DNA of 64,000 bases from Candidatus Latescibacterota bacterium (GCA_965215195.1 CBDCDC010000002.1:608001-672000), one strand, 5' to 3'. Shown: positions 1-64,000, counted from the stretch's first letter. Numbers and translations: made by a program. Notes: generated from the letters alone by a model not told the origin.

Positions 1-1
1 A

Positions 2-613
2 TGCCGACCGCCAGTCGCCATCGCGGGGTTGGCCGACGCTGCCGACGGTGACCAAGTATTGGTGATCCCCTATGGCGGCCCTAGCCGAGGTCAGCGGCAC
101 GGGCTTGTTCGCGCCTAAAGGCGCGGCGAAGTCGCGCATCTGGCAGTAGATGCGCGCTTCGTGTGTGTGGCCGACAAAAGCCAATGGCCACTTGAGCTGG
201 CTCATGCACCAAGCGACGCGATCGTACAAGAGGAGGGGTTCCCATTCTTCGGGCTTGAGGGGGTTGGCATGGGACAAAGCCGCATTGCGCTCCATGCGCC
301 GAAAAACCCCTTGCCGCAAAAAGTCGCGTTCTTCCTCCCCCAACACCTCGCATGCTTGGTAGAGCGAAGGGCGGGCTAGCAGGTTAAAAGACTGGATACG
401 CACCGGCTCCAGCACAGCTTGATCGTGGTTGCCCAGTACGATCTGTGCCTCTACCTCCTTGAGCCGATAGATACAGCCCAAGGGATCGGGACCGTACCCC
501 ACGATGTCCCCCAAGCAGATAATGCGCTCGGCACCGGCATTGGCCGCAGCGATCAATACGGCCTCTAGCGCTTCGAGATTGGCGTGAATATCGGCGAGCA
601 CTGCGATCTTCAA
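2..613 (-). CDS. Metallophosphoesterase (calcineurin-like), truncated by the window edge
   Basis: Not in the ORF track; manual translation from TTG at 613 gives MKIAVLADIHANLEAL...CLGDIVGYG...GNHD...SHA...GHTH...GSVGQPRDGD. Confidence 0.9.
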   Translation of the reverse strand, partial: MKIAVLADIHANLEALEAVLIAAANAGAERIICLGDIVGYGPDPLGCIYRLKEVEAQIVLGNHDQAVLEPVRIQSFNLLARPSLYQACEVLGEEERDFLRQGVFRRMERNAALSHANPLKPEEWEPLLLYDRVAWCMSQLKWPLAFVGHTHEARIYCQMRDFAAPLGANKPVPLTSARAAIGDHQYLVTVGSVGQPRDGDWRSA

Positions 614-624
614 AAGGCCCCGCC

Positions 625-1548
625 TCAGTTGAATAGTGCGCTAATGGACGTTTCTTCGTGGATCGCACGGATGGCACTGGCAAAGAGAGGAGCCACCGAG
701 CACACCTGCATCATGGGTGTGCGGGCGTCCGCCGGCAAGGGAATCGTATCGGTAATGGCGAGGGCTTGGAGACTAAATTGATCCAGTCGCGCGATCGTCT
801 CCTTGGTGAGGGTGCCGTGGACGCAACCAGCGTAGATTTTGTGCGCTCCGCGCTCCTTGACGGCGGCGGCACCCTTGAGAATGGAAATGCCGGTAATGAT
901 CGCGTCGTCGAAGAATACAACATCTCGGTCCGCTACGTCGCCAATGACCCTGTTTTCCCCGGCGCGCTGATCGACGACCACGAGGGGCAACCCCAACCGC
1001 TGGGCATAGGTCTCGGTGACCTTGGCGCGGCTGATGTCTGGAGCGGCCGCAACCAAGTTGGCTCGGTCGAGGTCGGCGTAATAAGCGCATATCGCCGGGA
1101 CGCCGCTCAGTTGGTCCACTAGGATCCGGCTAAAGCCCATAGTCTGCGGGCTGTGTAAGGTCATGGTGAGAATGCGGTCCGCTCCGGCTTCGGCGATCAG
1201 ATCTGCCACCAAGCGGCCGGCCACAGAAATCCTCGGCTCGTCCTTGCTGTCGGCCAGCGCATACGGATAGTACGGCAGGACAGCGGTGATGCGGCCAGCC
1301 GAGGCGTATTTTAGGGCGTCGAGGGCTATGAGCAACTCCATCAAGTAGGAGCTAACGGGCGGACACGAGGTTTGAATAAAGAACACATCGCGGCCGCGCA
1401 CGTTTTCACAGATCTTTACCTTTATATTTTCGTTGCTAAAGTCGATGAACTCAATGCGCCCGGGCTCAATGGCCAGCGACCGGTAAATGCCTTCGGCCAG
1501 TGCGGGATTGCTCCGCCCGGCGAAAACCTTGAGATTCGCACTCCCCAT
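625..1548 (-). CDS. prs: Ribose-phosphate pyrophosphokinase paralog with degenerate catalytic motifs
   Basis: Prs motifs ENVRGRDVF, ELLIALDALKYASAGRITAVLPYYPY and TDTIP; YALADSK and DQRA replace the usual YxRxDRK and DKRR. Confidence 0.85.
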   Translation of the reverse strand: MGSANLKVFAGRSNPALAEGIYRSLAIEPGRIEFIDFSNENIKVKICENVRGRDVFFIQTSCPPVSSYLMELLIALDALKYASAGRITAVLPYYPYALADSKDEPRISVAGRLVADLIAEAGADRILTMTLHSPQTMGFSRILVDQLSGVPAICAYYADLDRANLVAAAPDISRAKVTETYAQRLGLPLVVVDQRAGENRVIGDVADRDVVFFDDAIITGISILKGAAAVKERGAHKIYAGCVHGTLTKETIARLDQFSLQALAITDTIPLPADARTPMMQVCSVAPLFASAIRAIHEETSISALFN

Positions 1549-1559
1549 CAGTAGGCCCC

Positions 1560-2228
1560 CTAGAACATGGCTAGTGCAGCGCGGGCTTGAGCGGCAATCG
1601 GGTACTGGCCGAAGGCGCGACTGACCTCTTCGAGTAGGGCCTGTTGCTTGTCGCTCTCGCCGGCCAACCCATAGATGCGGGCTGCTTCCATCCGCGCCAT
1701 GGCCTCGCGGATAGTCCCGGCCTGTTGGGCCGCATAGGCTTCGTAGTGCTCGGCTGCGGCCCAGAGCTGCCCTTCGGCTTCGAGACAGGCACCGAGGCCG
1801 CTCTGGGCCGCATAGGCCAACACATCCAAAGGCTCGTAGTTGTCCAAGTAGCTCTGGTAGTAGATCCGAGCCTCGGCATAGCGGCCCTGTGCGTAGTGGA
1901 GATTGGCCAAGAGCACGACCCCTTGGGCCGCAGCCGGGGTCCCGGCATAGGAGGACACCAACTCTTCGGCCAAGCGGATCGCCTCGGTCGGCTCGCCGCC
2001 CTGTTCGACCATCAGCACATCGCCGAGTAGGGCCGCGGCCTTGAGCCTATTGGCCTCCTTGGACTCGATGAAATAATTGATGGCCATAACGACGGCTATC
2101 GCGGCGACAGCCCCACTGACAAAGAGGCGGGCGCGCTCCTTGACGTACTCGACCGCCTGCATGATCCATTCGACAAACTCGTCTTCGCGGAGTTCGCTCT
2201 TGCTCAGTTTACGGCGTTCACTCGACAT
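1560..2228 (-). CDS. Membrane-anchored TPR protein (YfgM-like)
   Basis: N-terminal ELREDEF motif, one TM helix, then TPR-like helices. Confidence 0.75.
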   Translation of the reverse strand: MSSERRKLSKSELREDEFVEWIMQAVEYVKERARLFVSGAVAAIAVVMAINYFIESKEANRLKAAALLGDVLMVEQGGEPTEAIRLAEELVSSYAGTPAAAQGVVLLANLHYAQGRYAEARIYYQSYLDNYEPLDVLAYAAQSGLGACLEAEGQLWAAAEHYEAYAAQQAGTIREAMARMEAARIYGLAGESDKQQALLEEVSRAFGQYPIAAQARAALAMF

Positions 2229-2264
2229 GATGGTATGGCGTCTCCCTAGTTTTGGATTCAGGTT

Positions 2265-2777
2265 TTAATAAACGATAGCGCTTGCCAATTTGTACCCGTG
2301 CAAGAGGCGGCGGCCCGACAGAAAGCTCAATTCGGCCAAAACGCTGATGCCGGCGACAACGGCCCCGAGTTTTTCGAGCACTTGACACGTTGCCGCCAAG
2401 GTCCCGCCGGTGGCCAAAACGTCATCCACGACCAATACCTTTTGCCCCGGTGCTACGGCATCAGTGTGTATTTCTAAGGCCGTCTCGCCGTATTCGAGCG
2501 CGTAGGCGCGGCGCAGCGTGGCTGCCGGTAGCTTACCCGGTTTGCGCATTGGAACAAAACCGCATCCCAATTCGAGGGCGATGGGCACCGCGAACACAAA
2601 CCCGCGGGCCTCTATGCCGACGACTAGGTCCACTTCGGCTTCCGCAAAGGGTTCGAGCATGGTTTGGACCGCGGCCGATAAACCAGCCGGGTCTTTGAGC
2701 AGTGGCGTGATGTCTTTGTATGAGACGCCGTCTTGCGGGAAATTGGGGATTTCGCGGATGAGGTCTTTTAGGCTCAT
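2265..2777 (-). CDS. apt: Adenine phosphoribosyltransferase
   Basis: GIEARGF, RKPGKLP, YALEYG, VVDDVLATGGT. Confidence 0.97.
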   Translation of the reverse strand: MSLKDLIREIPNFPQDGVSYKDITPLLKDPAGLSAAVQTMLEPFAEAEVDLVVGIEARGFVFAVPIALELGCGFVPMRKPGKLPAATLRRAYALEYGETALEIHTDAVAPGQKVLVVDDVLATGGTLAATCQVLEKLGAVVAGISVLAELSFLSGRRLLHGYKLASAIVY

Positions 2778-2801
2778 TTTACATATTATAATTTATAAGT
2801 C

Positions 2802-2963
2802 TTAAAACAGCGCGTAAATAAACGGGGCCACAGCCGACCCTTGGGTCGTGACTATTAACAGCGCCAACAGGATCAAAGTGGCGAATATCGGCCCCAACCA
2901 CCACTTTTTGCGCACCTTCATAAAATCCCATAACTCAGCGAAAATACTCAATTTACTTGGCAT
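2802..2963 (-). CDS. Small membrane protein, DUF5989/SxtK-like (53 aa)
   Basis: Below the ORF-track cutoff; manual translation MPSKLSIFAELWDFMKVRKKWWLGPIFATLILLALLIVTTQGSAVAPFIYALF. Confidence 0.85.
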   Translation of the reverse strand: MPSKLSIFAELWDFMKVRKKWWLGPIFATLILLALLIVTTQGSAVAPFIYALF

Positions 2964-2966
2964 TAC

Positions 2967-3917
2967 CTAGCCCTCCCACTCAATCAAGCGGCTCACGGAT
3001 TCGCCGTGGTGAATGGCTTTGATCGCATCCCCCAACAAGCGGGCGACGCTCAACACGGCAATTTTGCGCCTCGGCTTGCCCGCAGGCAAGGGAATGGTAT
3101 TCGTGGTGGCAAATGCTTCCACCGAGGAGGCATCGATCTTCTCTAAGGCTTGCCCGGAAAAAACGCCGTGCGTACAACCGGCCAGTATTCGGCGCACACC
3201 CCTTTCTTTGAGGACCCGTATCGACTCCATCATGGACCCTCCTGTCAGCACTTCTTCGTCGAAGAGCAAGGCGTCGCGGCCTTCGACCTCGCCGATCATA
3301 TTTTTGATTTCGACCTTTTCGTCGTCCGCGTGGCGGCGTTTGTCCATAATGGCCATCGGCAAGCCGAGCCGACGGGCGTACGCACTCGCTTCATCGGCAC
3401 TCCCAACATCGGGCGACACCACCACGGCGTTGCTGAGGTCTTTCATCCGCATAAAATTGCACAGCAGACTCGTAGCCCACAATTGGTCAACCGGAATGCG
3501 CGAGAACGCCACGATTTGCGGGCTGTGCAAGGTAATGGTCAAGATGCGGTCGGCCCCGGCCACTTGGAGTAAGTCGGCGACGAGGCGGGCACTAATAGAA
3601 ATGCGCGGTTCGTCCTTTTTGTCGGCGCGCACATAGGGATAATAGGGCAGCACGGCCGTAATCCGGCGCGACGACGCGTACTTGAGCGCGTCGATTAGCA
3701 ATAGAAGCTCAACAAAGTGATGATTGACCGGAGGGGCTGACGTCTGGATGACGAAGACGTCGTCTTCGCGCACGTTCTCCTCAATTTTAACCTTTATATT
3801 GTCGTTGGGCTCGCGGACGATCTGGCGGCGAGTAGGCACAATGGCCAAGTAATCACATATTTCTTGGGCCAGCTTTGGATTGCTCGAACCCGACAATATT
3901 TTCAGGTGATTTTTCAT
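2967..3917 (-). CDS. prs: Ribose-phosphate pyrophosphokinase
   Basis: PYYPYVRADKK, SPDVG, MDKRR, PRPP loop DEEVLTGGS, TNTIP. Confidence 0.92.
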   Translation of the reverse strand: MKNHLKILSGSSNPKLAQEICDYLAIVPTRRQIVREPNDNIKVKIEENVREDDVFVIQTSAPPVNHHFVELLLLIDALKYASSRRITAVLPYYPYVRADKKDEPRISISARLVADLLQVAGADRILTITLHSPQIVAFSRIPVDQLWATSLLCNFMRMKDLSNAVVVSPDVGSADEASAYARRLGLPMAIMDKRRHADDEKVEIKNMIGEVEGRDALLFDEEVLTGGSMMESIRVLKERGVRRILAGCTHGVFSGQALEKIDASSVEAFATTNTIPLPAGKPRRKIAVLSVARLLGDAIKAIHHGESVSRLIEWEG

Positions 3918-4074
3918 ACTCTAATCCCAATTGTAACATTAAAGACCGGCCCAAACTAAGGCAAGAGGGCCGCCTTGACAGCCCATTGGTGCAAAACTAA
4001 CTTGGCAATTTCCCGCCCACTTGTCAGACGCAACATCCTTCTCGCCGCCGCCGGCGGTGCAACGAAAGAGGCTT

Positions 4075-4332
4075 ATGGCGCGCGTGAATATCATGCTGCC
4101 GGACGATCTGCTCGAACGCATCGATCAAGTTGCACAGCAAGAGGGCGTAAGCCGCAGCAAACTCCTGCGCTTGGCCTTTGTGGCGTACTGCCAACAAAGG
4201 GAAGCAACATACGAGTACCAGCGGAAACAGGCGGCTATCGAACACGGAATAACGCTCCAAGACAGCCTGCGCAAAAAGGCCCTGCCTTGGGATCCGCTCC
4301 AGATCCTGCGCGCGGAACGGCGAGCGCGGTGA
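4075..4332 (+). CDS. Ribbon-helix-helix (CopG-like) antitoxin
   Basis: MARVNIMLPDDLLERIDQVAQQEGVSRSKLLR; AGAGG RBS; GTGA overlap with the PIN gene. Confidence 0.85.
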   Translation: MARVNIMLPDDLLERIDQVAQQEGVSRSKLLRLAFVAYCQQREATYEYQRKQAAIEHGITLQDSLRKKALPWDPLQILRAERRAR

Positions 4333-4757
4333 TTCGCTACGCGCTAGATACCTCGGTTATGCTGAGGTGGTTTTCTTCAGCACACGATGTGGATACCCAC
4401 AAGGCCCTTGGGCTTCGCCAAGAGCGGCTAGCGGAAAGGGTCGAGCTAACCGTGCTCGACCAATCTATATACGAGTTAGCCCACGTTCTCAAGGAAAGCC
4501 AGCAATTCGAGCGGACCCATATAGACGACGCCTTGGCCAGCTTGGAGTACATGCACTTGGATATCGTGCCCTACAACCCCGAAATTATCCGCAAAGCCAC
4601 TCAAATCGCCTTTGAGCATTCCATCAGCATGTACGCCGCTGGCTTCATTGCCCTAGGTGCCCATCTCCGCTGCCAAGCCGTGACCAGCGATAGCGACCTG
4701 TACCGCAAAGTCGCCTCCCTGCCTTGGACCGCGCTTTTGGCCGACTTGAACTTCTAG
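4329..4757 (+). CDS. PIN-domain (VapC-type) toxin
   Basis: GTG start; ALDTSV...YELAH...AVTSD PIN pattern; coupled to the RHH gene. Confidence 0.85.
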   Translation: MIRYALDTSVMLRWFSSAHDVDTHKALGLRQERLAERVELTVLDQSIYELAHVLKESQQFERTHIDDALASLEYMHLDIVPYNPEIIRKATQIAFEHSISMYAAGFIALGAHLRCQAVTSDSDLYRKVASLPWTALLADLNF

Positions 4758-5935
4758 ACCTCGGCAAGCGCCCTATCCAGATCGCCGATTAGCTCGGCGG
4801 CGTCCTCAATGCCCACTGCATAGCGCACCAACTGGTCGGTGATGCCGATGGCCAGCCGATCCTTCTGGCTTAAATCGTAATAGGAAACAGTGGCCGGATG
4901 CGAGACCAGCGTCTCCACCCCGCCCAAGCTCGGCGCGATATAAGGCACGGCTAGACGATGGACAAAATTCCGCGTCTGCTCGAGGGTGCCGTCGATCTCA
5001 AAGCTGATCAGCCCGCCAAAACCGCGCATTTGCTCTTTGGCGACGCGGTGATCGACATGGCTTTCGAGGCCCGGGTAAAAGACTTGGCGAACCTTGGGAT
5101 GACCCGCTAGGAACTGGGCCACCATCAGGGCTGTATCGTTCTGCCGCACAACCCGTAACGCGAGCGTCTTTAACCCCCGGATCAATAAATACGAGGTATT
5201 GGGGTCAACGATACTGCCAGTGATTCGTTGGTATTCGCCAATGGCCTCGACTAAAGGAGCCTTGCCGCAGACGACCCCCGCCATCAGATCATTGTGCCCG
5301 CCGAGGTATTTGGTGGCACTGTGGATGACCAGATCAACCCCGAAATCGAGGGGCCGCTGATTGACTGGCGTGGCCAAGGTGCTGTCAATGAGAACCTTGA
5401 GACGCCGCTGTTTGGCAAAAGCGACGAGCTGTTCCAAGTCGAGGACGTGCAGGTGGGGATTGGTCGGGGACTCGGTAAAGATCAAGCGGGTCTGCGGGCG
5501 CACCGCAGCCGCCAACGCATCCATATCACCGGGTTTAACTAGGGTGGATTCAATGCCGAATTTGGCCAAGACCTCGCAGAACTTGGCCGTCATGCGATAG
5601 CAATCTTCCATGAGCACCAAGTGTTGCCCATTGCGCAGCATCGCGTAGAGCACCGAGGTAATCGCGCTCATGCCCGACGAAAAGAGCAAGGCGGCTTCGG
5701 CGTTTTCCAAGGCGGCTATTCTGCGCTCGGCGGCCCGCTGGGTCGGATTGCCGTAGCGCCCGTATTCGTAGAGCGATTTTTCGCCGGCCTTAAAGGCGGC
5801 AAATTCATCTAGATCGGCAAAGGTATAGGTAGCCGTCTGGGCAATGGGATCGATGAGGGACTGGGCAAACTTATCTCGTTCCACGCCCCCGTGTACGGAA
5901 CGAGTCGATTCTCCTGCAAAACCATCGTGGTTCAT
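4754..5935 (-). CDS. metB: Cystathionine gamma-synthase (Cys/Met PLP family, plant-like)
   Basis: YGRYGNPT, FSSGMSA, ESPTNP, HSATKYLGGH, APSLGG, GIED. Confidence 0.85.
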   Translation of the reverse strand: MNHDGFAGESTRSVHGGVERDKFAQSLIDPIAQTATYTFADLDEFAAFKAGEKSLYEYGRYGNPTQRAAERRIAALENAEAALLFSSGMSAITSVLYAMLRNGQHLVLMEDCYRMTAKFCEVLAKFGIESTLVKPGDMDALAAAVRPQTRLIFTESPTNPHLHVLDLEQLVAFAKQRRLKVLIDSTLATPVNQRPLDFGVDLVIHSATKYLGGHNDLMAGVVCGKAPLVEAIGEYQRITGSIVDPNTSYLLIRGLKTLALRVVRQNDTALMVAQFLAGHPKVRQVFYPGLESHVDHRVAKEQMRGFGGLISFEIDGTLEQTRNFVHRLAVPYIAPSLGGVETLVSHPATVSYYDLSQKDRLAIGITDQLVRYAVGIEDAAELIGDLDRALAEV

Positions 5936-5948
5936 TGTATTTGCTCTT

Positions 5949-7313
5949 TCAGTGGCGGGCAGTGGCCAGCGTCCGCTGCTCTACGGCCTCGAGGACGGCC
6001 CGATGCACGGCTTCGTATTCGGCCTCAATCTCAATGGGCACATTGCGATGCCGCGGCTCGACGTGGAATTCCCGCAATTGGTCTTCGTGGTACTTCACCT
6101 TGAAATCTGGAAACTTCAGTCCGTGCGCCGTGGATATTACGATCACCCGGCTCTTAGGCCCGACGTGCCCGGCTGCGATCATTTTGTTTAGTGCTGCCAA
6201 GGCGACGCCTGTGTGTGGACAAGTGAACAGCCCATTGCGGTCGGCCCTTGCACAGGCGTTGGCCAATTCGTCTTCCGTGGCCTCTTCGACAATGCCGTCG
6301 AAGTGCTGCAAGGTGCGAATGGCCCGCTCCCTGCTTACGGGGTTGCCGATCTTTATGGCACTGGCCAAGGTGTCGCGGGCCGTTTGCGGCTCAAAGGTGC
6401 GGAACCCGTCGAGATAACTGAGATAGAGCGGATTGGCTTGGGCTGCTTGGGCGACGGCAATGCGCGGCAGCTTGTCTATAAGCCCCATTTGCCTGCCCTC
6501 GATAAACCCCTTCCCCAAGGCACTGACATTGCCCAGATTGCCGCCCGGGATAATGACCCAGTCGGGCACCTCCCAGTGAAATTGCTGTAACAGCTCAATC
6601 GCGATGGTCTTCTGCCCTTCAATGCGGAGCGAATTCATGGAGTTGGCCAGATAGATGTGGTCGCGGCGACAAATTTCCTGCACCAAGGTCATGCACCCGT
6701 CGAAATCGGTGCGCAGGGCGAGCGTCAGCGCACCATTGGCTATGGGCTGGATGAGCTGGGCGGTGGAGATCATGTCTTTGGGCAACAACACGATCGCCGG
6801 AATGCCAGCGGCGGCGCAATACGCGGCCAATGCGGCCGAGGTGTCCCCGGTTGAGGCGCAGGCTACCGCGGGTATAAACTGGCCCTCGGCAATCATCTGG
6901 TTGACCATGGAAACCAATACGGTCATGCCCAAATCCTTAAACGAACCCGTGTGGCTATTGCCGCACTGCTTGATCCACAGATCCTCCATGCCCAGCTCGG
7001 CACCCAAGCGCTCGGCCCAGAGCAGATTGCTCCCCCCCTCGTACATGGAGACCACGTTCTCGTCTTCGACGAGGGGGCAAACCATCTCTTTCTTGCCCCA
7101 AACCGAACTCCCATACGGATGCACCGAACTCATGTAGCGCTGATCAAACAGCGTCCGCCACTCGCCGCCCGAGCGCCGCTGCAAGGGTTCCATATCGTGG
7201 TGTACTTCGAGCAGCCCCCCGCACTTTTGACAGTGATAGACTACTTCGTTTAGCGGATAGCGCTCGTCGTCGCAATTGAGACACTGGAACCAGACATTAT
7301 AGGAATAGGGCAT
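5949..7313 (-). CDS. thrC: Threonine synthase (plant-like type)
   Basis: [47 protein letters not shown]. Confidence 0.95.
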
Positions 7314-7533
7314 GCCAACTCGCTCTGTTGGGGTGGATCAGGGCTTGTTCAGCCAAAAAGGGCATCTATTTCGTCTTCTTCATCGCTTGCCGGTAGAAAA
7401 AAAGTATTGCTAACGTGGAACCCCTCTCTTCTTGGGGCGTTTAATCTATGTGAGCTATTCCGGTCATGGTTCGCATCCCTCCCTAGCGGCCAGGTGCATC
7501 CACGGGTGCCCTGGCCGCGCCGTATTTTATCTT

Positions 7534-8541
7534 TCAGTTCAATCGCTGGACTACGATGTACCCCATGGGCAATTCCACGACTGGACTCACTTCTCCAACT
7601 TTCAGTTGCACTACGACTTCTTCAATTTCGGGCATGAGTTCACCCGGCCCAAAAAACCCCAAATCCCCGCCTTGGTTGGCGTTGGGCGCAATGGAAAGCT
7701 GCTGCGCTAGCTGGGAAAAATCGGCTCCTTGGGCCACTTTTTCGAGGACTTCGCGTGCGGACGCTTCCGTTTCGACCAATATGTAGCGCGCCCGCATCTG
7801 ACCGGCCAGAGTCGCCTGTATCTCTTCGATTTTGGCCAAGATCGCCTGGGCTAGGTAGGGATCCTGCGCCCGCTCTTTAGCCAATTTGTAGTAGTCAAGT
7901 GCTTCGGGATAGCGCTTGGCTCCAGCGAGCAGGAACGCGATGTTATTGTAGGCTTCGACATTCTCCGGCGACAACTCCGCCAGCTTTTGATAGCATTCAA
8001 TGGCTCGATCTACCGAGTCCTTTTGCGCGTAGTAATATCCATATAGGCGATGGGCTTCCGAGTTTTTATCGTCCAGTGCCAAGGCCCGGTCGAGGCGCTC
8101 GCGCGCCCTTTCGCTCTGCCCGGCCTGCATGTAGAGATAACCGAGGGTGCTGTGGACTTGGGTTGAGGACGGGGCCAGAATACTCGCTTGTTCGACGTAA
8201 AAAATGGACGAGTCTAGCTGGCCCATGGCCAAAAAGGCCTCCCCCAACGCCGAGTATACCGGTAGCTGCCTAGGATCTTCGGCGAGCGATTTTTGCAGCG
8301 ACTCAGCCGCCTGACTATAGCCGCCGGTCTGCATGTAAAGGCTGGCCAAGCGGTTGAGAAACATCGCGCTGCCAGCACCCAGTTCGCACGCCTTTTCGTA
8401 TTCGGCTAACGCCTGCTTAGGCTGCCCTTGCGCCAGCAGGGAGTCTCCGCGCTGGACCGCCTCGACGATGGCTTGGCCGCTCGCCGGAGTTGCTACCCCT
8501 ATTACCCCTATTACAGCGGCGATCAGTCCTATAAGCCTCAT
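7534..8541 (-). CDS. Secreted TPR protein with C-terminal parvulin (PpiC) PPIase domain
   Basis: Signal peptide, several TPRs, then ARYILV...FSQLAQQLS...GGDLGFF...GEVSPVV...GYIVV. Confidence 0.85.
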   Translation of the reverse strand: MRLIGLIAAVIGVIGVATPASGQAIVEAVQRGDSLLAQGQPKQALAEYEKACELGAGSAMFLNRLASLYMQTGGYSQAAESLQKSLAEDPRQLPVYSALGEAFLAMGQLDSSIFYVEQASILAPSSTQVHSTLGYLYMQAGQSERARERLDRALALDDKNSEAHRLYGYYYAQKDSVDRAIECYQKLAELSPENVEAYNNIAFLLAGAKRYPEALDYYKLAKERAQDPYLAQAILAKIEEIQATLAGQMRARYILVETEASAREVLEKVAQGADFSQLAQQLSIAPNANQGGDLGFFGPGELMPEIEEVVVQLKVGEVSPVVELPMGYIVVQRLN

Positions 8542-8564
8542 ACTCCCTCACATCGCGTACTGAG

Positions 8565-9287
8565 CTAGCGCAGTTGGCGCATGACCTCGGCAGTAATCCG
8601 CTCGACTAGATCGCTTTCTCCGGCCAGCTCACAGGACGGCCGATCCCCAATCCCAAAGCGCCCCCTCAGGTTCGTAAGGTCTTCCACATCTTTACCCTCA
8701 AGTGTGCGTATCCCGCCGAGTTGGTGCGCCACCAAGGCGATTTGAGCAAAGTGTTCGACAGTCTCCATCTTGAAATGGGCGTCCATGACGTGTTGGCCCA
8801 CGGTTACCACCCCGTGATTGGCCATTAGAACGGCGTCGTATTGCCGCAAAAGCGGCTTCATCGGCTCGACGATATCGGGACCGCCAGGCGTACCGTAATC
8901 TGCCAGTGGAATGCCCCCGAGGCTGACGATGACCTCGGGCAATACGCACTGAGTCAGCTCAATGCCAGCGACGGCAAAACCGGTCGCGGTCGGCGGATGC
9001 GCATGGACGACAGCGCGGACATCGGGCCGCAGCTTGTAGATTTCGAGGTGCATGCGGATTTCCGACGATATTTTCAGCGCACCCGCTACTTGCCGGCCCT
9101 CCATATCGCAGGTGGCCAGCATGTCTGCGCTCAGATAGCCCTTGCTCACCCCGGTCGGCGTACACAGCACTAGGTCGTCCTCTATGCGGACGCTGATATT
9201 GCCGTCGTTGGCCGCTACGTACCCTCGCTGATAGACCCGGTGTCCTACTTCGCACATTTCTTTTTTGATCGCATACGCCGAACTCAT
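8565..9287 (-). CDS. Class II aldolase (FucA/adducin family) with a C-terminal amphipathic extension
   Basis: DGNISVR, TPTGVSKG, SSEIRMH, HAHP, NHG; ATG at 9287 overlaps the upstream stop (ATGA). Confidence 0.9.
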   Translation of the reverse strand: MSSAYAIKKEMCEVGHRVYQRGYVAANDGNISVRIEDDLVLCTPTGVSKGYLSADMLATCDMEGRQVAGALKISSEIRMHLEIYKLRPDVRAVVHAHPPTATGFAVAGIELTQCVLPEVIVSLGGIPLADYGTPGGPDIVEPMKPLLRQYDAVLMANHGVVTVGQHVMDAHFKMETVEHFAQIALVAHQLGGIRTLEGKDVEDLTNLRGRFGIGDRPSCELAGESDLVERITAEVMRQLR

Positions 9288-10114
9288 AAGGCGACCTTTC
9301 GCACCGTCCGCAGGCGGCGGCTGCCAATCCACAGCCAGCCCAAGCCAGCCGGCAAGCACACATTGAAGGCAAAAAGCAAGATGCTGGCCACAAAAGCGGG
9401 TTGCGGCTCTAAGTCGAGGCTGCTAAACACCAAGATGGCCGCCGCTTCGCGGACCCCTAGATCCAAAAACCCCAAAGGCAACAGGGTTTTCAGGGCAAAT
9501 ACCACCGGCACCGCCAACGCAACCGCTGCGTTGGTGCCCGCGCTGGCGGAGACTAAATAGAAAAATTGCGCCATGAATACCGCGTTAAACAAGACGGACA
9601 ACCCGGCGATGGCCCCCCAAGCAACCGGCCCGCTCGCTTTCCGACGGCACCAACCCCAATACAGCAGTGCGCCGAGGACGCAGAATAGCAACAGCAAAAA
9701 GCCCCTGAGATGGGGCCATAAAATCCACGCGGCCGCGGCCCCCAACCCCAACGTGACCGCGGCCGAACTCAACTTGTCCACGGCCGTCAGCAACGCGGCC
9801 TTGGCCCGACTCCGCCCCAAGAAAACGCCGCGCCCCAGTTCACCTAAGCGGCTGGGCGTCACCAGACCGAGGGCTGCGCCGCCCAGCAGTGAATAAAGCG
9901 CATCCCGCCCATTGACCTCGGGAATCTGGTTGCGCAACAACAACTGCCACTTCATCCACTGCACGCCGATACCCACTAGGGCAATCGCCCCGCAGATGAG
10001 CAGCTTGTCCCTACCGACCTGCCCGGCGGCCGCAAGCAGCGCAGCCGGTTCGAGATACCATACAGCACAGCCGAGCAGGGCCGTTGCCAAGATGATTTTT
10101 GTCCAAATTACCAT
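9284..10114 (-). CDS. Lysylphosphatidylglycerol-synthase TM-domain (flippase-like, UPF0104) protein
   Basis: Multi-TM; KWQLLL, TPSRLGELGR, DLGVRE. Confidence 0.8.
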   Translation of the reverse strand: MVIWTKIILATALLGCAVWYLEPAALLAAAGQVGRDKLLICGAIALVGIGVQWMKWQLLLRNQIPEVNGRDALYSLLGGAALGLVTPSRLGELGRGVFLGRSRAKAALLTAVDKLSSAAVTLGLGAAAAWILWPHLRGFLLLLFCVLGALLYWGWCRRKASGPVAWGAIAGLSVLFNAVFMAQFFYLVSASAGTNAAVALAVPVVFALKTLLPLGFLDLGVREAAAILVFSSLDLEPQPAFVASILLFAFNVCLPAGLGWLWIGSRRLRTVRKVAL

Positions 10115-10324
10115 GCAGTCGCCGGAGGGCGGATTGGTCTGTTTCGCTCTTTTCTAGACGGCACAAGATAGGCGACCTAACATCTTCCGTCAAGCTACTC
10201 TATTCCTTGTTTTTATACTGCTTTATATGCCTGACGACCCTCGCATTTGGCCGTCTTTTTACTGCGATTATCACCTTCTATAAAGGAATTCCCCAACCTC
10301 ACCGCCAGCGCGTTTTACACATAC

Positions 10325-10358
10325 AAAAAAGCGTTCCCCAAGCCGGTCTGGGCAACGC
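10325..10358 (-). terminator. Intrinsic terminator after ychF
   Basis: Minus strand GCGTTGCCCA...TGGGGAACGC hairpin followed by a T6 tract. Confidence 0.6.
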
Positions 10359-10398
10359 CTCTGTGCTGAGCCTAGTGCTCCGCGCTGTCTTCTGAGCC

Positions 10399-11490
10399 TC
10401 AATCCTTAAAAAGGAAGGTGATGACGTCCCCATCGGCTACGGCGTAATCCCGGCCTTCGCTTCGCAATTGCCCAGCCGCTTTCAGCGGTACCCACCCACC
10501 CATGGCGATCAGCTGGTCGCAGGAGGCTAGTTCGGCGCGGATAAACCCCTTTTCCATGTCCGTGTGGATCCGCCCGGCCGCTCGCGGTGCCTTTTCCCCG
10601 CATGGCAACTGCCAAGCCTGTAGCTTGCCGTTGGCGAGCGTGTAGAAGGTAATCAGATCCAGCAGCTTGTATCCGGCTTGGACTAAGCGCTCTATCCCCC
10701 CATGCTCCAGCCCCAATTCCCTGATGAACTCCGCACTCTCCGCTTGGCTCAGACCGGCCATCTCCGCTTCGAGCTGTGCTGAGACGACCAGCACTTGGTC
10801 CGCTCCATAGCGCTCGACCAGTCGATCCACCCATGGCCCCGGTGCGCCGGCCTCCGCTTCCCCGACATTGGCCGCATAAAGCACCGGCCTTGTCGTCAGC
10901 AAGCGATGCGGAGTAAGCGCGTCCTTTTCTTCTTTAGTCAATCCCACCGCCGCCGCGCCCGTTCCGCGCTGCAATCCCTCTAAAACCTTGGCGCAGGCCG
11001 CCAATTCGCGTACGTGTGCGCTCCGCGGCTCAGAGCGGACCACTTTATCTAGATAGGGCACGGCCTTTTCCATGACCGCCAAATCGGCCAGCAGCAACTC
11101 CGTTTCAATGGTTTCAATATCGCGCAAGGGGGCAATCGCCCCATCTACATGGCTTATCCGCGCGTCGTCAAAACAGCGCACCACGTGGACTAGGGCATCG
11201 GCATCTCTGACGTGGGCGAGGAATTGATTGCCCAACCCGGCCCCTTGGTTCGCGCCTCGCACCAGCCCGGCAATATCGACAAAGCGGATGCTCGTAGGCG
11301 TTGTGGATTGCGGCTGAATAACCTCGCGCAGCCGCTCCAATCGCGGGTCCGGAACCTCAACGGTCCCCACATTGGGGGCCACCGTGCAAAAAGGGTAATT
11401 AGATACCTCAACCCCATCCCCCGTTAGCGCGTTGAAGAGCGTTGATTTGCCTACATTGGGCAAGCCGATTATGCCGATGGAGAGAGCCAT
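10399..11490 (-). CDS. ychF: Redox-regulated ribosome-binding ATPase YchF
   Basis: [47 protein letters not shown]. Confidence 0.95.
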
Positions 11491-11510
11491 ACCTCGTATC
11501 GCAAATAAAT

Positions 11511-11545
11511 TAAGTCCCTGTGAGCCAAACGCTCACAGGGACTTA
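11511..11545 (-). terminator. Hairpin/terminator downstream of the tRNA cluster
   Basis: Perfect 15-bp stem TAAGTCCCTGTGAGC/GCTCACAGGGACTTA with an AT-rich tail on the minus strand. Confidence 0.7.
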
Positions 11546-11550
11546 GTTCG

Positions 11551-11628
11551 TGGTCGGGGTGGCCGGATTTGAACCGGCGACCCCCTGCTCCCGAAGCAGG
11601 TGCGCTAGCCGGGCTGCGCTACACCCCG
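11551..11628 (-). tRNA. tRNA-Pro (CGG)
   Basis: CGGGGTG acceptor stem, anticodon loop TTCGGGA, GTTCAAATC T-loop, encoded CCA. Confidence 0.97.
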
Positions 11629-11736
11629 ACGTGGACAAGTAAAAGCTGTGATTTCTATAACTAACTGACGTTATATTGAGGCGAAATTGAGGATTTTCTG
11701 GAAAACTGCGTAACGTCAGCAACTAAACTATAAAAA

Positions 11737-11814
11737 TGGTCGGGGTGACTGGATTTGAACCAGCGACCTCTTCCACCCCAAGGAAGCGCGCTAGCCGGGC
11801 TGCGCCACACCCCG
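11737..11814 (-). tRNA. tRNA-Pro (GGG)
   Basis: Anticodon arm CTTCC-TTGGGGT-GGAAG, GTTCAAATC, CCA. Confidence 0.97.
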
Positions 11815-11845
11815 ACTTAATTATCCGACCATTCTGGCAACGAAA

Positions 11846-11922
11846 TGGTGAGCTAACCAGGACTCGAACCTGGGACCTCCGGTTCCGGAGACCGGCGCTC
11901 TATCCAGCTGAGCTATTAGCCC
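11846..11922 (-). tRNA. tRNA-Arg (CCG)
   Basis: GGGCTAATAGCTCAG..., anticodon arm CCGGT-CTCCGGA-ACCGG, GTTCGAGTC, CCA. Confidence 0.96.
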
Positions 11923-11992
11923 CTTAGCCTAGATATTCTTCTTCTTGTGTCGATTTTTGCGCAGTCTCTTCTTGCGCTTGTGCGTAGCGATC

Positions 11993-12334
11993 TTATGCCG
12001 CTTTCTCTTCCTGCCACAGGGCATCTTTTTTGTCTCCTGGACCTTTGTCCTCTGCGTTTTCCCCATTGACGCGCGCCCGTAATTCCTTTGAAGGCTTAAA
12101 CGTCGGGGCCTTGCGACCGGCGATTTTCACTTCGGCACCCGTGCGTGGATTGCGACCTGTGCGCGGTGCCCGCTCTACTACTCTGAAGGTGCCAAAACCG
12201 CGAATTTCAATATGATCTTCCCGTTCCAAAGCCTCGGCGATGGATTCAATAAAGCCATTGACAACAGCCGCAGTATCCGTCTTGGTAAGCCCTGTCCCCT
12301 CGGCGATTAGACGCACGATATCAGCTTTTGTCAA
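11993..12334 (-). CDS. HU/IHF family DNA-binding protein
   Basis: MTKADIV, IEIRGFGTF, RTGRNPRTG, PTFKPSKELR. Confidence 0.95.
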   Translation of the reverse strand: MTKADIVRLIAEGTGLTKTDTAAVVNGFIESIAEALEREDHIEIRGFGTFRVVERAPRTGRNPRTGAEVKIAGRKAPTFKPSKELRARVNGENAEDKGPGDKKDALWQEEKAA

Positions 12335-12443
12335 GACCGCACTCTCTATTCGGGTGGGTTGAGATTGCGTTAACTATCACGCCAACAAATAGTTTTAAAG
12401 AATATGGCACGGCTCATGCTCTGTCAAGGCGCACAGCACCCTC

Positions 12444-13217
12444 TCAGCCCGAGCCGAGGTTTTTGCCAAGTACGAAAACCTCTTCGAGTACAGAGAAATC
12501 CACAGTTGATTTGAGGACGACCCGCAAAAAGACCGGGGCCCGCTTTTCCTGATTCACCTCCGCCACTGTGCCAATCGGTATGCCCTTGGGGTAGCGCCCG
12601 CCCAACCCCGACGACAGCACTAGATCGCCCTCCTGCACCAAGTTGCTCGCTTCGACGAATTGCAACCGGAACTGGCCATCGGTCCACGAGACAATGCCTT
12701 GGGCGCGCGTCGCTTGGATCAAAGCACTAACCCTCGCACGCATCAACAACTGCACGACCGAGTCCGATGCACCGACTTGGGCAATGTGCCCGACGAGCCC
12801 TTTGGGCGTCACCACGGCCATATTCTTATCTACGCCGAGGTCGCGGCCAGCGTTGATGACGATCGTGTCGTAAATGTGGTCGGGGTCGCGGCCGATCACC
12901 TCGGCAGAAATAATGCGCGTACCCCCGTCTAGAGGCCGAAAGGACAGGGCCTTGCGCAGGCGCACATTTTCCCATCCAGCTTCCTGTAGCCGCATGTTGT
13001 CGAGGGCTAGGGCTACGTTTTGGGTCAGGAGAAAACGGCTCTTTTCCTCGTTGCGGGCAGAGCGGATAACTTGCGAAAACAGCGCTTGACCTGATGCCAA
13101 TAAACCGACTTGGCACCGCTCGGCGATGTAGGTCTTATAGGGGCGAGGTAAGCCTATCAAAATCAAGGCGCAGACAACGGCCAACCCAATGACGACGAGC
13201 TCCCGGGTATTGGTCAT
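12444..13217 (-). CDS. mreC: Rod shape-determining protein MreC
   Basis: N-terminal TM, coiled coil ENVRLRKAL, AEVIGRD, GLVG, SSGLGGRYPKGIPIG; follows mreB. Confidence 0.92.
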   Translation of the reverse strand: MTNTRELVVIGLAVVCALILIGLPRPYKTYIAERCQVGLLASGQALFSQVIRSARNEEKSRFLLTQNVALALDNMRLQEAGWENVRLRKALSFRPLDGGTRIISAEVIGRDPDHIYDTIVINAGRDLGVDKNMAVVTPKGLVGHIAQVGASDSVVQLLMRARVSALIQATRAQGIVSWTDGQFRLQFVEASNLVQEGDLVLSSGLGGRYPKGIPIGTVAEVNQEKRAPVFLRVVLKSTVDFSVLEEVFVLGKNLGSG

Positions 13218-13223
13218 AGTCGA

Positions 13224-14243
13224 TCAGAGCAAAACTTGGCGGTAGTTATCAAATTCTTCGAGAATGCGGGCATTGCCCCGCACCACAGCCGAAAGCGGGT
13301 CTTCACTATCGACATAAGTAGGCAAATTCGTCGCCGCAAGCAGGTGTTCCTTCAATCCCCGCAGCATGCTCCCACCGCCGCAGAGCACCATGCCCCTATC
13401 GAGGATATCCGCCGCCAATTCGGGCGGCATCCTCTCCAACACTCTGCGCACACTGGAGACGATTTGGGCTACGGAACCGGATAGGGCTTCTCGTATCTCA
13501 CCTGAGTTGACTTGCAAGACTTTGGGTAGTCCGGCCACGCTATCGCGACCGCGCACCGCGATACTCTCTTCTGTATCCAACTCCATCGCCGACCCGATTT
13601 TCCACTTGATGGCCTCGGCACCTTGGATGCCAATGAGCAGGTTGTGCTTTCTGCGCATCCACTCGGTAATTGACTGATCCATGGCCTCCCCAGCCACCCG
13701 CAACGACTCGTGTTCGACGAGACCTGAAAGGGCGATTACGGCGACCTCCGTCGTCCCGCCGCCGATGTCGATGACCATTGAGCCGACGGCTTGATCGACC
13801 GGCAATCCCATGCCGATGGCCGCGGCCATTGGCTCGCTGACTAGGTGGACATCTCTGGCCCCCACGCGCTCGCAGGAGTTTCGCACTGCCCGCTTCTCTA
13901 CTTCCGTGCTGCCTGCCGGGACCGCTACCACGATCTTGGGCCGCATGAAAAGTTTGTTCTTTTTTACTTTGCGGATAAAGCTGCGGATCATCTCTTCGGT
14001 AACTTCAAAATCGGCGATGACGCCGTCCTTTAGGGGGCGAATTATTTGAATGCCGGCGTTTTCACGCCCCATCATCTCCTTAGCCTCTGCGCCGACGGCA
14101 ATGACTTTTTGGGTGGCAACTTGGCGGGCTACAACCGAAGGCTCGTTGAGGACGATTCCCTTGCCTTTGACAAACACCAAGGTGTTGGCAGTGCCCAAGT
14201 CTATGCCTATTTCATGCGAAAAGAAACGCGATAAAACGCTCAT
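13224..14243 (-). CDS. mreB: Actin-like rod shape-determining protein MreB
   Basis: GIDLGTANT, EPSVVA, RPLKDGVIADF, EPMAAAIG, DIGGGTTEVA. Confidence 0.97.
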   Translation of the reverse strand: MSVLSRFFSHEIGIDLGTANTLVFVKGKGIVLNEPSVVARQVATQKVIAVGAEAKEMMGRENAGIQIIRPLKDGVIADFEVTEEMIRSFIRKVKKNKLFMRPKIVVAVPAGSTEVEKRAVRNSCERVGARDVHLVSEPMAAAIGMGLPVDQAVGSMVIDIGGGTTEVAVIALSGLVEHESLRVAGEAMDQSITEWMRRKHNLLIGIQGAEAIKWKIGSAMELDTEESIAVRGRDSVAGLPKVLQVNSGEIREALSGSVAQIVSSVRRVLERMPPELAADILDRGMVLCGGGSMLRGLKEHLLAATNLPTYVDSEDPLSAVVRGNARILEEFDNYRQVLL

Positions 14244-14439
14244 TCTGTATCTCCAGCCAAAAAGTTAAATCTCGACTCTGTAGCCTTGGTCTGAGCACCC
14301 CGGCATCGAGAGCATTCGCTATTGCCTATCTATAATAACTAAGGGGATTTGGATTTGCCAAATCACTCGCCCCCTTATATGTTCTAGCGCTAGCTAATTC
14401 TACACACTACGCAATTTTCAGGGAGGCAGCGCATTCGCT

Positions 14440-14925
14440 ATGAACAAGGCCGCACGGCATGTACTGCGGAGATTAGGGACCGACCATAGCTTGGACCAAG
14501 AGCGCCAACAGCGCTTGGCGCGTGAGGTCCAAGAAGAGCAGCAAAAACGCCGGGACCAAGGGGCTGACCAAGATACCAGCTTCGAGGCCATTCCCGAAGA
14601 AATGCTGACCGAGTCGGAAAAGCGCCACGAGAAATATCGCCGCCAACAGGCCATGGCCGGGCGATTCACCCCTGCTGCCGAGCGCCTGCCCATTATGACG
14701 GCTGAAGAGCGGGCCGCTCACAATAAGCACCGGCCTAAGTGGCAGCAGACTTCGTTTGAGGGGCCGATTGAAAAGCTAATTGAGAAATACCAAGACTTAG
14801 AGGAAGTACAACGCCACCTGACCTTGGGTCAATCCATGAAGTACGAGTTTACCAGCGACGGCCGCGTCCTCGACAAAGAGGGCAATGTGATCTTCGATGG
14901 AGAGAAGATCGTCGGCAAACTCTAA
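14440..14925 (+). CDS. Hypothetical charged/coiled protein
   Basis: 161-aa ORF with a GGGAGG RBS-like sequence upstream; no family recognised. Confidence 0.6.
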   Translation: MNKAARHVLRRLGTDHSLDQERQQRLAREVQEEQQKRRDQGADQDTSFEAIPEEMLTESEKRHEKYRRQQAMAGRFTPAAERLPIMTAEERAAHNKHRPKWQQTSFEGPIEKLIEKYQDLEEVQRHLTLGQSMKYEFTSDGRVLDKEGNVIFDGEKIVGKL

Positions 14926-14959
14926 GTTAGCTGGCTTGCTCTCCTATTAAAATTCACAA

Positions 14960-16042
14960 GTGGCTGCTGGCCGCGTGCCTCGTCTATATCGAGTTCTCAT
15001 CGGGCTTGGCCTGTTGAGTGTCTGTGGCTGCAATCTCAATTACTATTGGCATCTGGCCCGAGGCCAAAGCCGCGTATTGTACAAGCGCATACCAGTCCAA
15101 GCCCTCCTCGCCCGCCCCGACTTGGCCGAGCGAACTCGGACGCAACTAGAGCTGATCCAAGCCATTCTTCGCTATGCCGAAAGCGTGGGGCTGAAAACAG
15201 ACGATCACTACACGACCTTCTACGATACGGGTGGCGGCCCGATCAGTTGGAATGTCAGCGCTTGTCCGCCCGACCGCTTTTCGCCCTATACTTGGGATTT
15301 TCCGCTCGTTGGCGAGGTCCCCTACAAAGGTTTCTTTCGACGCGATTTGGCCGACGAGCAGCGCGATGCTCTCGCCGCCGAAGGGTATGACGCCATTGTC
15401 CGCCCGGTCAGTGCCTACAGCACCTTGGGAATTTTCTCCGATCCAATTCTCAGCCCAATGCTCGGCTACGCGCCCGACCAGCTAGCCGATTTGATCCTCC
15501 ACGAGCTGACTCACGCCCTCGTCTATGCCCCGGGGCAGACCGATTACAACGAGAGCTTGGCGACCTTCGTCGGCCGCCAAGGATCCTTGCTCTTCTTGGC
15601 GCAGCACTTCGGGGCCGATACCCCGCTCTTGCAACAGGCCGAGACGCGCCGAGCGGACGCGGCCCTCTTTCGGCACTTCATGGCCGAGACCGTCGCTGCG
15701 CTCGACAGCCTCTACTCGCTGGGATTGCCCCGCAGCGTTGTTTTGCGCGCTAGGCAGGTCGTTTTTGCCCAGCACCAGCGCGATTTTGCCCTCATTAGAA
15801 CAGAGTTTACCCACAACCAGTACGATGGATTCCTCCAGTGGGAACTAAACAATGCGCGGCTCCTATCTTATCGGCGCTACAACACCAATCTATCACTTTT
15901 TTTTGCTATTTATCGCACCTGCGGCGAGGACTTGGCCAGTGCCTTGGGGATTTTTGCAACCTGCGCCGAAGAAGGCGACCCTTGGCAGTGCCTGCGCGTC
16001 ACCATAGGGGCTGAGGAAGGCCGATCTCTTGGGTCCGAATGA
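14960..16042 (+). CDS. Putative zinc aminopeptidase lipoprotein (DUF2265-like)
   Basis: Lipobox-like CGC, WDFPLVGEVPYKGFF, AYSTLG, HELTH and NESLA. Confidence 0.85.
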   Translation: MAAGRVPRLYRVLIGLGLLSVCGCNLNYYWHLARGQSRVLYKRIPVQALLARPDLAERTRTQLELIQAILRYAESVGLKTDDHYTTFYDTGGGPISWNVSACPPDRFSPYTWDFPLVGEVPYKGFFRRDLADEQRDALAAEGYDAIVRPVSAYSTLGIFSDPILSPMLGYAPDQLADLILHELTHALVYAPGQTDYNESLATFVGRQGSLLFLAQHFGADTPLLQQAETRRADAALFRHFMAETVAALDSLYSLGLPRSVVLRARQVVFAQHQRDFALIRTEFTHNQYDGFLQWELNNARLLSYRRYNTNLSLFFAIYRTCGEDLASALGIFATCAEEGDPWQCLRVTIGAEEGRSLGSE

Positions 16043-16908
16043 CAGCTAAACACATTTTGACAACGGTCTTGCTGGCGACCCTCGCCTTTGGTCCGCTCGG
16101 GTGCGCCGCTAGGTTGCAGTCTGCGCTGGTGGGGTCCCTGATAGAGGACGTCAGTGCGGCCACAGCTCGCCACGACGACTTGGATTTGGTCGCCTCGGGC
16201 GTACCTACCTTTCTGCTCTTATTAGAGGGGCTGCTGGTGGCCAATCCCCAAGACCCGCAATTGCTCTCAAGGGCCGCTGAGACCTATGCTTCCTACGCCA
16301 CTTTGGTCGAAGTCGATGATCCCCAACGGGCCAAGCACCTGTACCACCGGGCCAAAGTGTACGGTCTCAAAGCCCTCTCTCTACGCCTTAGTAAGCCAGA
16401 CTTGCTCCAAGCACCGTATGCTGAATTTATCCGCGTTACCGACGACCTAGAGGCATCAGACCTGCCGGTCGTATTTTGGGCCGCTTCAAGTTGGGGTGCT
16501 TGGATTAGTGCCAATATTGAATCCATGGCAGCACTGGCCGAGTTGCCCAAAGTCATTAAACTTATGCAGTGGATCGTGGCCCAAGACCAGACCTTTCAAT
16601 ACGGGAGTTCCCATGTCTTCTTGGGTTCGTATTACGCAGCCCTGCCGCCGATGTTGGGCGGCGACCCGCAAAAGGCCGCCGAGCACTTCGACCGAGCACT
16701 GGCCATCAGCAAAGGACAGGTGCTCATGGTGTACGTAGCCAAGGCCAAATTCTATGCGCGGAATACTTTTGACCGAGTGCTGTACGAATCCCTGCTCAAC
16801 CAAGCCCTAACCAGCCCGGCGGACGCCGTACCGGAGCTTACCTTGCAAAACATCGCCGCCCAAAAACAGGCGCAGATTCTGCTAGACCAAGCCGATGATT
16901 TCTTTTAA
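16039..16908 (+). CDS. TRAP transporter TatT component (lipoprotein)
   Basis: Lipobox LGC, PPMLGGDPQKAAEHFDRA; directly upstream of dctP. Confidence 0.88.
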   Translation: MTAKHILTTVLLATLAFGPLGCAARLQSALVGSLIEDVSAATARHDDLDLVASGVPTFLLLLEGLLVANPQDPQLLSRAAETYASYATLVEVDDPQRAKHLYHRAKVYGLKALSLRLSKPDLLQAPYAEFIRVTDDLEASDLPVVFWAASSWGAWISANIESMAALAELPKVIKLMQWIVAQDQTFQYGSSHVFLGSYYAALPPMLGGDPQKAAEHFDRALAISKGQVLMVYVAKAKFYARNTFDRVLYESLLNQALTSPADAVPELTLQNIAAQKQAQILLDQADDFF

Positions 16909-17899
16909 GGGACTTTTTGCAGTCGTCGCCGCTCTCATAGCCAGCCCGGTCGCGGCCCAACCCAATCACCTCCTCAAAATTGCGACGCTCGCCCCAGAGG
17001 GCAGCAGCTATGCCAAGGCCCTCCGCACCATTGACGCGGATGTGCGGCGGGAGACGGGCGGCACCGTGGGGTTCAAAATCTATCCCGGCGGCGTCCAAGG
17101 CGACGAGAAGGTCATCTTGCGCAAGATGCGCATCGGCCAGCTCCACGGCGGAAATTTTGGCGGCCAAGGCATCAGCCAGACCTTCCCCGATGTCCTCGCG
17201 CTGGAAATGCCCTTCCTCTTCGACAGCTATGACGAAGTAGATTACGTACTCGAGAAAATGGATGCCTTTTATCGGCAGGGATACGAGGAACAAGGCTATG
17301 TCTTGCTCGGTTGGGCCGACATCGGCTTTGTCCACATTCTTTCGCAGCAACCCGTAGCTACGGTTGCGGACATGCACACCCAAAAGGTATGGCAGCTACC
17401 CGACGAACCGCTTACCTCCGTGCTTTTCCGCCTAGCCGGCGTCACCTCGGTTCCCCTAAACATCCCGGATGTCCTCCTCGGGTTGCAGACCAACCTAATC
17501 GACGTGGTGTATGCCTCGCCGTCGGCGACCATCATTCTCCAATGGTTTACTCGCGCAAAATACGTCACCCAACTTCCCATCAACTACACCTTGGGTGCTC
17601 TCTTGATCGACAAGCGAATTTTTGACAAAATTCCCGCCGCCGATCGCGAGCGCATCCACCGCATAGCACAGCAGCACCTGGCCGCCTTGGGACAGCGCAA
17701 CCGCCGAGAAAACAACGAGGCCATGACTGTGTTGCAGGCCAATGGCCTGTCGCTGGTCGAGGTTAGCCCTAAAGATGTAGAGACCTTCAAAAGCCTCGTC
17801 GCCAACGCCGAAGCCGAGCTCGTAGGCCAGGCTTTTTCCCGCGCGGCCCACGAGCAAATAGCGCGACACCTCTACGACTTCCGCCGGGCTTCCCCTTGA
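16895..17899 (+). CDS. dctP: TRAP substrate-binding protein (DctP/TatP)
   Basis: KIATLAPEGS, YPGGVQGDE, RKMRIGQLHG, GLQTNLID. Confidence 0.92.
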   Translation: MISFKGLFAVVAALIASPVAAQPNHLLKIATLAPEGSSYAKALRTIDADVRRETGGTVGFKIYPGGVQGDEKVILRKMRIGQLHGGNFGGQGISQTFPDVLALEMPFLFDSYDEVDYVLEKMDAFYRQGYEEQGYVLLGWADIGFVHILSQQPVATVADMHTQKVWQLPDEPLTSVLFRLAGVTSVPLNIPDVLLGLQTNLIDVVYASPSATIILQWFTRAKYVTQLPINYTLGALLIDKRIFDKIPAADRERIHRIAQQHLAALGQRNRRENNEAMTVLQANGLSLVEVSPKDVETFKSLVANAEAELVGQAFSRAAHEQIARHLYDFRRASP

Positions 17900-18372
17900 G
17901 CGGCCGGTGCTTCCTCCACCGACTTGAAACCGGCTTCCTCGTCCTTTTGGTAACCTGCCTGCTGGTGCTGACTTGCGGGCAGATCCTCATGCGCAACCTG
18001 TTCTCCATCACCTTCTTGGGCAGCGAAAGTCTCGTGCGGCACCTCGTGTTGTGGATTGGGCTGGCGGGTGCTTTGGTGGCCACCCGGCTCGACAAGCACA
18101 TCCGCATTGACGCTGCGTTGCGCCTGCTACCCGCCCGGGTGCGAGCCATTGTCTTGAGCTGCGCGGACTTTTTTGCCGCCGCGCTTTGCGCCTATCTAGC
18201 CTATATTGCTGGGCGCTTCGTGCTCGACGAACGCGCATTCGGCACAATGGCTTTCTTTGCCGTCCCCTCTTGGATCGCCCAACTGTGCTTTCCCCTCGCC
18301 TTTGGCCTGATGGGGCTGCGTTTCCTCTTGCAGGGCAGGCACCGCCGCCGCGCCGCCGCAGATCGCCCGTGA
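17896..18372 (+). CDS. dctQ: TRAP small permease
   Basis: Four TMs, QILMRN, HIRID. Confidence 0.9.
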   Translation: MSGRCFLHRLETGFLVLLVTCLLVLTCGQILMRNLFSITFLGSESLVRHLVLWIGLAGALVATRLDKHIRIDAALRLLPARVRAIVLSCADFFAAALCAYLAYIAGRFVLDERAFGTMAFFAVPSWIAQLCFPLAFGLMGLRFLLQGRHRRRAAADRP

Positions 18373-19622
18373 GCAGCCTCCTCGCCGCCGTAGCCACCCT
18401 AGCTGGAGTCCCGCTCTTTGTGGTCATCAGCGCGATGGCCCTGTTGCACTTCTCCCTCGCCGAGATCGACTTAACCGTCGTCTTCATCGAGATGTACCGG
18501 TTAGCCGAGACGCCGACCTTAACGGCTATTCCGCTCTTCGCCCTCACCGGTTTCGTCCTCGCCGAAAGCGGGGCACCGGCCCGGCTGGTGCGCTTCTCCC
18601 AAGCCTTGCTCGGCTGGCTGCCAGGCGGTCTGGCCATTATGGCCATTGTCGTCTGCGCCCTCTTCACGGCGTTGACCGGGGCTTCCGGGATGACGATTGT
18701 CGCGCTCGGAGGGCTGCTGTTGCCCGCTCTGCGACAACAGCACCTGCCCGACTCGTTTTCCCTCGGGCTGATTACCACCTCGGGCAGCTTGGGATTGCTC
18801 TTTCCCCCGAGCCTGCCGCTAATCATCTACGGCATCGTATCCGAGACGCCGGTAGATCAGCTTTTCATCGCCGGCATTGCCCCCGGCTTGCTCTTGGTGG
18901 GTGCCCTGTCGTGCTACAGCTTGTTCCAAGGCCGGCGCTGTGCCGCGCCTGAGCGCCCCACCGGGTGGCGGCAATTGCCGCAGGCCTTTGTCGCGTGTAG
19001 TTGGGAGCTTCTGTTGCCGGTGGTGATCTTCGGGGGGATCTACGGGGGGATCATCGCCGTCAGCGAGGCCGCGGCCTTGAGTGCCCTGTACGCTTTAGTG
19101 GTAGTGGTGCTAATCCGCCGCGAGATCTCCATCGGGCAACTGCCGAGGATTATATGCGACAGCATGGTGCTCGTCGGCGGCATTTTCGTCGTCTTGGCCG
19201 CCGCTATGGCCTATACCAATTACCTCGTTGATGCGGAAATTCCAACGCGCTTGCTCGCCTATATAGAGACGCACATCAGCAGCCGCCTGCTCTTTTTAAT
19301 TCTCCTCAATGTGTTTCTGCTGGCGGTTGGCTGTATGATCGACATGTTCTCGGCCCTCCTCATCGTCGTGCCCCTGATTCTGCCCATCGCCCAAGCATAC
19401 GACGTTCACCCCATTCACCTCGGGATCATTTTTTTGACCAACTTGGAAATTGGCTACTCAACGCCGCCGGTCGGGCTCAATCTCTTTATCGCCAGCATTC
19501 GCTTTGAACAGCCCGTCCATCGGCTCTACCGAGTCTCTTTGCCTTTTCTGCTGATTTTGTTGGCTTGCTTGGTCGTGATTACTTACTGGGCTGATTTGAG
19601 TTTGTTTCTCGTTGAGTCTTAA
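18369..19622 (+). CDS. dctM: TRAP large permease
   Basis: GTG start overlapping the dctQ stop; AIPLF, GSLGLLFPPS, TPPVGLNLF. Confidence 0.93.
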   Translation: MSSLLAAVATLAGVPLFVVISAMALLHFSLAEIDLTVVFIEMYRLAETPTLTAIPLFALTGFVLAESGAPARLVRFSQALLGWLPGGLAIMAIVVCALFTALTGASGMTIVALGGLLLPALRQQHLPDSFSLGLITTSGSLGLLFPPSLPLIIYGIVSETPVDQLFIAGIAPGLLLVGALSCYSLFQGRRCAAPERPTGWRQLPQAFVACSWELLLPVVIFGGIYGGIIAVSEAAALSALYALVVVVLIRREISIGQLPRIICDSMVLVGGIFVVLAAAMAYTNYLVDAEIPTRLLAYIETHISSRLLFLILLNVFLLAVGCMIDMFSALLIVVPLILPIAQAYDVHPIHLGIIFLTNLEIGYSTPPVGLNLFIASIRFEQPVHRLYRVSLPFLLILLACLVVITYWADLSLFLVES

Positions 19623-19694
19623 ATGTTGCTTGGCTCCGCAGGCCAAGGGCTGATGCACTGTTTTCACGGGCGCATTTTATTTACATATTAATCT

Positions 19695-20861
19695 TTATAT
19701 GGCGTTTTCTATTTTGCGGATCACGTGCTGGCCTGCTTGCTCTAGATCTTCGGCTTCAAGATCGTACCCCAGCGTCTGCACGGCCACCGGGCCGACCTCG
19801 AACTGCTCGTCCATATCGCTGCTCGGATAGAGCAAAAAGGCGCGGCGCGTACCGAGCTGCACCGCATAGGCAACCACCTGCTGCACATCGCTTTCCACGG
19901 GACCAGCGGCCTTGTACTTTGCATCAATTACGGCCAGCGGCTGCCCGGTCGCCGCTGAAAACAAGGCCATGTCCAAGCGAAAGGAAAGCCGCTCGGTTCC
20001 CTTGAGTCGCGTGTGGTACTGGGCTTTTAGCTCGACCTTGTGATTGAGCTTGTGGTCAATGAACGCCGTGCAGAACCGCTCGAACAAGGTAGGCATGTGC
20101 AGCAGATACGCCGGCCCTTCCTCGGCCCCCAGCCCCCAAGCCGGGCTTCGCTGTTGGAGCAAGGGATAACACAGGGCATGCATGGGTCGGTAGTCCTCGT
20201 TTAGCCGGTGGTACGGGACGCCGAGGCAATCTGCGGGGCGGATGTGGCGGTACTTTAGCTCGCTCAGCGCCCACCAAGCTCGGCCGACCACTTGCCGAAT
20301 GCTTTCGCGGCGAAAGGCAAAGCGCCGCAGGCCGTCCAGCGCGTTGGCCAAGATGCGGTTGTCGAGGATATCGGGCGTGTGCTCGGCAAACCGACAGTAG
20401 GGGTGAACGCCTAGATAGCTGCGCTCGGGGTACATGCGCCCCCGCACCCACCGACTGAAACCTTCGCGGGTTTGGTAATCCCAAAACAACCCGCGCCGCA
20501 CCCGTTGCAAGACCTTGCGCGCGAGCACCTCGGCCCAAAACTCGTAGATATCCCCCATAGTGGCCGGGACCTTGTACTCGCTGATCTTGGGTAGTTGATA
20601 GGCGTACTCCAGCATGGGCATGAGCAGGGAGCAGCGTATTTTGGGATTGATTTCCAAGGCCGCATCCGCGCCCAACGGCACCACGCCGACATAGCCCCGC
20701 GACCTGAGTTGATAACACTGGCCATTGAGCGGACTGGGAAAGCCGAACTCCAGCTCTTTTGCATATTGGGTGTGCAGGTGCAGGGCCTGCTCAACCGCGA
20801 GCTCGGCAGCCGGAATTGCGGCCACTTCCTCTTCGATCAACTCGTAGCGTCGCACGCCCAA
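19695..20861 (-). CDS. mcrC: McrC-family restriction nuclease subunit
   Basis: YVGVV, LEINPKI, RLNEDY, LFERF, PD-(D/E)xK-like LD...IDAKYK, DVQQVVAY. Confidence 0.9.
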   Translation of the reverse strand: MGVRRYELIEEEVAAIPAAELAVEQALHLHTQYAKELEFGFPSPLNGQCYQLRSRGYVGVVPLGADAALEINPKIRCSLLMPMLEYAYQLPKISEYKVPATMGDIYEFWAEVLARKVLQRVRRGLFWDYQTREGFSRWVRGRMYPERSYLGVHPYCRFAEHTPDILDNRILANALDGLRRFAFRRESIRQVVGRAWWALSELKYRHIRPADCLGVPYHRLNEDYRPMHALCYPLLQQRSPAWGLGAEEGPAYLLHMPTLFERFCTAFIDHKLNHKVELKAQYHTRLKGTERLSFRLDMALFSAATGQPLAVIDAKYKAAGPVESDVQQVVAYAVQLGTRRAFLLYPSSDMDEQFEVGPVAVQTLGYDLEAEDLEQAGQHVIRKIENAI

Positions 20862-22291
20862 TCCTGAAAACGTCCGGCGACCTTGGACCAGCGAAAGCGC
20901 GCCATTTGGTCCGGCCGGTCGAAAAATACCTCCTCTAAATGCGGCTCGACCTCGCCTTGCCAGATGTGCGCCAATGCCGTTGCGACATCGGCGACCATGA
21001 AAAAGGAAATGCCCAGTTCGCAGTCCTCGTCCCCAATGGCTTGATTCACTTCTTTTACTAGCGCGACCAACTTCTCCGAGGGTACGCCCCTCTTTGCGAG
21101 ATGATTTGCTAAGAGCTGATAGTTGGGCCGCAGGCGGACGAAGCTGAATCGCCGCCGCATGGCTTGGTCAACCAAGGCAATTGACCGGTCAGCCGTGTTC
21201 ATCGTGCCGATGAGATAGACGTTGGCCGGGATTGAAAACTCGGGGCCGCCACCGGCCAGCGCAATCGAGCGGTGGCGGTATTCCAACAGGTACATTAGCT
21301 CGCCGAAAACGCGCGCGAGGTTTGCGCGGTTGATTTCGTCGATGATCAGCACGCAGGGCTTTTCTCCGGCTCGGCGCGCCTTGTCGCAAAACCGCAGAAA
21401 GTGCCCGGCGGTCAATTCGTAGTGCAGGGCACCCGCTACCACCTGTGGCCGAATCCCCGCGACGAAATCCTCGTACGCGTACGAGGCGTGGAATTGCACG
21501 AGTTCGCTAAAACCGCCGCCGTCCACCAGATAGCGCGCCAAGCGCTCGGCCAAATACGTCTTGCCAGTGCCGGGCGGGCCGTATAGGATGAGCTGCTGCT
21601 TGCGCCGCAATTGGGCAACCCACCTAGTTAGCTGGTCGGCGCTGTAGCCGGTTTCTGCGGCGAAGGTTTGGGCGTCGTAGCTCGCGTCCACACGGGGGGC
21701 GACACCGCGAGCATGCCGTTCTACAGCCTCTTGTATCTGCTCCATGCGCTGTTCGAGTTCGCTTTCTAAAATGATCGGCTGCAATTGCTCGAGCTCAAAG
21801 GGCCTAACGCGAAGGTCCAAACCCGTTTGACGCAAGAATTTCGGTTGGACGGGCGCACAGCGATACACCCTCAGCACCGTCAACCAAATATCCCCCTTAA
21901 TCCCCGCCCGCCATGCTTCGACAGCTTGCGCTGTCCACGGCGTCAGTTCGGCCGCTAATGCGCCGACCCAAGGAGCATTGGGCAGCTTGAAGTAGCCTGT
22001 GGGCACGGCCAGCGAATCCACCAGCCCCTTCTCTGCCCAGCCCTCGGCTTGCTGCGCGTTGCTAAAATCGTCCGGTGACCACCCGGTGCCCCACCTTCCC
22101 CTAGCGTAAAAACACGCGACGGCGCTTTCCCATAAGGGCACGGCTTTCAGCAGCCGCGTACCGCGCATGATCGCCATGGTTTCACCCGCTACCAGCGCGG
22201 CGACTTCGGGACCTGGACGGCGCAAAAGCCGGTCGTACGGCCCGGTCAAAGGCTTGTCGAAGCGCAGGCGGATGGACTTTAGTGGAGCCAT
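20837..22291 (-). CDS. mcrB: McrB-family AAA+ GTPase with an atypical N-terminal domain
   Basis: GPPGTGKT, VQFHASYAYEDF, IIDEINRAN, MNTADRS, MRRRF. Confidence 0.92.
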   Translation of the reverse strand: MAPLKSIRLRFDKPLTGPYDRLLRRPGPEVAALVAGETMAIMRGTRLLKAVPLWESAVACFYARGRWGTGWSPDDFSNAQQAEGWAEKGLVDSLAVPTGYFKLPNAPWVGALAAELTPWTAQAVEAWRAGIKGDIWLTVLRVYRCAPVQPKFLRQTGLDLRVRPFELEQLQPIILESELEQRMEQIQEAVERHARGVAPRVDASYDAQTFAAETGYSADQLTRWVAQLRRKQQLILYGPPGTGKTYLAERLARYLVDGGGFSELVQFHASYAYEDFVAGIRPQVVAGALHYELTAGHFLRFCDKARRAGEKPCVLIIDEINRANLARVFGELMYLLEYRHRSIALAGGGPEFSIPANVYLIGTMNTADRSIALVDQAMRRRFSFVRLRPNYQLLANHLAKRGVPSEKLVALVKEVNQAIGDEDCELGISFFMVADVATALAHIWQGEVEPHLEEVFFDRPDQMARFRWSKVAGRFQDWACDATS

Positions 22292-23796
22292 TGCACATAT
22301 CCTCTATGCAAAATAATAGGCTTGGGCCGCTCTTTTCAAAATCCGGGGGTTTTTTATTTTCTCCCCCACCTCAAGCCCCACAAGGTCCCTTGCCCCGACG
22401 ACTCTCTCTGACCGAGCTAGCGCCCAAACAATGGGTGGGCTTGCTATTGGGTATCGCGGCCCTCGTTTTGGGCTTGGCCGCCCCTTTGGCCGCGCTGCCT
22501 AGCCCAGTGCAAAACGCCCTTGGCATCGCCCTGTTTGCCCTGTTTTTTTGGACTACTGAACCCATACCTATCGCGCTGAGTTCGGCGGGAGTACTCGCCC
22601 TAATCCCGGCTGTTGGCCTACTGAGCTTTGAGCAGAGCCTAGCCCCTTTGGTCTCCAAGACGGTCTGGCTCGTCCTCGCCGGCATGGCCCTGAGCTTGGG
22701 GGTGGCCAAAACGGGCCTCGGCGACGCACTGGCGTCTTGGCTGCAGTCCCGTCTGTCGCAACGCCCCTTCTTCCTCCTTTGCCAATTGCACCTGCTCGGG
22801 CTGGTGGCGGCCTTCCTAATCCCGTCTGGAGTAATCCGCGTCCTGTTCTTGATGCCAATCGGCATCGCCTTGGTCTCGCGCCTGCACGCTCGCCCATCGT
22901 CGCATCTCAAGGCCGCTGTCCTGCTCTCCTTGCTTTGCAGCACGTATTTTGGTGGTTGTGGACTTTTGACCGGCTCGGTGCCCAACTTGGTCTTGGCCGG
23001 CCAATACGAAAAAATACAAGGCGCACCCATATTTTGGGCCACTTGGCTGTATTGGATGTTTCCGGTCATTGGCTTTTTGCGCACGTTGGTATCGCTCGGC
23101 GCGATCTGGCTGCTTTTCGGCCGCCACCTCGGCGCACACGTCACTCAACAGGCCCCTTCCCCGAGCAACGCGCCGCTGACCCGCGTCCAGCGGCGCACCC
23201 TGTACATTCTCCTTGCGGGAGTGGGCTTGTGGGCCACCGACCTCTTGCATCACATCCAACCCGCCTATGTTGGCTTGGGTCTAGTGGTATTGTTCGTCTG
23301 GCCGCGCTGGGGGCCGCTCCATTTTGGCGATTTGCTCAAGGTGCGGTTCGCGCTCCTAGCCTACATTGTCGCTCTGCTCGCGTTGGGCCACGCCTTGGAC
23401 GAGGCCGGATTTAACCACTTGTTCATCGCGGCTTTCGGCGAGTATCTGGCGCTGGAAGAATACGGCTGGCTGGGCAAGCACCTATCGCTTTGTTTGGTCG
23501 CCCTGCCGCTCGATTTCCTGATGGATATCGCCGCAGTGGCCGGCGTGGCGACCATCCCCCTGATAGAGTTGGGTGCCCAGCACGGGATCGCGCCGCTGCC
23601 GGCGGCATTTAGCGTGGCCATGGCCACGACCTTGGCCTTCTTGCCCTATCAGTCAGCGCCTTTCATGGTGGCCTATGGTTTTCGGCAGCTCTCCATGCAG
23701 CAACTCGTCCTCGCCCAAGGCCTCATTTCCACGGCATCCTTGCTCTTGATGTGTCCGCTCAACCTGCTCTATTGGCGGTGGCTCGGGCTAATTTGA
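22282..23796 (+). CDS. SLC13/DASS-family anion transporter (true start probably further downstream)
   Basis: FWTTEPIP, LIPS, LTGSVPN, FLPYQSAP, many TMs. Confidence 0.85.
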   Translation: MEPLHISSMQNNRLGPLFSKSGGFLFSPPPQAPQGPLPRRLSLTELAPKQWVGLLLGIAALVLGLAAPLAALPSPVQNALGIALFALFFWTTEPIPIALSSAGVLALIPAVGLLSFEQSLAPLVSKTVWLVLAGMALSLGVAKTGLGDALASWLQSRLSQRPFFLLCQLHLLGLVAAFLIPSGVIRVLFLMPIGIALVSRLHARPSSHLKAAVLLSLLCSTYFGGCGLLTGSVPNLVLAGQYEKIQGAPIFWATWLYWMFPVIGFLRTLVSLGAIWLLFGRHLGAHVTQQAPSPSNAPLTRVQRRTLYILLAGVGLWATDLLHHIQPAYVGLGLVVLFVWPRWGPLHFGDLLKVRFALLAYIVALLALGHALDEAGFNHLFIAAFGEYLALEEYGWLGKHLSLCLVALPLDFLMDIAAVAGVATIPLIELGAQHGIAPLPAAFSVAMATTLAFLPYQSAPFMVAYGFRQLSMQQLVLAQGLISTASLLLMCPLNLLYWRWLGLI

Positions 23797-23843
23797 CGCG
23801 CCATTGGCGTTGATGATGCGCAATGCTTATGATACGTCTAGTC

Positions 23844-25271
23844 ATGCCTACGGCCATCGCCAATATCCTCGCCCAGCGCTACGCCAGCCAAGCGATCCAA
23901 GACCTGTGGTCTGAACGCGGTCGCATCGTTCTCGAGCGCGAGCTGTGGATTGCCATTCTCAAAGCACAGCGCGCCCTAAAGCTCGATGTGCCCGCCGCAG
24001 CCATAAGCGCCTACGAGCGCGTCAAAGACCAAGTTGACCTCGAGTCCATCGCTCGCCGCGAAGCCGTTTTGCGGCACGACGTCAAGGCGCGCATCGAAGA
24101 GTTTTGCAGCCTGGCCGGCTGCGAGCACATTCACAAGGGGATGACCAGCCGCGATCTGACCGACAATGTCGAGCAGTACCAGATTCTCCGCTCCTTGCAG
24201 CAAGTGCAGGTCAAGTACGTGGCCCTCCTCCTGCGCCTAGGCCAGCGGGCACTGCAATGGAAGGAGCTGGCGGTCGCCGGCAGGACCCACTACGCGGCCG
24301 CGCAACCCACGACGCTCGGCAAGCGCCTCGCCATGTTCGGCGAGGAAATGCTGGTCGCCTTTGACTGCCTCGACGCGCTAATCCAACGCTATCCCCTGCG
24401 GGGCCTAAAGGGCGCAGTCGGCACAGCCGTCGACCAACTAACTTTGCTCGCCGGCGACGCCGACCAACTCGGCCACCTCCAAGCCTGTGTACGGCACCAC
24501 CTCGGCTTCCAACGGGAACTAGGGGCCGTCGGCCAGATCTATCCCCGCAGCCTCGACTTTGAGGTGCTCAGCTGTCTCTACCAGCTCGGGGCTGGCATTG
24601 CCAATCTGGCCCGTGCCATCCGCCTGATGGCCGGCCACGACATGCTAACCGAAGGCTTTGCGGCCGGGCAGGTCGGCTCTTCGGCCATGCCGCACAAAAT
24701 GAACTCCCGCAGCAGCGAGCGGGTCAATGGGTTGCAGGTCGTCCTCGGCGGCTATGTCCACATGCTCGGCGCACTGGCCGGCGATCAGTGGTTTGAAGGC
24801 GACGTCTCCTGCTCGGTCGTGCGCCGCGTGGCCCTTCCCGATGGGTTCTTCGCCTTTGATGGCATGCTCGAAACCGCGCTCCACATCCTCGACGACATGG
24901 GCGTCTATAAAGCGGTAATTGCCCGCGATCTGGACCGCTATCTGCCCTTCCTCGCCACCACGACGCTGCTGATGGAAGCCGTCCAACGCGGTGCCGGCCG
25001 CGAACAGGCCCACACCGCACTTAGAGAACACGCCCTAGCCGCGGCTATCGCTATGCGCGAACAAGGCCGGAGCACCAGCGAGTTGGCGCGTCGCTTGGGC
25101 GAGGATCCGCGCTTTCCGCTCACTCAAGAGGAAATTGCCGCCACGGTTTCCCAAAGCCGTGGCCTCACGGGCGCGGCCACCCAGCAAGTTGAGCTTTTCG
25201 TCGGCCGGGTAGAAGAATTGGCCGCAGCCCACCCAGAAGCACACGCAATCGAAAAAGGGCGGCTGCTCTGA
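23844..25271 (+). CDS. purB: Adenylosuccinate lyase
   Basis: RHDVKA, HKGMTSRD, AQPTTLGKR, GSSAMPHKMN. Confidence 0.95.
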   Translation: MPTAIANILAQRYASQAIQDLWSERGRIVLERELWIAILKAQRALKLDVPAAAISAYERVKDQVDLESIARREAVLRHDVKARIEEFCSLAGCEHIHKGMTSRDLTDNVEQYQILRSLQQVQVKYVALLLRLGQRALQWKELAVAGRTHYAAAQPTTLGKRLAMFGEEMLVAFDCLDALIQRYPLRGLKGAVGTAVDQLTLLAGDADQLGHLQACVRHHLGFQRELGAVGQIYPRSLDFEVLSCLYQLGAGIANLARAIRLMAGHDMLTEGFAAGQVGSSAMPHKMNSRSSERVNGLQVVLGGYVHMLGALAGDQWFEGDVSCSVVRRVALPDGFFAFDGMLETALHILDDMGVYKAVIARDLDRYLPFLATTTLLMEAVQRGAGREQAHTALREHALAAAIAMREQGRSTSELARRLGEDPRFPLTQEEIAATVSQSRGLTGAATQQVELFVGRVEELAAAHPEAHAIEKGRLL

Positions 25272-25276
25272 CCTCC

Positions 25277-26011
25277 ATGCGATACCAGCGAGTCCTGCTC
25301 AAGCTGAGCGGGGAAGCCATCTCCGGCCCGCACGACGTGGGCTTCGACCCCGAATCCCTAGAGCACATTGCCGACGAAGTCCTCAACTTGCACACCTGTG
25401 GGGTCGAAATATCCATCGTCATTGGCGGTGGCAATATATTCCGCGGCACACTCGCCAGTCAGTGGGGCATTGAACGGGCCGAAGCCGACAACATCGGCAC
25501 GATGGGGACGGTGATCAACAGCCTGATGCTGCGCGGGGTCCTCACCTCTAAGTCCAATGTCGAAGTCCGGGTGATGAGCGCCATTCCCATCAACACGGTA
25601 GCCGAGCCTTTTATTCGGCTGCGCGCGATCCACCACCTAGAGAAGCACTACATCGTCATCTTTGCCGCCGGCATTGGCAATCCGTACGTCACTACGGACT
25701 ACACCGCAGCCCAGCGCGCCATTGAGACGCGGTCCCAAGCCCTGCTTTTCGCCAAGAATCGAGTCGGCGGCATCTTTACCTCCGACCCCCACGCCGATCC
25801 CCAAGCGAGGCTGTACCGGCGGATGCACTACAACACGATTATCCAAAAAAATCTCACCATCGTCGATCAATCCTCGGTCTTGTTGGCGCGCGATCACAAG
25901 ATGCCCATGCACTTTTTTGACTTCTCTGACAAGGGAACTATCTTGCGCATCTGCCGCGGCCAAAACCCGGGCACCTTGGTGGCAGATGTGGATGAAGACA
26001 TCGTAGAATAG
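25277..26011 (+). CDS. pyrH: UMP kinase
   Basis: RVLLKLSGEA, GGGNIFRG, GNPYVTTD. Confidence 0.92.
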   Translation: MRYQRVLLKLSGEAISGPHDVGFDPESLEHIADEVLNLHTCGVEISIVIGGGNIFRGTLASQWGIERAEADNIGTMGTVINSLMLRGVLTSKSNVEVRVMSAIPINTVAEPFIRLRAIHHLEKHYIVIFAAGIGNPYVTTDYTAAQRAIETRSQALLFAKNRVGGIFTSDPHADPQARLYRRMHYNTIIQKNLTIVDQSSVLLARDHKMPMHFFDFSDKGTILRICRGQNPGTLVADVDEDIVE

Positions 26012-26049
26012 CAAAAGGGCCGTCCCACTCTGGGGAACGGCCCTTTTGC
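26011..26049. terminator. Bidirectional intrinsic terminator 1
   Basis: GCAAAAGGGCCGT...ACGGCCCTTTTGC between convergent genes. Confidence 0.75.
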
Positions 26050-26073
26050 ATCTTAGCTCCTGCACTCAAAAAA

Positions 26074-26109
26074 CAAAAGGGCTGGCCTAAAGCAGGCCGG
26101 CCCTTTTGC
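26074..26109. terminator. Bidirectional intrinsic terminator 2
   Basis: CAAAAGGGCTGGCCT...AGGCCGGCCCTTTTG, similar in sequence to terminator 1. Confidence 0.75.
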
Positions 26110-26130
26110 ATTCACCCTAAGGATGGAACT

Positions 26131-27060
26131 TTAGAATTGGTATGCAAAGGAGAACCGATGCGCCCCATTGGTCTCGGTCAAGTCCAAGCTGATGTCATAC
26201 GCATAGTCGAACACCAACTGGTTCCACTGATAGCCCAACCCCGCATTCAACCCCCCCCCCGCGTCCTCCGACACCAAACGACGCCCCCCCGCCCGCAGCA
26301 GCAACCCCTCCACCACCTGCGTCTCCCCACCGACGACCAACCCCTGATCCGAACCCTCCCCCGTCAAGTCCCGAACCACGTATTGCACCGACACCAACGA
26401 CTGACTGCTCAGCCGATAGCCCACCCCCACATGCACGTCCATCGGCAACGCACCCGCATCCGCGTCGCCAGCCACCTCGCCATACGCCACATTCGGCTGG
26501 TTGACATTCTTCAACAACACCCCCACCTGCGCCCCTGACACCGGACTCTGCCACAGCAACCCCAAATCCAAGCCCACGTTGCCCGCGCTCTGGTTCGACA
26601 GCGGATCGGGACCATTCACCGGATCATCGGGAATGGCTCCCACGCTCCAAAACAGATACTTGGCCGACACCCCCACCTGCAGCCGCCGCTGCACCTGATA
26701 CGACAGCGCCACAAACGCCCCGTTCTCGCTCATCAGCGACGAGCCAATCCGCTCATATCCCAAGCCCAAGCCCAGCCGGTCCCCCAAAGGCTGCGCATAG
26801 GACACCACGTGCTGACCCAAGTCGTCGCCTTCGATGCCCGCATATAAAAGCGACACATTGGTGTAGGCCACCTGCCGCTGCGCCACCTGACCCAACCCCG
26901 CCGGGTTGGCAAACACCGCATCCGCGTTGTCGGCCACCGCCACAAAGCTGTTGCCCAACCCCTGAGCACGCGCTCCCGAACCCACATTCTGAATGTTCAC
27001 GACCCCTTCGCTTGCTGTTGCCAGCAGGGCCGCGCATATAATGCTAATTGCAATTTTCAT
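26131..27060 (-). CDS. PorV/PorQ-like outer-membrane beta-barrel protein
   Basis: Signal peptide after a GGAGG RBS; GARAQGLGNSFVAVADNADAVFANPAGL; C-terminal HRFSFAYQF. Confidence 0.82.
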   Translation of the reverse strand: MKIAISIICAALLATASEGVVNIQNVGSGARAQGLGNSFVAVADNADAVFANPAGLGQVAQRQVAYTNVSLLYAGIEGDDLGQHVVSYAQPLGDRLGLGLGYERIGSSLMSENGAFVALSYQVQRRLQVGVSAKYLFWSVGAIPDDPVNGPDPLSNQSAGNVGLDLGLLWQSPVSGAQVGVLLKNVNQPNVAYGEVAGDADAGALPMDVHVGVGYRLSSQSLVSVQYVVRDLTGEGSDQGLVVGGETQVVEGLLLRAGGRRLVSEDAGGGLNAGLGYQWNQLVFDYAYDISLDLTETNGAHRFSFAYQF

Positions 27061-27249
27061 ACGCTTGCCTCCTCCATTTGGTGAGATGCGCTTGTACTGT
27101 GATTGCCATTTAGTATAAATATACAAACTAGTAACCGTCAACAAAAATAGTCCTGCTCGCGCCCCTGCCAATTCCTTGACCAATCAAGGCCGTATGGTCG
27201 TTATTATACGTTTTCTATGGAATTTATCTCCAAACTCACGAGGTGAACT

Positions 27250-27870
27250 TTGACCACTATTAAAGCGACCAATATCGTCCGGCACGAGGGCCATGTCAGC
27301 CGCGAGCAACGCGAAAGCCTGTTGCGCCAACAAGGGGTGTTGCTCTGGCTGACGGGCTTGCCGAGTTCCGGCAAAAGCACGATTGCCTATACGGTCGAAC
27401 ACGCCTTAGTTGCCCGCGGCCATTTGGCCTATGTGCTTGACGGCGATAACATCCGCTTTGGGCTCAACAAAAATTTGGGCTTTTCCCCGGACGACCGGGC
27501 GGAAAATATCCGGCGGATCGGCGAGGTGGGAAAGCTCTTTGTCGATGGGGGGTTTCTAACCCTCGCCAGCTTTGTCAGCCCCTATCGCGCCGACCGCGAC
27601 GGGGTGCGGGCTCTTATGGCAGCGGGCGATTTCGTCGAAATTTTCGTCAGCGCTCCGGTCGAAGTATGCGCCGAGCGCGACCCCAAGGGCCTCTACCAAA
27701 AGGCACGAGCCGGTGAAATACCCAATTTTACCGGGGTTTCAGACCCCTATGAGACCCCTGAAAAACCCGAGCTGGTCATCGAAACCGACGCAGTAACGCC
27801 CTCGGAGGCGGCCGCGCAGGTTATCGACCTCTTAGAGAAAATGGGCAAAATTCAACCCATACAGGCTTGA
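27250..27870 (+). CDS. cysC: Adenylyl-sulfate kinase
   Basis: WLTGLPSSGKST, LDGDNIR, ENIRRIGEV, RDPKGLY. Confidence 0.96.
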   Translation: MTTIKATNIVRHEGHVSREQRESLLRQQGVLLWLTGLPSSGKSTIAYTVEHALVARGHLAYVLDGDNIRFGLNKNLGFSPDDRAENIRRIGEVGKLFVDGGFLTLASFVSPYRADRDGVRALMAAGDFVEIFVSAPVEVCAERDPKGLYQKARAGEIPNFTGVSDPYETPEKPELVIETDAVTPSEAAAQVIDLLEKMGKIQPIQA

Positions 27871-27905
27871 ACAGACTATCCAGCCTATTCCTTCCGCCAT
27901 GTACT

Positions 27906-27930
27906 AGGGGATCGCTAGATCCCCTGTTTT
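27906..27930 (+). terminator. Possible terminator after cysC
   Basis: AGGGGATC-GCTA-GATCCCCT followed by GTTTT. Confidence 0.5.
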
Positions 27931-27945
27931 GCGTTTGCGAGCGCG

Positions 27946-28980
27946 ATGCACAAGATGCTGAAACAAACTCTTCAGTACGGGCTGAGTTTGGGCTTGATGG
28001 GGCTTTTTGTCTATTGGGCCTTTGAGGGGATAAATCGCGGGGAACTCTGGGATGCCATGATCGGCATTCCGCCGGTTTGGGCCGCTGTTATGTGCATCGC
28101 AACGCTGGGGACCTTAGTATTGCGAGCTTGGCGCTGGATGGTCCTCATGCGTCCCTTGGCGCCGCAAGTGAGCAACCTCAACGCGTCGCTCGCCCTAGCT
28201 ATATGCTATGCGGCCAATGTGGTTGTGCCGCGCTCGGGCGAGGTCCTGCGGTGCGTCAGCCTCAAGTGGACCGCCGGGGCGAGCATCAGCGCCTTGATGG
28301 CTACGATAGTGGTAGAGCGCATTCTCGATCTGTTTTGGCTCACCGTCTTGTTCTGGCTCATCGTCTATATAGATATTGCCCTGCCCGTGCTTTGGATGCC
28401 GGTCGGCGCAGATCGGGACACCATTGGCCTACTGGCCCTAGCCGGCTGCTTGGTCGCGCTGAGTGCCTTGGTTTTGGTATCGGTTTATCGGGAAAAAATT
28501 TTGGCTCGAATGCGCCCGCTGCTGGCGCGGCTCGCTTGGGGACGCGGCGAGCGGCTCCTCAAAATCTTCGAGACCTTCATCGGTGGGCTTTCCGCCCTGC
28601 GGCAACAGCCGACCGCGTACTTTGAAATCCTCGTCAGCTCGATCCTGCTCAACACAGCCTACGTGTTCATTGTTTACGCGGCTTTTCTCGGCATGGGTTT
28701 GCACCAAACATACGACCTCGACGCAACAGCGGCGCTGGTAATCATGACCATATCGTCCATAGGAGTGATCATTCCGACGCCCGGGGCGATCGGCTCGTAT
28801 CACCTTTTCTTTGGCGAGGCCCTGCACCGCCTCTACGCGGTGCCCCTCCCCACCGCTTTGGCCTGCGCCACCTTGACCCATGCTTTGGCGAACCTGACCT
28901 ATGTCTTCCTCGGCGGCCCGGCTCTGCTGTGGCAATGGCATCGGAGCCGACGGGGTAGTTCAGAAGATCCACACGACTAG
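27946..28980 (+). CDS. Lysylphosphatidylglycerol-synthase TM-domain (flippase-like) protein
   Basis: LRAWRW, NVVVPRSGEVLR, VERILD, PTPGAIGSYH. Confidence 0.88.
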   Translation: MHKMLKQTLQYGLSLGLMGLFVYWAFEGINRGELWDAMIGIPPVWAAVMCIATLGTLVLRAWRWMVLMRPLAPQVSNLNASLALAICYAANVVVPRSGEVLRCVSLKWTAGASISALMATIVVERILDLFWLTVLFWLIVYIDIALPVLWMPVGADRDTIGLLALAGCLVALSALVLVSVYREKILARMRPLLARLAWGRGERLLKIFETFIGGLSALRQQPTAYFEILVSSILLNTAYVFIVYAAFLGMGLHQTYDLDATAALVIMTISSIGVIIPTPGAIGSYHLFFGEALHRLYAVPLPTALACATLTHALANLTYVFLGGPALLWQWHRSRRGSSEDPHD

Positions 28981-29802
28981 GGTCGATCCACCCACATAGC
29001 CGAAGGCCTCTATCAGCCCGGCCCCCACATTTGGCTGCTCCTCAACCTGTTCGGCACCCAAGCGCACACCGGGTGCCAAGAGCACATCGGTCAACTTGTG
29101 GATGGCGTAGAGCGCGACAAAACCAAAGACCACATCTACGCCAAAGGTTTGGAGGCCGATGAGCCACCCTGCGTAATCGCCGGCCACGGCGATGCTGACG
29201 ATATTGCCCATGCCCACCAGCACACCGCCAAACGCCAAGCCGACCGCGGCATTATCGCGCTCCAGTTCGCGGTGTATCGAATGCGGGGTAATCCACTCGT
29301 AGAGTAGCCCGGCCACTATCAGCACCACTTGCGCCAAAAGCCAGAAGGCCACGCCGCTCCACAGCGGCCCCTCGCCCTGTATGATTGCGAGGACGATTAG
29401 ACCATTGGCGATGTGCATCCCCGCCTCGACAAAGGCCGTCCCCATATTCCGATCTTCGATGACCTCTTTGCGATTGTCAAAGTGGGGCAGGAGCACCCGC
29501 TCGCAGAGAACGCCGGCGACCAGCATCAAGACAATCGCCAAAAGGCCGTACTGGGCGATGCCGATCAGATCGGCTTGCCAGCCGAGCGAAGGGCCGCTCA
29601 ACGCCGCACCCAATGCCAAGCAGATGCCCAAGCAATAACCGCCCACCGCAACGGCCAGCGCGTGGTTGTTGCGGCCGTAGAGCTCGTCCTTGAGATTGAC
29701 CCGGCGAAAAATTCGCGCATAGACCTGCTTGGCGACAAAGAGCAGGACGAAAGCCTCTAAGAGATAGACTACGGTCTGGGCCATCTGCACTATATTGTCC
29801 AC
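28960..29802 (-). CDS. DUF350-domain membrane protein (repeated unit)
   Basis: Repeated EL/EV/EQ..xxN.A/G.. plus helix-pair units (ELYGRNNHALAV, EVIEDRNMG, ELERDNAAVG, EQVEEQPNVGAG); GTG start after GGGGA. Confidence 0.82.
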   Translation of the reverse strand: MDNIVQMAQTVVYLLEAFVLLFVAKQVYARIFRRVNLKDELYGRNNHALAVAVGGYCLGICLALGAALSGPSLGWQADLIGIAQYGLLAIVLMLVAGVLCERVLLPHFDNRKEVIEDRNMGTAFVEAGMHIANGLIVLAIIQGEGPLWSGVAFWLLAQVVLIVAGLLYEWITPHSIHRELERDNAAVGLAFGGVLVGMGNIVSIAVAGDYAGWLIGLQTFGVDVVFGFVALYAIHKLTDVLLAPGVRLGAEQVEEQPNVGAGLIEAFGYVGGSTLVVWIF

Positions 29803-29812
29803 TGCGTTCCCC

Positions 29813-30520
29813 CTATTTTCCAGAGCGCGAGGCACCGCGTCCCCACCCGGAGGTGGTGCGGCCCATGCGGTTTTTGACTTGGCCACTAAAGGCTTGGCGG
29901 CGGCTTTGCTGACGCTGGTAGAATTGCGGTCGCGTCTTTTGGGTTTGCGAGCCGCGCGACCCAAAGGTGGGCCGCCCCCCTTGCACCGGCCCGTAGTACG
30001 GGCGGCCCCGTTCCCGGTTGCGGCGGTAGTCCTCCCAATCGCCGCGGCCAACCCTCCACCCTCCCATTAAATCGCGCATCAGCGCATATTGGCCGTAGAA
30101 TTGCCAAAACCCGCCGGCTCCCCAAAACCCGTACTGAGGATTGCCAACGTACTGATAGCCGGGCGGGTGCGCTTGGTTGGCACCGGTGCGGCGGCCGTCC
30201 AGCGACTTGGAGGCCACCACCATGCCGACGTAGTTGTCGTAGCGGTAAAAGGTTTCTTCGCTGACTTCCATCCAATCGGTGCGGCGCTCCTGATAGGCGA
30301 TGGTATCGCGCCCGGCCACGCGCTGTCCCGCAGCGGTCAACACCTGAAAGCGGAGGAAGTAGTCGGGGAAAAACGAGCGATCTTCGATGCGGGTATCATC
30401 GACGATCAGCGAGTACTCAGGATAGCGCTCGAGGTCGCGTATCAGCTTTTGCACCGGGTCTTTGGAACCCCCACAGGCCGCGAGTGCCAATAGGGCTAGT
30501 GAGGCCATGCGGCGAAGCAT
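29813..30520 (-). CDS. Lipoprotein with a Gly/Arg/Tyr-rich tail
   Basis: Lipobox LAAC; PPGYQYVGNPQYGFW...FWQFYGQYA; basic RG-rich C terminus. Confidence 0.78.
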   Translation of the reverse strand: MLRRMASLALLALAACGGSKDPVQKLIRDLERYPEYSLIVDDTRIEDRSFFPDYFLRFQVLTAAGQRVAGRDTIAYQERRTDWMEVSEETFYRYDNYVGMVVASKSLDGRRTGANQAHPPGYQYVGNPQYGFWGAGGFWQFYGQYALMRDLMGGWRVGRGDWEDYRRNRERGRPYYGPVQGGRPTFGSRGSQTQKTRPQFYQRQQSRRQAFSGQVKNRMGRTTSGWGRGASRSGK

Positions 30521-30521
30521 G

Positions 30522-31070
30522 TCAGGCGCCCTCCTCCACCGGCAGGATGTCGGTGAATTGGTATTCCTCTACCTCCAAGCCGGCGTACGCGGCAAAGTCG
30601 CGCTCGCCCCATTGGCTGATGAAGAGCACCTTGCCTTCTTTTCCTTCAAACGACCAATTGACAAATTCGCGCTCCGCATCGGTGCCGTCTTTGCGGTATA
30701 GACCAGCCTCGCCCGTGCTCCCCACGTATTCATCGCCCGCAAAATGCACGACTTCAGGCGGGTCGCCGTCGGCGATAATGGCCGCCGCAATATCGCCCTC
30801 GATCTCGTCGATACCAATAGCCCGCGTCAAGGTCCAATAGGCTTGGCCGTCTTCTACAGCGCGCTCGAGAAAATTTATCTCTTCACCGGCCCGCAGCTCC
30901 CACTCCTCGGTCACATAGCCATCGTAATCATAGGTTCCATAGCCTGTGACTTGCCAAGTTTTGAGGTCGTAATCGACCAAGAACCCCACTTTCATGGTGC
31001 TGAGCGAGTACTCCGCATACACCTGTTCCTCTTCGCTTGGGCGACCGCCGAACCACTTTTTAAGCCCCAT
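30522..31070 (-). CDS. DUF4178-domain protein
   Basis: GFLVDYDLKTWQV, YDY..EW, acidic beta-rich sequence; PspA/DUF350 context. Confidence 0.78.
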   Translation of the reverse strand: MGLKKWFGGRPSEEEQVYAEYSLSTMKVGFLVDYDLKTWQVTGYGTYDYDGYVTEEWELRAGEEINFLERAVEDGQAYWTLTRAIGIDEIEGDIAAAIIADGDPPEVVHFAGDEYVGSTGEAGLYRKDGTDAEREFVNWSFEGKEGKVLFISQWGERDFAAYAGLEVEEYQFTDILPVEEGA

Positions 31071-31082
31071 TTCGTCTTCCTT

Positions 31083-32603
31083 TCAAAACTGAGTACCCCA
31101 ACCCCGTCGATAATAACGCGCCAGCACCGGCCTATCAAGTCGGTTGGCCTGCACGGGCAAGCGGGCCATATCGCCGTCGAAAACCGCGAGGGCATCCCAG
31201 ACTTGGGCGTCAATATAGCGCGTGGGAACCACAAAGGCGACTGCCGTCGGATCTAGCCCGGCGGATCCAGCCAAGTGGAACCCCCACTCGCCAAAGGAAG
31301 GAACGTGCAAGTGGTAGGAGTGGACGGCAAAGCCCGCTTCCTCCAAGGCCGCGGCAATGCTCCAGTACGCTTTGCGGGCGTGGTATGGGCTAGAAGCCTG
31401 GGTCGCTAAGACGCCTCGCGGGCTGAGCAACTTGCGGCACAGCCTATAAGCCTCAACCGAATAGAGCTTGGCCAAGCTCTCCTCGCGGGGATCGGGCAAG
31501 TCGATTAATATCGCGCCATACGGCACGTGCTCGCGCTGCAAAAAGACAAAGCCGTCTTCGTTGACCACGCGCACTTGGCGGCGATTTAAGGCGTTGTCGT
31601 TGAGCCGAGTCAGGTGGATGTTGCGCCGGGCCAACCGGGTCACCGCCGGGTCGAGATCGACTAAATCGACGTGTTGGACCTCCTCGTATTTTAGCACTTC
31701 CCGCGCCGTCAGCCCGTCCCCTCCCCCGATGATGAGCACCCTTTCGCGGGAGGGGGCCAACGCCATGGCTGGATGCACTAGGGCTTCGTGGTAGCGGTGC
31801 TCGTCTATAGAGGCGAATTGCAAGTGCCCGTTGAGATAGAGCCGCAGGTGTTCGTCGCGCCGGGTTAGGACGATTTGCTGGTAGGCCGATTGCTCGCTGT
31901 GGACGATGCGGTCTTCGTAGAGGTCGCTTTCCCACCGCGCCCGCAGCCCCTCCCCCTGCCAAACCAACGCCCCGAGCGCCGCAATAACCGCCAGCGCTTG
32001 CGCCCCAAGCGAGCGGAAGGTGCGCTGCTCGAGCAACGTCTCCTTAAATGCGAGCACCACGCCGAGGCCAAGGCCGGCGTTGACCAAGCCGGCGACCAAG
32101 GCCGTATGCAGGCTGCCGAGGAAGGGCAGCAGGATGTACGGGAAGAGCAACGAGGCCAACAAGGCCCCCAGATAGTCAAGGGACAAAACATTAGATAGGG
32201 CTGCGCGCAGCGTACCGTGCCCGCGCAAAAGCCGGGTGATCAGCGGCACTTCCAAGCCGATCAACGCGCCAATCGCCGTGCTCAAAGCCAACATGCCGGT
32301 CCTAAAGTGGTCGGTGTAGCCGTAGAGCACGTAGAGCACGCCAACCGAAACCCCACCCAAAAGCCCCAGCCAAATCTCTAGCTGGGCTAGCCGCGTCAAC
32401 AGCAGGTGGTCGGCGACAAAGCGCGAAAGCCAAGAGCCAAGCCCCATCGCAGCGAGGAAAAAGCCGATCGTCAGGGAAAACTGCTCGACGCTATTGCCGA
32501 GGAAGTAAGACGACACGCTGCCGATGAGGAGCTGATAGACGATGGCGCAAACGGCGGCCGAGAAAATGGCCACCAGCAAAAACAGCACCCCCAGCCTAGG
32601 CAT
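31083..32603 (-). CDS. speE: Membrane-anchored polyamine aminopropyltransferase (spermidine synthase-like)
   Basis: About 7 N-terminal TMs, SAYQQI, LYLNGHLQF, DEHRYHE, IIGGGDG, VDLD, DLPDP, VPSFGEWGF. Confidence 0.9.
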   Translation of the reverse strand: MPRLGVLFLLVAIFSAAVCAIVYQLLIGSVSSYFLGNSVEQFSLTIGFFLAAMGLGSWLSRFVADHLLLTRLAQLEIWLGLLGGVSVGVLYVLYGYTDHFRTGMLALSTAIGALIGLEVPLITRLLRGHGTLRAALSNVLSLDYLGALLASLLFPYILLPFLGSLHTALVAGLVNAGLGLGVVLAFKETLLEQRTFRSLGAQALAVIAALGALVWQGEGLRARWESDLYEDRIVHSEQSAYQQIVLTRRDEHLRLYLNGHLQFASIDEHRYHEALVHPAMALAPSRERVLIIGGGDGLTAREVLKYEEVQHVDLVDLDPAVTRLARRNIHLTRLNDNALNRRQVRVVNEDGFVFLQREHVPYGAILIDLPDPREESLAKLYSVEAYRLCRKLLSPRGVLATQASSPYHARKAYWSIAAALEEAGFAVHSYHLHVPSFGEWGFHLAGSAGLDPTAVAFVVPTRYIDAQVWDALAVFDGDMARLPVQANRLDRPVLARYYRRGWGTQF

Positions 32604-34257
32604 CCCCAAGCCCTCCCAGCGAGGAGGCATGCGCCACGCCGAGGCAGTCCATGGCCTGCTCCGCCGCGAGGATGCCGGAAAATATCGCTTCTTCGCACAG
32701 GGGCAGCCCGGTCGCATCGCACGAAGCAAAAAATATCCGCTCCATGGGCTGCTGCCGCCAAGCGGCCATTGGCCCCCACAGCGACCGAGGGCTGGGCCGC
32801 ATCATCCCGTGCCCCCAGCGATACAGATCAACGCGCTCTACGAGGTCGTCCAACTCCGGGTGAACTCGGCGCAGATCGGCCATGATCTGTTCGGTCCAAA
32901 ATGAATGACCCTGCGAAAGCAAGGTGCGCCGGGCGTCTGCGAGTTGATCGACAAAGGGCCAATAGTACATCAGCACGCGGCCTCCTCCGCCCTGCTGGTG
33001 GTCGGCGACCACGTAGCCCAGCGATGGGCTGTCGTACAAGACATTGTCCCAAGTCGTTTGCTGGGCGGCGAGCGGCTCTTTGAGGAAAATCGCCGCCACC
33101 AACCACGGGCTGTACTCGATGGCTGCCATAGCCTCGGCCTGGGCATCCGGCAGACCCGCAATCGCATAGGGGGCCGTGTGGAGCTTGCCGGCGTACACCA
33201 CGGCCCGGGCGGTCAGTTGCCGTTTTTCCCCGGTCGCCAAGTCGATGTACCCCAACCGCACCTGCGACCGCTCCTCAGCTAGACGAGCCACTAGAGCTTG
33301 TCGCTTTATCTCGTTTTCCCCCAACCTATTAGCGAGTTCCGCAACTAGGTGCCCATTGCCCTCGGGCCACGTCAGGGTGTGGGCTGGATACGCCTCCTCG
33401 ATCCGGTAGTCGTAGAACCTACAGGCATAGTAGTGAATCCCGGCCCAAGCCGAGACTTGGGCTGCCGTGCTGCCGTAGTCGTCGCGGCAGGCGTAATCGA
33501 CCAGCCAGCCGAGCCGGTCGTCGTGCCATCCTTCTTCGCGGAGGTACTGGGCCATGCTGATCTGGTCCAAACGCCGCACCCTTACATCGGCCGTGCTGTA
33601 GCGCAAGGGCATGGCAAAGGCCCGGCGACCGTCTCGACCGCGGTGCAAGGCCCAGCCCAGCATTTCGTCTTCAAAGCGCAACAAGGCTTCGCGCGCCCGG
33701 CCCGATGCGCCGACAAACGGGTCTAGCCCAGCGACCCAGCGACCCCGATAGAAGAGCCGCTCGTGCGGCCAGCGCAGCAGGGCCCCAGCCGCGACCATTG
33801 GCCTATTGGCCGCGTCGTACCCGTCGATGACGCCGATATCTTGCAGTATTTCGTGGATGCAGTCGGCTTCGGCCGGAGGGATGTTGATGTAGTGAGCGCC
33901 CCAGGGAAATACCCGGTCGCCCCAGCGGCCACTGCGACTGGTGCCCCCTAGCTGGTCTTCGAGGTCGAGGAGGCGGAGCCGCTTGACCCCGGACCGACGC
34001 AACTTCCACGCGGCCGCCAAGCCGGAAATTCCACCGCCGACAATGGCGACATCGCACGCCCGCTCAGCCGCGGCAAAATCGGCCCAAGAATGCACGTCGC
34101 GCAGCAGGTGCCCACGCGGCGGTCCCTCGTTGACGATCCGCCCGGGGATTGGCCGCCGCCGGTCAGACGCGCAACCGCTCCAAGCGGCCCAGCCCCCGGC
34201 CGCGGCGAGCGCACCGAAAAATTGCCGGCGGCTAAGGGCCTTCATCCCATGGGCCAC
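32596..34257 (-). CDS. Tat-signal FAD-dependent oxidoreductase (flavin amine oxidase-like)
   Basis: SRRQFF twin-arginine motif, IVGGGISGL, GGTSRS, WGAHY, RDDYG, RWGHGM. Confidence 0.85.
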   Translation of the reverse strand: MAHGMKALSRRQFFGALAAAGGWAAWSGCASDRRRPIPGRIVNEGPPRGHLLRDVHSWADFAAAERACDVAIVGGGISGLAAAWKLRRSGVKRLRLLDLEDQLGGTSRSGRWGDRVFPWGAHYINIPPAEADCIHEILQDIGVIDGYDAANRPMVAAGALLRWPHERLFYRGRWVAGLDPFVGASGRAREALLRFEDEMLGWALHRGRDGRRAFAMPLRYSTADVRVRRLDQISMAQYLREEGWHDDRLGWLVDYACRDDYGSTAAQVSAWAGIHYYACRFYDYRIEEAYPAHTLTWPEGNGHLVAELANRLGENEIKRQALVARLAEERSQVRLGYIDLATGEKRQLTARAVVYAGKLHTAPYAIAGLPDAQAEAMAAIEYSPWLVAAIFLKEPLAAQQTTWDNVLYDSPSLGYVVADHQQGGGGRVLMYYWPFVDQLADARRTLLSQGHSFWTEQIMADLRRVHPELDDLVERVDLYRWGHGMMRPSPRSLWGPMAAWRQQPMERIFFASCDATGLPLCEEAIFSGILAAEQAMDCLGVAHASSLGGLGDA

Positions 34258-34269
34258 GGGCGGCAGCCC

Positions 34270-34980
34270 TTATTTTGCCATCTTCATTCTGGCCTTGAGC
34301 TGGGCCAGCGAATCATCGACCTTGACCCCCTTGCTGTCGGCGAGGGCCTTGTCGATCTCGTCGTCAACGCTCGTCGCCGCATCGCCCATATCGCCATAGG
34401 CCTCGGCGAGGGCTTCCTGCTCTTCGGCCTTTTCCTTCATCCGTTCGAGCAAGGCCGTAGTGCCCTTGGAGTCGATGTTGGCCAAGTGCTGGTTGATTTT
34501 GCGGGTGGCGTTGGCGGTTTTGGTGCGCGCCTTGAGAGTTACCAGATCGTTTTCGTACGAGGCGATTTTCGACTTTAGATCGTTGACATTGCTCTGTAGC
34601 TTGTTGGCCATGGCCTGTTGGGCTTGGGCCTGTTGGGAGGCTTCTGCATACCGACTCTGGGCCTCCTCAACGCGGGTCAGGGATTCGCGCGCCAAGCGGT
34701 CGGCTTCGGCTTCCTCCATCTGGCCGGACTCGGCCTTTTGCAACAGCAGCATGGCCTTGCGCTCGTAGTCTTGGGCGAGCCGGCGGTGATCTTCGGACTC
34801 GCGGCTGAGCCTGATGGAGATCGCCTTGACCTCGGCGAGGGCCTTGAGACTTTCCTGCAAGTCCTTTTTTAAGTCGCGGATCGCTTGCTCGCTCATCTTG
34901 ATCGGGTCTTCGAGCTTATCCACTAAGGAATGGGCCTCGGCCTGCCCAGTCTTAAACAAGCGTTGAAATATACCTGCCAT
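34270..34980 (-). CDS. pspA: PspA/IM30 (ESCRT-III-like) family protein
   Basis: GIFQRL, LEDPIKMSEQAIRDL, long coiled coil, ERMKEK, terminal LAQLKARM. Confidence 0.92.
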   Translation of the reverse strand: MAGIFQRLFKTGQAEAHSLVDKLEDPIKMSEQAIRDLKKDLQESLKALAEVKAISIRLSRESEDHRRLAQDYERKAMLLLQKAESGQMEEAEADRLARESLTRVEEAQSRYAEASQQAQAQQAMANKLQSNVNDLKSKIASYENDLVTLKARTKTANATRKINQHLANIDSKGTTALLERMKEKAEEQEALAEAYGDMGDAATSVDDEIDKALADSKGVKVDDSLAQLKARMKMAK

Positions 34981-34991
34981 ATCCTATCCTC

Positions 34992-35384
34992 CTATTGGGC
35001 GGCAAAACCCAGTAATTCTTCCCCGTGCTCGACTAAGCCGAGACTAAGGGAGTTGATGGTGCTTTCCAGTTCGTTTAAGTCCAAATTCTCCAGCGCCAGC
35101 GTATTGCGGTAGAGCAGGGAATCGCCTTCCTCGTTGAGGACGAAGGCGCCAAAGACCAAGTCGCGGTTCATCTGCAAGATGCGCTTATATGGCTCGGCGG
35201 CCTTAGCAGCGACCTTGAGGATGAGCTGCTCAATCACCAGCACCGTATCCTCGCAATCGACGACCAAGTTTTGCACCCCCCGCTCCTCGTCGTTGACAAT
35301 GATGATTTCCTCTTCGGGAATTTCCTCGGCGATGGCAAAGCCCAGCTCGAGGACGTACTCCTTTACGGTGGCAAAATCTGCCAT
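34992..35384 (-). CDS. YbjN/CesT-like (type III chaperone fold) protein
   Basis: 130 aa, acidic; LQMNRDLVFGAFVL...LENLDLNEL; directly upstream of pspA. Confidence 0.8.
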   Translation of the reverse strand: MADFATVKEYVLELGFAIAEEIPEEEIIIVNDEERGVQNLVVDCEDTVLVIEQLILKVAAKAAEPYKRILQMNRDLVFGAFVLNEEGDSLLYRNTLALENLDLNELESTINSLSLGLVEHGEELLGFAAQ

Positions 35385-35404
35385 AAGCTTCCTCCAATGC
35401 TCGT

Positions 35405-35728
35405 TTAATGGGTCGTCAGGGACTTTTCTAGCTCTTTATAAGCATGCGTCAACTGGGCACACAGGGCGTTGGCCACCTCGCGCTTGGCCGGATCCTGGGC
35501 GTGGCGGTCGGGGTGGTACTGCTTCATCAACCGCTTCCACGCCGCCTTCACCGCTTCCAGATTCGCTCCATAGGGCAGCTCCAGATTGGCGTAGTACCCA
35601 GCGAGGACCGGGTCTTCGGCCGGGGCGGGGGCCGGCTCTGGGGGCCGCCAGTGCCCGTAGGCATCGCGTGGCTCAGCGGCCGTAGTGTGCGCTCGCACGA
35701 CGCGAAATATGCGCGTAAACAAGTCCAT
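35405..35728 (-). CDS. Small J-domain protein
   Basis: YYANLEL...VKAAWKRLMKQYHPD...LTHAY. Confidence 0.9.
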   Translation of the reverse strand: MDLFTRIFRVVRAHTTAAEPRDAYGHWRPPEPAPAPAEDPVLAGYYANLELPYGANLEAVKAAWKRLMKQYHPDRHAQDPAKREVANALCAQLTHAYKELEKSLTTH

Positions 35729-35770
35729 AAATGGCGAAGATACAAGGGCTAATGGCCCTTGTCCAACCCC

Positions 35771-38700
35771 TCAATAGGCGAGAGAAGAGACGGCCTTTTT
35801 GATAATCGACAAGGCCGCGCTGAACATGCCGATCAGGGCCATACCAACCCCAAAGCCCACGCTCAAGACCATGGCGTATTGCCGCCATTGCTGCTTGCCG
35901 TACCGCTTCCAAAAGTAGTGCCGGGCGATCAGGGCACCGATTATCTGCGGAATGAGAAAATGCGGAATGCCGTTGACGCTTTGGACGTATCCCCAGATCA
36001 TAAAGATCGGCATTCCCAAAAAGGCCATAGCAAAATATGCCGCCAAGCCGAAGCTAGCTGCGCCGATGATGATGGGCCACTTCCTACCGCCGAGGGGATG
36101 GTGCGTATCCTCGTCGATCAGGCCGTCGCCATCGTCGTCGCGGTTGTTGACCAGCTCTTCGTCGATGCCCTCAATGGCCCCGGCTCGATAGGTCAGGCCT
36201 AGCGGGAGAGACGACGCATCGGCCACCAAACCTTGAAGCCGGTCTCCATCCCGCTCCCATTCGACCAGCACCGCTGTCGCGGTCTCCTCCACGACCGCAG
36301 CAAAGGCGGCCCTTACCTCCTCGCTACGCCACGTATCCTGGTCAATGCTTTGGCCGTTGATCGTCATAAGGTAGTCGCCGGCTTGCAAGCCGAAGCGGTG
36401 GCCTAGCCCCTCCTCAGCTACGGTGGCGACGCGCACCGCGTCGTATTCGGTCCAACTCTCGACGAATGACGTGTCCGCCGCAAACTCAAGTCCCAGTGCT
36501 TCCCCCGGCCGGCGCACCACAGCGCGACGCATGGTTTTCTCATCCCGTTCCCAAACGGCAAACACCGAGTCCGCTCCCTGGGTAAAATACCGCTCAATCC
36601 GCTCAGTATCCCATTGCGGGACGCGGAGTTCGACGCCGTTTATCGCACGGAGGCGGTCGCCGTCGGCCAGTCCAAGCTGGCCTCCTAACCCCTCCGGCTC
36701 CACACCCTCGACGAGAGCCGCGATATTGAGGTCGCCGTCGTCGTCCTTGCGGTTGCCGGTAAAGCGCATGTCCTGCCAATAAACCGCAAACATCAAGGGC
36801 ATGTCCGAGGATCGTTGCAAAGCCTCGCCGTCAAAGCTGGGCAGGCGATCCACTTCAAAGTAGAAATCAACCGAATCGCCCGGAGCCAAATTGATCGCAG
36901 CCCGGAAGTTGGGGTTCGGCGTGGCAATCGCCATGCCGTTGGGGGGCCAAAGTAGCTGGGGGCCATCCGACGGAGTATCCGCCTCGGCGTCGATCCTTTG
37001 GGCGGCCTCCGGAGGCGGTGGTGCGTCCCCGCCGCTGAAGTCCGTGTAGAAGTAGCCTGTCTGCGACCAAGGGCCATTAATGCGCTTTACCGGGTCCGGC
37101 ACCTCTAAGTCCCTAGTGGTACTCACCCGCCAGTACCACCAACGGCCATTCTCCAAATTGGGAGGGCTCCACACGACTTGGCCATTGGGCACAATATCCC
37201 CTTCCAACTCCTCTCCGGCGCGCCACATTTTGGGGTACATCGTGCTAGTATAGGCGAGCGCCCGGTCAAAGGCCGCCAGCGGCCAATAGATTTGCGCGTA
37301 TGGGTAGCTCTCCGAGGGAATAGGACCCAAGCGCCAGAGGAAGGTCCAGTACATCAGACTGACCCCTAAGACGATGGGCAACATAAAGAGCTCGGCTTTG
37401 AGCAGACTGGTAAACTTCATCCCGGTCAGTTCGACGATCCTAAACCCCTCGGCATGCCCGCCAAAGTTGCGGGTCGGAAAGGGCACGAACCAGATTTCGA
37501 CCCCGCGAAAGCCGGTCATTAAGCGGATGGCGTCTTCGACATGGGGGATCGAAATGTTTCGGCCAACCAAGCCGTCGAGCCGGGCACTGACAAAGGACAT
37601 GATCGGCGCATAGACAAAGGCGATGAGCACGAAAAGCACCAACAGGCCGGTGCTGACCAAGGTGGGAAACAAGCTCTTGGCCAACACGATTGGATAAATC
37701 GCCGCTACGCAAAACAGCGAAGCGCAAACCCACATATTGAAATCGCCGCGGCCGAGGTGTTTTAAGCAGTACCCCCTCACTTCGGCCGGGCGGAGGCAGT
37801 CCGAGTGCTTGCACATCCCCGACTGATCGCCCCCTTGGAGCTGGAGCTTCTCCCGCACTTCGGCCTGCTTTTCTCGGCCAGTAGAAAAAAGCTGGTGAAA
37901 GCTGACGATGGTGACCGCGATGGTAATGCCAATGGAAAAGGCGCGCCAAAAGTCGATTCCAGTGACGATGGTAGTTTGGATGGTGTGCATGCCGAGTTCC
38001 CAGCGCGGCAGATAGCCCCATGCGTAGAGAAAGGGACTGATGGCCGTGTGTAGCATCACCCCGGCAAAGGAGCCGATCACCCCCCAGAAGGGCACGAACA
38101 ACCCGGCGAATACTGCCCCCAAACTCGTGGAGACCCCCAGCGGCGCAGCCTGTATGATATTGCCGAAATAGGGACTCAACTCCCAGAAGGGAATCGGCAA
38201 GATCGTCACTTTGGAACCCCAGATCTCGGTGATGACCGGGACCCCTACATAGATGACCCCGAATGACGCACCGATAACCGCGCCAATGCTGAACACCGGC
38301 CACTTCCACGTCTCTCGCTCGGCACCCGAATCCTCGGCCAGTGCCATAGCGCTCAACGCCGACATGGGTGCGGTGGGAAAGGGCAATTGCTCGCGGTCGG
38401 AAACGAGCCGGAAGAGCATGTAGCCGGTCGTAAACCAAGCGATGCGGCCCATGATCGTCCCGACCACCAACAGCAGGATCGGAGTCAACCAGTCGCGGTG
38501 AATAAAGGTGCGCTCGGCAATGGCCTCCGAATCGGGCGCGGGTACCCACCAGTCCGGCAAGCGGTGCGCTATCCCGAATAGCTCGGCTTCGGCCGAGGTC
38601 ACAAAGTACTGACGCCAGAGCAAGTCGAGGAACGCGCCCTCTCCGCCGGCGATCAAGGCAGTGGCGACGTACACTAACAGGTAAATCTCTTGGCGCTTGA

Positions 38701-38998
38701 GCGCGGCAAATGATCGCTTGGAGACCTCTAAAAAGAGGATCACCGTCACCCATTGCGCCGCCACGCCTATATCGATACCCGCGTACAGCCCGAGGAACAT
38801 CTCGCCCGGGGTCATAATCAGCGAGATGAAGAGCACACCGATAATGGTACGGCTCGTAAAGCCCTCCTCAAAGCGGTCGGGCGCTTGGAGCAAGTCGCGG
38901 TATTCATCGACCTCACCCCATTGGCGCTCCTTTTTTCGTTTGCGATCAAATAGCTGCTGAAAAGACGCAGACAGTCTTTGAAAAAACGCTTCCATCAT
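35771..38998 (-). CDS. OPT-like membrane transporter with an inserted CCCH motif, extracellular beta/PDZ domains and acidic DDDGDG repeats
   Basis: FEEGFT, EQLPFPTAP, WRLGPIPSESYP, many TMs; two GL..GD....ING PDZ-like units. Confidence 0.7.
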   Translation of the reverse strand: MMEAFFQRLSASFQQLFDRKRKKERQWGEVDEYRDLLQAPDRFEEGFTSRTIIGVLFISLIMTPGEMFLGLYAGIDIGVAAQWVTVILFLEVSKRSFAALKRQEIYLLVYVATALIAGGEGAFLDLLWRQYFVTSAEAELFGIAHRLPDWWVPAPDSEAIAERTFIHRDWLTPILLLVVGTIMGRIAWFTTGYMLFRLVSDREQLPFPTAPMSALSAMALAEDSGAERETWKWPVFSIGAVIGASFGVIYVGVPVITEIWGSKVTILPIPFWELSPYFGNIIQAAPLGVSTSLGAVFAGLFVPFWGVIGSFAGVMLHTAISPFLYAWGYLPRWELGMHTIQTTIVTGIDFWRAFSIGITIAVTIVSFHQLFSTGREKQAEVREKLQLQGGDQSGMCKHSDCLRPAEVRGYCLKHLGRGDFNMWVCASLFCVAAIYPIVLAKSLFPTLVSTGLLVLFVLIAFVYAPIMSFVSARLDGLVGRNISIPHVEDAIRLMTGFRGVEIWFVPFPTRNFGGHAEGFRIVELTGMKFTSLLKAELFMLPIVLGVSLMYWTFLWRLGPIPSESYPYAQIYWPLAAFDRALAYTSTMYPKMWRAGEELEGDIVPNGQVVWSPPNLENGRWWYWRVSTTRDLEVPDPVKRINGPWSQTGYFYTDFSGGDAPPPPEAAQRIDAEADTPSDGPQLLWPPNGMAIATPNPNFRAAINLAPGDSVDFYFEVDRLPSFDGEALQRSSDMPLMFAVYWQDMRFTGNRKDDDGDLNIAALVEGVEPEGLGGQLGLADGDRLRAINGVELRVPQWDTERIERYFTQGADSVFAVWERDEKTMRRAVVRRPGEALGLEFAADTSFVESWTEYDAVRVATVAEEGLGHRFGLQAGDYLMTINGQSIDQDTWRSEEVRAAFAAVVEETATAVLVEWERDGDRLQGLVADASSLPLGLTYRAGAIEGIDEELVNNRDDDGDGLIDEDTHHPLGGRKWPIIIGAASFGLAAYFAMAFLGMPIFMIWGYVQSVNGIPHFLIPQIIGALIARHYFWKRYGKQQWRQYAMVLSVGFGVGMALIGMFSAALSIIKKAVSSLAY

Positions 38999-41900
38999 TC
39001 TGCTTGCTCAGCTTGGGTTGCGGTGGCCAACATCTGCTCGGCGACCCCACGGTGGTGGGCTTTGGATTCCTCCGCCAGCGTGTGCCAGAGCAGGAACTCT
39101 TTCCGCAACCCATTGATAAAGCGGTGGTTGACCCGCTGCCAGAAGGTGTCCTGCCCGCTGATCCGCTGAATGTAAATCTCCACGGTATAGACGGATTTGA
39201 CTTCGGTGGGCAAAAATTCGAGCTGCATGAACTGACTTACCCCCATGTCGAACGGCGCCAGCCACAGCAGGAGCTGCACCGCGTACTCCGGCCCGCGCTC
39301 GCCGTCTTCGGCGACCAACTGGACCTTCTCGGCGTAGAAGTCGCCGATGGACTCTTCGCTATAGGCACCGAAATACCCGGCCAAAAAGCCGCATAGGCCG
39401 CGCACTTCCCCCTCGCCGACCATAAAGGGAAACTCCATTTCCCAGCGGTCTCCATCAGGGTCCGGCGGCGTCCAGCGGCGGATGGTGTCGGGCACGGCCG
39501 TGCGGGCCGCTACCCTCGCCGGATAGATAGTCGACAGCAAGACCACGGCCATCACGAGCAGGGCCGAGGAAATCGCCGCCATCGACGAGTAATTGAGGCT
39601 TATGCCCCGTAGCAAATCCAACGCGAGGAGTGCTTTGCCCAAACTCTGGCCGAGAATATAGCCCAAGGTAACGCCAATGATCGCATAGACACAGGCTTCG
39701 GCCACGAAAAGCAGGGCAATGTGCAGCGGTGCCAATCCCACCGACGAATAAATGCCGATTTCGCGGAAGCGCTCATAAACAGCCCCCATCATCGCATTGA
39801 GCACAATCAGCGCGGCGATGAACATCGGTATCACCAAGTCCCCCAATCCCTCGACGTCGGGAGACCCAATCGAGGTGTAAGAAAACACCTTAACGGCCGA
39901 TTCGCCCGGCTCCTGCAGGCCGACAAAGAGCGTAATGGCCAGCCGCAGGAGAAAATCCTCGACCATTTCCTGTGTGTGTGCGCCATCCTCCATCCGCACC
40001 GCCACTGAGCGCAACATGCCCCCGGCCTCGCGCAGCGTTCCGTAGGGCAAGACCAGCACATTGTCGGATTCTAGGTGAATGAACGGGCGAATATCGAGGG
40101 CGGATTCATCTACGGCGATGCTCATCTTGTCCTCGGCCACCGGCCCCAGCGCTTGGGCACTCGACATCTGGAAGTCTGCCGGCGTCAGGGACTCGTCGTC
40201 GAGGTCGCGGGTCGCTTCAAAGAGGTCGGGATCGAATACGCCCCGCACCACCAAATCCCGACCAAACACCCGAACCGTCGCCGTGCCCAGTTCCGCCAGA
40301 CCAATGCCCAGTGCCTCGGCCATGCCCGCGGCCATCAGGCAGGTCGCCTCGTCCTCGCGGGTGAAGAAGCTGCCGGCCACCAGCGCTTGGTCAATGCCGG
40401 TGACGCGCACTTCCTCTGGCATCAGCCCCAGCATCCCGGTCGCCCGCACCATGGAGGTATCGCCGCTGACTTCGATGTACTTTTTCTGCTCGTCGTCAAA
40501 GGCCACATACCAGTTGCGCGGCACGACCACCCCTTCGGTGGCAAAGTGGGAGCGGGCGTAGTCGAGCGTCGGGCGGTTTAGCACATTCCAATTGCGGTCG
40601 CGGATCAGCACCCCTTCGTAGGTGCCCTCGTGGTCCATCGCAAAGGCCATGTAGCGGATCTGGGTGTTGAACGAGGTGAAGGAGAGCACCGTAAAGGTGA
40701 GCAGGACCAAGGTCAGCAAGGTCAGCCCGGTGCGCAGCTTGCGTCGGCGCATATTGGAAATGCCGAGCATAAAGGCCGCGTAGCTGGCGCTGGCGCGGTT
40801 GATATCGGTCTCGTGGACGTGAGCTTCCCTCGCCTGATACGCCTTCATATAGCTGTTGAAGCGGGAGCTAATCATGGCCATGACAAAGGCCGCCATGGCC
40901 ATGATGGCAAAGGCCAGCAAGATCACTAGCGGATGGGCGATGGCAAAGGCCGGATGCACCTGAGAGATGGCGATCCAGATCAAAAGCAACAACCCCCCAA
41001 ACCCGGCGAGCTGCCAGCGAATATCCGCGGCCGCAAACAGCAACCGCTCCCCTAAGAAGGCCGTCGGGATGACCAAGGCGAGAAAGAATACCATGCCGCT
41101 GATGACGTCGTTGAGCGTCTGGAGCACTTCCGGGTACGCGCGCGACGTCACCCCCAGCGCGGCCCGCACGTACCCGACATAGCGCTCCCAATCCCTGGCC
41201 TCTTCGGCCTGTCGCGCCTCTTCGATTAGCCCCTTGCCGCGCTGATGCAACCGGGCCAAGCGCTGGTTTTCAATGGCGTGCTCGCGCAAGGTGCGCAGCC
41301 GCGCCTCGTTGAGCTGCCACATGTCTTCAACAGCCAGCATTCCGGTGCGGACCAGCGATTCCTCTCTCAGCACGTAGCCCCGTCCTCGCGCTTGCTTCTC
41401 GTCTTCGTATCCCTCGCTGTTGAGCAAGAGCAGGCGGTTGTCGACAAGCATTTTGATGCCGTCGTCCTCGTCGGCGTCCTGCGGCCCAAAGACCACCCCG
41501 ACGGCCTCGCCTTCGTCAAATCCCCGCGCCAGTCCAAACTGCTGAGGTGCCACCCCGCTGCGGTCGACGATCTTGATCCCCTTGAACGACCGGAGATAGC
41601 GCGGGTCAATCATGCTGTAGAAGGGCCGCGAGATACTGCGGAAGACGACGATGATCTTTTCGTTGGTATTCCAGCGAATTTTGCTGTCGATCATCCACCC
41701 GTTCACGACCCCGCCGCTGAACTTTTGCGCCCGTTCCGAAAGGTCGGGCGCGAACGCGATTTCCCCGGTCGCCGGATCGACTTGGTAGGCCGCTACGGGA
41801 TAGGCCCCGGTGCGCAAGCCGGCGATGTCGGCCACGCCTTGGCCATCGGTGAGGTGGTACTGGGCCCCGCGAAGTCCCTTGTGCGACTTGAACCAAGGAT

Positions 41901-43398
41901 TAACTACTACAATGGCGTTGGCGATCGGACGGTCCGGCACTTGGCTTTTGCGTGGAAACGAGCGCACCTTGACCCGCAAAGAGCGCAATTTGTCTTTGAG
42001 TACTGGACCAAAGTCTTCGAGGTCGGCAAACAGGGCTTCGTCGTTTACGGCCCGCGCCAGCATGGCGTTGAGCAGGCTGCTCTGGCGGGACAGATTGTCG
42101 ATATTCATCCGCTCGGGTGTATCAAACGGGGTATCGACGATATAGCGGGCGTCGTTGACGGTCACAAACGACAGCGAGATGATCCCAGCAGTCAGCGCCT
42201 GCTCCCCACTGACCGAGACTCCACCCGGTACGAAGGTGGACCAGTCCATGCCGCGAATTGGGCTGATCCCATTGGCCAGCGGCCGCTCCTGCTCCAAGCC
42301 CAACCGAGCGGCCTCCTCCGCGGCATAGGCCGTAAAACGCCGCCCAAAGGGCACGAAGAACCGCTTGAGGTCGTAGCTAAAGGTATTGTTCCAGATCCCC
42401 AGCCCAGCCGACTGACTCGTCAAATCAATGCAGATGAAGAGCTTGGGCTTGAGCGGCTCTTCCATCCGCTCGGCGTAGTAGGGATGGAGGCGGGCGTGGC
42501 GCTCGAGGAAGTGGACAATCCCCTGCTGAGCTTGGAAATGCGCACCCGTGGCCACCAGCACGACCGGCCGCCGCGGGGGATGGCGCACCAGATGCTCGGC
42601 CAGTGCCAGCAGCGCAGCGATGCCGCTGGTCGCTTCGGCCGCCGGCGCCAAGGCCGGCACCACGGACATGCCGTCGTAGTAGCTTTCGATGACAATGGTC
42701 TCGTCGGCCAGCGCCGGATCCGTGCCGGGGAGCCGGCCCCAGATATTCCAAGCCGTCTCGCGCTGCCAGTCCATCCGCCCCTTGAGCACGACTGGAGTTG
42801 GATGCTGGAGCAATCGCTCTTTGAGTTGCAATCCGGCCGCTCGTTCAATCCAAAAGCGCGGGATGTCCAGCGGTGCGGTGGAGTACTTGGCCGCCGCTTG
42901 ATTGCGCGTAGTCTCCTCCGGCTCGATAAAGACGATGGCGCGTGCGCCCAGCGAGGCGGCCTGCAACCAGCGGCTCCAGCTATTGAACTCCATCAGCACC
43001 ACCCGGCCGTCGAGTTCGCGGCCGGCGTAATCGGTCCACTCGCCGTCCCCGCCGTAGATCATCTCTCCCTTGTATTCGGGCAGGGTCGGGGTGCGGACCA
43101 AGTTGGGCCACAGGCCGTAGAGGGCGTAGCGCTCTCCGCTCTCTGGGAGGAGCAACTCGCCGCCTTGGTCGATGGGCACGGTGACTTCAAAGGATTCGCG
43201 GGTCAGCTCGGGCAAGCCGATCTCGCGCAGGCGTTGCTCCACGTAATCTGCGGCCGCAGCCGCCCCGGGATAGCCGCTCACCCTAGAGCCGAGCGACGAC
43301 AGATAAGCGACGGTTTCGCGCACCCCGTCCTCGCGCGCCCAACCGCCGTCTGCGGCTAGCGCGAGAGCGCATAAGATGTAGTACGCCGAGTGCTTCAT
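38995..43398 (-). CDS. Large fusion of an M28-peptidase-like/PA ectodomain with an FtsX/MacB-type permease
   Basis: Signal peptide, GSRVSGYPG, PA-like segment, NIWGRLPG, NMRRRKLRTGLT, VYERFREIGIYSSVGLAP, TIYPA; ATGA-coupled at both ends. Confidence 0.8.
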   Translation of the reverse strand: MKHSAYYILCALALAADGGWAREDGVRETVAYLSSLGSRVSGYPGAAAAADYVEQRLREIGLPELTRESFEVTVPIDQGGELLLPESGERYALYGLWPNLVRTPTLPEYKGEMIYGGDGEWTDYAGRELDGRVVLMEFNSWSRWLQAASLGARAIVFIEPEETTRNQAAAKYSTAPLDIPRFWIERAAGLQLKERLLQHPTPVVLKGRMDWQRETAWNIWGRLPGTDPALADETIVIESYYDGMSVVPALAPAAEATSGIAALLALAEHLVRHPPRRPVVLVATGAHFQAQQGIVHFLERHARLHPYYAERMEEPLKPKLFICIDLTSQSAGLGIWNNTFSYDLKRFFVPFGRRFTAYAAEEAARLGLEQERPLANGISPIRGMDWSTFVPGGVSVSGEQALTAGIISLSFVTVNDARYIVDTPFDTPERMNIDNLSRQSSLLNAMLARAVNDEALFADLEDFGPVLKDKLRSLRVKVRSFPRKSQVPDRPIANAIVVVNPWFKSHKGLRGAQYHLTDGQGVADIAGLRTGAYPVAAYQVDPATGEIAFAPDLSERAQKFSGGVVNGWMIDSKIRWNTNEKIIVVFRSISRPFYSMIDPRYLRSFKGIKIVDRSGVAPQQFGLARGFDEGEAVGVVFGPQDADEDDGIKMLVDNRLLLLNSEGYEDEKQARGRGYVLREESLVRTGMLAVEDMWQLNEARLRTLREHAIENQRLARLHQRGKGLIEEARQAEEARDWERYVGYVRAALGVTSRAYPEVLQTLNDVISGMVFFLALVIPTAFLGERLLFAAADIRWQLAGFGGLLLLIWIAISQVHPAFAIAHPLVILLAFAIMAMAAFVMAMISSRFNSYMKAYQAREAHVHETDINRASASYAAFMLGISNMRRRKLRTGLTLLTLVLLTFTVLSFTSFNTQIRYMAFAMDHEGTYEGVLIRDRNWNVLNRPTLDYARSHFATEGVVVPRNWYVAFDDEQKKYIEVSGDTSMVRATGMLGLMPEEVRVTGIDQALVAGSFFTREDEATCLMAAGMAEALGIGLAELGTATVRVFGRDLVVRGVFDPDLFEATRDLDDESLTPADFQMSSAQALGPVAEDKMSIAVDESALDIRPFIHLESDNVLVLPYGTLREAGGMLRSVAVRMEDGAHTQEMVEDFLLRLAITLFVGLQEPGESAVKVFSYTSIGSPDVEGLGDLVIPMFIAALIVLNAMMGAVYERFREIGIYSSVGLAPLHIALLFVAEACVYAIIGVTLGYILGQSLGKALLALDLLRGISLNYSSMAAISSALLVMAVVLLSTIYPARVAARTAVPDTIRRWTPPDPDGDRWEMEFPFMVGEGEVRGLCGFLAGYFGAYSEESIGDFYAEKVQLVAEDGERGPEYAVQLLLWLAPFDMGVSQFMQLEFLPTEVKSVYTVEIYIQRISGQDTFWQRVNHRFINGLRKEFLLWHTLAEESKAHHRGVAEQMLATATQAEQAE

Positions 43399-45467
43399 AC
43401 CCAAAAAATGGAGTTCCCCACTTTTCCCGTGAAGTAATCTACGACCAGCCACAGTCCATTACACGAAACCTGCCCGCAGATCAGCCCGAGAAAGAACATC
43501 TGACTGCGGCGGTACAAGGCCACCCCGCCAAAGCGCATGATCATCTTCTTGATACACCAAGCCAAGAACACGCTAAACCACACGTGGTTGAGCATGCCGT
43601 TGGCGCCAATGGGAAAGCCGATGGGATGCACCGGCCACCAAGGCAGGCGCTGCCGCGCCCCCATCATCGCCACCATCACCAGCCCACCGCCGGCCAAAAA
43701 CCCCAGCCCCGGCCAGTACGCGCCCGCCGGCTCCATATTGCGGAGCGCGTTGTTGTACGCGGTTTCGGGCGCGCCTTTGAAAAACCAACCGTTGAGGTTT
43801 ACGCCGCCGTGCTGGTAGGCCATGTGAAAAATCATCCAAAACGAACCGAGGGCCCCGATGAACAGCGCGAGAATAATAGCCCAAAACACCAGCCGCCGCA
43901 GCCGCGGCTCCATCTCCTCGATCAGCTTGAGGGCATTGGTGCAGGTCGCCATGACGAACACCCGTATATCCGCGCCCCACATGTAGGCCAACGACAAGTT
44001 CCACACCCCAGTCCGGCTCACCAGATCGGTCCCCAAGCCCAAAATTACCAAATCGGGGGCCGTCATCGGGGCGCGCACGGCCGCTAGGCCGGCTTCGGCC
44101 ACGATCCGCGTTATCCCCAGAAAGACGAGCAAGGCCAAGACGACAAAAACAAACGCCACCCACAGCGGCGTCCCCATGATCCACAGCCACCACGACATGA
44201 CCAAGACCCCGCCCACAGCACCGAAAAATGACCAGCGATAGGACATGATCTCATCCCCATCCTCCACCTCTGGGGCCCAGCCGAGGGCCTTTTTACACAC
44301 ATTGCACAAGTGTTCCCTCCCCACCCACAAACCAACCCCGACCATGGCCAGCAAGGCACCAACCCCTTGATAGGCCATCAGGGAAACGTCGGCTACGCCG
44401 AAGACGACCTTCTGCTCGGACGTCACGCCGGCGAGCGCGAAGAGCTCCTTTTCAAACTTGGCTAAGATGTGAAAAAACCAGATACCGGCGGCGATATTGG
44501 CATTGATGAAGTACGAAAAGCCGATCATGGCGAAGCTGACGACCAAGCTCAAGCTCTGCTTTTCTACTAAGGGTAAGGGCATCGCCCAAGAGAGGGAGAA
44601 AATCGGAAAGGCCGCGTCGTAGCGATGCAGGGCTTGCAGACTGCCGAAAAAGAGCGGCAGACTAAAACCGGCCCACATGGCTGGCTGGCGAAAAAAGGTA
44701 TTGATTGTAAGCCCGCGTTCCTCTCCGCGCACCATGGCCAACCCTACCTGCGTGAGCGGATAGGGCAATCGCTCGCGCTCCATCCACTGCCGGCGGACGA
44801 TGACCGCGACCGACACCATAGTCACGTATAGTGCTAAAAGAAAGACCGCCCACCAGCACAAAGGCTCGACCCACGCCGCGTAGGGAATCGCCTCCCCGGG
44901 GGCCAGCCCTTCGTAAAAGGCCTTGCTGTCGCGCCCATCGTCGACCAGTACCGGGCGCGCGGAAAAATGGGGAAAGAGCACTTCCCGCCACTTGTTTTCC
45001 GGCGAGGCAAAGTAAAACACCGCCGTGATCATCGGCAGAATTTGCTCGCTCAGGCCCATGGTGCAAAGCGCTGAGACGATCAACAGCATGACGTAAACGA
45101 GAATCAGCTCGGCCCGGTTGAGGACCAAACTCCGCCCGGAAAAAACCAATACCATGTTGAGCAGGGACGAGGCGAGGAGGAAGGTGGCAAAGAAAAAACC
45201 TAGGGCAAACGGGTTGAGGGGCGCCGCCCAGCCATAGTAGAAGCCGTAGAGTGCGCACGATACTGCGGCCCAAACTACCGCACCCAGCGGGCTAGCAGCG
45301 ACCTTGAACAGCACATTGAGCAGCCCGATGAGCACTAAAAACAAAAAAATGGCCCCCGGCGTACTGAAGTCCAAGGCCATGTAGGAGCCGCGTATGATCA
45401 TGTTGCCGTACGGAGCGCCGACCGCTAGGAAAAAGCTGAGGAATGACCCCACCCAAAATGCACGCAT
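43395..45467 (-). CDS. DUF6785/DUF6784-like polytopic membrane protein (alternative TTG start at 45557)
   Basis: ELILVYVM, RRQWMERERLPYPL, RIVAEAG, WWPVHPIGF, FFLGLICG. Confidence 0.78.
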   Translation of the reverse strand: MRAFWVGSFLSFFLAVGAPYGNMIIRGSYMALDFSTPGAIFLFLVLIGLLNVLFKVAASPLGAVVWAAVSCALYGFYYGWAAPLNPFALGFFFATFLLASSLLNMVLVFSGRSLVLNRAELILVYVMLLIVSALCTMGLSEQILPMITAVFYFASPENKWREVLFPHFSARPVLVDDGRDSKAFYEGLAPGEAIPYAAWVEPLCWWAVFLLALYVTMVSVAVIVRRQWMERERLPYPLTQVGLAMVRGEERGLTINTFFRQPAMWAGFSLPLFFGSLQALHRYDAAFPIFSLSWAMPLPLVEKQSLSLVVSFAMIGFSYFINANIAAGIWFFHILAKFEKELFALAGVTSEQKVVFGVADVSLMAYQGVGALLAMVGVGLWVGREHLCNVCKKALGWAPEVEDGDEIMSYRWSFFGAVGGVLVMSWWLWIMGTPLWVAFVFVVLALLVFLGITRIVAEAGLAAVRAPMTAPDLVILGLGTDLVSRTGVWNLSLAYMWGADIRVFVMATCTNALKLIEEMEPRLRRLVFWAIILALFIGALGSFWMIFHMAYQHGGVNLNGWFFKGAPETAYNNALRNMEPAGAYWPGLGFLAGGGLVMVAMMGARQRLPWWPVHPIGFPIGANGMLNHVWFSVFLAWCIKKMIMRFGGVALYRRSQMFFLGLICGQVSCNGLWLVVDYFTGKVGNSIFWV

Positions 45468-45672
45468 GGTTAGCCGCTGGGTCCCGGGCGGTGCCAGAAG
45501 GGCTTGGCCGCGCCCGGCGAGGTGGTTCAGGTAGTGGATCGGCAAGCGTCTTAGCAAGTGGAGCTCCCTGCTGTATCGCAATGGCGTATTGTGGTGTATT
45601 ATAATAAGCCGCCTAACCGATTGGGACAACGCGAGTTGACGGCATCGGTATTTGGGAGTTTTTTCCCTAGAT

Positions 45673-46800
45673 ATGGAACTCGACTTCCTCCAGCTCGCCA
45701 AGCCCCTCATCCGCGCCCCCACAGCCCCTTTCCACGAGCATTTTGCCTTTGGCATCGCGCACGCATTCGCAGCCGAGCGGCCTCTAATCCAAGTGCTCGG
45801 CGACCGCGGTGGCAACAGCTTGCTGCTCTACGACGGCCGAGGCCAACAGGAGGAGGACGAATTTCTCGTCTTGACTGCCCATCTCGACCACCCCGGCTTA
45901 GTGTGGAGAACATCGCTGGGGCCAGGCCGAGCGCTGTTCGAAATCCTCGGCGGCGTCGAACTGGAGCAGGCTCTAGCGACGGGCGTGCGCCTATTCGACC
46001 TGAATCGCCCGGCTACCCAGCGCGGCAGCCCCGGGACCATCGTCCGCACGGTGGAAGAGGAAGGAGCGCACTATCCCCTAGTTGAAGTGGTCGCAGCACC
46101 CGATAGCCTCCAAGGCCCGGGGACCTTTGCGATGTGGGATTTGCCGGCCTTTAGGGTGCGGGGGCGGCGCTTGAGCGGGCGGGCGATCGACGATTTGGCC
46201 GGCGCGGCCGTGGCTTTGTGCGTCTTGGATTCCCTAGTCCGCCAGCGAGCCTCGGCCCGCGTCGGCGTCTTGCTCACGCGTGCGGAAGAGGTGGGTTTCG
46301 TGGGTATGCTCGCCGCGCTAGAGGCCAAGTTCTTGCCGCGCCGCGCACTCTACATCAACATCGAGTGCTCTAGCGTGGCGGCTGGAGCGGTGCTGGGCGC
46401 GGGGCCGATCTTGCGGGTGGGCGATCGGCTCTGGGTTTTCGACCCGGACATCAGCAGCGGATTGGCGGCACTGGCCGACGAATTGACCGCCCAACAGCCC
46501 TCTTTCCACTACCAACGCAAGCTGATGGACAGCGGTGCTTGCGAAGCCACTCCCCTCATGCAGGCCGATTACCGCACGGGCGCGGTGGCGCTGCCCCTTG
46601 GCAACTATCACAACTCGGGGCCGGGTGCGCAATTGGCCCCAGAATACATCAGCCTCGACGATGCCTGCGGGCTGGTGCGCCTCCTCGTCCACGTGGCCGA
46701 GCGTGGCCTTGGCACCGGGCTGGCGCATTCGGCCGCTGCGCTCGACTCGATGCTCGCCGACCGACTGGCGCAATACCGCGACCGCCTACTCCCCCTGTAG
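45673..46800 (+). CDS. M20/M28/M42-type metallopeptidase/hydrolase
   Basis: TAHLDHPG, RAIDDLAG, AEEVG, NIECS, GACEAT, NYHN. Confidence 0.82.
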   Translation: MELDFLQLAKPLIRAPTAPFHEHFAFGIAHAFAAERPLIQVLGDRGGNSLLLYDGRGQQEEDEFLVLTAHLDHPGLVWRTSLGPGRALFEILGGVELEQALATGVRLFDLNRPATQRGSPGTIVRTVEEEGAHYPLVEVVAAPDSLQGPGTFAMWDLPAFRVRGRRLSGRAIDDLAGAAVALCVLDSLVRQRASARVGVLLTRAEEVGFVGMLAALEAKFLPRRALYINIECSSVAAGAVLGAGPILRVGDRLWVFDPDISSGLAALADELTAQQPSFHYQRKLMDSGACEATPLMQADYRTGAVALPLGNYHNSGPGAQLAPEYISLDDACGLVRLLVHVAERGLGTGLAHSAAALDSMLADRLAQYRDRLLPL

Positions 46801-46825
46801 CAGCAGGCACTCCACCGCCGCCTTC

Positions 46826-46935
46826 CTACTGAGAAGCAAGTCGCCAGAGCAGGATCGTGCCATCGCCAGACCCATTAGGCTTGTAACTTGAACACCAAGC
46901 AGCCAGCGTATTTCTCGGCGCAAGTCGCGTATGGC
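46826..46935 (-). pseudogene. Relic of the C terminus of a WD40-repeat gene
   Basis: Minus strand reads GSGDGTILLWRLASQ* (46873-46826); REIRWLLGVQVTSL lies just upstream in another frame. Confidence 0.45.
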
Positions 46936-47079
46936 TTGTGCGGTCTGTTCGGCAATGCCTTCTAACCGTCCTAGGCGGCGGTCGTTACTTCTTGACGAAA
47001 CGGGCTACCTCGCCGGGCCTTTTTGGTTGCTGGTCTCTCCAACAAACTCAATTAACGCTCTCGTATAATTGCGAAATAG

Positions 47080-47856
47080 CTAGACGATGGTCCATCCTCC
47101 ATCCACCACCAGCGTGTGGCCGGTTATCATGGCCGCGGCATCCGACGCCAAAAAGATCACCGGGGCCGACATTTCCTCTGGCTCGGCCAAGGCACCGCGC
47201 AGCAAATTTTTGCTCTTCACCGCATCGGCAAAGGCTTGGCTTTCGCGCATCGCGGTTTCGGCCAGCGGCGAGCGGGTCACGGTTGGGGCAACCGCGTTGA
47301 CCCGTATCTGGTACTCGGCCCATTCCGCGGCCATGGTCCGCGTCAGGTTGTTGACCCCGCCCTTGGCACCCGAATAAGGACCGCGCTCCGGCGCACCGAC
47401 CACGCCTGCTTGGGACGAGATATTGACGATATTGCCCCCCTCCCCCTGGGCGATCATTTGCCGCGCGGCAATCTGGCTACAGAAAAACACATTCTTCAGG
47501 TTGGCATCGACGATCAAGTCGTAGAGCGCTTCGTCGTAGTCGAGGATTTTGCCGACCTTGTTGTAGCCGGCGTTGTTGACCAGCACGTCAATCCGCCCCA
47601 AGTGCGCTACGACCGCAGCCATAAAACGCTCGATAGAGCGTACGTCTGTTACGTCGAGTCGGTGGTAGAAGCACGTCCCGCCCGCAGCCTCGATCTCCGC
47701 GGCCAGCGTTTGCAACTCGGCCGTGGTGCGGCTGCCAACGGCCACGCACGCACCTGACTGAACACATTCTAAAGCAATCGTCCGGCCAATCCCCCGGCCA
47801 GCCCCGGTGACAATGACGACCTTTCCTTCTAGACCAAAACGCGCTAGCGGTGGCAT
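47080..47856 (-). CDS. Short-chain dehydrogenase/reductase
   Basis: TGAGRGIG, LVNNAG, NISS, YSGAK, VDGG. Confidence 0.93.
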   Translation of the reverse strand: MPPLARFGLEGKVVIVTGAGRGIGRTIALECVQSGACVAVGSRTTAELQTLAAEIEAAGGTCFYHRLDVTDVRSIERFMAAVVAHLGRIDVLVNNAGYNKVGKILDYDEALYDLIVDANLKNVFFCSQIAARQMIAQGEGGNIVNISSQAGVVGAPERGPYSGAKGGVNNLTRTMAAEWAEYQIRVNAVAPTVTRSPLAETAMRESQAFADAVKSKNLLRGALAEPEEMSAPVIFLASDAAAMITGHTLVVDGGWTIV

Positions 47857-47867
47857 TTTTCCCCTCC

Positions 47868-49049
47868 TCAATAATCGGCGTCGGCGGCCCGTTGCAGCGC
47901 ACCAGCCGGAAAGACCGACACTTTCGCGCCAGCCCGGTGGTGTTTTTCCAATTCGCTCAATACGGCCTCCCAAGTTTTGCAGAAAATAACCCCCGCGCCA
48001 AAGAGCGAGGCCGCATCCCACTTGTTGATCCCTGGCGAAAATAAAAGGGTGCGCCGGGCCGGCTGGCCGGGCTTTCCCCGCAGCGCCGTGCCCGGCCCCA
48101 ACACCGAATGCCAACCCAGCCCCTCCGGGCTAGCCGAGCACATGACGGTCGTCGAGTTTTCCTTGAAGGGGTTTTTCTCGGTTCCGCCCAACGGCGTCAT
48201 GGCCAATCCGGCTTGGCACAGTTCCGTATCCTTGGGAAAGGCGTTGAACACCCCAATGTCAAAGGCGTCGGGCACTTGGGTAGCGTACTGCTCGCGCCCC
48301 AACTCGCAGCCCCGTTCAAAGGCCGCGTCCGTGTCCCCGGCCACCAAGGCCGAGATCTCCAAGCTCTCGTTGAGCAGCGGGTTGACGATATAACGGAGCC
48401 CGGCCATCTTCGCCACCTCGGACAGGTGGGCGCGAAAATTCGCATGCACGTGGCGGTGATTGAGCATGATCGTCTGCTGCCCACAAGCACCGGGGATGAG
48501 CAATTTGGCCCCGCCGCCGAACATCCCCCCGCGCGGCGTGATCATCCCCAAGGCGATGCGGACCTCGCAGGAGGTCATATCGCGGTTGACCCAAATCGGC
48601 ACCCCGCGGCTGGAGTAGCCTAAAAATTCCAAGTTCTCGTACGCATTGTGGTTGAGCACCTGCATGGTGTCGACGATGTCCAACCCGATCTTCTTGACCA
48701 AGTCGTCGCGGGTCATCGGGCGGTGGGCCGCTAAGGCGCAGATGATCTTTACCGCGTCGGCCCCAATCCCGGCCGCGGCTAGCTCCTCGAGGATATATGG
48801 CAAGAGCCGAAAAGCCGGCGTGGGGCGCGACAGGTCGTCCACCAAGATGGCCGCCGAAGACCGGCCGCGGGCGAATTCGCGCAGGGGTGGAGCGCCGATG
48901 GCCTCTTGCAGGGCCCGGCGAATCCCGGCGTCGCCAATGTCCGGCCCGCCCCGCATGTGGTGTACCGCCACTTCCCAGCGGTCGGGAAACTCCATTTTGA
49001 ACGGGGCCTTGCCGTACCAAGCGGCCCAAGGGACGAGAATTTCCTGCAT
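47868..49049 (-). CDS. LarA-family (nickel-pincer) racemase/epimerase homolog
   Basis: PPLREF, DDLSRPTP, AAHRPM, GGGAKLLIPG, NH; ATG after AAAGGAG. Confidence 0.82.
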   Translation of the reverse strand: MQEILVPWAAWYGKAPFKMEFPDRWEVAVHHMRGGPDIGDAGIRRALQEAIGAPPLREFARGRSSAAILVDDLSRPTPAFRLLPYILEELAAAGIGADAVKIICALAAHRPMTRDDLVKKIGLDIVDTMQVLNHNAYENLEFLGYSSRGVPIWVNRDMTSCEVRIALGMITPRGGMFGGGAKLLIPGACGQQTIMLNHRHVHANFRAHLSEVAKMAGLRYIVNPLLNESLEISALVAGDTDAAFERGCELGREQYATQVPDAFDIGVFNAFPKDTELCQAGLAMTPLGGTEKNPFKENSTTVMCSASPEGLGWHSVLGPGTALRGKPGQPARRTLLFSPGINKWDAASLFGAGVIFCKTWEAVLSELEKHHRAGAKVSVFPAGALQRAADADY

Positions 49050-49402
49050 GGTTTCTCCTTTGGTGACAGATGTTACGCGGTGCCTAACAGGTGCCTGGCC
49101 GCCCGCATGCACATCGCCGATGGTCGCCGCCGACAGGTCTGATTTATACACCAACCCGCTCAAAATCGCAAGATCGGCCAGATTCGTGGTCAACCAACGC
49201 CTCCAATGAGGCTGTCGGTGCGGTGGGTTGCTCGGTGTCGATGACGTCAGGTGGAGGGCGAAGTGATGGCATCAAATTCGGCCATAAGCGATGCCTTGGA
49301 GGATTGAGAGGACGGGTCGGTTCCAAACGTCCGTTTGGTGAGGTTGCGCGTTTTTGAGGACGCTGGCAGCCGACATCTCGCTGCAATTGCGTTCTCGTTC
49401 TA

Positions 49403-50167
49403 CTAATAAAGGCCCATGGCCCGCAGGTTGCGCAGGCTCACACCCAAGCTGTCAAACGGGTCGCCCGGGCAGGTGTCTTGCTCGATCAAGTACCACTCAA
49501 TCTGCGCTCTTTTACAGGCCGTGAGAATGGGCTCCCACTCCAAGTTCCCCTCCCCCACTGCGGCAAAGCATTGTTTGGCACCGTCCATGCTCAGGTCCTT
49601 TAGATGGACGATGTGCATGCGGTCGCGCAACTTGTCCAACCACGAGACCGGGTTGCCGCCGCCGTGTTGGATCCAATAGGTATCTATTTCAAAGGAAAAG
49701 ACAGCCGGGTCGCTCTCCTCGCGGAGGATGTCCAGCCCGGTGCGTCCCTCAAATCGCTCCAGCTCGAAGCTGTGGTTGTGGTAGCTAAAGGTCAGGCCCG
49801 CGGCAATGAGCGGACGCACGGCCTCCGAAGCCTCGGCTGCAAAGCGGACAAAGCCCTCGCGGGATCGGTATTCTTGGGGCAAGCCGCCGATGGCCACGTG
49901 GCGGCACCCCCACATCTGGTGCTCCTCGACGACGGCTTGCGGCTCGTCGCAGATGCGCTGGTAGCTAGTGTGCGTGGCCGCGATCTGTACCCCCTCGGCC
50001 TCGCTTATGGCGGCCAGTTCGGCCGGTGGGATCGCTCCTAGGGCCGAGGCTTGCACGGCCTCGTACCCGAGTGCTCGCACCTTGGCAAAGGTCTGGCGAA
50101 TGGCATCCGGGGTTTTGGTATAATCGCGCACCGTAAACAACTGCGCGCCAATTGCTGAAATAGGCAT
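49403..50167 (-). CDS. Sugar phosphate isomerase/epimerase (TIM barrel)
   Basis: QLFTVR, YHNHSFE, EIDTYW, HLKD, GEGNL, IEQD. Confidence 0.9.
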   Translation of the reverse strand: MPISAIGAQLFTVRDYTKTPDAIRQTFAKVRALGYEAVQASALGAIPPAELAAISEAEGVQIAATHTSYQRICDEPQAVVEEHQMWGCRHVAIGGLPQEYRSREGFVRFAAEASEAVRPLIAAGLTFSYHNHSFELERFEGRTGLDILREESDPAVFSFEIDTYWIQHGGGNPVSWLDKLRDRMHIVHLKDLSMDGAKQCFAAVGEGNLEWEPILTACKRAQIEWYLIEQDTCPGDPFDSLGVSLRNLRAMGLY

Positions 50168-50260
50168 GTGGTCTCCTGTGTCTTGTGAACTCCGCGCAAT
50201 ATAGCCGTCGTCCCGCCGAGCGTCAATTCAGCGATAGCTACGCATTAACCCCCAAGCCAG

Positions 50261-51553
50261 CTACCCATCTGTGAAGTAATCTTTGGTGCCCTTGGCGAGG
50301 ACGGCGTCGCCGATCCGATTCAAGGCGTGAACGTACGCAGCAGTGCGCGGCGCAATGCCCTGCTCTTGGGCAATGGCCCAAATGCGCTCGGTTTCCTCGA
50401 CCATCATCTGCTTGAGCCGCTGGTTGACTTCCTCTAGGGTCCAGTACAGGCCCTGGCGATTCTGCACCCATTCGAAATAGCTCACGGTCACGCCGCCGGC
50501 ATTGACCAAGATGTCGGGGAATACAACCACGTCCCGCTGGCGCAGGATCGCGTCGGCCCCCGGGGTGGTAGGGCCGTTGGCCAGTTCGTACACCGCCTTG
50601 GCCTTGATGTCGCCGGCATTGGCCTCGGTGATCTGGTTTTCCAAGGCGGCCGGGGCGAGGATATCGACGTCGAGCGCGAGCAATTCCTCGTTGGTGATGG
50701 TCTCGTGCTCGACGATGCTGCATACCGTGCCTTCGCAGTACACCGCCTTGAGGGTGCGGGTCGAGTCCTTGAACTGGCGTACGCTGGGGATGTCGAGTCC
50801 TTCGCGCCGGTAAATGCCTCCCTTGGAGTCGCTTACGGCTACAACCTTGTAACCGGCATTGAAGAGCAATTCGGCGACGATGGCCCCGGCATTGCCAAAG
50901 CCTTGCACGGCCACGGTCGTGTCGGCCGGCGAGCCGCTTGAGCCTATCTTGGGCCAAGTCGCCTCAATGGTAAAAAAAGCGCCCATCGCAGTCGCCGTAT
51001 CGCGCCCTAGACTGCCACCCATGGTCAAGGGCTTGCCGGTGATGACCGCCGGGGTGATTTGCCGCTTGATAATGCTGTACTCATCCACCATCCAACCCAT
51101 GATCATCTGATTGGTATAGACGTCCGGCGCGGGAATGTCGATGTCCGGGCCGATGAAGTCGGCCACCGCCTCGACATAGCCCCGGCTGAGTCGTTCCAGC
51201 TCAAAATGGGACAGTTCCTTGGGATTGACCGTGATGCCGCCTTTGCCGCCGCCAAAGGGCAAATTGGCCACCGCGCATTTGAAGGTCATCCAGAAGGCCA
51301 AAGACTGGACCTCGTCGCTGGACACGTCTGGGTGGTAGCGAATGCCGCCTTTGGTCGGGCCTCGGGTGTCGTCGTAGCGCACCCGGTAACCCGGGAAAAT
51401 GCGCAACGCGCCGTTGTCCATGCGCACCGGGATGGAGACTTTCAAACTCGACTTGGGCAACTTGAGCCGCTCAATGGCGTCCTCGGAAATGGTCGCGTAC
51501 GCAAGTGCTTCGTCGAGCCGTTGGCTGGCGTCGCTAAACAAAGATTGGGACAT
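50261..51553 (-). CDS. gdhA: Glutamate dehydrogenase
   Basis: GPTKGGIRYHP, GGGKGG, DIPAPDV, QGFGN, ANGPTT, NAGGVTVSYFEW. Confidence 0.95.
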   Translation of the reverse strand: MSQSLFSDASQRLDEALAYATISEDAIERLKLPKSSLKVSIPVRMDNGALRIFPGYRVRYDDTRGPTKGGIRYHPDVSSDEVQSLAFWMTFKCAVANLPFGGGKGGITVNPKELSHFELERLSRGYVEAVADFIGPDIDIPAPDVYTNQMIMGWMVDEYSIIKRQITPAVITGKPLTMGGSLGRDTATAMGAFFTIEATWPKIGSSGSPADTTVAVQGFGNAGAIVAELLFNAGYKVVAVSDSKGGIYRREGLDIPSVRQFKDSTRTLKAVYCEGTVCSIVEHETITNEELLALDVDILAPAALENQITEANAGDIKAKAVYELANGPTTPGADAILRQRDVVVFPDILVNAGGVTVSYFEWVQNRQGLYWTLEEVNQRLKQMMVEETERIWAIAQEQGIAPRTAAYVHALNRIGDAVLAKGTKDYFTDG

Positions 51554-51785
51554 GGGAAATTCTCCTAAGTGATAGGTTGGATTCTTAGTACACGACCCCT
51601 AAAGTAGGCGACCTTTACTTTGAGTACGCATTTTCTGCTGTTTCCGATGGGTGCGGGCTCGAGGGCGTCCCCCCTCGACGAGGGCAAGATGCCCTCGATC
51701 CTTGGCAGGCTGAGGGCTGGTGTCGTGTAGCAAGGGTTGGATTAATGCATTTGCTATGCTGGAGTACGGCAGTGCAATTCCATCC

Positions 51786-52391
51786 CTAGGACGTTCTCTG
51801 CGATCGCGGCACCTCACTCGCGGGAAATTCGACTTTTGCATAGATCGCACGCAAGGATAGTTGGCAACCAATGGAAACGAGATCAAACTCGTCGTCGAAT
51901 GCGCTAAATTCGGTCAGGAGCCACTGGGGCCCTTGCCGAAAATAGCGTTCGACGCATAGCCTGTTTTGGGCAACGAGCAGGTATTCTCGCAGCGACTCAA
52001 GTTGCCGATAGTGGGCAAATTTCTCCCCCCGATCATAGGCTTCGGTCGAGGGCGAGAGAACTTCTATCAGAACGGTCGGATTGAGGAGAGTATCGAGGTC
52101 GCTGTCCTCAAAGCGGGGTTCCGCACAGACAACGACCACATCCGGGTAGGTGTATAGCCCCGCTGGATCGACCTTTACGCGCATGTCGTTGCTATAGATC
52201 TCGCAAGGCCGCTCTCGCAACTGGACGTGAAGCTCACTCGCCATATTAACGGCGATGAGATTGTGCTCTCGACTGGCACCGACCACTGCATAGACGCGAC
52301 CGTTTAGGTATTCGCTTTTGGTCGTGGCCTTGCGTTCCAAAACGAGGTATTCCTCTGGAGTCAGGTAGGATGGTGCAGCAATGGATTCCAC
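51786..52391 (-). CDS. Uma2-family endonuclease
   Basis: TPEEYL, YPDVVV, IEVLSPSTEAYDRGEK, LREYLLV. Confidence 0.92.
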   Translation of the reverse strand: MESIAAPSYLTPEEYLVLERKATTKSEYLNGRVYAVVGASREHNLIAVNMASELHVQLRERPCEIYSNDMRVKVDPAGLYTYPDVVVVCAEPRFEDSDLDTLLNPTVLIEVLSPSTEAYDRGEKFAHYRQLESLREYLLVAQNRLCVERYFRQGPQWLLTEFSAFDDEFDLVSIGCQLSLRAIYAKVEFPASEVPRSQRTS

Positions 52392-52459
52392 GACAGCCTC
52401 CTATTCGTCTATTGCCAATCTCGCAGCAACACCCGTCTGGGTCAAGTAGCGTCTCCTCC

Positions 52460-53686
52460 CTACTTCTCACCTAAAAATCCCCGCAGCAAAACCGCCGTTC
52501 CCACCGTCCCCACCCCGGCCAGCAGCGCCATGACGCCCACGGCTCCTTGTGCGCCCCAAGCCTCGGCCATTGCCCCGCTCTGCAAGCGGCCAAAGGGACC
52601 GACGCCAATGGCCACGACCAAGGTACTCATCGCGCGGCTCCGCATCTCGTCCGAGGATTCGACCAAGATGATGCTGCTCTGCATAATGCTAAAGCCCGCC
52701 TGCCCCAACCCAGAGCAAAACAGCATCGCCAAGGCGAGGCCAAAGGTCCCGCTAAAGGCAAAGGCGGCGATGCCCGTACACGAAAGCAACGAGCCGGCGA
52801 CAAAGAGCCATTCGTTGCTCAGCTTCCCGCGGCTTAGCTGGACCGCGGCCAAGCCCACAATCGCCCCGCCCCCACTAGCCGCGCCCAACCACCCCATGGC
52901 CTCCGGGCCGCGCCCGAATACGTCGCGCGCAAAAACCGGCAGCAGGTTCATGTAGGGGAAAGCCCAGACGTTCATAAAGATCGTGATGAGAAAAACGCCG
53001 AATATCGGCGCAGAGGCCCGCATACTGGCCCACCCCTGCCGCCCGGCCCACCCCGCCGCCCACGTGCCCGCACTAGGCGCTTTGGAGCCTGTCTTGAGGC
53101 CGGCTAACAAAAACAGCGCCAAGGTGCCTAGCCCAACCAACACCAGCAGGCCCCCCAAGCTACCATAGGCCGCGGTGACATAGCCCGCCGCTAGGGGGCC
53201 AGCAATGCGCGTAAAGCCCTGAATGACGTTCTCCAGCACCATGGCATCAACCGTGCGGGCCTTGCCCACTAGATCGGGCACCATGCTGCGCCGGGTCGGC
53301 CAATCCAGCGCCCAAGAGGCTCCCAATGCCAGCGACACCACCGACAAATGCCACAGTTCAAGCCGCCCCCAAAAGAGCAATAGTGCCAATAGCCCCGTCC
53401 CCAGCACATTGACCAACTGCAGGGTCCAAACGATGTAGCGCCGCTTAAAGCGATCGGTAATCACCGCGCCGAACAAACCCATAATCAGCAGGGGGATGGC
53501 GCGGTAAAAGCCGATGACTTGGACCCACCACGGAGAGTTAGTCAGCTCCAAAGCCAGCCACCCCAACACCAGCAGCTCCATCCACATGGCCTGCCACCAA
53601 AGGCCATTGGCCAACCACAGGCGCACGAAATCGCCATTGGCCAAGGGTTCGAGGACGTTCCCTCTGCCGAATTTTACGCTGTGCAT
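52460..53686 (-). CDS. MFS transporter
   Basis: About 12 TMs, TDRFKRR motif A, LLPVFARDV. Confidence 0.9.
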   Translation of the reverse strand: MHSVKFGRGNVLEPLANGDFVRLWLANGLWWQAMWMELLVLGWLALELTNSPWWVQVIGFYRAIPLLIMGLFGAVITDRFKRRYIVWTLQLVNVLGTGLLALLLFWGRLELWHLSVVSLALGASWALDWPTRRSMVPDLVGKARTVDAMVLENVIQGFTRIAGPLAAGYVTAAYGSLGGLLVLVGLGTLALFLLAGLKTGSKAPSAGTWAAGWAGRQGWASMRASAPIFGVFLITIFMNVWAFPYMNLLPVFARDVFGRGPEAMGWLGAASGGGAIVGLAAVQLSRGKLSNEWLFVAGSLLSCTGIAAFAFSGTFGLALAMLFCSGLGQAGFSIMQSSIILVESSDEMRSRAMSTLVVAIGVGPFGRLQSGAMAEAWGAQGAVGVMALLAGVGTVGTAVLLRGFLGEK

Positions 53687-53739
53687 CGCTCTCTTGCTGG
53701 AGTCATTGGTCGCGCCAACCAGCCCATGGGAGATTCAAC

Positions 53740-54030
53740 ATGTCTGTGGAGGAAAAACTAAGAGACCTCAACCTACAACTTCCCCCGCCACCGCCCTTTG
53801 ACCTTCGTCTCCGGTCAGTTGCCCCTACCAGCCGGCCGGATTCAAGGGCGCGGGATATGCGGCCGCCAAGTTGTGCGCCCTCAAAGCCGAAACCGGCGAC
53901 CTCGACGCGGTCTCCATTGTCCGCTTGGGAATTCGGCACACGCCAACGGGGTCAATGGCGCTTCCGATCTGCTGGCCTCAGTCCTCGGAGATAAGGGGTC
54001 GCCAGCTTGCCGCTGGGAGCGGCCGTGGGC
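53740..54030 (+). pseudogene. Decayed RidA/YjgF-family gene
   Basis: Fragments in different frames: MSVEEKLRDLNLQLPPP, FVSGQLPL, LKAETGDLDAV, NGASDLLASVLGDKG; GGGAG RBS. Confidence 0.75.
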
Positions 54031-55928
54031 TAGGAAGCCTCGCGTTCTTCCGACTGCGGAGCATTGCCGTTGGCCTGCGGCTCGGCGGTGGAATTGCTGG
54101 GCGATGGCTCTTGCTTGGACCTAGGTGGTAGCTCTATCCCGTGCTCTGAGAGCAAGTTGTGCAGTTGATCGCCATCCATTACCTCATCCTCGAAGAGTAT
54201 CTCGACGACGTCCTCCAGCGCTTGGCGATGCTGGGTGAGCAGGGCCTTGGCCCGCACGTACCCCGCGCCGATGATGCCCTTGATTTCTTCGTCGATGAGT
54301 TTGGCCGTCTCATCGCTGTACGCGCGATCGGCCGGGGTCATGCCCAGTACCTGTTGCGAGCGGTCCGTTCGGTGGGCTACCAAGCCAATCCGCTGGCTCA
54401 TGCCAAACTCTTTGACCATCCGCTCGGCCATTTGCGTGGCCTGCTGCAAGTCGTTGGCCGCGCCAGTGGATATTTCGCCAAAGACGATCTCCTCGGCTGC
54501 CCGACCGCCCAAGATCGCGGCCAAGGCATCCTGCAGCTCCTCCTTGGTCATTAGATAGCGATCCTCCAGCGGCATATTCAGGGTGTAGCCCAAGGCGGCG
54601 ATGCCCCGCGATACAATGGAGATCTTCTGGACGGGATTGGCCTCGGGCAAAATCTCGCCGACGATGGCGTGGCCGGCCTCGTGGTACGCGACGATCCGGC
54701 GCTCCTTCTCGTTGAGCACCCGGCTCTTGCGCTCCAGCCCAGCCACCGAGCGCTCAATCGCCTCTTCCAGTTCGGACATGGTGATGGAATTTTTATCTCT
54801 CCGTGCCGCCAACAGGGCCGCTTCATTGACTATATTGGCCAAGTCCGCACCGGCAAAACCCGGAGTGCGCACGGCCAGTTTGTGCAGATCTACGTCTGGG
54901 GCCAGCTTGACTTCCTTGGCATGGATCTGGAGGATGGCGGCGCGACCCTTGACATCGGGCCGATCCACGGCCACGGTGCGGTCGAAGCGGCCGGGCCGCA
55001 GCAAGGCCGGGTCGAGGATTTCCGGCCGGTTGGTCGCCGCCATGAGGATCACGCCGGCGTTGGTGTCGAAGCCGTCGAGCTCGGTGAGGAGCTGGTTGAG
55101 CGTCTGCTCGCGCTCGTCGTGCCCGCCAAAAGAGCCCGCCCCCCGCGCCTTGCCCAAGGCGTCGAGCTCGTCGATGAAGATAATGGCCGGGGCGTGTTTT
55201 TTGGCCTGGTCAAAAAGGTCGCGTACGCGCGCGGCCCCTACCCCGACGAACATCTCGACAAAATCCGAGCCGCTGAGGGAGAAAAAGGGTACGCTCGCCT
55301 CGCCGGCGACGGCCTTGGCCAACAGCGTCTTACCCGTGCCTGGAGACCCCACGAGTAAGACCCCGCGCGGAATCCGGCCGCCGAGGGCCTGAAATCGCTC
55401 GGGGGTGCGCAAAAACTCGACGATCTCCAGCAGCTCTTCTTTGGCTTCGTCAATGCCCGCTACATCGTCGAAGGTAATGCCCGTCCCCTTCTCCATGTAC
55501 ACCTTGGCCTTGCTCTTGCCGATGGACATCAGACCACCGGCCCCCCCGCTCATGCGACGGACGATAAACAGCCAGATCCCCACAAAGATCAGCGCGGGCA
55601 GGATCCACGACAAAAGCTGCGTAAACCAATTGCTGCTCGGCTCGCGGGTAAACTCAACTTGGTGTTCTTCGAGCAGGCCGATGAGCTCGGGATCGTCGAT
55701 GGCAGCAGTGCGGAAGCTGATCTCTTGGCCATTGACATGGGCGCGGCCGCGGATGAACTCGCCGCTGAAGGTACACTCAATGACCTGACCGCTTTTGATC
55801 GATTCGCGGAACTGGCTGTATGGGAGGGTTTCAACTTGGTTGGCAAAATAGTCTTTCAGACTCAGGATCAAAAGCAGCGTAAGGACGGCGTACGCAATGG
55901 AAAGCTGGGTCTTTTTCTCAAATTTCAT
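54030..55928 (-). CDS. ftsH: ATP-dependent zinc metalloprotease FtsH
   Basis: Two TMs, [36 protein letters not shown]. Confidence 0.97.
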
Positions 55929-56046
55929 GCGCTATTTTCCAATGCCAAGACGCGCTCTTCCACCCCTTAGTGAAAGGGTAAAAGGGCCAAATTTTTGCGG
56001 TTTTGAAGATAACCGGCGGCCTAGATGTGGTCAAGGTGAGGGGCCG

Positions 56047-57309
56047 CTAGCCGAGCAAGCCGGGCGTTTCCAGTACCTCCTTGAGCCGCGCGAGGAATCG
56101 GGCACCCAGTGCGCCATCGACCACGCGGTGATCCGCGGCCAGCGTCAAGGTCAGTTGCGGGCGCACGGCAAATGCGTCTGCTCCAGAAGCTACCACCCGG
56201 TTTTCTATGGCCCCGACGGCCAAGATCGCCACTTGGGGAGGGTTGATGATCGCAGTAAAGCGGGAGACGCCGAACATGCCCAAATTCGAAATGGTAAAGG
56301 TGCCGCCCAGCATGTCGTCGGGGCGCAACTGGCCGCGGCGCGCCGCGTCGATCAGCCGCGTCCCTTCTAAGGCGATTTCCTCGATTGTCTTTGCGGCCGC
56401 ATCGCGAATGACCGGAACCACCAAGCCCTGCTCGGCCGCCACGGCAATGCCGACGTTGACTTGGGAGGCATAGCGGAAATGACCGCCCTCTGCCAAGCTG
56501 TTGACGCGCGGGAATTCGCTTAGGGTGCGAGCCGTGGCTTTGACGATCAGATCGTTGAAGGAGATTTTTTTGCCCTCTAGCTGGTAGCCGGTGCGGAATT
56601 GCTGCAACCACACGGCCGACACATCCATGCTGAGGTGGATGTGGGGGATCTGTTGGTAGCTGGCCGTCAGCCGCTCGGCCGCCACTTGCTCGGCCCGGCT
56701 CAACTCAATCAACCCTTCGGCGACCGGGACTGCTGAGGTCGGAGTCGGGGCTAGCCGGGCTTGTTCGACCAAAGTCAACACATCGGCGCTGACGATCCGG
56801 CCCCCGGGGCCACTGCCATTGACGCCGGACAGGTCGAGGCCGTGCTCGGCAGCTATTTTGCGCGCTTTGGGCGAGGTCTTATGCGGCCGCCGCCCGTCGG
56901 TAGCAACGGAAGGGGCTGGGGCCTGTGGGGCTGGGGCTGGCGAGGTCGGGGTTGGCGCAGCAGCAGAAGTTGCCGGTGGAGCCGAGTCGCTCGGAGTAGT
57001 AGCCGGAGCCGGGGACAGCGATGGAGCCGGGTCACTCGGAGCGGCAGTCACGTACGAGTCAATGTTTTCGTCGGCAGAAGCAATGACGCCGATCATCGTC
57101 GATACTGGTACTTCTTGGCCGACCGGCACCAGAATTTTGCGCAGAATTCCGTCGGCCTGCGCCTCGACTTCCATCGTCACCTTGTCGGTGGCGATTTCCA
57201 ACAGGGCTTGGCCCTTTTGCACTTCCTCGCCTTCTTCTACCAACCAAGCGCTTATTGCGCCGCTTTCCATGGTCAGCCCCAATTTGGGCATGACGATCTC
57301 AGTAGCCAT
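56047..57309 (-). CDS. Dihydrolipoamide acyltransferase (E2)
   Basis: Lipoyl TDKV, Pro/Ala linker, SPKARK...GSGPGGRI, TISNLG, DHRVVDG. Confidence 0.93.
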   Translation of the reverse strand: MATEIVMPKLGLTMESGAISAWLVEEGEEVQKGQALLEIATDKVTMEVEAQADGILRKILVPVGQEVPVSTMIGVIASADENIDSYVTAAPSDPAPSLSPAPATTPSDSAPPATSAAAPTPTSPAPAPQAPAPSVATDGRRPHKTSPKARKIAAEHGLDLSGVNGSGPGGRIVSADVLTLVEQARLAPTPTSAVPVAEGLIELSRAEQVAAERLTASYQQIPHIHLSMDVSAVWLQQFRTGYQLEGKKISFNDLIVKATARTLSEFPRVNSLAEGGHFRYASQVNVGIAVAAEQGLVVPVIRDAAAKTIEEIALEGTRLIDAARRGQLRPDDMLGGTFTISNLGMFGVSRFTAIINPPQVAILAVGAIENRVVASGADAFAVRPQLTLTLAADHRVVDGALGARFLARLKEVLETPGLLG

Positions 57310-57489
57310 ATCTCTCTCAGTCTAAAGGGATGCAAAGTCAGCCTTGTAAAATAATTGGCCAGAAAAGCTGGTCAATGCAGCGTGGGAGCTATCGCGAGCT
57401 TTCGTTCCACCAAGTGACCGGCTATATTGACCTCCGGCACACTGCAAACGCCTTGTTTTTTCTTTCATCAAACGCGCGACGAGCGGACC

Positions 57490-57951
57490 TTGGCGGCCAT
57501 TACCCGCGACTTCACAGCTACTACCTTTGTCGTCCACGAGGGGGCCACCCTCTTGCTGTGGCACAAGAAAATGCAGGCTTGGCTGCCCCCAGGCGGCCAC
57601 ATCGACCCGGGCGAGCTGCCCGAAGAAGCCGCCCTCCGCGAAGTGCGCGAAGAAACCGGACTAACCGTCGAGTTGTTGGGCCGTCAACAGCAGTGGGGGC
57701 AAGTCGCTGTCCTGCACCGCCCCGCGTGTATCCTCCTAGAGGATATCGAACCGGGCCATCAGCACATAGACCTGATTTACTTTAGCCGCGTCGTAAGCGG
57801 GTGCGCCCGCATCAATCCCCGCGAGGCCACGCAATTGCGCTGGTGCAACCACGCGGCCTTGGGCGATGCGGCCATCGCCGAGGACATTCGCATCCTCGGA
57901 CGCCGCGCCATTGCCTCCATACATGCAGGAGAAGTGGTACGCTGTGGCTAG
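57490..57951 (+). CDS. NUDIX hydrolase
   Basis: PGGHIDPGELPEEAALREVREETGL; start uncertain. Confidence 0.88.
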   Translation: MAAITRDFTATTFVVHEGATLLLWHKKMQAWLPPGGHIDPGELPEEAALREVREETGLTVELLGRQQQWGQVAVLHRPACILLEDIEPGHQHIDLIYFSRVVSGCARINPREATQLRWCNHAALGDAAIAEDIRILGRRAIASIHAGEVVRCG

Positions 57952-58888
57952 GACGGCCTTGATCTACCATCCCGATGCCTTGCTGCACGACACGGGCGAG
58001 GGTCATCCAGAGCGCCGCACGCGGTTGGAATCCATTGTCCAACACCTAAAAGACCGCTCTCTGTGGGACGAGGTTCTGCACCTGCAGCCACAGTTGGCAC
58101 CGCGTCAAGCCCTGCTCAGAGCCCACTCGCCGGCCCACTTGGACCGAGTGGCGGACCTCGCACGAGTCGAGCGGCCTATCTATGTGTCCCAAGGCACCGC
58201 CGCCTCTTCCGGCACGCACCGCGCCGCCCTCCTCGCGGCTGGTGCTCCCTTAACCGCCATTGACGCCCTGCTCGCCGGGCGCGCCGACCATGCCTTCTGC
58301 TGCATGAGGCCCCCGGGCCATCACGCCGAAGTCGAGGAAATCATGGGCTTTTGCTTCTTCAACAATGTGGCGATCGCCGCTCACTACTTGCGGGCCGAAT
58401 GCGGCTGCGACAAAGTGGCGATCATCGACTGGGACGTCCATCACGGCAATGGCACGCAGCACATCTTTGAGGCCGATGGCTCGGTATTTTTTTGCAGCAT
58501 CCATCAATCGCCCCTCTATCCGGGCACCGGTGCGGCCGACGAGCGCGGGCTGGGAGCGGGCCGCGGCCAAACCTTGAATATCCCGGTTCCGGCCGGCAGC
58601 ACGGATGCCGATTACCGCGGCCATTTTACTGACACCATCATTCCAGCCATAGACCAGTTCCAACCAGACTTCATCCTCCTGTCGGCTGGTTTTGACGCCC
58701 ATCGCAGCGATCCCCTAGGGCAGATCCTGCTCAGCGCAGAGGGCTATGGCCAGCTAACCGAGCTGGTGCTCCAACTCGCCACCCGCCACTGCGCGGGCCG
58801 CCTCGTCTCCCTGCTAGAGGGCGGCTACGACTTAGAGGCGACCGCCGCTTCCGTGGCTGCTCACTTAAGCACCCTGCTGGCGGCTTGA
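57944..58888 (+). CDS. Histone-deacetylase-family amidohydrolase
   Basis: HPE, RPPGHHA, GFCFFNN, DWDVHHGNGT, SAGFD, LEGGY. Confidence 0.95.
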   Translation: MARTALIYHPDALLHDTGEGHPERRTRLESIVQHLKDRSLWDEVLHLQPQLAPRQALLRAHSPAHLDRVADLARVERPIYVSQGTAASSGTHRAALLAAGAPLTAIDALLAGRADHAFCCMRPPGHHAEVEEIMGFCFFNNVAIAAHYLRAECGCDKVAIIDWDVHHGNGTQHIFEADGSVFFCSIHQSPLYPGTGAADERGLGAGRGQTLNIPVPAGSTDADYRGHFTDTIIPAIDQFQPDFILLSAGFDAHRSDPLGQILLSAEGYGQLTELVLQLATRHCAGRLVSLLEGGYDLEATAASVAAHLSTLLAA

Positions 58889-59589
58889 GGCTTGGTAAAT
58901 ACGTGAATAGCGATTGAATTCCACGTCTCGACTCGCGTTTCGCGCCGCTGACTATAGCCTTGGGCGACGAGCCGCGCGACAAAGTCGTCGGCGTCCTTGC
59001 GCTGCGGATCCCCGAGGTAAAATCGGCCGCCGGGCAACAGCAGCCTGTACAGGATGCGCTCGAGATAGCGGTGGTTCTTCTTTTCGTAAATAATGTCCGA
59101 CCCCACCAAGCACTCGCGCGGTGCCCCCACGGGATTGCGCCAGTCCAAATAGGCCACCCGATGGTTGTGCCCGACCCGGTTGAGCTGGGCATTGTGGGCG
59201 GCGAAAATCAGCGCATCCTCCACGAAATCGGTCGCTTCGACGCGCCAACCTAACTTGGCTAAGGCAATGCCTACCAGCCCCAAACCGCAGCCTAATTCGC
59301 AGACCCAACCTGCGGGGATTGGCTCCTCGGCGCGGCAAAACCACTGGGCCATGGCCAACGCCGTCGGCCACAGTTCGGCCCAATAGGGAAAGCGCTCCGC
59401 CCCCTCGAACCGCCCCTCGCGCTCAATCATGCTGTCCAACAAAGCACCCACATCGCCGACTTCTGTCATCTGTAGATCGCAGCCCGCTGCCAAGGGGCGA
59501 CGCACCTGCCGAGTGTCGTACTTGCGCAGGGTGCGGCGAATCTGCCGCTCGCTGTAGTGCTTCACGGCTGCTGGTGTCGCCTGTAACAT
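58861..59589 (-). CDS. Class I SAM-dependent methyltransferase (METTL21-like)
   Basis: PYWAELWP, ELGCGLG, ATD, LDW, GSDIIY. Confidence 0.88.
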   Translation of the reverse strand: MLQATPAAVKHYSERQIRRTLRKYDTRQVRRPLAAGCDLQMTEVGDVGALLDSMIEREGRFEGAERFPYWAELWPTALAMAQWFCRAEEPIPAGWVCELGCGLGLVGIALAKLGWRVEATDFVEDALIFAAHNAQLNRVGHNHRVAYLDWRNPVGAPRECLVGSDIIYEKKNHRYLERILYRLLLPGGRFYLGDPQRKDADDFVARLVAQGYSQRRETRVETWNSIAIHVFTKPQAASRVLK

Positions 59590-59647
59590 GGATAGACAGG
59601 ATGGGGATTCCTGCGCAGAGAGAGTCCTCTCGTCATCTTTTACTTAC

Positions 59648-59732
59648 TGACGTTACGCACCTATAGCCCTTCTACTTCCTTCATATGCGGCGGGGGCCAC
59701 CCGCGCTCTCAAGGTACCCGTGCGTAACGTCA
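59648..59732. repeat. Short inverted-repeat (MITE-like) element
   Basis: Perfect 13-bp IR TGACGTTACGCAC/GTGCGTAACGTCA; a related motif lies at 11665-11719. Confidence 0.5.
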
Positions 59733-59937
59733 TTGAATACCTAGCATTACGCGGTGCCCCTACTCGGATTCGTCTAACAGGCGTCTAAAGGCTTCGAGGC
59801 TGGGCACCTGTATGGCCGCCCGATGTAATTGCTTGAGACGTGGCACATCGTCGATGGCCCCAAGGCGAGCGGCTAACCGGCGGACTTCCTCCGGCGGAAA
59901 GCGAAGGGCCAACACGTCGAGGATAAATTCTCGGCTC

Positions 59938-59997
59938 CCCTGCTCAATGCCCTGCTCAATGCCCTGCTCAATGCCCTGCTCAATGCCCTGCTCAATG
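59938..59997. repeat. 12-bp tandem repeat x5 (GIEQ)
   Basis: (CCCTGCTCAATG)5. Confidence 0.95.
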
Positions 59998-60084
59998 CCT
60001 TCCTCGCGGGCTTGTTGGGTCAGGTATTGGGCAAACGATGATTCGCGGATCAGGTCCATGATCCCCTCCTGAGAAAGAATAGTA

Positions 60085-60969
60085 ACCAATGGTGCTAGTG
60101 AGTTGACCGTGGTCGAGGTAGTTCCTACGCTGAGGGTGTCCCCCCTTCCAGCGAAGGAGCGTCCCATGACCACGGCCGAGTTTATAATAGCCCTCTTCTA
60201 TCGGATCGACAACCAGATGGGCGATGTGCCCAAACACCCCCAAGCCGCCTTATATCCCAGCGAAACGGTGACCCTGGCGGTTCTATATGCGCTCAAAGGG
60301 GACGGCAAACGGGCGTTTTATCGCTGGGTAGTGCGCGATTGGCGCGCCTTTTTCCCGCGCCTGCCCGAACGCACCCGCTTGTTCCGCCTGTTTGTCGCCC
60401 ATGCGGACTGGACCGATCGCTTTCGAGCGGACCCCACCCCCTTAGGCGTGATCGATAGCTATGGCATCGAGTTGATCCATCCAGTACGCGAAGGCCGCTC
60501 CGCTCACCCTATCGGCCAGAAAGGGTTGTCCAATCACCGCTGGATCGTCGGCGGCAAGCTGGGCTTGATCGTCAACCAGTGGGGCTTGATCGTCGATTGG
60601 GATTGTAACACGGCCAATGTCCACGATTCGGTCTTTCACCCGATGATTGGTCGCTACGAAGAGCAGATGATCCTCCTCAGCGACCAAGGCTTTCATGCCA
60701 AAGAAGGTGATCCGGCTAATCTGAAAGTGTGTCCCCGCAAAACCTGGGGCGACCGGATGGTCATCGAGACCGTCTTTTCGATGCTGACCCGCATTGGCCG
60801 GTTCAAGCGACAGACCCATCGAGCTTGGGCCTACTTTAGAGCGCATCTGAGCGCGGCCATGGCCGCCTTTAACCTGCTGGCACAGTGGCATGGATTGCAA
60901 CCGGATGAAAATGGATTCGTCCCGTTGTCCATCGCGGAATTTAGCTTGTAGCCCACTAGCACCATTGGT
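60085..60969 (+). mobile_element. IS982-like insertion sequence (885 bp)
   Basis: Perfect IRs ACCAATGGTGCTAGTG/CACTAGCACCATTGGT; TAGTA duplicated at 60080-60084 and 60970-60974. Confidence 0.9.
60166..60951 (+). CDS. DDE transposase (IS982-like)
   Basis: AAGGAG RBS; IDS, ANVHD, SDQGF, RMVIETVFS. Confidence 0.88.
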   Translation: MTTAEFIIALFYRIDNQMGDVPKHPQAALYPSETVTLAVLYALKGDGKRAFYRWVVRDWRAFFPRLPERTRLFRLFVAHADWTDRFRADPTPLGVIDSYGIELIHPVREGRSAHPIGQKGLSNHRWIVGGKLGLIVNQWGLIVDWDCNTANVHDSVFHPMIGRYEEQMILLSDQGFHAKEGDPANLKVCPRKTWGDRMVIETVFSMLTRIGRFKRQTHRAWAYFRAHLSAAMAAFNLLAQWHGLQPDENGFVPLSIAEFSL

Positions 60970-61679
60970 TAGTAGCAATGGTTGCCGGCGCATACACCAA
61001 CCCGCTGAGCACCAACAGGCTACTGAGCAAGTTGCCCCGCGCCGCCTCGGCCAGCGGCAGGGCTTGAGCCGCCTGCACACACTGACGCAGCCAATCCACC
61101 GACGCTTGCCCCGCTGGCTGCATCAACGGCGCAAACGGCAGCAGTCCCACAGGTCCCGACTCGAGGATGCGCTGGCCGTCTTGCTCGCTCAACCGCAGCA
61201 CTTGGTACTCAATCAGAATGCGGTGGCCGGAGCGATCTTGGAGATAGTGCCCCGGATCGCGCCGGCCGGCCTCCGGTCGCAGGTAGATCACGATGGCATA
61301 TACCGGCAGACCGTATTGCTCAATAAGCCGCCCGATGTAACCGGCCATCCGCTGCGGCATCGGCCGGTGCGTACTATCGATGGTTTGAAATTCCGTATGA
61401 ACCAATCCCTCTTCGCCGCCGATCCGCACGCTCAGGAGGCTGTCGGTTTGGCGCATCTCAACGGTGCGTTGCTCCGGGTCCATCACGTCGATGACTTCGA
61501 CGTCGTCGCGGCCGAGGGTGAAGCGGACGAAATCGTCGGGATAGTGTTGAATCAAGTATTTGGAGACAATATCAAATTCGGGCATCGGTATGGCCTTGGG
61601 TTAGGACCCGCTCTGTTGTCCCTTCGATAGGTAGTGTGCGGACTGAAGGCGGCTTGTCAACGGGCGGGGAGGCCACTGG

Positions 61680-62702
61680 TCACTCTTGTCCTTCCTTAAC
61701 GACCATGATCCTCTGCTTAACCTCGGCGATGCGCTCTTCATTCATGGCGACGGTGTGATTGTTCTCTGCGGAAAAACTGCCCTGCGGGTAGTAAGGCTGT
61801 CCGTACAGGGGGTACGCCTCGCTGCGCAGGTGAGCCAAGGTGTGGTGGCCGGTGCGCCGCTTGCGGATGTGCCGCAAGGCCCCGATATCGACTTCGGAGA
61901 CGACGATTTTTTCTCCTATTCCCGGATCGGCTTGGGCGAGGATGCGGCCGTCGAAATCGACCACCATGGAGCCGCCCGGCCAAGAAAAGGGGGGATAGTC
62001 CCTCAGCTCGGCTCCTTGGTTGGCGGCGAGCACATAGGCCGTATTTTCGAGGGCCCGACAGCGATTGACCGTCGTCCACCAATCCAGCGGCGGCGTCGCA
62101 CCCCAAGGGTCCATATAGGCCGAGACGCGAACGAGAATTTCGGCACCGCGGGCTGTGAGCTGGCGCAGGGGCTCGGGAAAGAGCCAGTCGTAGCAAATCG
62201 CCGCGCCAATGCAGCCGATGGGCGTCCGGGCCACCGGAAACAGTTCGTCCTCATAGTCGGCCAAGTCGTGGGGGCTGGTGTGGACTTCCCAAGGGATCCA
62301 AGGATTGACCTTGCGGTACTTGTACCACAGCCCCTCCGGCCCGAGCAGGCAGGTCGTGTTGAACACCTTGCCCGGCCACTGGGGATCCTCTTCGAGAAAG
62401 GTGGCCGTTTGGATGTACACGCCCAATTCGCGGGCCTTTTCCTCCAAGCGGGCCGTGTGCTCGTTGGGAATGGGAACGGTTAGTTTGGCCAGCAAGCTCT
62501 TGGCGGTGGGATAGATCGGGGCGGCATGGCCAAATTCGGGAAAGGCCAGCAACTTGACGTCCATAAACGGCCCGTAGCCTTCAACGGCCATTTCGACCAT
62601 TTCGACCATGCGAGCCGTGTTGCGGGCCATTTCAGAGCGGTCGGTGGGATTGGGTTGGGCAACCTGACAGGCGGCCACCCCGTAGCGCAGTTCATCCGCC
62701 AT
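61680..62702 (-). CDS. Carbon-nitrogen hydrolase (nitrilase superfamily)
   Basis: Glu-Lys-Cys triad: FPEF, YRK, ICYD. Confidence 0.92.
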   Translation of the reverse strand: MADELRYGVAACQVAQPNPTDRSEMARNTARMVEMVEMAVEGYGPFMDVKLLAFPEFGHAAPIYPTAKSLLAKLTVPIPNEHTARLEEKARELGVYIQTATFLEEDPQWPGKVFNTTCLLGPEGLWYKYRKVNPWIPWEVHTSPHDLADYEDELFPVARTPIGCIGAAICYDWLFPEPLRQLTARGAEILVRVSAYMDPWGATPPLDWWTTVNRCRALENTAYVLAANQGAELRDYPPFSWPGGSMVVDFDGRILAQADPGIGEKIVVSEVDIGALRHIRKRRTGHHTLAHLRSEAYPLYGQPYYPQGSFSAENNHTVAMNEERIAEVKQRIMVVKEGQE

Positions 62703-63792
62703 GGGTTTTTCTCTTCGTCTTCCACACTTTGGGCGTTCCGCGCCGCTGTTCGATCAACTCGGCGACAACGCTGACCGCGATTTCAGCCGGCGTGTCCGCC
62801 CCGATGTTGGCCCCGATCGGCGCAAAGACGGCGTCCAAGCACTGTGGGTCCCCACCGCGCTCGGCGATCCGCCGCCACAAAATGAGCTTCTTGCGCTCGC
62901 TGCCCAGCATTCCGATGTAGCACGCCGGCGTCTTGATCGCCGCTTCGACGACGATTTCATCGTGCTGGTGGCCGCGCGTGGCCGCGACGATGTAGGACTG
63001 GTCGTCGATGGGCAACTGGGCGAATACCCCCTCCATGCCGGCGACTAAGCACTCGTCGGCCTGGGGATGCCGCGTGGGATTGGCAAAGACCGGGCGGTCG
63101 TCAATGAGGACGACGCGGAAGCCCACGTTTTTGGCCAGCGCACAAATCTGCCCGCCTACGTGGCCTCCACCGAAGATGTAGAGCACAGGTTCGGGCAAGA
63201 ACGGCTCGATAAATACTTCCGCGGCCTCGCCCAGCTCGGCACTTGGGTCCAGCGCACAGACAAGGCCGCGCGCGCGCACGAGCACCTCAGGTAAGCACTC
63301 CTCCACCTGGCGATCGGCTGCGGACGTGCCCAGCGAGCCGCAGGTGCGGCCGTCGGCCCCTAACCACAGCCGCCCTTCCCCGGTGGGGTCAAAACGGCGC
63401 TTGAGCAGAGTCGCCAGCGCACAACCAGTGCGTACCTGACGCGCTGCTAGTACGCGGCCATAGAAGTCGGCTGCCTCGTCCGGCTCGATAACTTCGGTGT
63501 AAATCCGCACACTGCCGCCGCAATTTAAGCCGCTTTCTCCGGCTTGCTTTTCCGTCATGGTGTAGCGCAGGAGTTGGTTTTCGCCGGTCTCGAGCGCAGT
63601 GCGGCCAGCGCTCAAGACCTCGGCTTCGAGGCATCCGCCGCCTATAGTCCCGACCACGTCCCCTTGCTCGGCGACGATCATTTTGGCCCGCTCGCTCATG
63701 GGAATTGAGCCGCTGCTCCACACCAGCGAGGCCAAGGCCATTCGCTCGCCCTGCCCCTTGCGCCGAACAATTTCAGTGAGAATGTCGTCCAT
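62692..63792 (-). CDS. XdhC/CoxI-family molybdenum cofactor chaperone
   Basis: GTIGGGCLE, GLNCGG, FGGGHV, DDR, TRGH, YIGMLGS, TPAEIAVS. Confidence 0.92.
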   Translation of the reverse strand: MDDILTEIVRRKGQGERMALASLVWSSGSIPMSERAKMIVAEQGDVVGTIGGGCLEAEVLSAGRTALETGENQLLRYTMTEKQAGESGLNCGGSVRIYTEVIEPDEAADFYGRVLAARQVRTGCALATLLKRRFDPTGEGRLWLGADGRTCGSLGTSAADRQVEECLPEVLVRARGLVCALDPSAELGEAAEVFIEPFLPEPVLYIFGGGHVGGQICALAKNVGFRVVLIDDRPVFANPTRHPQADECLVAGMEGVFAQLPIDDQSYIVAATRGHQHDEIVVEAAIKTPACYIGMLGSERKKLILWRRIAERGGDPQCLDAVFAPIGANIGADTPAEIAVSVVAELIEQRRGTPKVWKTKRKTHGG

Positions 63793-63795
63793 AAT

Positions 63796-63999
63796 TTACT
63801 TTGGCCAGTGGGCCAACTCGCGCTGGTAATCGGCTGGCGTGTCCATGTCGGTCAGAATGGCGGCCTCTGCCACAGGCAACTCGCACGTATCCTCGGGATG
63901 GCCCCGGGTCACCGCGTTCAATCCCACGTCCAGCGGCAAGGCCAAAATTTCCGCCCGGTAGGCGTTGCGAATCAATACGGGATGACCCCTTTTTCCGTT
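63796..63999 (-). CDS. MocA-like nucleotidyltransferase, C-terminal part (5' end outside the window)
   Basis: Manual translation NGKRGHPVLI...DVG...DMDTPADY; upstream of the XdhC gene. Confidence 0.8.
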   Translation of the reverse strand, partial: NGKRGHPVLIRNAYRAEILALPLDVGLNAVTRGHPEDTCELPVAEAAILTDMDTPADYQRELAHWPK

Positions 64000-64000
64000 G

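Follow-up and report, generated by a model that had tools for sequence, protein, structure and literature searches.

Three consecutive membrane-protein genes in the genome of an uncultured Latescibacterota bacterium raise the question of whether a permease resembling MacB and FtsX, encoded between two transporter-like genes and with no ABC ATPase gene beside it, works together with its neighbours as one machine and, if so, what powers that machine. The genes lie in a window of 64 kb, meaning the whole stretch of DNA that was analysed (G000:C2:608001-672000, with G000 denoting the present Latescibacterota genome), and all are on the minus strand: gene A (43395..45467; 690 aa), gene B (38995..43398; 1467 aa), and gene C (35771..38998; 1075 aa). 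The A/B and B/C junctions both read ATGA, the stop codon of each gene overlapping the start codon of the next; re-reading the open reading frames and both junctions confirmed the coupling described in a sequence-only reading of the locus. Upstream of A, an AT-rich stretch contains a promoter-like site on the minus strand (45601..45629; TTGTCC-17-TATTAT, matching the consensus at nine of twelve positions), which is put forward on this consensus match only. A divergent gene for an M42-family aminopeptidase-like protein follows (45652..46800, plus strand; 382 aa; PF05343, 56.6 bits), and a homologue of it (38-50% identity) stands beside A-B-C in eight of twenty compared loci.

Gene B was found in 155 of the 168 genomes of the phylum, representing 13 of its 14 families. 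Of 29 orthologous loci, 24 contain all three genes; contig ends cut the other five. Among 53 surveyed B loci, A or C is present in 50 and neither in three; in 34 of them C is encoded on the strand of B no more than 1.5 kb away, and in 28 A is fused or adjacent to B. This adjacency persists where B is only 34-48% identical, and the present genome itself has six paralogues of B and five of C, with an A gene in each B locus. In the fusions, which occur in other genomes, A is joined to the C-terminus of B: 28 of the 150 B matches listed fall within open reading frames 2090-2661 aa long, and all four sequences fetched from such long open frames contain B and A in one frame. The proposal that the three proteins form one system, also made from the sequence alone, is upheld by these co-occurrences and fusions.

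The product of gene A is matched by two Pfam families of uncharacterised function, DUF6785 (residues 84-554; 348.3 bits) and DUF6784 (residues 589-682; 98.2 bits), and hmmscan gave no match to the OPT family (PF03169). Its AlphaFold2 model (pLDDT 90.8, pTM 0.91) superposes on the barley Yellow-Stripe transporter HvYS1 (PDB 7wsr; see also 7wst) with a Z-score of 23.2 and an rmsd of 4.0 over 553 aligned residues, the next match having a Z-score of 4.9; Foldseek returned an E-value of 2.3e-6. Gene A is, as modelled, a polytopic membrane protein of the OPT/Yellow-Stripe fold, and the OPT-like character previously suspected from a motif is thereby borne out at the level of predicted structure. The motif in question, ERLPYPL (residues 232-238; 44754..44774, minus strand), has an invariant E232 and nearly invariant L234 and P237 in 33 A-family sequences.

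Gene C likewise encodes a polytopic membrane protein, a remote relative of A: hhalign aligned the two families with a probability of 95.7% (E 1e-8; A 1-278 against C 35-250), the homology spanning about 210-240 N-terminal columns. The motif of C, EQLPFPT (residues 203-209; 38372..38392, minus strand), has invariant L205 and P208 and nearly invariant E203, P206 and F207 in 37 C-family sequences, and occupies the same columns of the profile-profile alignment as the motif of A. Given the coinciding columns and the strict or almost strict conservation of these residues in A-family and C-family sequences alike, the shared E-x-L-P-[YF]-P pattern, as first noticed by eye, is unlikely to be fortuitous. 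Genuine PF03169 OPT proteins of the phylum have the corresponding sequence at a comparable position and preceded by Glu (LPYP in nine of twelve, LVYP in one of twelve).

Ahead of its last three transmembrane (TM) helices, C carries an insert of ~350 aa with two PDZ domains (residues about 760-922; 36233..36721, minus strand), matched by PF17820 in two stretches (48 bits) and by PF00595 (26.4 bits), with weak matches to RseP-like tandem PDZ domains. The insert is confined to close relatives of C, other C-family members having 655-916 aa. The C-terminal TM helices (35810..36157, minus strand) are matched by the final segment of the Pfam OPT profile: a six-frame search aligned them with PF03169 positions 525-622 at 27 bits (cut-off 25.8), and the same search gave this match at 25.9-29.6 bits in the C orthologues of other genomes listed. 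Whole-protein hmmscan found PF03169 neither in gene C nor in the C family (0/37), comparison with a local OPT alignment by hhalign was not significant (C family 14%, A family <2%), and one source labels a 64%-identical homologue of C as an OPT family protein. These sequence signals make a weak case for linking gene C to OPT, and an OPT fold may be presumed for it from its N-terminal homology to A. Both A and C differ from OPT proteins in missing PF03169 in hmmscan. Their association with an ABC-type permease is a further difference, known OPT proteins being ion-coupled carriers that work on their own.

Gene B consists, in order, of a signal or anchor segment, an M28/PA-like ectodomain, three TM helices, a MacB-type FtsX module and a cytoplasmic tail. 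Similarity to an M28 aminopeptidase with a PA domain (PDB 2ek8; E 1.3e-4) covers residues 26-271 (42586..43323, minus strand). PF04389 and PF02225 are found in B homologues and in 36-64% of the members of look-alike clusters, gene B itself falling below the PF04389 cut-off in the Pfam scan. The canonical M28 metal ligands and catalytic residues are, in order, His-x-Asp, Asp, Glu-Glu, Asp/Glu and His, and this set is not kept in the B head across 55 B sequences. Unlike in the aminopeptidases, the first His ligand is replaced by Tyr in 48 (His remaining in three), the bridging Asp position is Glu in 49, and what we take to be the position of the Glu-Glu pair reads Ala/Gly-His. Other residues are strongly kept (D242 in 55, E255 in 49, H287 in 51, D325 in 50). 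Since the replacement residues are themselves conserved, the metal site seems to have been remodelled rather than to have decayed; the earlier suggestion of a non-canonical M28 site is correct to that extent. Nicastrin, with its inactive M28-like ectodomain, offers a comparison for the B head.

The three extra TM helices and the MacB/LolC-type module together span residues 760-1313 (39460..41121, minus strand; AlphaFold2 pLDDT 82.6), and the module is laid out as TM1, a periplasmic Porter/Sabre-like domain and TM2-4. It contains a single Pfam FtsX domain (PF02687; residues 1191-1300; 43.8 bits). Its predicted fold matches MacB (PDB 5gko; Foldseek E 1.1e-12), YtrF (9o9x_C; VIA-align Z 17.0), LolC and FtsX, with BceAB-S complexes also among the structural matches, and the MacB periplasmic domain (3ftj) aligns over 179 residues (Z 14.2, rmsd 3.4; Foldseek TM-score 0.61 on the target). 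The MacB/FtsX signatures reported for the middle gene are therefore genuine. In the TM2-TM3 loop, the heptapeptide ERFREIG (residues 1209-1215; 39754..39774, minus strand) aligns with TERTREIGI of MacB; across 55 B sequences, including all six paralogues of the present genome, its R is invariant and its two E residues and its I are nearly so. In MacB, according to PMC5985334, this loop is the helix that couples to the nucleotide-binding domain. The cytoplasmic tail (residues about 1316-1441; 39076..39453, minus strand) is predicted to have an alpha+beta fold distinct from that of an ATPase. It is conserved across B sequences and has no Pfam match. Structural comparison placed it closest to Bet v1/AHSA1/START-like and KA1 domains, a tentative fold class given the middling Z-scores (7.3-8.7).

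The permease fold of B turns attention to its ATPase. As the sequence-only reading stated, none is near: the window has no PF00005 match (the nearest are at C2:504842 and C2:735399), none of the other five B loci of the genome has an ABC gene, and 43 of the 53 surveyed B loci have no ATPase in cis. The extension of that statement to the system as a whole does not hold. In the three families with a single B copy (f8, f11 and f12), each of the four fetched loci has the order (A)-B-C-x294-PqqD-like-miniFtsX-ABC, with all genes on the same strand. The ATPase of these operons scores best against LolD, MacB and DevA models; the PqqD-like protein finds its best NCBIfam matches among peptide chaperones of RiPP pathways; and miniFtsX is a protein of ~230 aa with no periplasmic domain, its loop being about 50 aa. 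Metagenome contigs show similar operons, namely miniFtsX-ABC-B-A-C (L204, L208, L220, L222), A-B-C-x294-PqqD-miniFtsX-ABC (L175), and B-C-A-miniFtsX-ABC (L185), and in L231 the stop codon of the ABC gene overlaps the start codon of B. Including these, an ATPase gene stands beside B in homologous loci L090, L091, L094, L105, L175, L185, L204, L208, L220, L222 and L231. A linked cognate ATPase is thus a feature of the single-copy families and of several metagenome operons, but not of the 43 surveyed loci noted above, which goes part of the way towards refuting the sequence-only reading by the standard it set itself.

The present genome has orthologues of the miniFtsX-ABC pair (57% and 74% identical), present once, at G000:C2:1364212-1365705, about 700 kb from the trio. 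The miniFtsX gene adjoins the ATPase gene in all twenty fetched loci and is single-copy in 148 of 168 genomes; it was found in none of the 13 genomes of f10, the only family without B. Among 52 high-quality genomes, 44 have both the pair and B, eight have neither (as determined by matching the per-genome rows of the B and miniFtsX searches), and none has B without the pair, a co-occurrence that rests on a single phylogenetic contrast, f10 against the rest. The pair may have a separate, housekeeping role, as in the class containing the present genome it sits among glycosyltransferase, epimerase and trp genes. In 17 metagenome loci with a miniFtsX sharing 74% identity or more with the one in the present genome, neither B nor A nor C was found, and three of nine more distant loci with long flanks are without any gene of the system.

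The system thus defined is like known type VII ABC systems (MacB, LolCDE, FtsEX, HrtBA, YtrEF, YbbAP, BceAB) in the four-helix FtsX module of B, in the placement of a Porter/Sabre-like domain between TM1 and TM2, in the coupling-helix motif, and in having a LolD/MacB-type ATPase; the second, different FtsX protein of the operon recalls the LolC/LolE heterodimer. Unlike those systems, however, B has an M28/PA-like head of ~730 aa, a further three TM helices and a tail in the cytoplasm, its partner miniFtsX is almost without a periplasmic loop, the ATPase gene of most genomes lies apart from the permease gene, and two permeases of predicted or presumed OPT fold are obligate neighbours or fusion partners of B. 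YbbAP-TesA and FtsEX-EnvC are presented, in PMC12646458 and PMC7668044, as type VII motors with an enzyme or enzyme activator at the outer face. The system resembles them in joining an ABC motor to a hydrolase-type module outside the membrane, but the hydrolase-like part of B is fused to the permease and looks catalytically altered, and B is accompanied by transporter-fold partners. A literature search found no paper on this combination of permease, OPT-fold proteins and ATPase, and the system is undescribed in the literature found.

With moderate confidence, we interpret the trio as a satellite cartridge of this type VII ABC and OPT-fold system, powered in trans and likely serving peptide capture and delivery. 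It would be one of six paralogous cartridges in the genome, each supplying substrate-handling membrane parts to a machine of MacB/Lol-like type found across Latescibacterota. B would act as the mechanotransmitting permease, in which a single FtsX module carries a very large periplasmic head with the scaffold of an M28/PA peptidase; the catalytic residues of this scaffold have been replaced, and the replacement site is conserved. A and C, as two divergent OPT-fold permeases physically associated with B, would provide the membrane path that type VII permeases themselves lack. The motor would be the single-copy miniFtsX-ATPase pair, serving the cartridges in trans, with the ATPase engaging B at its conserved coupling helix and miniFtsX probably forming a heterodimer with B. 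The likeliest job would be to capture oligopeptides, or fragments bearing peptides, with the help of ATP and to deliver them inward into the OPT-fold channels. Several features hint at a peptide substrate: A has an OPT fold, C carries PDZ domains, the head of B derives from a peptidase, the ancestral operon includes the PqqD-like, peptide-binding protein, and the M42 neighbour is conserved. Peptides are not the sole candidates, because 38 of the 44 DUF6785 paralogues of the genome, all without B, adjoin genes for carbohydrate-binding and sugar-metabolism proteins. Against a docked ATPase, the conserved tail of B could stand in for a partner.

The same machine might instead work outward, which we consider rather unlikely: A and C would bring a cytoplasmic or membrane substrate to the outer face, where the ATP-driven head of B would extract or expel it, in the manner of MacB, LolCDE and YbbAP. 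One candidate substrate would be a small peptide that the PqqD-like protein presents, another a component of the envelope. Known type VII systems do act on substrates at the outer face. The PqqD-like protein belongs to the ancestral operon, and RiPP peptide chaperones act in the cytoplasm; the glycosyltransferase genes adjoining the miniFtsX-ABC pair in the class of the present genome would also suit this direction. As described in PMC5985334, ATP hydrolysis by MacB does not serve to move substrate across its own membrane. Nevertheless, the operons showed no gene for a precursor peptide or a modifying enzyme, and uptake fits better than export because a gene for an M42 aminopeptidase, a cytoplasmic enzyme, is conserved beside the locus. 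Characterised members of the OPT family, moreover, are importers.

The model originally drawn from the sequence, in which cartridges lack any ATPase and proton-driven cycling of the OPT-fold proteins moves the FtsX helices and the head, now appears quite unlikely. The absence of ABC genes in cis from all six B loci of the genome and from most surveyed loci agrees with it, as do the B-A fusions and the conserved non-ATPase tail that follows the FtsX module at the cytoplasmic end of B. Yet the coupling-helix motif is kept in all 55 B sequences, the six local paralogues included, the ATPase pair shares the B operon in single-copy lineages and metagenome contigs, and none of the 52 high-quality genomes has B without the pair. 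The idea that OPT subunits energise transport is accordingly unsupported, a LolD/MacB-type ATPase being linked to B in homologous loci. A narrower version, distinctly improbable in our judgement, would have the MacB module of B run ATP-free in genomes with multiplied cartridges, driven by the proton gradient through the OPT partner, with the tail replacing the ATPase; if true, an ABC-type mechanotransmission fold would have been rewired to a secondary-transporter engine.

It is very unlikely that B and its partners form a sensor rather than a transporter, informing the cell of substrate flux or of the state of its envelope, as BceAB does together with the kinase BceS. The structural matches to the B module include BceAB-S complexes, and immediately downstream of the trio lie J-domain, YbjN-like and PspA genes that are kept in five of twenty compared loci; however, A, B, C and the conserved operon contain no kinase, regulator or other signalling domain, and the partners have a transporter fold. 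That three independent transporters merely lie side by side is scarcely credible: the 38 B-less DUF6785 paralogues, and the fact that the closest paralogues of A (56-59% identity) adjoin no B gene, would allow it, but the ATGA overlaps, the adjacency retained at low B identity and the in-frame B-A fusions, for which assembly error is disfavoured by their recurrence in 28 open frames from separate assemblies, speak against it.

The open reading frames of three large membrane genes lie together on the minus strand at 35771..45467: A (43395..45467, 690 aa), a DUF6785+DUF6784 protein; B (38995..43398, 1467 aa), an FtsX permease with an M28-type head; and C (35771..38998, 1075 aa), a PDZ protein related to A. 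The sequence-only reading had described them as coupled, and this is borne out by an ATGA at both the A/B and B/C junctions, where the stop of each gene overlaps the start of the next. We propose that the A-B-C set would be a satellite cartridge belonging to a type VII ABC system of several parts. Its motor pair, namely the genes of a small FtsX-domain protein (miniFtsX) and a LolD/MacB-type ATPase (ABC), would be present once per genome and would have been split from the cartridges in the lineage in which B multiplied.

Pfam assigns A to DUF6785 (348 bits) and DUF6784 (98 bits). Modelling of A with AlphaFold2 on 33 family sequences gave a confident structure (pLDDT 90.8, pTM 0.91). Among solved structures it is convincingly matched only by barley Yellow Stripe 1, a transporter of the OPT family (Foldseek E 2.3e-6; VIA-align Z 23.2, rmsd 4.0, 553 residues aligned; next chain Z 4.9). 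On the basis of this match, DUF6785+DUF6784 is predicted to be an OPT fold, despite the lack of any match of the A sequence to the Pfam OPT profile. The 6.1-Mb source genome (G000, with contigs C1 and C2) contains 47 matches to DUF6785 (PF20581), for example at C2:3064859-3066361 and C1:188804-190297, and 44 gene-sized paralogues, 38 of which have no neighbouring B gene. Frequent neighbours of these 38 are F5/8-type-C domain proteins (37 genes in a single cluster), a family of ~900 aa, FG-GAP/ASPIC proteins, PMT_2+TPR membrane proteins and PPIases, together with GFO/IDH/MocA oxidoreductases and enolase-family enzymes.

In C, Pfam finds two PDZ domains only, and plain BLASTP against A gives nothing significant (lowest E, 0.2, over the motif). 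Profile-profile alignment (hhalign) of the A family (33 sequences) with the C family (37 sequences) relates A 1-278 to C 35-250 with 95.7% probability (E 1e-8) and places ERLPYPL (A 232-238) and EQLPFPT (C 203-209) in the same columns. Past the N-terminal third the alignment is not significant (E 0.33 in the middle, E 0.17 at the C-terminus), and within such a non-significant segment a C-terminal Lys/Arg loop of the two proteins is in register. In a six-frame genome search, the end of the OPT profile is hit at 27 bits by the C-terminus of C, and likewise by C orthologues of the other genomes listed; hmmscan of the C family yields a PF03169 match in 0 of 37 members, and hhalign against a local 12-sequence OPT alignment is weak, the C family reaching 14% and the A family <2%. 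LPYP or LVYP with a preceding Glu occurs in 10 of 12 genuine OPT proteins of the phylum. We infer that C is a divergent member of the OPT fold of A. The 'OPT-like' label of the sequence-only reading is thus supported, both by the modelled fold of A and by the A-C alignment.

The PDZ insert is restricted to close relatives of C, the remaining members of the family being 655-916 aa long. As to the membrane side of this insert, helix counts and the positive-inside rule, applied by eye to the A model and the C sequence, contradict each other. The single match of C in the ESM Atlas, found by features (score 0.79), is a lead only. A loop of C also carries Cys-x4-Cys ... Cys-x2-His (37760..37830, residues about 390-415), just before the invariant R417-G418-D419, and 4 of the 37 C-family members have weak PF24906 zinc-finger matches.

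The head of B (residues 26-271) resembles an M28 aminopeptidase with a PA domain (PDB 2ek8, E 1.3e-4), and PF04389 and PF02225 are carried by B homologues and look-alike clusters. Of 55 B sequences, 48 have Tyr in place of the first His ligand and 49 have Glu in place of the bridging Asp; where the Glu-Glu pair of the M28 site would be expected, B has Ala/Gly-His, the His being present in 51. The metal site is non-canonical and, since the substituted residues are themselves conserved, appears remodelled rather than decayed. The model of B 760-1467 (pLDDT 82.6) comprises three extra transmembrane helices followed by a MacB/LolC-type module that includes the periplasmic domain, with structural matches to 5gko (E 1.1e-12), 9o9x_C (Z 17.0) and 3ftj (Z 14.2, rmsd 3.4). 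Its TM2-TM3 loop, ERFREIG, is nearly invariant in the family and aligns with ERTREIG of MacB; a published account describes the equivalent MacB helix as the major coupling helix, which relays movement of the ATPase to the membrane helices (PMC5985334). An alpha+beta domain makes up the last ~150 residues; its best matches are Bet v1/AHSA1/START-like or KA1 (middling Z, 7.3-8.7), and by its modelled fold this tail is not an ATPase. Among other B proteins, a paralogue at 10645-15654 of locus L082 (G000:C1:62000-81999) has 1669 aa, with an insert of ~200 residues inside the M28-like domain, and those of other families reach 1746-1968 aa; LysM is found in 19% of the members of one B look-alike cluster, and another genome has two tandem B paralogues followed by a single C (L088, G037:C2:730000-749999).

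The source genome holds six B and five C paralogues; each of the six B loci contains an A gene and five contain C too. Orthologous loci of related metagenome-assembled genomes have the complete A+B+C set in 24 of 29 cases, the remaining 5 ending at contig edges. Of 168 genomes of the phylum, 155 have a full-length B, at identities as low as 34-48%; 13 of the 14 families are represented. We surveyed 53 B loci, picked non-randomly among the matches listed for family spread and long contigs, by HMM searches across all ORFs: 34 have C at most 1.5 kb from B and on its strand, 28 have A fused or adjacent to B (including L111, assigned by hand), and 3 have neither. The 150 B matches listed include 28 open frames of 2090-2661 aa, and in all four of those fetched B and A share a single frame. 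These fusions argue strongly that B and A function as a single assembly, and with the complete loci they lend support to the earlier proposal that the three proteins form one complex.

PF00005 has no match in the 64-kb window, which spans G000:C2:608001-672000 (the nearest are at C2:504842 and C2:735399), and no ABC gene was found in the six B loci of the source genome. The absence of an ATPase noted from the sequence therefore holds for these loci; it does not hold for the system, since homologous operons include a cognate ATPase. In the three families in which B is single-copy (f8, f11 and f12), the gene order on one strand is (A)-B-C-x294-PqqD-like-miniFtsX-ABC in all four loci fetched, x294 being the gene between C and the PqqD-like gene. 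Here miniFtsX is an FtsX-domain protein of ~230 aa with only about 50 residues from TM1 to TM2, and the top-scoring models for the ATPase are LolD, MacB and DevA. Orthologues of the two in the source genome (57% and 74% identical, respectively) stand side by side at C2:1364212-1365705, and on contig C1 orthologues of x294 and of the PqqD-like gene come after a C paralogue.

In all 20 loci fetched for it, the miniFtsX gene has the ATPase gene as its neighbour. It is single-copy in 148 of 168 genomes; it occurs in 0 of 13 genomes of f10, the sole family without B, and the remaining 7 genomes that lack it are all <90% complete. Among the 52 high-quality genomes, matched one by one, miniFtsX and B are both present in 44 and both missing from 8; phylogenetically this amounts to a single contrast and should not be counted as 52 independent cases. 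When metagenomes were scanned with the miniFtsX alignment, 80 loci were returned. Where miniFtsX is ≤62% identical to that of the source genome (61 loci), 31 hold a B, A, C, x294 or PqqD-like gene, and among the nine of these 61 that have long flanks on either side four have B+A+C, two have PqqD+x294 and three have none; at ≥74% identity, the clade of the source genome, all five genes are absent from 17 of 17 loci. Metagenome operons include miniFtsX-ABC-B-A-C (L204, L208, L220 and L222; L208 was checked with Pfam), A-B-C-x294-PqqD-miniFtsX-ABC (L175) and B-C-A-miniFtsX-ABC (L185), and in L231 the stop of ABC overlaps the start of B.

A second LolD/MacB-like ATPase gene of the source genome (C2:3379883-3380635, 250 aa) has no adjacent permease gene and adjoins an apparent uvrB. 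In family f3, an ATPase gene 54-60% identical to it lies 3-5 kb upstream of B, preceding A-B-C in L123 and L124 and B-C in L079. The translation of 14860..15108 in L124, between this gene and A, looks tRNA-like by eye; if so, the f3 ATPase gene and A may not share a transcript.

Type VII ABC systems (MacB, Lol, FtsEX) are understood to act as motors: they exert a push or pull on targets outside the membrane and do not transport these through it. According to the account of MacB cited above, type VII permeases pass no substrate across their own membrane (PMC5985334), which makes the OPT-fold partners of B the obvious path; A and C would form this route. We favour ATP-assisted capture and import, with export or extraction as a serious alternative. 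The parts point to peptides as the substrate, given the OPT fold, the PDZ domains, the peptidase-derived head and the PqqD-like peptide-binding protein; in addition, 8 of 20 loci compared keep an M42 aminopeptidase gene beside A-B-C. The substrate may instead be carbohydrate-linked, a candidate kept by the gene neighbours of the other 38 DUF6785 paralogues (F5/8-type-C, FG-GAP/ASPIC, PMT_2+TPR, PPIase, GFO/IDH/MocA and enolase-family). Import driven by a motor encoded in trans would involve docking of the ATPase on B; a complex prediction for B 880-1467 with miniFtsX of the source genome, run without controls, scored 0.23 against a mark of 0.32 and so argues neither for nor against such docking. 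The motor pair may also have another or an additional role, as in the class of the source genome it sits among glycosyltransferase, epimerase and trp genes, and the conserved tail that B also carries speaks against a motor in trans. An ATPase-free mechanism energised by the OPT subunits, as first suggested, is unlikely, given the ATPase in B operons of f8, f11, f12 and metagenomes and its orthologues in trans in the source genome.

We found no paper on DUF6785 or DUF6784, no title on the A-B-C system in the literature on Latescibacter oligopeptide transporters and nothing on this system in a further literature search. We regard it as a hitherto undescribed variant within the type VII ABC machinery: a motor of this type, bearing a remodelled peptidase head, is coupled to two OPT-fold permeases, in some genomes by fusion. 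If true, this would be a new way to join an ATP-driven gripper and a membrane channel and the first functional handle on DUF6785/DUF6784, and one motor pair with many cartridges would mean an ATPase common to several MacB-type permeases. The system may help to explain uptake of organic matter by Latescibacterota.

Metatranscriptome contigs from four libraries of four studies (marine, sponge and unspecified), 90-99% alike, cover parts of A, B and C within 34000..47000; they may include DNA carry-over and prove neither transcription nor a single transcript, and uncovered stretches carry no meaning. One contig of 2847 bases runs from inside C over the C/B junction into B.

Immediately downstream of C, at 34270..35728 on the minus strand, lie genes for three proteins: one of 107 aa with a J-domain, one of 130 aa, and one of 236 aa from the PspA/IM30 family. 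The 130-aa protein is probably YbjN-like and has no family match. By eye, 28960..34257 (minus strand) carries genes for a FAD amine-oxidase-like protein (553 aa) and a membrane-anchored spermidine-synthase-like protein (548 aa), as well as several small genes; with PspA included, the downstream genes presumably resemble a yjf/PspA-type cluster of Escherichia coli. In the 20 loci compared, homologues of the 130-aa and PspA/IM30 genes follow C in five and the J-domain gene in four.
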